The notes under the pieces are model-generated. The model made no database searches. It was not told the origin of the DNA and worked only from the letters and a program-made list of their open reading frames with translations. The translations under genes were made by a program, and so were the position numbers. Below, piece after piece: positions 1 through 30,132 of a stretch of 30,132 bases of DNA; within the stretch, counting starts at the first letter, position 1, and each line of letters starts with the position of its first letter. Origin of the DNA: Clostridia bacterium (GTDB lineage: Bacteria > Bacillota > Clostridia > Oscillospirales > CAG-272). The DNA lies in assembly GCA_017518025.1 (NCBI GenBank), contig JAFWWR010000110.1, positions 1 through 30,132 of the forward strand, read 5' to 3'.

Positions 1-3000
1 ATCACCGACTCGTCGGGGATCACGACAGTCAGGCCGGCCCCCCACGGGCATCCTTCCACGTTGAGGTACGCGATCTGAAGAATGTAGTTCCCGCCCTCTT
101 CAAAGGTCTCGCCGTACTCCATGGAAGCCCAGGAGCCGCCGTCTTCCAACCTGTACCATCCGGTGTAGTCGGAGAGGATCGTGTACGGATCGGAGTAGTC
201 CGCATAGACGTCCACGCTTTGAGCGTTATCATACGCCGGCCTCATCGCGCCGTACACCGTGATCGTATCGATCGTCATGGTTGGAACGAAGGTGTACGTG
301 GCGTAAACGTATCTGTGGTCGTCGGAGAAACTGTCGATGGTGCAGAGGTCACCGTTTGCGTAGATCTGCACGTCGTCCGGCAGCTTGTAGCCGTAGTCCG
401 CGTATACTTGCAGGGTCACCGTATACTCGGCTCCGGGCCGCATGACCGCGTTTCCGCCTCCGTGAGGCCCTTCGATGCCGCTTATGGAAACGGAGTACGG
501 CGCCTCGTCCGGCTTGTCGAGGTAAACGTGAGCCAGCATATCGCCGGGCGTTTCGCTGAACGAACATTCCACCGTCGGGATGTCATACAGGATCCATTCG
601 GAACGGATCACCAGATTGAAGTCCTCGTCCGGAATCGTGAAGGAGGCGCCGTAGGAGCCGTCCGGTCTTTCCGAGAAGCCCGTCACCTCGTGGAGTTCCT
701 CGCCGTAGTAGAGGTACAGATTGGTTAATCTGTAGCGTTCTTCCGGAGTTATCGAAACGGTGGCGGTTTCTCCCGCATTCATTTTGTAACTGTCGTAGCG
801 GTAAAGGTTGAGCCCATTGACGTACAGTCTGTGGACACCGCTGTATGAGGAGCCGTCTCCGCCGTATTGCCATCCGTCGAGGATCACCGTGGTCCTCGCG
901 TCCGCGACGTAGTCGTAGAAGACGGAGTTGCTGCAGTCGGAGACGGAATAGCCTTCGCAGTTCTCAGCATATCCGTAGATCTCGTATTTGTCGTCCGGGA
1001 AGTCATACATCTCAAACACCTGACGCAGATTGACCGAGGTGTACGTGAAAGACATCGTCCGGTAATATCCTTCATTAACGCCTTCAAAGTAGTAGTAGTA
1101 ATGATCGGCGGGGATTCCCTCTGTGTCTGTGTAGACGTCCCAGCTCAGCGTGTCGCCGCTGAGGGTGATCGGGTATTCTTCATAAAGGTATCTGCCCTCG
1201 ATCCAGGGGGAGAAGGGCGATCTTTCGCTATTTGAATAATCGCTTTCTTCATCCGGATACGCCGTCACGGTGAACATATATTCCCTGAGCTTGTCCCGGG
1301 TGTAATTGCTGAAGTCGAACTCCGTGGCGAATATGTTATCCGACGTGATCTGATTCAGATTATCCCTGTTGAACAGCGTGATGTTGTAGTAACTCGCTCC
1401 CTCGACCGGATCCCACTTCGCCGTGTAGCCGTCCCAGCGGAGGTTTGTAGGCGTCGCCAGACGTGGCAGCCCGGCAGCGAAATAATACGCTATGTAGTCG
1501 TACGCGATCTCGTTGTCCTCGGCGTCATATGCGTCGATTTCGAAGACGTACCATCCGCTTGGCGCGTGCCGATCGGCCAGAGCTGATTTCAGGTCGTAGC
1601 TTGTGACGCCGCCCTCGATCGATTCGGAACTGATGTAGTCTCCGCACCAGACGTCGTAATACGCCGCGTCCGCCGGAGCAGTCCAGCTGATCCTGCCGGA
1701 GTTGTTTTTGATATCCATTCTCGGCCGCGATGAGCCGCTCTCTGCGAGAATGACGCTGCCTGCGGCGGGGACCGTGAACTCATAGGTCCCGCGGATCTTC
1801 GTGCTGTCTTCCTCCACAGACGTGATCTCTACAGGATTACCGTTCATGGTCAGCGTCACGCCGTCCGTGAATTTGTAATAACCGGTGGTATAGGCGTAGA
1901 TGTTGATCGTATAGCTCTTTCCGGGCAAGAGCCACCCGTACTCGTAGCCGCTTTCATTCTGGATCGTATTGATGTAGGCATAGTAATCGTCCGATTCTAT
2001 TGTAAGAGTCTGACGCGCAAGCTTGCCTGCCGTTTCGTCATATCCGACTTCCACTTCGGAGACCCAGTCGTAGACGACGCTCTGATCTATGACGATGCCG
2101 AAGTCCTCGTCCGGGACGGTGATCTCCCAGAAGATGCCGCCGTCCGTGCGGACTGAGGTGTCGGTGATCCTTTCGGGTTCTTCGCGGATCTCGTCGCCGT
2201 AGCTGAAGCGGAGGCCCTCTATCTCATGGTTGTGATCCGCGTAGGCGACCACCCACATGGTGGCGCCCTTCTTGCATTTGAGCTCCGTGCCGAGACTGAG
2301 GTGCATTCCGTCGATCCTCAGCTCGCCGAGGCTGCCGTTGGTCGCCTTGCATCCCGTGTACTGCACGGAGGGGGAGGAGGTGTCGGCAACGTAATCAACG
2401 GCGACTTCGTTGCTCTCTTTTGAGACCGTGATCCCCTCTGCGTTCTCCGCCTCGATGGAGTATTTATAGGTCCCGCTGGGCGCGTCTATGTGATACAGAA
2501 CTCTCTCGATGGGGAAACCGCCGCGGAAGTAATTCGACCTTGCCACGTTGTATATGAAAGCGGGGTTTTCGTAATTCTCGAAGAGGTCGTATCTGGGAGC
2601 GGTGTTGCCTTCCGTGTCAACGTACGACGACCAGGTAAGAACACTTTCTCCGCCCAGATCGTGGCACATGAGATAAAGATCATCTCTGATGAAACGGCCG
2701 GGTATTGCGGGAGAAAGCGGCGAATCTTCGCTGCGCGAGCCGGAAGGACAGCCAACCGCGTATACGTAAAATGCGTACTCGTGTTCCTTGTTGACAACGG
2801 ATTGTGAAAAGTCAAATTCCGTCTTTTTTATGCTGCCGTAATCGACGTTCAAGCCGTTGGTCACGTCCGTGAGGTAAACGTAGTATCCGTTCTCCGCGCC
2901 CTCCACCGCGTCCCATTTGGCGGTATAGCCGTCCCAGCGGATATTCGTCGGAGTGGCGAGGCGGGGCAGGCCGCCCGTGAACGTCCACGTCACGGTCGAC

Positions 3001-3332
3001 CGTGCGATGGAGTTGTAGCCCTCGTCCTCGGCGTCAACGACAAGGGTGTACGTGCCGTTCGGCGCGTAGGCGTCGGCGAGTGCGCCCGCAAGATCGAACC
3101 TCAGCGGCTGATCCGGATCGATGCGGGACGAGCCGAGGAATTCGTTTCCGCCCACCCAGTAGTGTGCCGCGCCGGGATATTCGTCCCAGGTGACGAGCCC
3201 TCCCGATGAAACCTTCATATTCTGGAGGTCCGGCAGTCCGTCCTCCGCCGATACGCCGATCGTCATCTGCGGAAGCATTCCGAGCAGCATTATCAGCGCG
3301 ATCAGGAGGGACAGCAAACGTGTGCGTTTCAT
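1..3332 (-). CDS. Large secreted/cell-surface protein with FN3/Ig-like repeats; partial, 3' end beyond the left edge (>=1110 aa)
   Basis: Translated by hand from ATG at 3332. It begins MKRTRLLSLLIALIMLLGMLPQMTIGVSA-EDG (Sec-type signal peptide). The same frame is open in every segment I checked, down to the window edge (...LNVEGCPWGAGLTVVIPDESV). It is Asp/Glu/Tyr-rich and has FN3-like strands (LATPTNxRWDGYTAKWDxVEGA). The ORF track omits it because there is no stop in the window. Confidence 0.85.
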   Translation of the reverse strand, partial: MKRTRLLSLLIALIMLLGMLPQMTIGVSAEDGLPDLQNMKVSSGGLVTWDEYPGAAHYWVGGNEFLGSSRIDPDQPLRFDLAGALADAYAPNGTYTLVVDAEDEGYNSIARSTVTWTFTGGLPRLATPTNIRWDGYTAKWDAVEGAENGYYVYLTDVTNGLNVDYGSIKKTEFDFSQSVVNKEHEYAFYVYAVGCPSGSRSEDSPLSPAIPGRFIRDDLYLMCHDLGGESVLTWSSYVDTEGNTAPRYDLFENYENPAFIYNVARSNYFRGGFPIERVLYHIDAPSGTYKYSIEAENAEGITVSKESNEVAVDYVADTSSPSVQYTGCKATNGSLGELRIDGMHLSLGTELKCKKGATMWVVAYADHNHEIEGLRFSYGDEIREEPERITDTSVRTDGGIFWEITVPDEDFGIVIDQSVVYDWVSEVEVGYDETAGKLARQTLTIESDDYYAYINTIQNESGYEYGWLLPGKSYTINIYAYTTGYYKFTDGVTLTMNGNPVEITSVEEDSTKIRGTYEFTVPAAGSVILAESGSSRPRMDIKNNSGRISWTAPADAAYYDVWCGDYISSESIEGGVTSYDLKSALADRHAPSGWYVFEIDAYDAEDNEIAYDYIAYYFAAGLPRLATPTNLRWDGYTAKWDPVEGASYYNITLFNRDNLNQITSDNIFATEFDFSNYTRDKLREYMFTVTAYPDEESDYSNSERSPFSPWIEGRYLYEEYPITLSGDTLSWDVYTDTEGIPADHYYYYFEGVNEGYYRTMSFTYTSVNLRQVFEMYDFPDDKYEIYGYAENCEGYSVSDCSNSVFYDYVADARTTVILDGWQYGGDGSSYSGVHRLYVNGLNLYRYDSYKMNAGETATVSITPEERYRLTNLYLYYGEELHEVTGFSERPDGSYGASFTIPDEDFNLVIRSEWILYDIPTVECSFSETPGDMLAHVYLDKPDEAPYSVSISGIEGPHGGGNAVMRPGAEYTVTLQVYADYGYKLPDDVQIYANGDLCTIDSFSDDHRYVYATYTFVPTMTIDTITVYGAMRPAYDNAQSVDVYADYSDPYTILSDYTGWYRLEDGGSWASMEYGETFEEGGNYILQIAYLNVEGCPWGAGLTVVIPDESV
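1395..2972 (-). repeat. Intragenic ~500-aa module duplication; anchor motifs at 2895-2972 and 1395-1472
   Basis: GLPRLATPTNIRWDGYTAKWDAVEGA vs GLPRLATPTNLRWDGYTAKWDPVEGA: 24/26 identical and exactly 1500 nt apart. Flanking segments also align (FDLAGALADAYAPNGTY / YDLKSALADRHAPSGWY; TEFDFS in both; YVDTEG / YTDTEG). Confidence 0.85.
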
Positions 3333-3413
3333 AATAATACCCCTTTCCGTTTCTTTTTTGTGATTTTTGTCAAATCCGGCGGCTTTTTGCGCGCGATTTC
3401 CGCCTTTTTATAC

Positions 3414-3442
3414 ATTATAACAAATAAACGGCCTGAATGCAA
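3414..3442 (-). promoter_or_regulatory. Sigma-A/70-type promoter for the surface-protein gene
   Basis: Minus strand: TTGCAT (3442-3437), 17 bp, TATAAT (3419-3414), with an extended -10 TG. Confidence 0.7.
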
Positions 3443-3466
3443 TACGGAAAAAGAGATTTTCGACAG

Positions 3467-3495
3467 TTGACAACGGACCGCGGCGGTGGTAAAAT
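3467..3495 (+). promoter_or_regulatory. Sigma-A/70-type promoter for proS
   Basis: TTGACA (3467-3472), 17 bp, TAAAAT (3490-3495), with an extended -10 TG. Confidence 0.75.
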
Positions 3496-3528
3496 ATCAG
3501 CGATCCAAAAAGAAAGGGAAAAACAACA

Positions 3529-5247
3529 ATGAGAGTATCGAAACTTCTCGGACAGAGGTTCAAGAATCCGCCCTCGGACTGCGTTATCGAGTCCCACGCG
3601 CTGATGGTGCGGGGCGGCTACATGAAATACATGGCCAACGGCATCTATTCGCTCTTTATGCCGGGCCGCCGCATCGTCCGCAAGATCGAGCAGATCATCA
3701 GGGAAGAAATGGACAAGGCGGGAGGGCAGGAGGTCCTGTTCCCGGTCGCCATGCCCGCCTCTCTCTGGGAGGAATCCGGCAGGTATTCCTCCATCGGATC
3801 TGAGCTCGCCCGCTGGACGGACAGATCCGGCAACAAGATGGTCCTCGGCATGACCCACGAGGAGGCCGCGGTGCACCTTGCCCGGGACACCGCCGCGTCC
3901 TACGCCGACTATCCCTTCATGATCTATCAGATACAGACCAAGTTCCGCGACGAGCCCCGTGCCCGCGGCGGCCTGATCCGCGTCCGCGAGTTCACCATGA
4001 AGGACGCATATTCCTTCCACACCTCGAAGGAGGACCTGGAGGAGTACTACGCCCTGCTCCATAAATCCTACGAGACCATCTTCCGCCGCGCAGGCGCGAA
4101 GAACGTGATCTCCGTCAAGAGCGACTCCGGCATGATGGGCGGCTCCGTCTCCCACGAGTTCATGCTTCTCTCCGACGTAGGCGAGGACACCCTGGCGATT
4201 TGTCCCGAGTGCGGCTACAGCGCCAACATGGAGGCCGCCGAGGTGAAGATCGAAAACGAGGCGGCGGAGAGCGCGGAGATCGAAAAGATCCACACCCCCG
4301 GATGCACGACGATCGAGGATCTGGGGAAGTTCCTCAAAGCCGATCCGAAGCGGTTTGCCAAGGCGGTGGTCTATCAGAAGAACGAGGACGACAGCTATAT
4401 AGTCGTGTTCGTCCGCGGCGACCTTGACGTGAACGAGACCAAGCTCCGCAACTACCTCGGATTCGAGATACATCCCGCAACAGTCACCGAGGAGTCCGGC
4501 ATCGTCGCCGGATTCATCGGCCCGATAGGTCTTCCCGCGGGAGTCAGGGTCGTGTTCGACTCGTCTTTGAAGGGCATTCACAACGTAGTCAGCGGCGCGG
4601 GCGAGCGCGATTACCACCTCTCCGGCATCGACATCGAGCGCGACGTTCCCGGGACCCGGTTCGCCGACGTGGCGAAGATCTTCGCCGGGGCGGTCTGCCC
4701 CGTGTGCGGCAAGCCCGTCATCACCATAGAAAAAGGCATCGAGGTGGGCAATATCTTCCAGCTCGGCACCAAATACACCAAGGCAATGGGTATGACGTAC
4801 CTCGACGCGAACGGCGAGGCGCAGTATCCCGTCATGGGGTGCTACGGCATCGGCGTCGGCCGCCTTGCGGCGTCCATCTGCCAGGAGAGCCACGACGACT
4901 ACGGTCCCATCTGGCCCATGTCCATCGCGCCGTGGCAGGTGGAGGTGTGCAATCTCCGCTGCGACGACGAGGAGGTCACCCGTCGCGCCGAGGGGATCTA
5001 CGAGGAGCTTGAAAAGCTCGGCGTTGAAGTTCTTTACGACGACCGCGATATCAGACCGGGCGCCATGTTCGCCGACGCGGACCTGTTCGGCGTGCCGATC
5101 CGGGTGGTCGTCTCCCCCAAGACGGCGGAGCGTGGCGTGTTCGAGGTCTCCTACCGCGACAAATCCTTCCGCGGCGACGTCCCCTACGACGGCGCGGCGG
5201 AACAGATCGCCGGCATGGTCAAAAAGGAACTCGGGAAATACGAATAA
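3529..5247 (+). CDS. proS: Prolyl-tRNA synthetase (long bacterial type with INS editing domain)
   Basis: 572 aa. Class II motifs LGMTHEE, YQIQTKFRDEPRARGGLIRVREFTMKDAYSF, GIEVGNIFQLGTKY, MGCYGIGVGR, and a C-terminal anticodon-binding domain (VLYDDR...GAMFADADLFG). Confidence 0.97.
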   Translation: MRVSKLLGQRFKNPPSDCVIESHALMVRGGYMKYMANGIYSLFMPGRRIVRKIEQIIREEMDKAGGQEVLFPVAMPASLWEESGRYSSIGSELARWTDRSGNKMVLGMTHEEAAVHLARDTAASYADYPFMIYQIQTKFRDEPRARGGLIRVREFTMKDAYSFHTSKEDLEEYYALLHKSYETIFRRAGAKNVISVKSDSGMMGGSVSHEFMLLSDVGEDTLAICPECGYSANMEAAEVKIENEAAESAEIEKIHTPGCTTIEDLGKFLKADPKRFAKAVVYQKNEDDSYIVVFVRGDLDVNETKLRNYLGFEIHPATVTEESGIVAGFIGPIGLPAGVRVVFDSSLKGIHNVVSGAGERDYHLSGIDIERDVPGTRFADVAKIFAGAVCPVCGKPVITIEKGIEVGNIFQLGTKYTKAMGMTYLDANGEAQYPVMGCYGIGVGRLAASICQESHDDYGPIWPMSIAPWQVEVCNLRCDDEEVTRRAEGIYEELEKLGVEVLYDDRDIRPGAMFADADLFGVPIRVVVSPKTAERGVFEVSYRDKSFRGDVPYDGAAEQIAGMVKKELGKYE

Positions 5248-5255
5248 AACGAAAG

Positions 5256-5293
5256 GATCCGCCGCGCAGCCAGCGCGGCGGATCTTCGTTTTT
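5256..5293. terminator. Bidirectional intrinsic terminator between convergent proS and kinase genes
   Basis: Perfect 12-bp stem GATCCGCCGCGC / GCGCGGCGGATC with a 5-nt loop. Followed by TTCGTTTTT and preceded by an A-rich tract. Confidence 0.8.
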
Positions 5294-5344
5294 CTCTGTC
5301 AGATAACAGCAGTGCTTTTTCGGTCTGCGCCCGATGAGGCGGCC

Positions 5345-6427
5345 TCATCCGGCGATTTTTTTCACGATGGACTCCATTTCGCCCATCTTTCTCTCCATAT
5401 CCTCGATGAGCTTGAACTGGGTCCGGCATCTGATGAGGTTGTGCTCGGGGTAAGCCGTCTTGAAGTAGGTGTCGCCGCTGAGATAGTCGGCGAGGAACCG
5501 CATACCGCATTCCAGCGTCAGCAGCTTGACCGAGAAGGGGAGAAGCTCCAGCTCCCGCTCCGTGATGGAGGGAAGAGTCTCGACGAATCCCCGTGTGAAC
5601 GCCTCGAAGTTCGCCAGATCGAACCAGATCTTGTTGAGATCCGGCTCGTCCTCCGCGCCGGTGGAGCCGGCGAAGCGGAGCGCGTCGCCGAAGTCGTAGA
5701 GCAGGGAACCCGGCATCACGGTATCGAGGTCAATGACACATACGCCCTCGCCCGTTTTCTCGTCCAGCAGGACGTTGTTCAGCTTCGTGTCATTGTGGGT
5801 GACGCGCACCGGCAGTATGCCGGACGCGATATCGTCCACCACCACGCCCACCGCGTCCTCGCGGTCCTTCACGAACTGTATCTCCCGGGCTGCTCCCGCG
5901 GCTCTGCCGACGGAGTCGGCCTCGACTGCGGCGAGAAAATCGGCGTATCTCTTTCTGGTGTCGTGGAATCTCGGGATGACCTCGTACAGCTTCTCGGCGG
6001 GGAAGTCCGCCAGCATGTTCTGGAACCTGCCGAAGGCCTTGGCGGCCTGATAAAGCTGCTCCGGGCTCTCCACCACGTCGTAGGAACGCGCGCCGTCGAT
6101 GAAGACGTACATCCTGTAGTATTCGCCGTCGTTCGATTTGTAGAACGGCTTGCCGTCCACCGTCTCGATCAGGTTCAGGGTCCCCCTCATGGGATCGCCG
6201 CCCTCTGCGATGATCTTACGGCGCAGATGCTCGGTCACGAGCTTGATGTTCTCCATGACCTCTTCGGGTTTCTTAAAAACGTTCTTGTTGATCTTCTGGA
6301 GTATGTACGACGGGTCCGTCGCCACCAGATACGTGTCGTTGATATGGCCGTTGCCGTAGGAAGAAGGGTTGAGTTCGATGCTGAAATGAGTCAGTATCTC
6401 CCTGATGGATTCAGTCACTTTTATCAT
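5345..6427 (-). CDS. Aminoglycoside-phosphotransferase-family kinase, N-acetylhexosamine 1-kinase (NahK)-like
   Basis: 360 aa. GNGHINDTY, YILQKIN, Brenner-type RVTHNDTKLNNVL, CVIDLDTVMPG, YDFGDALR, and FLADYLSGDTYFKT motifs. The start could instead be GTG at 6418. Confidence 0.8.
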   Translation of the reverse strand: MIKVTESIREILTHFSIELNPSSYGNGHINDTYLVATDPSYILQKINKNVFKKPEEVMENIKLVTEHLRRKIIAEGGDPMRGTLNLIETVDGKPFYKSNDGEYYRMYVFIDGARSYDVVESPEQLYQAAKAFGRFQNMLADFPAEKLYEVIPRFHDTRKRYADFLAAVEADSVGRAAGAAREIQFVKDREDAVGVVVDDIASGILPVRVTHNDTKLNNVLLDEKTGEGVCVIDLDTVMPGSLLYDFGDALRFAGSTGAEDEPDLNKIWFDLANFEAFTRGFVETLPSITERELELLPFSVKLLTLECGMRFLADYLSGDTYFKTAYPEHNLIRCRTQFKLIEDMERKMGEMESIVKKIAG

Positions 6428-6516
6428 ACCTCCGTGCGGGGAGATCCCGCCGTGAACAAAATTTCGACTTTTGACGATAATCTTTTATGCAATTGGCGAA
6501 AACCGGTTGCGAGAAG

Positions 6517-6545
6517 AGTATAACACAAAATTTCGGCTTTGTAAA
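6517..6545 (-). promoter_or_regulatory. Sigma-A/70-type promoter for the kinase gene
   Basis: Minus strand: TTTACA (6545-6540), 17 bp, TATACT (6522-6517), with an extended -10 TG. Confidence 0.65.
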
Positions 6546-6584
6546 CAGCAATTTCAACTTTTTCCGTTTTTTTTCAACTTTCCC

Positions 6585-6616
6585 TTGATTTTCAGCGCGT
6601 TTTCATATAATATAAT
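6585..6616 (+). promoter_or_regulatory. Probable promoter for the pth-mfd operon
   Basis: TTGATT at 6585-6590 followed by overlapping TATAAT hexamers at 6606 and 6611 (TAATAT at 17-bp spacing). The exact register is ambiguous. Confidence 0.45.
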
Positions 6617-6716
6617 AATAAAATATGGAATACACACCCGCCCGCAGAGGGAAACGGGGCTTTTTGTCGTGTTTTTGAGTTACCGCGCCGCCTGCCGGCG
6701 CAAAAGAGAGGTTGAT

Positions 6717-7382
6717 ATGGCGGATATTTTCGAGCTTTTCAGAAGGATACGGAAGACGGAGGAGCCCAAGGGGCCTCCCGAATACATTATAGTCGGTCTC
6801 GGCAATCCCGGTGACAAATACGAGGGGACACGCCACAACACCGGATTTTCGGCAATCGACTTTATAGCGGACCGGCTTTCCGTAAAGATAAAGGACCTGA
6901 AATTCAAGTCCCTGGTCGCCCGGTGCTCCGTCGACGGCACCCCCGTCCTGCTTCTCAAGCCCCAGACCTTCATGAATCTTTCGGGTCAGGCGGTGAAGGA
7001 GGCCTGCGACTTCTACAAGATCCCGCCGGAGCGGCTCGTCGTCATCTCCGACGACGTGAACCTTGACGCGGGGCGGCTCCGCATACGCGTGCGCGGCTCC
7101 GACGGCGGGCAGAAGGGGCTTTACAACATCATCTACCTCCTCAACTCGGACGAGTTTCCCCGCATCCGTATCGGCGTGGGGAAGAAGCCCCGGGAGGATT
7201 ACGACCTGGCGGACTGGGTCCTGAGCAGGCCGGACGAGGCGGACGCCGCGGCCGTGGCGTCGACCTTCCCGGACGTCTGGGAGGCGGTCCGCATGATCGT
7301 GGACGGCAAAACGGAGGCCGCCATGGGCGCATTCAACGGTAAAAAGAAGACGAGCAACGACGCGGAGGAGAGCCGTTCATGA
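6717..7382 (+). CDS. pth: Peptidyl-tRNA hydrolase
   Basis: 221 aa from ATG 6717 (SD-like AGAGAGG upstream; the ORF track's earlier start is upstream sequence). Motifs IVGLGNPG, TRHNTGF, LKPQTFMNLSG, DDVNL, GSDGGQKG, RIRIGVG. Confidence 0.95.
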   Translation: MADIFELFRRIRKTEEPKGPPEYIIVGLGNPGDKYEGTRHNTGFSAIDFIADRLSVKIKDLKFKSLVARCSVDGTPVLLLKPQTFMNLSGQAVKEACDFYKIPPERLVVISDDVNLDAGRLRIRVRGSDGGQKGLYNIIYLLNSDEFPRIRIGVGKKPREDYDLADWVLSRPDEADAAAVASTFPDVWEAVRMIVDGKTEAAMGAFNGKKKTSNDAEESRS

Positions 7383-10300
7383 GTTATGACGTCGCCTCGG
7401 CGATACTGAGGCAGAACAGAGAATACAGAGACCTGAGCGATCTCGCTTTCTCCGCCGGAGGGCGGGGGGCGATCCGCCCAGCCGTAGCCGGGGGCCTTCC
7501 GGAGACCGCCCGGTCTGTTTTCGTGCTTGCGTTCGCGGAGGACGTGACCCTTTCCGGCAAGTCGGTGCTGCTCCTGTTCCCCGACGACCGTGAGGCGTCG
7601 ACAGCCGCCGCCGCGCTGACGGAGCGCGGGGTCGACGCGCTGTTTTACCCGTCGCGGGACTATAATTTCAACAATATCACCACGTCTCACGAGACGGAGA
7701 ACGACCGCCTCCGGGTGCTGAACCGCCTTTTCGAGCCGGATTCCGCCCCCGCGGCCGTCTGCGCCGGCATTTACGGCGCACTACAGATCACAGTCGGCAG
7801 GGAGGAGTTCGTCTCCAGGACTACGGTCATAAGGAGCGCCGATACCGTCGACACGGACGCCCTTTGCCTGAAACTGACCGAAAACGGCTACACCCGCGTG
7901 GAACTGGTGGAGGGCCCCGGACAGTTCGCCGTCCGCGGCGGCATCGTGGATGTGTTCCCGCCCCTCGGACGCGCGTGCAGGATGGAGCTTTTCGGCGACG
8001 AGATCGACCGCCTCGGTTATTTCGACGCTGTGACTCAGCGGTTCACCGATTTCAGCGACAGCATCGTGATCCCACCGGCGCGGGAGGTCATCCTGACGGA
8101 AGAGATACGCGAGGAACTTACGAAACTTCTGACGGCGCAGCTCAAAAAGCTCGCGCGCATGACGGACGAGCGCTCGGACAGAGCCGGGCGGATCATCCTC
8201 TCGGAGCTCGCCCGGCTCCGTGAGGGCATGGACCCCGAATCGTCCGATAAATACATCCCGGTGATCTGCCGTGGCGAGGAATGTCTCCTCGATCACTTCG
8301 ACGGAGTCGTCGTGCTGGACGGATCGTTTGAACTCAAATCGAGAGCAGAGGCGGCGGAGACGCTGCTTGCGCAGAGTCTTGCAGGTCTTCTCGAGACCGG
8401 CGAGCTTTTCACCTCCTTCGATACCGACAGATACGTCGCCGGCTTCGGCAAGGTCACGGAAAAATCACGCACCGCCTTCACCGTGTACGCCGCGGGGCTC
8501 ATCGGATCGGCGGAATCGGCGGGGATAAAGAACGGCGTGACTTTCGACTTCGGCGCGCGCCACGCCCCCTCTTATAAGAGAAACTCGGAACTTTTCTTCG
8601 ACGACGTCCGGTCCTTCGTGCGCCGCGGTTACACCGTGGGCGTGCTTTTCGCCACGGAAAGCGAGAGGAGCAACGTCTCGCAGAAGCTGGTGGAGGAAGG
8701 TATCACCGTATACCCCTTCGGCGGCGACGAACTCCCGGCGACGGACGGAACACGCGGTATCGTCGTCACGGCTGCGGGCAGTCTGCCCGGCGGTTTCGAG
8801 CTTGCCGCTTCCCGGGGCGCTCTCCTTGATTTTTCCGGCGCCGGCACCGTAAGACGGCGGCTCGTGAGCAAGAAATTCAAGGCGATGAAGGACGCCGCCG
8901 AGACCATACTTTCATATTCCGACCTGGAGGTGGGCGATCTGGTAGTCCACGCCGCGTACGGGATCGGTATGTACCGCGGCATCGAGAATCTCACCGTGGA
9001 CGGCGTGTCCCGCGACTACGTGAAGCTGGATTACGCCGGCGGCGACAACCTGTTCCTGCCGGTGGATCAGCTCGATCTCGTGTCGAAATACATCGGCGCG
9101 GGCGCCGATTCGGGCGCGGTAAAGCTGTCGAAGATGGGCGGCGCCGACTGGAACAGAGCCCGCACAAAAGCAAAAGAAGCCACGAAGGAAATGGCGAAGG
9201 AGCTCATCGAGCTTTACGCCCGCCGCCGCAGGACCAAAGGCATCGCCTTCGAGCCGGACGACGAGATGAGCCGGGAGTTCGCCTCCACCTTCGAATACGA
9301 AGAGACCGACGGCCAGACCCGCGCCATAGACGACGTGCGCCGCGACATGGAGGCGCCGTACCCCATGGACCGCCTCATCTGCGGCGACGTGGGCTACGGC
9401 AAGACGGAAGTCGCCCTTCGCGCCGCCTTCAAGGCGGTGATGAGCGGAAAGCAGGTAGCGGTCCTTGTGCCCACGACGCTGCTGGCGTACCAGCATTATA
9501 AGAGCTTCGTGACACGCCTCAGGGCGTTCCCGGTGTCCGTCGATATGCTCTCCCGGTTCAGAACGAGGGGAGAGCAGCAGGCGTCCCTCCGCAAGCTCAG
9601 GCACGGCGACACCGATATCATCATCGGCACTCACCGGCTCATTTCCGCCGACGTGGAGTTCCGGGATCTCGGCCTTGTGGTGGTGGACGAGGAACAGCGT
9701 TTCGGCGTGGCGCAGAAGGAAAAACTGAAAAAGATCGCGGCGAACGCGGACGTGCTGACGCTGACCGCCACGCCCATTCCGCGGACGCTGAATATGGCCA
9801 TGGGCGGCATCGTCGACATGAGCATCCTGGACGAGGCGCCGGGCCAGCGCTCGCCGGTGCAGACCTACGTCCTCGAATACGACGACGTGATAATCTACGA
9901 GGCGATCCGCCGGGAGCTCCGCCGGGACGGGCAGGTGTTCTATCTGTTCAACCGGGTGGAGGGCATCTACGGCGTCGCTCGAAGGATACAGGAAAACATC
10001 CCGGAGGCGCGGATCGCCGTGGCGCACGGAAAAATGGACCGGGAGGAGCTGGAGGAGATCTGGGAGGCGATCATCCGAGGCGAGGTGGACGTGCTTGTCT
10101 GCACCACCATCATCGAAACGGGCGTCGACATCCCCAACGCAAACACGCTTATAATCGAGAATTCCGACAACTACGGTCTCGCCCAGCTTCACCAGATCAG
10201 GGGCCGCGTGGGCAGATCCGGAAGACGCGCCTACGCGTACTTCACGTACCGCAAGAACAAGGAACTGACCGAAGTCGCCGAAAAGCGGCTTTCCGCCATC

Positions 10301-10948
10301 AAGGAATACGCCGAGTTCGGCGCCGGGTACAAGATCGCCCTGCGGGACCTGGAGATCAGGGGCGCGGGAAATCTTCTCGGCGCGGAACAGCACGGCCACA
10401 TGGAGGCGGTGGGCTACGATCTGTATATGAAGCTGCTCAGCGAGGCGGTCATCGAAGAAAAGGGCGAGATCGTGGAGAAGCCCGCGGAGTGCGCCGTGGA
10501 CCTGCGCCTCGACGCGTACCTGCCGAAGAGCTATATCCCGTCCTCTCCTCAGAGAATGGAGATTTACAAAAAACTTGCCAGGATCGGCTCGGAGGACGAC
10601 TACGAGGACATGATCGACGAGCTGTGCGACCGCTTCGGCGAGCCGCCGACCACGGCGATGAACCTTTGCAGGATCGCGCTGGTCCGCGCCCTCGGGGCGA
10701 ACTCCGGGATAACGAAGATCGACGAGAGGGACGGCGCTGTCCGCCTCTTCCCGGCGGAGCCGGATCCCGCTGCCATCACCCGCGTGGCGGACGAATACCC
10801 CCGCGGGACGGTCCGGGCGGTGCCCGGCAATCCGCTCTCCCTTATCTGCCGCGTGCCTCGCGGGATGAAAACCGTGGATTTCGTCACGGGTCTGCTGAAA
10901 AAATACGCGGGAGCTCGGGAAGCCGACGGGGAAGGAGAAGACTTATGA
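7379..10948 (+). CDS. mfd: Transcription-repair coupling factor
   Basis: 1189 aa. UvrB-homology region (GQFAVRGGIVDVFP), CarD-like RID (GDLVVHAAYGIG), DRLICGDVGYGKTEVA, VVDEEQRFGV, LTATPIPRT, QIRGRVGRS, DLEIRGAGNLLG, and a C-terminal TRCF domain. ATGA overlap with pth. Confidence 0.97.
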   Translation: MSYDVASAILRQNREYRDLSDLAFSAGGRGAIRPAVAGGLPETARSVFVLAFAEDVTLSGKSVLLLFPDDREASTAAAALTERGVDALFYPSRDYNFNNITTSHETENDRLRVLNRLFEPDSAPAAVCAGIYGALQITVGREEFVSRTTVIRSADTVDTDALCLKLTENGYTRVELVEGPGQFAVRGGIVDVFPPLGRACRMELFGDEIDRLGYFDAVTQRFTDFSDSIVIPPAREVILTEEIREELTKLLTAQLKKLARMTDERSDRAGRIILSELARLREGMDPESSDKYIPVICRGEECLLDHFDGVVVLDGSFELKSRAEAAETLLAQSLAGLLETGELFTSFDTDRYVAGFGKVTEKSRTAFTVYAAGLIGSAESAGIKNGVTFDFGARHAPSYKRNSELFFDDVRSFVRRGYTVGVLFATESERSNVSQKLVEEGITVYPFGGDELPATDGTRGIVVTAAGSLPGGFELAASRGALLDFSGAGTVRRRLVSKKFKAMKDAAETILSYSDLEVGDLVVHAAYGIGMYRGIENLTVDGVSRDYVKLDYAGGDNLFLPVDQLDLVSKYIGAGADSGAVKLSKMGGADWNRARTKAKEATKEMAKELIELYARRRRTKGIAFEPDDEMSREFASTFEYEETDGQTRAIDDVRRDMEAPYPMDRLICGDVGYGKTEVALRAAFKAVMSGKQVAVLVPTTLLAYQHYKSFVTRLRAFPVSVDMLSRFRTRGEQQASLRKLRHGDTDIIIGTHRLISADVEFRDLGLVVVDEEQRFGVAQKEKLKKIAANADVLTLTATPIPRTLNMAMGGIVDMSILDEAPGQRSPVQTYVLEYDDVIIYEAIRRELRRDGQVFYLFNRVEGIYGVARRIQENIPEARIAVAHGKMDREELEEIWEAIIRGEVDVLVCTTIIETGVDIPNANTLIIENSDNYGLAQLHQIRGRVGRSGRRAYAYFTYRKNKELTEVAEKRLSAIKEYAEFGAGYKIALRDLEIRGAGNLLGAEQHGHMEAVGYDLYMKLLSEAVIEEKGEIVEKPAECAVDLRLDAYLPKSYIPSSPQRMEIYKKLARIGSEDDYEDMIDELCDRFGEPPTTAMNLCRIALVRALGANSGITKIDERDGAVRLFPAEPDPAAITRVADEYPRGTVRAVPGNPLSLICRVPRGMKTVDFVTGLLKKYAGAREADGEGEDL

Positions 10949-12042
10949 CAGAACTGATATCCCCGGCGAGAGGAGCCGTTTTGTCCGTCCTCACCGACGT
11001 GCAGAGAGAATTCCTGCGTCGGCAGAAGGAGGGACTTATCGACGGCTCGGCGGAAAAGCACTATTGGGACAGCTCCGCCTTCGGCTGGCTCCCCGACAGC
11101 CGCGATCCGCGCCGGGACCTCACCGCCCCCGCCGCGGTCCTCATCCGGTTCAGGACGGACGATCCTCTCGCGCCCGTGAAGGTGGAGGTGTCGGAGAGGG
11201 ACGATTTTTCGGTCCCCGCGGCCGTAACGATCGGCAGGATAGAGCAATCTGCGGAGGAAGAGGGAGTCTTCCATGCGATCCTCACCAATCTCACCCCCGG
11301 GAGACGGTATTTCTGGCGCGTCACCGCGGGAGAGCTGTCCGCAACGGGAGAGTTCTCCGCCCGGGACGAGGAAATGTGCCCGAAAGATATCGAAGGCACC
11401 GCCAACGTGCGCGATATCGGCGGGTATCCCGCGGCGGGCGGCAAAAGGATAAAATACGGACTCTTTTACCGCGGCGGCGCCCTGGACAGCAGGGTCGAGG
11501 ACCGGTACCGTCTCACCCGGCGGGGAAAAGAGACCGTCAACGACGTGCTGAAGATCAGAACGGAGATCGACCTGCGTGGCGAAGACGGCGTGTTCCATGA
11601 AAGCGAGGCGGGACCGGATCTGAAGTACGTCATGATCCCGTCGCTCCATTACAGCGACATGATCCGCGACGAAGGCCCGGCGCTGCTGAAACGCATTTTT
11701 GAACTGCTCTGCGACAGAGAGAATTACCCCGTTTACATACACTGTCAGGCGGGAGCCGACCGCACCGGCGTGGCGGTCATGTTCCTGCTGGGACTACTCG
11801 GCGTGCCGGACGACGTGATCGAGGCGGACTATAACGTCACGTCCCTTTCCATCGACGACCGGCGTGACTGGCGCGGCAGTCTGCACATGGACGACTTTCT
11901 CGCGACTCTCGGCGGGATCTCGCCGGCGCCCACCGTGTCGGAATCGTTGAGGAATTTCCTCTATACCGTTGGCATTCCCGCCGAAAAACTCGACGGATTG
12001 CGCGATTTCTTTCTTGATGCGACAAAAGGAGACCTGATATGA
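10945..12042 (+). CDS. Tyrosine-protein phosphatase (Y_phosphatase3/IphP/MptpB-like) with N-terminal FN3-like domain, paralog 1
   Basis: 365 aa from ATG 10945 (SD GGAG, ATGA overlap with the mfd stop). Motifs NVRDIGGY, FYRGG, IRTEIDLR, P-loop HCQAGADRTG, DYNVTS. The N-terminal domain ends TNLTPGRRYFWRV. Confidence 0.88.
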   Translation: MTELISPARGAVLSVLTDVQREFLRRQKEGLIDGSAEKHYWDSSAFGWLPDSRDPRRDLTAPAAVLIRFRTDDPLAPVKVEVSERDDFSVPAAVTIGRIEQSAEEEGVFHAILTNLTPGRRYFWRVTAGELSATGEFSARDEEMCPKDIEGTANVRDIGGYPAAGGKRIKYGLFYRGGALDSRVEDRYRLTRRGKETVNDVLKIRTEIDLRGEDGVFHESEAGPDLKYVMIPSLHYSDMIRDEGPALLKRIFELLCDRENYPVYIHCQAGADRTGVAVMFLLGLLGVPDDVIEADYNVTSLSIDDRRDWRGSLHMDDFLATLGGISPAPTVSESLRNFLYTVGIPAEKLDGLRDFFLDATKGDLI

Positions 12043-13127
12043 ACATAACGCTTATCTCACCCGCCGACGGACTGCGGTTCTCGGTGCTTGACGACCTCTA
12101 TCGTGAGTTTATCCGCATGTTTGAGTTGAAAAAAGGAAGCGAAGACCGCGGCGTGATGCCGGAATTCGGTCACCGGGACGGACTTGACTACGATTGCACC
12201 TATCCGAAGTCCGTCATTTTCCGCTGGAGATCGGACGATCCCCTTGCACGGACCCTGCTCGAGATCTCCGACGACGAGACCTTCGCCGCGCCTTCGCTCG
12301 TCACGATCCACACCGTCCGTCAGGCGGCGGACGGGGAGGGGGAGTACTTCGCCGAGGGGACCAATTTCCGGGTGGGACGTAAATACTTCTGGCGCGTCAC
12401 GTCCGGCGAAGCCGTATCCGAGGCGCGCTCCTTTGAGACGTACCCCGACAAGATACGCCCCGTTGAGATCAGCGGGATCTACAACGTCCGCGACGTGGGC
12501 GGAAGGATGACCGACTCCGGCAGACGGATAAAGCAGGGCCTTCTCTATCGGGGGACCCAGTTCGAGCACATGCCCGAGGACAAATCGGCGCTCAACGACC
12601 ACGGGCGGCTCATGATCCTGCGCGATCTGGGCATAAAAACGGAACTTGACCTCCGCGGAGACGACGACATGGACGAGAACCCCGTCGTACCGGAGCTTCG
12701 AGTGTACCGTTTCCTCGGCGGCTCGTATTACGAGACCTTTCCGGAGTGCGACTACCGGGAGGCGCTCCGCGGCACGTTCCGCGTGCTCCTCGACGAGTCG
12801 AACTACCCGATTTACATGCACTGCGCCGCCGGAGCGGACCGCACCGGCACCGTGGCGTATTATCTTGAATCGATCCTCGGAGTGCCCGTGGACGATATTA
12901 TGCTCGGATACAAGATAACCGGTCTGTCCCTACACGATCACGAGATGGACGGCTGGTACAAAAAAAGAGACGTGGAAAAGCATCTCGGACTGCTTTGGGG
13001 CAAGTACGGCAAGGACGTCCCCTTCCGCGAGCTGATGAAGCTCGATCTGATGGATCTCGGTTTTACGGAGGACGATTTCGACAAGCTGCGCCGTATCTTC
13101 CTCGAGGACGCGGAGAATAAGGGATGA
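12039..13127 (+). CDS. FN3-like + tyrosine-protein phosphatase, paralog 2
   Basis: 362 aa. NVRDVGG, LLYRG, GIKTELDLR, HCAAGADRTG. ATGA overlap with paralog 1. Confidence 0.88.
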   Translation: MNITLISPADGLRFSVLDDLYREFIRMFELKKGSEDRGVMPEFGHRDGLDYDCTYPKSVIFRWRSDDPLARTLLEISDDETFAAPSLVTIHTVRQAADGEGEYFAEGTNFRVGRKYFWRVTSGEAVSEARSFETYPDKIRPVEISGIYNVRDVGGRMTDSGRRIKQGLLYRGTQFEHMPEDKSALNDHGRLMILRDLGIKTELDLRGDDDMDENPVVPELRVYRFLGGSYYETFPECDYREALRGTFRVLLDESNYPIYMHCAAGADRTGTVAYYLESILGVPVDDIMLGYKITGLSLHDHEMDGWYKKRDVEKHLGLLWGKYGKDVPFRELMKLDLMDLGFTEDDFDKLRRIFLEDAENKG

Positions 13128-14164
13128 TCGAACTTTTATCTCCGTCAAACGGCGCTCAGGTCGCCGTCACGACCGATCTTCAGCGGGAATTCGTCCGTCG
13201 CCTGAGGGCGGGGGAGATGGACGGAAACGCTCACGAATACGACTGGCTCCCGAAGTTTGACCGGAACGGCGTCGATCCGTCCCGCCCGGCTCCCGTGACT
13301 CTCGAGTGGATCTGCGACGGGGACGCGGAGGTGGAGTTGTTCCGGAACGGCGCTCCCGCCGCGGCTGAGATCGGACCGGTGATATGCCGCTGCGAAAACG
13401 GTCGGCGCGTCTGCTCCTCCGAGGTGTCGAATCTCATGACAGGCACGAAGTACGAATGGCGCGTCAGATCAGAAAACGCCGTCAGCGAAACGCGTGAACT
13501 CGTTACCGATCGCGGCGTGAGATTCGTGGCGCTGGACGGCATCTCCAACGTGCGGGATATAGGCGGCTACCCTCTGCCGGGCGGAAAAAGAGTAAAGCAG
13601 GGCATGATCTACCGCGGCACCTGCCCCCTCGGAAACTTCGAGCAAACTGCGCTGACGGAGAAGGGGAGGAGCACGTTCACAGGCGTTCTCGGGATTAAAA
13701 CGGAGATCGACCTGCGCGCCGAAGTGGTCGGAACGGACGAGGCGAGACCCGCCGATCCGTCGGTGGAATATCACGTTATGCCGATCGATCCCTATGAGAT
13801 GGCTCTCGGAGAAAAAAGCCGAGAAAAACTCGCGGAAGTTTTTCACATACTGTGCGACGGAAGCAAATACCCCGTCTACGTCCATTGCGGCGCAGGCGCC
13901 GACAGAACGGCGACGGTGGCGTTCATCGCCGAGACCCTTCTCGGGATGGATAGGGACGACGTAAAACTCGACTATAACCTGACCACTCTGTCGTTTATCG
14001 CCGTCCGGAGCTGGGACGAAAACGAACTGATCCCGCGATTCTTCGACGCCGCGGCAAAAGAGACGGGCAAAACGGACAGACAGCCGTCGATCCGCTCTCT
14101 TCTTCTTTCGCTCGGCGTGTCGGAAGCAGAGCTTGAACAATTCCGTTCGATAATGATCGAATGA
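13124..14164 (+). CDS. FN3-like + tyrosine-protein phosphatase, paralog 3
   Basis: 346 aa. NVRDIGGY, MIYRG, GIKTEIDLR, HCGAGADRTA. ATGA overlap with paralog 2. Confidence 0.88.
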   Translation: MIELLSPSNGAQVAVTTDLQREFVRRLRAGEMDGNAHEYDWLPKFDRNGVDPSRPAPVTLEWICDGDAEVELFRNGAPAAAEIGPVICRCENGRRVCSSEVSNLMTGTKYEWRVRSENAVSETRELVTDRGVRFVALDGISNVRDIGGYPLPGGKRVKQGMIYRGTCPLGNFEQTALTEKGRSTFTGVLGIKTEIDLRAEVVGTDEARPADPSVEYHVMPIDPYEMALGEKSREKLAEVFHILCDGSKYPVYVHCGAGADRTATVAFIAETLLGMDRDDVKLDYNLTTLSFIAVRSWDENELIPRFFDAAAKETGKTDRQPSIRSLLLSLGVSEAELEQFRSIMIE

Positions 14165-14180
14165 GCGAAAGGAAAAAGAT

Positions 14181-15227
14181 ATGATAAAGCTGATTTCACC
14201 CAAAGACGGCGCCTCCGTTTCCGTAATGACGGACGTGCAGAAGGAATTCGTCCGACTCCACCGTGCGGGCGACTGCGAAGAGATCGACCGGCGGCTGAGA
14301 GAACTTACCGAGGGCCACGCCCACGATTTCTCCCGCCCCGCGGAGGCGATATTCAGCTGGTACTGCGACGATCCCACCGTGGTGATGACGCTCGAGATCT
14401 CCGGGAGCGAAGATTTCGACGACCCCGCCCCGGTACATATCGGAACGATCCGCCAGTCTGCGGAGGACGGCTCCTATTTCGTCCCCGTCACCAATTTTTA
14501 TACGGGCGCGAAGTACTTCTGGCGGGTGGTCTGCGGAGAGGAGATCTCCTCTGTACGCACCTTTTCCACGCCGGAAGGCGGACTGAGGCCGGTGTTCGTT
14601 GACAACGTGCCGAACTTCCGCGATCTCGGGGGACGTATGACCGCCTCGGGCAGACGGATCAGGCAGGGACTCCTGTACCGAGGAACTCACCTCGAAGAGG
14701 ATGAAGGAAGCGGACTTACCGAGCCGGGAAGGGAAATATTCGTCCGGGAACTGGGGATAAAGACCGAACTTGATCTCCGGGAGGAGTCCTTCGGCAAGGT
14801 GGAATCGTCCCCGGCGGGGGAGGGCGTGCGCCTTGTCCTCGTGCCGTTTGACAGTTCCTGGGGCGGCACGCTGAATGACCGCGGCATGGGGCAGCTGAAG
14901 ATGATATTTGACGTCATCACTGATAAAAACAACTACCCGGTATACGTTCATTGCTACACCGGCGCGGACAGAACGGGATTTTTCGGCGTCGTTCTCGGAG
15001 CGATACTGGGCGTTCCCGACAGCGAGATCATTCTTGACTATGAATTCACCTCGCTCCACGAGGAGCGCGACTGGGAGAGGTGCGAGGGCGCCGAGGGCTA
15101 CTTCGGATTCCTCGACGAGACGTACCCCGGCCACACGCCGGGCGAGCTTGTGCTGATCCACCTGCGTGAGTACGGCATCGACCCGGATCTCATCGAAAAA
15201 GTGCGGGAGATCATGCTCGAAGACTGA
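14181..15227 (+). CDS. FN3-like + tyrosine-protein phosphatase, paralog 4
   Basis: 348 aa. NFRDLGG, LLYRG, GIKTELDLR, HCYTGADRTG. Confidence 0.88.
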   Translation: MIKLISPKDGASVSVMTDVQKEFVRLHRAGDCEEIDRRLRELTEGHAHDFSRPAEAIFSWYCDDPTVVMTLEISGSEDFDDPAPVHIGTIRQSAEDGSYFVPVTNFYTGAKYFWRVVCGEEISSVRTFSTPEGGLRPVFVDNVPNFRDLGGRMTASGRRIRQGLLYRGTHLEEDEGSGLTEPGREIFVRELGIKTELDLREESFGKVESSPAGEGVRLVLVPFDSSWGGTLNDRGMGQLKMIFDVITDKNNYPVYVHCYTGADRTGFFGVVLGAILGVPDSEIILDYEFTSLHEERDWERCEGAEGYFGFLDETYPGHTPGELVLIHLREYGIDPDLIEKVREIMLED

Positions 15228-15242
15228 CCGGAGGGAGAACCG

Positions 15243-15584
15243 ATGGATCAATTTGACTGCAACTATACCGAAAACGACCTTGAAGATGCGAAGAAGTTCA
15301 GAGCGGACGTCCACAAGGAGGCGCTGGGAAAGGCGCTGCTGATCCGTCCCGACGTCACGGAAGTGATCGACAAAAACCCCGTCGAATCGTATTTTCAGAA
15401 AGTCTGGGAATACCCCGGGACGTGGTATCTCTACGCAGCGATCCCGGAGGGGTATAAAAGCCGCGACGAACTCGTCGATTCCATAGTGAGAGATACGCTC
15501 GAACACTACCGCGGGAAAAAACTGACCCGCATTTCCGTTCTTCTGGCAAAGAGAAAAAGACGAAAAAGGAGAAAAACAAAATGA
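15243..15584 (+). CDS. Hypothetical protein (113 aa)
   Basis: Good SD (GGAGGGAG) and fills the gap inside the operon; ATGA overlap with the next gene. No family recognised. The highly basic C-terminal tail may be non-native. Confidence 0.65.
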   Translation: MDQFDCNYTENDLEDAKKFRADVHKEALGKALLIRPDVTEVIDKNPVESYFQKVWEYPGTWYLYAAIPEGYKSRDELVDSIVRDTLEHYRGKKLTRISVLLAKRKRRKRRKTK

Positions 15585-16123
15585 GTAAAGTGCTTGTTAT
15601 AACCACCAGTCTCCGTGCGAGAAGCAATTCCGACGTTCTCGCAGGACGGCTGGCCGCAGGCGCGAGGGACGCCGGTCACGAGGTGGAGTGCGTTTCCCTC
15701 AAGGGTAAGAAGTTAGGTTTTTGTATCGGGTGTTTTTCGTGCCTCAAAACACAAAGATGCGCCATAAAAGACGACGCGGTGGAGATCGCGGATAAGGTCA
15801 TGAACGCGGACACGCTGGTGTTCGTCACGCCGATCTACTACTACGAGATGGCGGGTCAGATGAAAACCCTTCTCGATCGCCTGAATCCGCTTTATTCCGC
15901 CGACTACAAATTCAGGAAGGTATATATGCTCTCCGTGGCGGCGGAGGACGAGGAGACCACTCCGGTGAAGGCGGTGAACGGCCTTCAGGGCTGGGTGGAC
16001 TGCTTTGACAAGGCAGAACTTGCGGGCTCCCTCTTCTGCGGCGGCATCACCGATCCCTCGGAAGCTGAAGGGAAGGAAACGGAACTCCGGGAGGCATACG
16101 AGTTCGGAAAGTCGCTGCTTTGA
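15581..16123 (+). CDS. Flavodoxin-fold protein, iron-sulfur flavoprotein / NADPH-dependent FMN reductase family
   Basis: 180 aa. TSLRARSNS FMN-binding loop, compact CxxCxxCx5C motif (CIGCFSCLKTQRC), ADTLVFVTPIYYYEMAGQMKTLLDR. Confidence 0.85.
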   Translation: MSKVLVITTSLRARSNSDVLAGRLAAGARDAGHEVECVSLKGKKLGFCIGCFSCLKTQRCAIKDDAVEIADKVMNADTLVFVTPIYYYEMAGQMKTLLDRLNPLYSADYKFRKVYMLSVAAEDEETTPVKAVNGLQGWVDCFDKAELAGSLFCGGITDPSEAEGKETELREAYEFGKSLL

Positions 16124-16157
16124 GGCGGCCGGTATAAAACGTACGAGAGGAAAAAAC

Positions 16158-17231
16158 ATGATCTCGCTTATCTCACCGAAAGACGGCGCTTCCGTCTCCG
16201 TTATGACGGCGGCGCAAAAGGAATTCGTCCGCCGTCACAGGGCCGGGGAGCTGCACGACGGCGACGACCCGTTCCGGATCATCGCGGACGGAGACGTCAC
16301 CGACGCGTCCGCCCCCGCGACGGCGGTATTCAGCTGGTCCTGCGACGACAAGACGGCGCTTATGACCCTTGAGATCTCCGACAGAGAGGACTTTTCGGTC
16401 CTTTCCGGGCTCTGCGTCAGCCCTGTCCGTCAGTCCGCGGAGGATGGCGTGTATTTCGCCGGGGTGACGAACTTCCTCCTCGGTCAAAAATACTACTGGC
16501 GCGTGAGAGCGGGCGGCGAGACGTCCGCCACGCGTACATTCACCACCCCCTGGGACGATATCCGCGTCATGGACGTGGATTTCGTGCCGAATTTCCGCGA
16601 TCTCGGGGGACGAATGACCGCCTCCGGCAGGCGCGTGAAGCAGGGTCTCCTTTACCGGGGCACCTTCATCGACTGGCGCGGCGAGCGGTGCGGTCTCACC
16701 TGGAGAGGGAAGAACACCTTTGCCCGGGAGCTTGGGATAAAGACCGAGATCGACCTCCGTATCGAGGCCCTCGGCAGGCATACGACCAGTCCCGCCGGGG
16801 ACGGGATAAGATACGAATTCATCCCCATGGAAAATCCCTTCGGAGGCACGTTCAACGAGCGCGGCATGGGCGAGCTGAGAAAAATATTCGACGTTCTGTT
16901 CGACCCGTCGGCGTACCCGGTCTATTTCCACTGCCACTCCGGCGCGGACCGGACCGGATTTCTCGGGATCGTTCTGGACGGCGTCCTCGGGATCCCGGAC
17001 GACGACATCCGACTGAACTACAACTTCACGTCGCTGTACGAGCACCGGAACTGGGACGAGTGCGACGACGCGAAGGGATATTTCGGCTACCTTGACGAGA
17101 TATGTCCCGGCCGCACCATGTCGGAACAGGTCATGTTCCATCTGACTGAGTACGGAATCGACCGGGAAAAACTCGAAAAAATGAGAGAATTTTTGCTTGA
17201 AGATCGACAGAGAACGTACAGCCGGAGGTGA
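16158..17231 (+). CDS. FN3-like + tyrosine-protein phosphatase, paralog 5 (closest to paralog 4)
   Basis: 357 aa from ATG 16158 (SD GAGAGG). MISLISPKDGASVSVMT, NFRDLGGRMTASG, GIKTEIDLR, HCHSGADRTG. Confidence 0.88.
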   Translation: MISLISPKDGASVSVMTAAQKEFVRRHRAGELHDGDDPFRIIADGDVTDASAPATAVFSWSCDDKTALMTLEISDREDFSVLSGLCVSPVRQSAEDGVYFAGVTNFLLGQKYYWRVRAGGETSATRTFTTPWDDIRVMDVDFVPNFRDLGGRMTASGRRVKQGLLYRGTFIDWRGERCGLTWRGKNTFARELGIKTEIDLRIEALGRHTTSPAGDGIRYEFIPMENPFGGTFNERGMGELRKIFDVLFDPSAYPVYFHCHSGADRTGFLGIVLDGVLGIPDDDIRLNYNFTSLYEHRNWDECDDAKGYFGYLDEICPGRTMSEQVMFHLTEYGIDREKLEKMREFLLEDRQRTYSRR

Positions 17232-18438
17232 TCCTACGGAAGAGAAAAAACTGTTCCGCACGGCGGACCGCCGGGAGTGGCGGAGGTGGCTTTCCGACCA
17301 TTTCGAGACGGAAAACGAGATATGGTTCATCTTCCCCACGAAGGACTCCGGCGAGCCCTCGATATCGTATAACGACGCGGTGGAGGAGGCGCTCTGCTTC
17401 GGCTGGATCGACGGACGTGCCGGTACGCTCGACGGCGCCCGCCACATCCGCCGTTTTACGCCGAGACGAAAGGGAAGCGGCTATTCCCGCCCGAATATCG
17501 AGCGGCTGATCCGCATGGACGGCCTCGGGATGATCCACCCGAGGGTGAGAGATTCCGTGGCGGACCTCATCGGGACGCCGTTCGTTTTCCCGGAGGATAT
17601 TCTGGAAGCGATCCGCGGAGACGTGACCGCGTGGGAGAATTTTCTCTCATTTCCGGAGCCGTACCGCAGGATCCGCGTCGCCTACGTGGATGCGGCGAGG
17701 AAAAGACCCGCGGAATTTGAAAAACGGCTCGGGAACCTGATAAAAAAATCGAGAGAGAACAAAATGATCGCCGGTTACGGCGGGATCGACGTCTATTACC
17801 CCGACTGCGGGGAAACGGCGTCCGCGATCCTTGTTACGGCGTTCGAGCCCTTCGGCGGTGAGATGATCAACCCGACGGAAACGGTCCTCCGGCGGCTCCC
17901 CGACCGTATCGGCGCCATCGCTCTGAAAAAGGCGCTCCTTCCGGTGGAGTTCGTGAGAGCCCGGGAGATCGCCTGCGCGGAGTACGACTCCGCGAAGCCC
18001 TGCGCCGTGGTGATGCTGGGGCAGGCGGGAGGCCGCGCCGCGGTCACTCCCGAGACGACCGGGAAAAACCTGATGAACGCCCGGATCCCCGACAACGCGG
18101 GATTTACTCCTCACGGCGTTCCCGTATCGGAGGGCGGGCCGGAAACGCTTCGCTCCACCGCCGACGTCGCCGGGATCGCCGACGCGGTACGCTCGATCGG
18201 GATCCCCTGCGAGATCTCCGACGACGCGGGAGTCTACGTCTGCAACGCTCTGCTTTACGGTATGCTGGAGCACAACGGGGGCGCCGTCCCTACGGTTTTT
18301 ATACACGTTCCTTACTCGAGTGAGCAGGGACACGCCGACAAGCCGTTCATGGAACAGGACGACATTTATCGCGCTGTCGCCGCCGCCCTCGGTTCGGTGG
18401 CAATGGGGATCATCGAGTCACGCGCCGCCGCGGGCTGA
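17197..18438 (+). CDS. Fusion of a YdeI/OmdA-family domain and pyroglutamyl-peptidase I (Pcp-like); start uncertain (TTG 17197 or ACG 17236)
   Basis: N-half: REWRRWL...YNDAVEEALCFGWIDG...RFTPRRKGSGYS...PEDILEAI...YRRIRVAYV (YdeI/OmpD-associated pattern). C-half: ILVTAFEPFGGEMINP, GQAGGR, VTPE (Glu), SDDAGVYVCN (Cys), FIHVP (His). Single open frame. Confidence 0.85.
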   Translation: MKIDRERTAGGDPTEEKKLFRTADRREWRRWLSDHFETENEIWFIFPTKDSGEPSISYNDAVEEALCFGWIDGRAGTLDGARHIRRFTPRRKGSGYSRPNIERLIRMDGLGMIHPRVRDSVADLIGTPFVFPEDILEAIRGDVTAWENFLSFPEPYRRIRVAYVDAARKRPAEFEKRLGNLIKKSRENKMIAGYGGIDVYYPDCGETASAILVTAFEPFGGEMINPTETVLRRLPDRIGAIALKKALLPVEFVRAREIACAEYDSAKPCAVVMLGQAGGRAAVTPETTGKNLMNARIPDNAGFTPHGVPVSEGGPETLRSTADVAGIADAVRSIGIPCEISDDAGVYVCNALLYGMLEHNGGAVPTVFIHVPYSSEQGHADKPFMEQDDIYRAVAAALGSVAMGIIESRAAAG

Positions 18439-18517
18439 GAGAGTAGAAGCGCGCGGAGAGGGAAAAGAACAACAAATAAAAGATCCCGTCCGGGGGACGG
18501 GAGGAACGGACAAGCCG

Positions 18518-18988
18518 ATGAGGATAAGAAGAGCGGAAGCGAAAGATACGGAAAAAATACTTGACCTGCTGAGCCAGGTGCTGGAGATCCACGCGACGAT
18601 AAGGCCGGATATTTTCGTCTCCGGCACGACCAAATACGGAACGGCGGAAATCGCGGAGTTGCTCGGCAACGACGAGGCGCCGATCTACGTGGCCGTCGAC
18701 GACGGCGACGCGGTTCTCGGATACGCCATGTGCCGTGTGAGGGAGCAGCCCGCCGAGGACCGCATGGTCCGGTTCAAGTCCCTTTTCATCGACGATCTGT
18801 GCGTGGACGAGGCGGCTCGAGGAGCGGGGGTCGGGACGATGTTGTTCGAGCACGTGAAGAACGAGGCGCGGCGGCTCGGGTGCTACGAGGTGACGCTGGT
18901 GGTCTGGGACGGCAACGACTCCGCGGAGCGTTTCTACGAAAAAATGGGCATGAAAACGAAAGAGCGGATGCTCGAATATATTTTGTAA
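18518..18988 (+). CDS. GNAT family N-acetyltransferase
   Basis: 156 aa from ATG 18518. MRIRRAEAKD, LFIDDLCVDEAARGAGVGTMLF (acetyl-CoA motif A), VWDGNDSAERFYEKMGM. Confidence 0.9.
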   Translation: MRIRRAEAKDTEKILDLLSQVLEIHATIRPDIFVSGTTKYGTAEIAELLGNDEAPIYVAVDDGDAVLGYAMCRVREQPAEDRMVRFKSLFIDDLCVDEAARGAGVGTMLFEHVKNEARRLGCYEVTLVVWDGNDSAERFYEKMGMKTKERMLEYIL

Positions 18989-18994
18989 AAAAAC

Positions 18995-19029
18995 GGCGCG
19001 ACCCCGTCGGGGCCGCGCCTGCATTTTTT
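18995..19029. terminator. Bidirectional intrinsic terminator between the GNAT gene and miaA
   Basis: GGCGCG-A-CCCC-GTC-GGGG-C-CGCGCC hairpin flanked by an A7 tract and a TTTTTT tract. Confidence 0.7.
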
Positions 19030-19969
19030 ATAATCTATCCGCGATCTCCCTCGCCAGAACGTCCGGCGGAACGATACCGCCGTCCCGGTCCGGCGTAACG
19101 CGGATCGCGTCATAACGCCTGAACCACGTCATCTGCCGCTTTGCGTAGTTGCGGGTGTTTTTCTTTATCAGCTCCGCCGCCTCGTCGAGGGTCGTCTCAC
19201 CTCTCAGGTGGGCGATCATCTCCCGGTAGCCGATGGCCTGCGCCGCCGTGGAGCCGTCGGGGAGCATCCCCGCGACGAGCAGGGACTCGACCTCGTCCCT
19301 CAGTCCGCGCTCCAGCATGATATCGACTCTTTTTCCGATCCTGTCGTATAGCGTCTCCCGTGACGCAAAGTCGATCACGGCCACGTCCGCGTCGTACCGG
19401 CCTTCGCCGGTCAGCGCCTCCCGGTCCAGTTCGCTTTTGCGCCGTCCGGTGACGAGAATCACCTCCAGGGCGCGGACGACCCTTTTCACGTTGTTCGGGT
19501 GGATCGCCTCCGCCGCCTCCGGGTCCTTTTCCCGGAGCATCCCGTGGAGCTTTTCCGCCCCGTCGCGTTCCGCGATCTCCCGGAGTTTTTCGCGTAGTTT
19601 CGGATCCTCTGCCGCATCGGAGAAGGACCTGATCTTCAGCAGCGCGTCGAGATACAGCCCAGTTCCGCCGACGAGAACGGGCAGCTTTCCGCGGCCGCTG
19701 ATCTCTTCGATGACCGCCCCCGCGTCCCGGGCGTAATCCGCCGCCGAGTAGTTCACCCGCGGATCCACCACGCCGATCATGTGGTGGGGAACGCCGTCCC
19801 GCTCCTCCTCGTCCGGCGCGGCGGTGCCGATCTTCATACCCTTGTAGATCTGCATGGAATCGCAGGAGACCACCTCGCCGCCGAGGAGCTTCGCCAGGAC
19901 GACCCCCAGCGCCGTTTTCCCCGACGCAGTGGGCCCCGCCACGGCAAGGACCTTTATTTTTTCACTCAT
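19028..19969 (-). CDS. miaA: tRNA dimethylallyltransferase
   Basis: 313 aa from ATG 19969 (SD GAGAGG). GPTASGKT, VVSCDSMQIYKGMKIGTA, VPHHMI, LVGGTGLY, HPNNVKRVVRALE, AQAIGYRE, TRNYAKRQMTWFR. Confidence 0.96.
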   Translation of the reverse strand: MSEKIKVLAVAGPTASGKTALGVVLAKLLGGEVVSCDSMQIYKGMKIGTAAPDEEERDGVPHHMIGVVDPRVNYSAADYARDAGAVIEEISGRGKLPVLVGGTGLYLDALLKIRSFSDAAEDPKLREKLREIAERDGAEKLHGMLREKDPEAAEAIHPNNVKRVVRALEVILVTGRRKSELDREALTGEGRYDADVAVIDFASRETLYDRIGKRVDIMLERGLRDEVESLLVAGMLPDGSTAAQAIGYREMIAHLRGETTLDEAAELIKKNTRNYAKRQMTWFRRYDAIRVTPDRDGGIVPPDVLAREIADRL

Positions 19970-20131
19970 GTTTACCTCTCTTCGCACAAAAGGGATATGA
20001 CGGTTTGCCTTTGCCCCGTCGCCTTGCAAGATAAGAGTGAAGAGGATCGGAAGAAAATTTGCGGAGCAAATTTTCCTCATTTTCTGTTCTCTTTTCTCTT
20101 TTCTCTCTTCTCTGATGATACTTTGACGCTG

Positions 20132-21217
20132 TCAAAGTATCATCATCGCGTCTCCGAAGGAGAAGAATCTATACCTCTCCTGCACCGCCTCGCGGTACGC
20201 GGCGAGCATTCTCTCCCGCCCGGCGAAGGCCGACACCAGCATCAGAAGGGTGCTCTCCGGCAGATGGAAGTTCGTTATCAGCGCGTCGGTGGCGCGGAAC
20301 CGGTACCCCGGGTAGATGAATATCCCCGTGTCGCCGGAGTAGGGCATGATCACGCCGTTCTCGTCCGCCACGCTCTCAAGCGTGCGGCAGGACGTGGTGC
20401 CCACGGCGACGATCCGGCCTCCCGCAGCCCGGCGGCCGTTGATGAGATCCGCCGTTTCCCGGGTTACGGATATGTATTCCGAGTGCATAACGTGATCCCG
20501 GATGTGTTCCTCCTTCACCGGACGGAAAGTCCCCAGTCCCACGTGAAGCAGGACTTTCGCTATCCCCACGCCCTTGTCGCGTATCTTCTCAAGCAGCTCG
20601 TCCGTGAAGTGGAGCCCCGCCGTGGGCGCCGCCGCGGAGCCCTCCTGTCTGGCGTAGACCGTCTGATACCGCTCCGGGTCGTCCAGTTTTTCCCTTATAT
20701 ACGGCGGCAGCGGCACGGTCCCCAGCCGGTGGAGCGCCGCGTAGACGGTCTCGCCGTCCGTCGGGATGAACCTCACCACCCGGCAGCCGCCTTCGCCCAC
20801 GGACAGCACGTCCGCGGTCAGCACTCCGTCCCCGAACTCCAGCACGTCGCCGGGACGGGCGCGCTTGCCGGGACCCGCCAGCGCCTCCCATACGTCGATC
20901 TCCCTCTGCTTCAGCAGAAGGAGCTCCAACGGGGCGGAGGAGTCGTCTGTTTCTCCGTTCGCACGTTTTATACGTCTGCCTATTATCCTCGCGGGTATGA
21001 CTCTCGTCTCGTTGAGCACCAGCACGTCGGAGGGATCCAGGTGGTCGATCACCGAGGTGAACACCTCGTGGGAGACCCCGTCCCCCGCACGGTCTATCAC
21101 CATGAGCCGGGAGGAGTCCCTGGGGTAGACGGGGGTCTGAGCGATGAGCTCCTCAGGGAGCTCGTAATCGAAATCCGAGAGGACGAGATCGGTCTCGGGC
21201 AGTTTATTCTTTATCAT
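20132..21217 (-). CDS. queA: S-adenosylmethionine:tRNA ribosyltransferase-isomerase
   Basis: 361 aa from ATG 21217. [95 protein letters not shown]. Confidence 0.97.
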
Positions 21218-21263
21218 GACGGTCTTTCCTTTCCGGGCCTGCGTGTTTTTTCTTCCGATACTA

Positions 21264-21292
21264 TTGACAACGCCGCCGGCGTGTGATAATAT
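21264..21292 (+). promoter_or_regulatory. Upstream promoter (P1) of the riboswitch-dapAB transcript
   Basis: TTGACA (21264-21269), 17 bp, TAATAT (21287-21292); alternatively an extended -10 TGnGATAAT. Confidence 0.55.
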
Positions 21293-21303
21293 GTACTCGG
21301 ACG

Positions 21304-21332
21304 TTGGCAAAGAGCCGACGATCCGATATAAT
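21304..21332 (+). promoter_or_regulatory. Second promoter-like element (P2) abutting the aptamer 5' end
   Basis: TTGGCA (21304-21309), 17 bp, TATAAT (21327-21332). Confidence 0.55.
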
Positions 21333-21507
21333 GATAGAGGAGCGTTTCCGATCAGTATCCCGCGCCGAGGTATCCGCGAGCACCGTAGAGGCGGGGGCGA
21401 AAGGCGAGAGACGCCGAAGATCTGGCCGCCGTGCGGGGCGTCAGCATCTGGTCTGTCCGACCGAAAGGCGGCGGACTGTCACCGGCGCCGTCCGGTGGAG
21501 GGCTATC
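21333..21507 (+). ncRNA. Lysine riboswitch (L-box) aptamer
   Basis: P1 is GATAG/CTATC. Conserved blocks in order: GATAGAGGAGC, AGTA, GAAAGG, CGCCGAAG, CTGG, GGACTGTCA, TGGAGGGCTATC. Lies upstream of dapA-dapB. Confidence 0.93.
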
Positions 21508-21570
21508 TGTGTATTTCCAAGCTATATTATAGTACACAGAGAGCCGGTTTTCAACCGGTTTTTACTTTTA
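21501..21570 (+). terminator. Riboswitch expression platform: antiterminator plus intrinsic terminator
   Basis: GGCTATCTGTGTA (21501-21513) pairs 12/13 with TACACAGAGAGCC (21533-21545). The competing terminator is GAGCCGGTT-TTC-AACCGGTTT followed by TTACTTTT (21541-21569). Confidence 0.75.
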
Positions 21571-21611
21571 TAAGCTGATCCGCCGTCGGCGCGGAAGATG
21601 GGAGATTTGGA

Positions 21612-22508
21612 ATGAGTACATTTAACAAGGAGATCGTATTTGAGGGGGCAGGCACGGCGCTCATCACGCCGTTCAGGAACGGCGGAGTCGATTACGAGGC
21701 CTTCGGCAAGCTCATCGACGAGCAGATCGCCGGCGGCGTAGACGCGCTGGTCATCTGCGGCACCACCGGAGAGGGTTCGACGCTCACCGACGAGGAGCAC
21801 CGGGAGTGCATCCGTTTCGGCGTCGAGCGGACCGCGGGCCGCGTCCCCGTTGTGGCGGGTACCGGCTCCAACGAGACCGACTACGCCACCGATCTGTCGA
21901 AGTATGCCTGCGAGGTGGGGGCGGACGCGCTGCTTCTCGTGACGCCGTACTACAATAAGACGTCCCCCCGTGGGCTGGTCCGTCACTTCCTGGACACCGC
22001 CGACGCGGTGAACAAGCCGATCATCCTTTACAACGTGCCGTCCAGGACCGGGATGACCATACCTCTGTCCGTGTACCGGGAACTCGCAAAGCACGAGCGC
22101 ATCGTGGCGGTGAAGGAGGCCTCCGGCAACCTCAGCGCCATCGCGGAGATCGCCGCGGAGCTGTCCGACAGTCTCAAAATATACAGCGGCAACGACGACC
22201 AGATCGTCCCGATAATGTCCCTCGGCGGCATAGGAGTCATCTCCGTTCTGTCGAACATCCTGCCCCGCGAAACTCACGAGATCTGCGCGAAGTACCTGGC
22301 AGGCGACGTGACGGGATCACGGGATCTCCAGCTGAAGCTGCTGAAGCTTATCAACCTTCTGTTCATCGAGACAAACCCCATCCCCGTCAAGGCGGCGTGC
22401 GCCCTGATGGGCAAGTGCGACGGCGAGATCCGTCTCCCGCTCTGCGAGATGGAGGAAGGGCACCTTGAGCTGCTGAAAGCGGAACTTATCCGTCAGGGGC
22501 TTATCTGA
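21612..22508 (+). CDS. dapA: 4-hydroxy-tetrahydrodipicolinate synthase
   Basis: 298 aa. TALITPF, CGTTGE, VVAGTGSN, VTPYYNK, ILYNVPSRTG, AVKEASG, YSGNDD, GVISVLSN, ETNPIPVK. Confidence 0.97.
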   Translation: MSTFNKEIVFEGAGTALITPFRNGGVDYEAFGKLIDEQIAGGVDALVICGTTGEGSTLTDEEHRECIRFGVERTAGRVPVVAGTGSNETDYATDLSKYACEVGADALLLVTPYYNKTSPRGLVRHFLDTADAVNKPIILYNVPSRTGMTIPLSVYRELAKHERIVAVKEASGNLSAIAEIAAELSDSLKIYSGNDDQIVPIMSLGGIGVISVLSNILPRETHEICAKYLAGDVTGSRDLQLKLLKLINLLFIETNPIPVKAACALMGKCDGEIRLPLCEMEEGHLELLKAELIRQGLI

Positions 22509-22532
22509 CGTAATTGAAAAGGAAGTAGAAAA

Positions 22533-23285
22533 ATGAGGATACTTAAAATCATGATCTCCGGCTGCTGCGGGCGGCTCGGCTCCGCCGTGGCGCGCCTTGC
22601 GGCGGACCGGCGGGGGTTCGAGGTGGTCTGCGGCGTGGATCCGGCGGCGGGGGATACTCCGTTTCCCGTGTATTCGTCATTCGGCGGGGTCAAGGAGACC
22701 TGCGACGTGCTCATCGACGCGTCCCACCATTCGCTGACCCCCGATCTGCTCGCCTTTGCCGCAGAACGCGGCCTCCCGACGGTGATCTGCACCACGGGGC
22801 ACACCGACCCCGAGACGGAGATGATCGTCGCATATTCGAAGAAGATCCCGATCCTCAAATCGAGGAATATGTCCATCGGCGTGAATCTGCTGATCGAACT
22901 GGTGAAGAAGGCGGCGCAGTCCCTCGGAGAGGGCTTCGACGTGGAGATCGTGGAGGCGCACCACTCGAAGAAGCTGGACGCGCCCAGCGGGACCGCCCTG
23001 ATGCTCGCCGACGCGGTAAAAAGCGTCAGAGAGGAAGCGGAGTACGTCTACGACAGGCACGACGTGCGGCGCGAGCGGGGCGAAAACGAAGTGGGCATCC
23101 ACAGCATCCGCGGCGGGACGATAGTCGGGGAGCACAGTGTGATCTTCGCAGGCAGGGACGAGGTCATAACCCTCTCCCACAGCGCCGGGAGCCGCGATCT
23201 GTTCGCCGCCGGCGCCCTGAAAGCCGCGGAATTCGCGGCGGACGCCGCTCCGGGTCTTTACACCATGGCTGACGTGATAAAATAA
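22533..23285 (+). CDS. dapB: 4-hydroxy-tetrahydrodipicolinate reductase
   Basis: 250 aa. GCCGRLG, ICTTG, NMSIGVN, EIVEAHHSKKLDAPSGTAL, IHSIRGGTIVGEHSVIF, FAAGALKAA. Confidence 0.96.
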   Translation: MRILKIMISGCCGRLGSAVARLAADRRGFEVVCGVDPAAGDTPFPVYSSFGGVKETCDVLIDASHHSLTPDLLAFAAERGLPTVICTTGHTDPETEMIVAYSKKIPILKSRNMSIGVNLLIELVKKAAQSLGEGFDVEIVEAHHSKKLDAPSGTALMLADAVKSVREEAEYVYDRHDVRRERGENEVGIHSIRGGTIVGEHSVIFAGRDEVITLSHSAGSRDLFAAGALKAAEFAADAAPGLYTMADVIK

Positions 23286-23290
23286 AACAT

Positions 23291-23331
23291 AAAAAGGGGA
23301 GAATGATCGCTCATTCTCCCCGTATTTTGTT
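23291..23331. terminator. Bidirectional intrinsic terminator between dapB and the LtaS-family gene
   Basis: 11-bp stem GGGGAGAATGA / TCATTCTCCCC (23296-23321) with a TCGC loop, an A5 tract before and TATTTTGTTT after. Confidence 0.8.
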
Positions 23332-23343
23332 TATCTGACAGAT

Positions 23344-25350
23344 CTATTTTTCAAGAGTCCAGAATCCGTAGGGACAATTCTTTCTGTCGAAGAGGAAACT
23401 GTACTGGAGCGACGAATACTCCAGAAGCTTGCCGTATTTCTCATAGTCGGAAATGGGGTACACCTTGCCGCTCTCCCTGTCCGTAAAGCACCTGGAATTT
23501 AACGTGGGGAAGTTCTCCATCAGATCAAGCAGGTATTTCTGCGCGGCGGTCTGCGGAAGACCCGCGACCTCCGTCACGTAGGCGGAGAGATAGTTGAGAC
23601 TCATCGCCCCCGGATTTTCGTTATCTGTTTCATAATTCGTCCAGATGATGTAGGGGGTGATATACCTCGCCTCCGTGGATTTCATACTGTAGTTCGCCAG
23701 CTCCACCCCCGCCGCCTCCATCAGCGGCTCCGCCACGGCGTCGCCGGGCTGATGGTCGCCGAACATGACTATAACGGTGGGCTCGTCAACGTCCGAAAAG
23801 TAGTCGATGAGCTTCTCGAACGCCTTGTCGGACTCCCGCATCAGCGTCATGTAGGTGGAGACCACGGAATCATTCTCGAGTCCTTTGACCTTCACGTACG
23901 GGCTAAAGTTTGAGAACTCATCCCAGTACCCGCCGTGGTTCTGCATGGTCACCGCGAAGGCGAACAGCGGCCCGTCGGCATCCTCGTACGTCTCGATTAT
24001 CTTGTCAACGACGCTTTCGTCGGAAATATAACCTCTGATCAACCTCGGATTTCTGAAATCTTCGATGAAGAAGGATTCGTCAAAGCCGAGGAGCGGGTAG
24101 ATCTCGTTTCGCTTCCATCCTTTTTTGTAGTACGGATGCATGGTGACCGTTCTGTACCCCATATCGTCGAACTGGGTCACCAGAGACGGGATCTTATCTT
24201 TCAGGAACTGCTGATAGGGTATGCTCCCCTGAGGGAGGAACGCCATGGAGAGGCCGGTCAGAAATTCAAACTCGGAGTTGGGGGTGTTGCCGCCTACCAC
24301 GGACACGTGGAGGTTGCCTTTCGTTGTGTTTTCCTCAAGAGAAGAGATGAACGGGAAACAGTCTTCCGTGGTCTCGTAGTCGCAGACCGTGGTCATGTCG
24401 GAGAGGGTCTCGTTCATCACGACGATCACGTTCGGCAGGTCGCCGTTTTCCGCGGGGACCCTGTCCGATTCAAATCCCGACGTCAGCGAGCGGACGTATC
24501 TTGCGCTGTAACCCGAGGGCTTCTCCACGGTGATATACCGCAGGTTCATCAGGAACGATACCGTGAATCCGTTTTTGTCGTACAGGACGTTGGGCGTAAA
24601 CAGGTAGGGGTAAAGATTGAACGTATCGATGGCGTGATCCGTCTGAAGATAGAGAACGGAGCCGGAGAACGCGGCGAAGGAGAGCACGGTGGCGATAAGA
24701 CGGACGAACCATTTCCCCAGGTTCAGCTTGATGTTGCAGCACAGCGCTATCTCGACGAGGAACAGCGCCAGAGAAATGATGCAGACCACTTTCATCCCGA
24801 AATTGATGGGGTAGTGGCTTATGACGCCCGCCGCCGTTCCCGCGGAGGCGATGTCCCATGGGAAAAGGGGAGCGCCGCGGAACGACTTGGTGTAGTAGCT
24901 GATCATTCCGAAGGTTATCACGACGACCGTCACGATCGCGCCGCCCGCCGCGGTGCGTCTTGTCAGTATAGACAGGAAAATCGCAGTGAGATAAATGACC
25001 GCCAGATTCAGGAATACGACCCGCGGCGTCATTTTCGTCGGGTCGTGGGTTATGAACTCCACCAGCAGGAACACCGCCGCGGGGATGACCGCTGCGGCGA
25101 TCCACCGCAGGACGATGTTGACCTTTTTTCGGAATACGATCCTGTAAAGGCCAAGAGCGACGGAAAGGACCGCCGCCGCGTGAAGGATGATGACGAACGC
25201 TTCTTCGCCCTTCGCAACCCCCACCTGATAATAACCTATCGCAAACAGGATCTCCGTCGTGAGCGCGACAAAGGACACCCCGAGAACGCTGAGAACGGTC
25301 CGGAACGCCTTGTTTTGCGCTATTTTATTTGCGAGAGACTTGATCTTCAT
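23344..25350 (-). CDS. LTA synthase (LtaS)-family / phosphoglycerol transferase, sulfatase-like membrane protein
   Basis: 668 aa. Several hydrophobic N-terminal segments, then PNVIVVMNETLSD, GGNTPNSEFEFLTG (catalytic Thr), MHPY...WKRNEIYPLLGFD, VTMQNHG, VMFGDHQP. Confidence 0.9.
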   Translation of the reverse strand: MKIKSLANKIAQNKAFRTVLSVLGVSFVALTTEILFAIGYYQVGVAKGEEAFVIILHAAAVLSVALGLYRIVFRKKVNIVLRWIAAAVIPAAVFLLVEFITHDPTKMTPRVVFLNLAVIYLTAIFLSILTRRTAAGGAIVTVVVITFGMISYYTKSFRGAPLFPWDIASAGTAAGVISHYPINFGMKVVCIISLALFLVEIALCCNIKLNLGKWFVRLIATVLSFAAFSGSVLYLQTDHAIDTFNLYPYLFTPNVLYDKNGFTVSFLMNLRYITVEKPSGYSARYVRSLTSGFESDRVPAENGDLPNVIVVMNETLSDMTTVCDYETTEDCFPFISSLEENTTKGNLHVSVVGGNTPNSEFEFLTGLSMAFLPQGSIPYQQFLKDKIPSLVTQFDDMGYRTVTMHPYYKKGWKRNEIYPLLGFDESFFIEDFRNPRLIRGYISDESVVDKIIETYEDADGPLFAFAVTMQNHGGYWDEFSNFSPYVKVKGLENDSVVSTYMTLMRESDKAFEKLIDYFSDVDEPTVIVMFGDHQPGDAVAEPLMEAAGVELANYSMKSTEARYITPYIIWTNYETDNENPGAMSLNYLSAYVTEVAGLPQTAAQKYLLDLMENFPTLNSRCFTDRESGKVYPISDYEKYGKLLEYSSLQYSFLFDRKNCPYGFWTLEK

Positions 25351-25414
25351 GTTTTTGTTTTCCTCAAACGGTCAGTTGCGGTCCGCCGCCCTGCGGCCGG
25401 CGGTACCAACGAAT

Positions 25415-25443
25415 AATATATAACAAAATGCGGGAAAAATCAA
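25415..25443 (-). promoter_or_regulatory. Probable promoter for the LtaS-family gene
   Basis: Minus strand: TTGATT (25443-25438), 17 bp, TATATT (25420-25415). Confidence 0.5.
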
Positions 25444-25464
25444 GAGATTTGCTTAAAATCCGCG

Positions 25465-28446
25465 TCACCGACGAGCGTCGCCGAGCCCGGCGGAGACGAA
25501 CGCATACCTCTTCTGCCAGGTGCTCGGAGAATATGGATAGAAATCCCCGGGCCCGACGGAATAGGGAACGACTTCCTTCAGATGGTGCGGCCCCAGGAGA
25601 TTCCGGTTGCCGACGCAGAGCTCGATGCCGATCCTGTTTTCGCCTTCGCGGACGAGATCCGTGATCTCGCACCCAAAGTCAGCCCAGGGCAGGGTCGCGG
25701 CGACCTCGCCGTTGACCTTGACCCGGCACAGAGCGGCTTTCGGCTTCGGGAGCCTCACGCGGTATCTGGTACCGTCCGCCCTCAGGCGCACGTTCTGCTC
25801 GAGGGTGATGTACCCTCTGAAGAAAGGATACCCCTGAGTCACCAAATCGTCGCCGCGGACGGCGGTTTTTCTGTTTCCGAGGAAGAACGGACCTTCCGCG
25901 GTGAGACCGTCCTTCGGATGCTTTGTGAACTCTCCCACGCTGAACACTCCGAAATTACCGGTGAGATAAACGAGACCGAGTTCATCGTCTTCGGGCGATA
26001 CAAGACCGCTCACGGAAATGACGTTTTCGCCGTGACGGACGAGATCTCCCGCGTGATATACGGTAAAGGAACGGTCGAGCCACCATTCGCCCTCCGCGGG
26101 ACGGAGGAGCTGCCCGTTGAGCTTGACCGTCGCGGACGGACGCTGCTCGGTCACTATGCGGAAATCGCCGAATTTGCCGGGATCGGCGCCGTCCGATACG
26201 GTAAACCCGAACCGCGCTTCCGCCGCGGACGGATCGTCGAGCGAGAAGATTTTGTTTCCTGCGTTGTAAATATGGATCGGCTCCGTTTCGTCGCCGTCCG
26301 GCGTCGCGACGGTACAGTATTCGAGCATCATGCAGTTGGGGTCGCCTCCGGGGGCGACGTCCCACGCGTCACCGAATGTGACGTCGGTCACGGGGCGGAC
26401 GTCAGTTTCATCCTCATGCTCCGCGGGGGAGTACTCCACCGCGATCATACGGGACTGCTGGGGCTCGAACCGCAGACGCGCCGTCACCTTGCCGTCGCCG
26501 CATTCGTGGGGAACGGAGACGACGGACGGTCCGTCCGGCCTGATCTCCGACATATATTCGCCGTCCGCGGTAAACTCTATCTCAAAGGAACGGTCCCGCT
26601 CCGTGTTGAGCAGGAAATAGATCCGTCTGTCCTCGTCCGGGTAGTACCGGGAGGTCAGATGTATATATTTCTCGTCCCCGCCGCCGTTGAGGGAGGCGCG
26701 GATCAGTCCGTTTTTCTCAAGGTACGCGCACGCGTCCTCCGACGAAAGGTCGATCCTCTCCGCTGCGTCGAGGAGAGGCGCAAGTTCTTCCTTCGCCTGC
26801 CTGCCGTCGATGAACTCCGGCTCGCGCCCCGTGACGATAAGCCGTCCGCCGCTCTCCGTGAACGCGGTGAGGAGCTCGAAGGTCGATCTGTCGAGGCCGG
26901 TGAGGTCAGGCAGGATCACCGTGCGGTAGCCCGCCGTTCCCACGGTCAGGATCCCGTCCTCCGCCGACCCGTGGCGGCGCATGACCGTCTCGTCTCCGAA
27001 GTGGAAATCCACGTGCATATCGGCGAGGGCGAGGACGGTAAGATTGAACCTGTCGTCGTAGGCCTGCTCGCTGTTTATATCCGTTCCGTTGAACCTGATC
27101 CACAGGGAGTGCATGGGGTGGATCACCAGGACGTCCGGGTCCCATGCGCCCGAGCCGAGTATTGCGCCGGTGCGGGCGACGGTGTCGTTGAATATCCTGT
27201 AATCGCGCCACCAGGGCGACTGATAGAACATACAGGGCGGATAGTCGTTCTTCCTGAAGCCGCGGATAGTGTATCCCTCGAGGTGCTGGCAGAGCAGGGT
27301 GACGCCGTACATGAACTGCCAGTCAACGAGCCACTTGAGGTCAGAGAAGGTCACGTCCCATCCGCTGAGGGCGAAGGTCTCCGTCAGGGCGCCCTCCTTG
27401 CCGAGCTGCGCGGCGACCGAGCCAAGCTGAAGCGGAGTCACCGGCAGGCAAGTCCTGCCCGTGATCCCCTCGCGCTGGGGATCGCGCCCGAGCCAGTCGA
27501 TCCCCGGGACGTGCATATATTCGTACAGAGGCATCACTCCCGCCGTGCAGTGCATCTGGCAGAGCATATTGTCCTCCATCATCCCGTGTCCGGTGAGACG
27601 GCACAGATGATCGGAGCACCAGTCGTATATCTGTTTGCCGAAGGACTCGATGTAAAGGCGGTTCACCATGGACCAGAAGTCGTGACGCACGCTCTCGCAT
27701 CCGGGCGAATCGAAAAAGAGCGCGGGAACGTGATCCGAGATGCGGTACCCGTTCTGTTCCCTGAATTCATCCTCAAATACGGGCGACCAGGGCGTTTTGC
27801 AGAGAGAATACTGGGGCTCGTCGGTAAAGAAACCGGAAAGAGCGCCGTCTGCGAACATGGTCCCGGTCTCGTCGAGATACCTCTCGTGGGTCAGATCGAG
27901 GAACTTCCGCACCGCCTCGGGGTTCAGGATATCCGTGTAGCTTTCGTCGCTGAAACTGACCGCCCAATACTCCCGCTCGCCTTCGTCTCGGGCGGGGCCG
28001 TCCCCGTCCCTGAGCTTGCGGTACGTTCCGTCGGGGCTGACTGCGTACCTGCCGATGAAGATGCCCGATCTCGCTTTATCGGGATCTTTCTCCTCGTCCA
28101 CAAGCCGCACCCAGCTTACCCGGTATTCCTCGTACTCGCGGGGGATCTTCCGTCCCGCGGAACCGCTGGGCCAGCCGTCCTCGTCGTAGCACCACGCCAT
28201 GACGCCGCACTTTTCCGCCTCGTCGGCGGCGGTGCGGACGCACTCGAACCAGTCTTCGCCCATGTACGGAGTCAGCAGTCCGTCCCGGGCGTGCATGAAG
28301 AAGCCGCCGTGACCCGTCTCTCTCATTTCTCTCACCTGACGGTGAAGCTCCGCGGGGTCGAGCCGGTCGTTCCACGACCAGAAGGGATGAGGCCTTTGTT
28401 TTACGTCGGGATCTGCGAATTTTCCGATCCAGTTCTTTATATTCAT
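25465..28446 (-). CDS. Glycoside hydrolase, GH106 (alpha-L-rhamnosidase)-like, with C-terminal beta-sandwich domains
   Basis: 993 aa from ATG 28446 (SD GGAG; lies downstream of the predicted promoter, unlike the track start at 28512). PHPFWSWND, GGFFMHARDG, WCYDEDGWPSG, GFFTDEP, LTGHGMMED, MHVPGIDWL, ALTETFALSGW, RKNDYPP, YPFFRG. Confidence 0.8.
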   Translation of the reverse strand: MNIKNWIGKFADPDVKQRPHPFWSWNDRLDPAELHRQVREMRETGHGGFFMHARDGLLTPYMGEDWFECVRTAADEAEKCGVMAWCYDEDGWPSGSAGRKIPREYEEYRVSWVRLVDEEKDPDKARSGIFIGRYAVSPDGTYRKLRDGDGPARDEGEREYWAVSFSDESYTDILNPEAVRKFLDLTHERYLDETGTMFADGALSGFFTDEPQYSLCKTPWSPVFEDEFREQNGYRISDHVPALFFDSPGCESVRHDFWSMVNRLYIESFGKQIYDWCSDHLCRLTGHGMMEDNMLCQMHCTAGVMPLYEYMHVPGIDWLGRDPQREGITGRTCLPVTPLQLGSVAAQLGKEGALTETFALSGWDVTFSDLKWLVDWQFMYGVTLLCQHLEGYTIRGFRKNDYPPCMFYQSPWWRDYRIFNDTVARTGAILGSGAWDPDVLVIHPMHSLWIRFNGTDINSEQAYDDRFNLTVLALADMHVDFHFGDETVMRRHGSAEDGILTVGTAGYRTVILPDLTGLDRSTFELLTAFTESGGRLIVTGREPEFIDGRQAKEELAPLLDAAERIDLSSEDACAYLEKNGLIRASLNGGGDEKYIHLTSRYYPDEDRRIYFLLNTERDRSFEIEFTADGEYMSEIRPDGPSVVSVPHECGDGKVTARLRFEPQQSRMIAVEYSPAEHEDETDVRPVTDVTFGDAWDVAPGGDPNCMMLEYCTVATPDGDETEPIHIYNAGNKIFSLDDPSAAEARFGFTVSDGADPGKFGDFRIVTEQRPSATVKLNGQLLRPAEGEWWLDRSFTVYHAGDLVRHGENVISVSGLVSPEDDELGLVYLTGNFGVFSVGEFTKHPKDGLTAEGPFFLGNRKTAVRGDDLVTQGYPFFRGYITLEQNVRLRADGTRYRVRLPKPKAALCRVKVNGEVAATLPWADFGCEITDLVREGENRIGIELCVGNRNLLGPHHLKEVVPYSVGPGDFYPYSPSTWQKRYAFVSAGLGDARR

Positions 28447-28483
28447 CAAATCAATCTCCGATCTGTCCCTGTTTTCTGACTCC

Positions 28484-28512
28484 ATTTTATCATATCGCGG
28501 CGAATAGTTCAA
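28484..28512 (-). promoter_or_regulatory. Sigma-A/70-type promoter for the GH106-like gene
   Basis: Minus strand: TTGAAC (28512-28507), 17 bp, TAAAAT (28489-28484), with an extended -10 TG. Confidence 0.65.
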
Positions 28513-28532
28513 TCAAAAGGACAAAAATGATA

Positions 28533-28561
28533 TTGAAAAAAGAGTCCGGCCATGTTAAAAT
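28533..28561 (+). promoter_or_regulatory. Sigma-A/70-type promoter for the nucleoside hydrolase operon
   Basis: TTGAAA (28533-28538), 17 bp, TAAAAT (28556-28561), with an extended -10 TG. Confidence 0.65.
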
Positions 28562-28599
28562 GATAGCGGAACGACAAACACAAGAAAGGAATCATAAAA

Positions 28600-29541
28600 A
28601 TGACGGTAGAACAGGTACTTCAGGACATAAGGAGCGACAGAGTAAAGAAAGTCATCGACGACGGAGATTTCAGCGCGGAGATCGACGACCAGTACGCTTT
28701 GGCGTACCTCATGGGATCGGATAAGATCGACCTTCTCGGCGTCAACGCCGAGGCGTACTTTGAGGAGCCCGTTGCCACGGACACGAAGGAGGTCATGCTC
28801 CGCAGCTACGCGGAGATCGAGCGCGTTTACGGCTATCTCGGCATCACCGGAGAGGACGTGCCGTATTTCAAGGGCGCCGAGTCCCAGATCTCCAACAACC
28901 CGGGATACGCCCCCTCCGACAGCCCCGCCGCCAGGAACATAATCAAGGTCGCCCATGAGATGAAGGACGAGCCCCTTTACGTGGTCGTCACCGGTCCCAC
29001 GACAAACGTGGTGTCCGCGTGCATGATAGACCCCTCCATCATGGATAAGATCGTCGTGGTCTGGGTCGGAGGAATGGGAGTTTACTACGACGGCGAGGCG
29101 GAGAACAAACGCTTCCACGAGTGGAACCTCTGCGCCGACGTCGCCGCGGCGAAATTCCTCTTCAACAACGATATCCCGCTGATATTCCTCCCCACGGAGC
29201 CGGAGGGCTCCTGCTCCATCAGCCAGTATTACAGAGACTTCGGCAAGATCAGGGGCGACAGCCCCGCGGGCGAGTTCTTCCGCACGATCCTTCCGGCGAA
29301 AGAAGCCACCGGCGAGAAGTACCAGACCAAGATCAAGGTCATGTGCGATCTTATGGGCCCCGCCGTGCTTATCATCCCGGATTCCATGGAATACAGGATC
29401 GTCCCGGCGCCCGTTCTGACCGACGAGAATTCCTACGCCCTTGACTATATGCGCCGCAAGATCATCTACGGCTACAGACCGAACTCCGAGATGATCGTGA
29501 ACGACATGCTGAAGACTGTCGAAAAGCTTATCAATAAATGA
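28600..29541 (+). CDS. Inosine/uridine-preferring nucleoside hydrolase family protein
   Basis: 313 aa. N-terminal Asp-rich motif VIDDGDFSAEIDDQYALAYL, YVVVTGPTTNV, IVVVWVGG, EWNLCADVAAA. Confidence 0.82.
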   Translation: MTVEQVLQDIRSDRVKKVIDDGDFSAEIDDQYALAYLMGSDKIDLLGVNAEAYFEEPVATDTKEVMLRSYAEIERVYGYLGITGEDVPYFKGAESQISNNPGYAPSDSPAARNIIKVAHEMKDEPLYVVVTGPTTNVVSACMIDPSIMDKIVVVWVGGMGVYYDGEAENKRFHEWNLCADVAAAKFLFNNDIPLIFLPTEPEGSCSISQYYRDFGKIRGDSPAGEFFRTILPAKEATGEKYQTKIKVMCDLMGPAVLIIPDSMEYRIVPAPVLTDENSYALDYMRRKIIYGYRPNSEMIVNDMLKTVEKLINK

Positions 29542-29553
29542 TCATCGACCCGC

Positions 29554-29581
29554 CGGGCGGTCGGCTTTTGCCGACCGCCCG
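29554..29581 (+). other. Strong GC-rich intergenic hairpin without a U-tract
   Basis: CGGGCGGTCGGC-TTTT-GCCGACCGCCCG (12-bp perfect stem), followed by AAATGTTG. Confidence 0.6.
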
Positions 29582-29608
29582 AAATGTTGTTTCAGGAAAG
29601 GATAAATA

Positions 29609-30132
29609 ATGAAACTTGCTTACAACGAACCCGTTCTGAGAACTCACTTTACGGAGAAACCGTACCCGAAGGTCGACGACGCCGATCTGTACGTCGCCGT
29701 GGACGGCGACGACGGCGCCTCCGGCGACCTCGCGCATCCTCTTGCGACCTTCAACAAAGCCGTGGAGCGTGTACGCGAACTGAAGAAGACGAAAACCGGC
29801 GATATCGTCGTCGCCTTCAGGGCGGGGGAGTACGGCCCCCTTTCCGTTCTGCTCACCGCGGAGGACTCGGGGACCTCCGAACAGAGGATAATCTACTGCA
29901 AATACGGCGACGGAGACGTGGTCTTCAATAACGGCGTCGATATTACACCGGACGATTTCACCTGTCTTGACGGGGACGACGAGGGCCTTTTCGCGCCGGA
30001 GGCGGCGGAGAAAATAAAAAAGGTGCCCCTCGGGGACCGGCTCTCCTCCTACGATCCCCGCAAAGTCCTCGTGCTGGATGAAAACGGCGGCATGACTCTC
30101 GCCCGTTTCCCGAACCTGAACCCTGACGGGAC
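29609..30132 (+). CDS. Right-handed parallel beta-helix-type protein (pectin-lyase-like fold), partial, runs off the right edge
   Basis: Translated by hand from ATG 29609 (SD AGGAAAGG): MKLAYNEPVL...LYVAVDGDDGASGDLAHPLATFNKAVERVR...VVAFRAGEY...LTAEDSGT...IIYCKYGDG...LARFPN. This N-terminal pattern is typical of beta-helix carbohydrate enzymes. Absent from the ORF track (no stop). Confidence 0.75.
   Translation, partial: MKLAYNEPVLRTHFTEKPYPKVDDADLYVAVDGDDGASGDLAHPLATFNKAVERVRELKKTKTGDIVVAFRAGEYGPLSVLLTAEDSGTSEQRIIYCKYGDGDVVFNNGVDITPDDFTCLDGDDEGLFAPEAAEKIKKVPLGDRLSSYDPRKVLVLDENGGMTLARFPNLNPDG

Follow-up and report, generated by a model that had tools for sequence, protein, structure and literature searches.

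Nearly all known cysteine-based enzymes of the Y_phosphatase3 family are either secreted virulence factors (MptpB, LipA) or promiscuous phosphatases from the environment. They include the atypical lipid phosphatases (ALPs) MptpB of M. tuberculosis, LipA (Lmo1800) of Listeria and LM1 of Leishmania, which have the signature HCXXGKDR[TA]G, its Lys at position 5 being strictly conserved (Beresford et al. 2010; PMC3091653). Lys-to-Ala mutants of Lmo1800 and LM1 lose most of their phosphoinositide activity, an equal role is attributed to Lys164 of MptpB in earlier work cited in the same study, and the more basic residues the P-loop contains, the higher the activity on polyphosphorylated phosphoinositides (PMC3091653). 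MptpB, Lmo1800 and LM1 also have protein-phosphatase activity (PMC3091653), and Pho16B, an ALP-type Y_phosphatase3 enzyme, hydrolyses InsP6 (PMC6409689). The best solved relative of the proteins described below is a protein tyrosine phosphatase of C. difficile (8DHI/8DHJ; profile E 4e-19, Foldseek E 8e-13), for whose function we found no open paper.

The window analysed here is a stretch of 30,132 nucleotides from a Clostridia bacterium living in ruminant guts. An earlier note on this DNA had reported five genes of 346-365 aa, all of one architecture, as a tandem array of cytoplasmic phosphatases. These five open reading frames (W1-W5) were confirmed in number, position and length:

7379..10948, + strand: mfd (transcription-repair coupling factor), upstream anchor of the array, conserved across the genus
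10945..12042, + strand: paralog W1, 365 aa, FN3-like N-domain and Y_phosphatase3, P-loop HCQAGADRTG
12039..13127, + strand: paralog W2, 362 aa, P-loop HCAAGADRTG
13124..14164, + strand: paralog W3, 346 aa, P-loop HCGAGADRTA
14181..15227, + strand: paralog W4, 348 aa, P-loop HCYTGADRTG
15243..15584, + strand: non-phosphatase ORF between W4 and W5, 113 aa
15581..16123, + strand: NADPH-dependent FMN reductase / flavodoxin-like gene between W4 and W5, 180 aa (PF03358, E 3e-22)
16158..17231, + strand: paralog W5, 357 aa, P-loop HCHSGADRTG

The five paralogs do form an array, but not a contiguous one: its layout is 4+1, with the two unrelated genes splitting W4 from W5. Pairwise identity among W1-W5 is 36-43%, except between W4 and its closest paralog W5 (58%). 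The start of W1 overlaps the stop of mfd (ATGA), W1 and W2 overlap by 4 nt, and the surrounding genes (pth, mfd, miaA, queA) are housekeeping genes rather than CAZymes. No terminator-like site was found on the + strand within the array, and a promoter/terminator scan inside it returned nothing exceeding shuffled expectation; mfd and the array are probably co-transcribed. Four RNA libraries contained low-depth contigs (2-10x) over pieces of all five genes, with 0-7 mismatches and no transcript ends, a pattern compatible with weak transcription or with DNA carry-over.

Each of the five proteins joins an N-terminal Ig/FN3-like beta-sandwich to a Y_phosphatase3 domain (PF13350). In a Pfam-A scan, the latter was matched by all five at about residues 140-300 (E 4e-24 to 5e-32), with scores of 86-112 bits against a gathering cut-off of 22.2. 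The N-terminal part (about 135 aa) matched PhoD_N and Pur_ac_phosph_N weakly, the best score being 28.4 bits (W1) against the gathering cut-off of 30 for PF16656/PF16655. Among 59 family members, 39 matched Pur_ac_phosph_N and 15 matched PhoD_N at E <= 0.01 (best E 6e-7 and 7.5e-8, respectively). The N-terminal FN3-like domains of PAP and PhoD enzymes are likewise beta-sandwiches placed before a phosphatase domain, but their partner is a metallophosphatase, whereas here it is a Cys phosphatase. The AlphaFold2 model of W4 (pLDDT 95.5, pTM 0.92) shows a rigid two-domain unit in which the sandwich packs against the PTP fold; two helices inserted into the sandwich are specific to the clade. The top Foldseek matches of the model were 8dhj and MptpB, followed by Siw14 and AtPFA-DSP1. 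The matches to PF13350 and this model bear out the assignment, made earlier from the letters, of an FN3-like domain fused to an MptpB/IphP-type CX5R phosphatase. Searched alone against the PDB, the N-domain gave only generic Ig/filamin matches (E > 1e-3); its resemblance is to Ig/filamin/FN3 folds in general and to no known carbohydrate-binding module. In a profile search with the sandwich core against 1.8 billion representatives, giant FN3-repeat proteins overwhelmed the result (20,417 matches at E <= 0.001), which gave no information on phosphatase partners.

No signal peptide, hydrophobic N-terminus or TM-like segment was detected in W1-W5; hydropathy over 19 residues peaks at 1.8, in the helix following the P-loop. 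The proposed cytoplasmic location thus holds for the five window genes, but not for all their relatives. The genome itself, a 68%-complete MAG, encodes eight copies, three of them on other contigs, and two of these three possess a signal peptide and three SLH domains. The family is therefore not purely cytoplasmic. The two-domain architecture is already present in public databases under unnamed "tyrosine-protein phosphatase" entries, and a literature search with partial subscription coverage returned no paper describing the FN3-PTP architecture or the array. The FN3-PTP sequences are therefore not new, only uncharacterised.

Four motifs are invariant in all five paralogs (NxRDxGG, YRG, (I/L)DLR and HCxxGADRT), and the catalytic Cys and Arg and both Asp are kept throughout. 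Three of these residues, the Cys nucleophile, the phosphate-binding Arg and one Asp, lie in the P-loop HCxxGADRTG; the second invariant Asp, in the (I/L)DLR motif, is presumably the general acid, a role that we assign from Asp82 of MptpB. In HMMER alignments, the CX5R loop and the (I/L)DLR motif align with those of MptpB and 8dhi. Judged from these residues, W1-W5 look catalytically intact, in line with the intact Cys and Arg reported earlier. Asp occupies position 6 of the P-loop in all five window copies and in 119/119 close homologs. Position 5 is Ala in all eight copies of this genome and in 114 of the 119 homologs, Lys being found there in none of the 119. Because the Lys that defines the MptpB/LipA-type lipid phosphatases is replaced by Ala, W1-W5 fall outside that group.

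The window proteins share with the ALPs their Pfam family, fold, Cys/Arg/Asp P-loop chemistry and DLR-motif Asp, and neither have a WPD loop. They differ from the ALPs not only in this Lys but also in their additional FN3-like domain with its helical hairpin and in having no mycobacterial lid insertions; moreover, the ALPs are secreted virulence factors, whereas the window proteins are cytosolic and occur in many copies. The NxRDxGG and P-loop regions are likewise common to 8DHI/8DHJ, but identity is only 23-25%, and that protein is a 249-aa single domain with a Lys-containing loop (HCTAGKDRTG) and no beta-sandwich. W1-W5 belong to a separate subfamily, so far uncharacterised, within the Y_phosphatase3 (MptpB/LipA-like) fold.

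The P-loop also bears on the proposal that these enzymes are inositol-phosphate (phytate-type) or phosphoinositide phosphatases, comparable to PTP-like phytases or ALPs, that profit from the abundant phytate of the rumen. The host is a gut organism of ruminants, the ALP-type Pho16B acts on InsP6, the nearest solved folds after the ALPs are the inositol pyrophosphatases Siw14 and AtPFA-DSP1, and an AFDB entry named "Phytase" has a weakly similar layout of beta-sandwich and PTP domain (TM 0.48). However, phosphoinositide binding requires a Lys (PMC3091653) that the P-loop of the window paralogs, with its single basic residue, does not have, the proteins are cytosolic whereas phytate is an extracellular polyanion, and no phytase family was matched by any of the five (Pfam-A, E <= 0.1). 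PTP-like phytases of the Selenomonas ruminantium PhyA type, likewise Cys-phosphatases of the rumen, resemble the paralogs in their CX5R chemistry and in having a small beta domain, but differ in subfamily, in being secreted and in their more basic P-loop. The inositol role suggested in the earlier note is thus weakened, and we regard it as improbable.

We then considered the variation in the number of copies. The family is present in 19/19 sampled species of the genus, with 1-8 matches per genome, and across the genus the locus that follows mfd comprises 2-5 copies (e.g. five in the sister species G018 and two in G002). W1-W5 pair 1:1 with the five genes of the G018 array, in the same order, at 53% (W1), 79% (W2), 42% (W3), 65% (W4) and 69% (W5) identity, whereas flanking genes share 84-95% identity. 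Between the same two genomes, flanking genes show dN of 0.025-0.10 and dS of 0.53-0.68, against dN of 0.14-0.62, dS of 1.0-2.2 and omega of 0.13-0.29 for the array genes; W3 is the fastest-diverging copy (dN 0.62). The array members are thus open and under purifying selection, yet diverging far faster than their flanking genes. Between G001 and G002, Mfd is 94% identical, and the array genes are 94% and 50% identical. In the tree, all eight copies of this genome fall in a genus-only clade (SH-aLRT 88, below the 95 starred in the tree). The four-gene array of a genome from another family (G177) is monophyletic, and tandem expansion has therefore occurred independently there. These results agree with the lineage-specific expansion proposed earlier and show that, throughout the genus, the tandem array following mfd has evolved by birth and death. 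The locus had also been presented as a candidate "system"; it is not multi-component, W1-W5 being birth-and-death paralogs within a housekeeping operon (pth-mfd-...).

Such turnover could be neutral: largely redundant copies with no separate roles would then drift, weakly constrained, at a site prone to duplication. The range of 1-8 matches among species, the dN of the W3 pair (0.62), close to the dS of flanking genes (about 0.6), and the fact that close genomes appear to keep different copies (50% vs. 94% identity at one locus) speak for neutral birth and death. But all five genes are open, both species keep every catalytic and fold-defining motif although dS exceeds 1, omega of the individual genes is 0.13-0.29, pairing and order are conserved between species, and pieces of all five genes are present in RNA libraries. 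We therefore hold neutral drift to be a poor candidate, about as improbable as an inositol role.

Fast divergence and copy-number turnover also resemble arms-race loci, in which the phosphatases would counter kinases of phages or competitors, or process nucleotide signals. The five proteins show sub-threshold similarity to PTP-SAK, PTP-NADK and Tc-R-P, but these weak matches arise because the PTP fold is shared. Scans with PADLOC-DB defence models (five paralogs and two intervening genes) and PHROGs returned no match, the neighbours are housekeeping genes and not a defence island, and no partner genes are conserved across contexts. The counter-phage or counter-kinase role once put forward for the array consequently appears very improbable.

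The contexts of relatives point elsewhere. In G039, five tandem genes encode secreted proteins combining CBM_4_9, dockerin and an FN3-tail/PTP module, the latter 29% identical to W4 over residues 101-347; the P-loop of these cellulosomal relatives (GRDR) is more basic, and they may act on other substrates than the window paralogs. Another member, P0089, lies within a GH2-PTP-GH29-GH2 gene run. Other family loci adjoin heparinase II/III-like and CE15/GDSL/GFO genes, or SLH beta-helix, SLH-GH43 and GH4 genes; UxaC is two genes from one locus, and an alpha-L-rhamnosidase lies 3 kb from one of the off-window copies of this genome (C136). In raw counts, about 5 of about 14 contexts contain no carbohydrate gene, and these counts are to be read knowing that CAZymes are common in fibre-degrading Clostridia. 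No partner gene proved to be conserved among 7 metagenomic and 5 genus contexts.

Since relatives fuse the module to SLH domains or to CBM4_9 and dockerin, and many loci lie beside glycoside hydrolases or SLH beta-helix proteins, we tentatively prefer to read W1-W5 as carbohydrate-associated, catalytically competent cytosolic cysteine-dependent phosphomonoesterases with divided specificity. Among the roles listed in the earlier note, the context evidence favours the panel of sugar-phosphate phosphatases. The module would have originated in extracellular phosphatases of the glycan machinery, and the cytosolic paralogs would dephosphorylate different phosphorylated sugars, oligosaccharides or similar small phospho-esters, imported while plant or microbial glycans are broken down. 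Specificity might be set by P-loop residues X2X3, which vary among W1-W5 (QA, AA, GA, YT and HS, respectively), and by variable surfaces. Counting against a carbohydrate role are the housekeeping surroundings of the window array and an N-domain unlike known carbohydrate-binding modules; the characterised relatives MptpB and LipA, moreover, also dephosphorylate phosphoproteins.

An alternative is a role as protein phosphatases (pTyr and/or pSer/pThr) erasing endogenous phosphorylation, possibly marks of CotH-type kinases, perhaps on mother-cell spore-coat or envelope proteins without signal peptides. Spore-coat proteins are typically signal-less, paralogous and fast-evolving, which would suit this role. 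Annotations name the family tyrosine phosphatase, the ALPs cited above act on proteins too, and a CotH kinase gene is convergent to the C136 copy, an adjacency kept in G018. CotH genes are found at 1-4 copies in 17/19 relatives of the genus, which sporulates (SpoIVA in 19/19 relatives; not found in the 68%-complete MAG itself). However, the adjacency concerns only these two closely related genomes, and the CotH protein concerned has a lipoprotein-type signal and is thus extracellular, whereas the neighbouring phosphatase is signal-less. A single Hanks-type kinase was found, and there is no partner kinase in or beside the array, the nearest kinase-like gene being of the APH family, on the opposite strand, three genes upstream. 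In addition, the array forms part of the pth-mfd operon. We consider a protein-phosphatase role rather unlikely.

The carbohydrate-associated reading has a more specific form, based on analogy and in our opinion unlikely. The signal-less FN3-PTP paralogs would be the bacterial counterpart of glucan phosphatases, a cytosolic panel of "glycan dephosphorylases", each stripping a different phosphate ester from imported oligosaccharides of plants or microbes so that glycoside hydrolases could finish, with SLH-anchored and cellulosomal relatives doing likewise outside. Laforin, SEX4 and LSF2 also combine a beta-sandwich with a Cys-based phosphatase acting on intracellular phosphorylated carbohydrate, and their paralogs differ in positional specificity. 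But these proteins are eukaryotic, of the DSP catalytic subfamily, with a CBM20/CBM48 instead of an FN3-like sandwich; none was a sequence match or top structural match of the window proteins, which matched no CBM and scored 13-17 bits for DSPc (cut-off 33.5). If this form were true, phosphatases would join the accepted accessory enzymes of polysaccharide degradation.

The analysis thus defines a large, coherent, uncharacterised subfamily (FN3-like fusion, Ala-for-Lys P-loop, no export signal), which has repeatedly given rise to tandem arrays in gut Clostridia that degrade fibre, and which has cell-wall-anchored and cellulosomal relatives. Should the carbohydrate link be true, phosphate removal would be a neglected step of rumen glycan breakdown and the paralog panel a ready-made specificity set for biochemistry; should it be false, the array would still be a clean natural experiment in the birth-and-death evolution of enzyme paralogs.

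Finally, the two genes between W4 and W5 are both missing from the G018 array. The 113-aa ORF matches no family in Pfam, NCBIfam, PHROGs, PADLOC or Atlas; it has a good Shine-Dalgarno site and encodes a poly-basic C-terminus.

The earlier note had described a five-gene array of FN3-like and PTP-type phosphatases in the window, and this was borne out by the coordinates, lengths, PF13350 matches and intact motifs of the five paralogs (W1 to W5). The array form held as to the five genes but not as to their layout, which is 4+1, with a 113-aa ORF and an FMN reductase gene between W4 and W5:

10945-12042, +, phosphatase W1, 365 aa
12039-13127, +, phosphatase W2, 362 aa
13124-14164, +, phosphatase W3, 346 aa
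14181-15227, +, phosphatase W4, 348 aa
15243-15584, +, 113-aa ORF; strong Shine-Dalgarno site, poly-Lys/Arg C-terminus
15581-16123, +, FMN reductase (PF03358)
16158-17231, +, phosphatase W5, 357 aa

The start of W1 overlaps the mfd stop (ATGA), both W1/W2 and W2/W3 have a 4-nt overlap, and 16 nt separate W3 from W4. The last 4 nt of the 113-aa ORF are shared with the start of the FMN reductase gene; this ORF had no match in any library scanned, and both genes are missing from the array of the sister species (G018). Since intergenic gaps across the array are at most 34 nt, and a promoter/terminator scan found no terminator-like site on the + strand inside the array and promoter-like sites above background only upstream of pth, the layout fits, as judged by spacing only, a single long transcription unit running from pth through mfd and the array to pcp. 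Parts of all five genes are covered by low-depth contigs (0-7 mismatches) in four RNA libraries, which is weak evidence for transcription. An assembly artefact was ruled out because the 6.3-kb stretch is nearly intact in 14 gut DNA runs (bovine and sheep, several studies); its synteny is also common to G018, an independent MAG. At 17197-18438, a YdeI/OmdA domain and pyroglutamyl peptidase I share one frame (Pfam PF13376 and PF01470); the G018 counterpart has 277 aa, a Peptidase_C15 match only and just 56% identity. The sole kinase-like gene near the array encodes an APH-family phosphotransferase (PF01636; 5345-6427, - strand) between proS and pth, 95% identical in G018; no evidence of a link between this gene and the array was found.

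Each of the five proteins matches Y_phosphatase3 (PF13350) with 86-112 bits (cut-off 22.2), and a Pfam scan of their N-termini gave PhoD_N / Pur_ac_phosph_N matches, all weak. NCBIfam has no model for them. Pairwise identity is 36-43%, except for W4/W5 (58%), and the motifs NxRDxGG, YRG, (I/L)DLR and HCxxGADRT are common to all five. A hydropathy check revealed no hydrophobic N-terminus or TM-like segment. Since the M-x-x-L-I-S-P start conserved in W1-W5 is also common to many homologs, their start sites are correct and a signal peptide is absent.

W4 was modelled with AlphaFold2 from an alignment with 68 homologs (pLDDT 95.5, pTM 0.92). In this model, a two-helix hairpin (residues 18-45) is inserted after strand 1, the remainder of the beta-sandwich extends to about residue 130, and the PTP-fold domain comes after it; given the high pTM, the two domains would be packed in a fixed arrangement. 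Foldseek placed first a C. difficile PTP (8DHJ/8DHI, E ~1e-12) and MptpB (1YWF, 4e-9), followed by the inositol-pyrophosphatases Siw14 and AtPFA-DSP1. The N-domain matched filamin-type Ig domains and, when modelled by itself (pLDDT 93.9), generic Ig-like domains only. By sequence, the N-domains of the family match Pur_ac_phosph_N in 39 of 59 cases and PhoD_N in 15 of 59. Because a profile of the sandwich core matched more than 20,000 proteins, foremost giant multi-repeat proteins that can reach several thousand residues, the N-domain is by this measure a widespread bacterial FN3-like module. Giant FN3-like repeat proteins are typically extracellular. The whole two-domain architecture is already present in AlphaFold DB clusters (TM ~0.8), under automatic names only.

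The same Pfam family includes the atypical lipid phosphatases (ALPs: MptpB, LipA/Lmo1800, LM1), whose defining signature is HCXXGKDR[TA]G (PMC3091653). In Lmo1800 and LM1, mutants of the P-loop Asp retain less than 10% activity and Lys-to-Ala changes sharply reduce phosphoinositide activity; the use of polyphosphorylated phosphoinositides is governed by the number of basic P-loop residues, and in ALPs X2 alters substrate preference (PMC3091653). In a profile alignment, the Asp of (I/L)DLR falls on the MptpB DLR motif and the P-loop on HCFAGKDRTG. All eight copies of the window's own genome have Ala at P-loop position 5, as do 114 of 119 close homologs, with Lys in none of the 119; the P-loop Asp is kept in all 119. 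With the signature Lys replaced by Ala, W1-W5 fall outside the ALPs. Since the Asp is kept and position 5 is never Lys, they look enzymatically active but are poor candidates for phosphoinositide or phytate enzymes; the inositol role once proposed thus found no support. P-loop X2X3 differs in each array member (QA, AA, GA, YT and HS from W1 to W5), and the X2 effect on substrate preference may, by analogy, carry over from the ALPs.

The own genome, a MAG of ruminant gut origin that is 68% complete, has eight family copies: five in the window, one on contig C136 and two, adjacent, on contig C285 (locus L024):

1890-3647, 585 aa, signal peptide, 3 SLH, FN3-like domain and phosphatase
3829-5634, 601 aa, same build

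The cytoplasmic location claimed for these phosphatases stands for W1-W5, without signal peptide or TM segment, but not for this exported SLH pair. The pair, 81% identical to one another, carries DLQ in place of DLR and adjoins a 392-aa XRE-type HTH protein.

Glycan machinery recurs around the family, as in these SLH-anchored paralogs. Another genome (G039; L087:293-15606, contig C29) has five consecutive genes of 807-1239 aa combining one to three CBM_4_9, a type I dockerin, Y_phosphatase3 and a Big_3 / EF-hand-like C-terminus, with the P-loop HC[ST]YGRDRTG and, in 4 of 5, a signal-peptide-like N-terminal segment. They align with W4 at 29% identity (E 1e-23), from inside the FN3-like domain through to the end, and appear to form a cellulosomal phosphatase array, of which we found no published description. 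One relative sits in a GH2-PTP-GH29-GH2 run; other neighbours are of the heparinase II/III, CE15/GDSL/GFO, SLH beta-helix, SLH-GH43 and GH4 types, UxaC lies near one locus, and an alpha-L-rhamnosidase lies 3 kb from the C136 copy. Glycan-type neighbours occur in about 8-9 of about 14 contexts, a raw count from CAZyme-dense host genomes, and there are none beside the window's own array; the neighbourhood link is suggestive. A CotH kinase connection is an alternative functional clue: on C136 (L025:1701-3104), a CotH-kinase lipoprotein gene is convergent to the signal-less phosphatase paralog, an arrangement kept in G018 (contig C105), and the genus sporulates. Beyond this pair, C136 carries two ~495-aa lipoproteins without family match and the rhamnosidase. 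No partner gene conserved across the metagenomic contexts compared was found, and neither PADLOC nor PHROG matched the array. Neither the undescribed system nor the counter-phage role suggested in the earlier note gained support. Our preferred reading is that W1-W5 would be cytosolic Cys-phosphomonoesterases belonging to a subfamily of Y_phosphatase3 that lacks the Lys and is fused to an FN3-like domain. They would probably derive from glycan-associated extracellular relatives and have small phospho-esters, carbohydrate-linked or similar, as their probable substrates, with specificity divided among paralogs. Because we infer the substrate, this reading as a whole is held tentatively, at somewhat below even confidence.

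Each of the 19 species sampled in the genus carries the gene, at 1-8 matches per genome; the gene is patchy in the remaining family and order, and 15 of 300 genomes class-wide are positive at E <= 1e-30. At the same site after pth and mfd, G018 carries five uninterrupted array genes, each the 1:1 counterpart of one of W1-W5 and in unchanged order; G002, of the same genus, has two copies there. In the tree, all own copies lie inside a clade of genus members only (SH-aLRT 88, below the 95 star). Since a four-gene array from another family (G177) is monophyletic, as are several pairs, tandem expansion is judged to have recurred independently. The proposed lineage-specific tandem expansion of intact enzymes is confirmed, and recurrent. 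Three species of the genus (G007:C95, G010:C35, G012:C18) encode a signal-less 1000-aa protein (L086:486-3488 in G007) whose single chain comprises three Y_phosphatase3 domains, all complete (P-loops HCAAGADRTG, HCAGGADRTG and HCYGGADRTG), which looks like a fused form of the tandem array.

In the comparison of the own genome with G018, identity is 84-95% for flanking proteins (dN 0.025-0.10, dS 0.53-0.68) and about 84% for non-array copies, whereas W2, W5, W4, W1 and W3 reach 79, 69, 65, 53 and 42%, respectively (dN 0.14-0.62, dS 1.0-2.2, omega 0.13-0.29), with similar divergence in both domains. At the mfd-downstream site of two congeneric genomes, G001 (L030, C53) and G002 (L088, C132), Mfd and one phosphatase are each 94% identical but the neighbouring phosphatase only 50%, a contrast suggesting that a gene was replaced locally or that the two species retained different paralogs. 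The raised dS and this contrast point to birth-and-death turnover or divergent-copy replacement as contributing probably at least as much as faster point substitution. That each gene is under purifying selection speaks against W1-W5 being pseudogenes.
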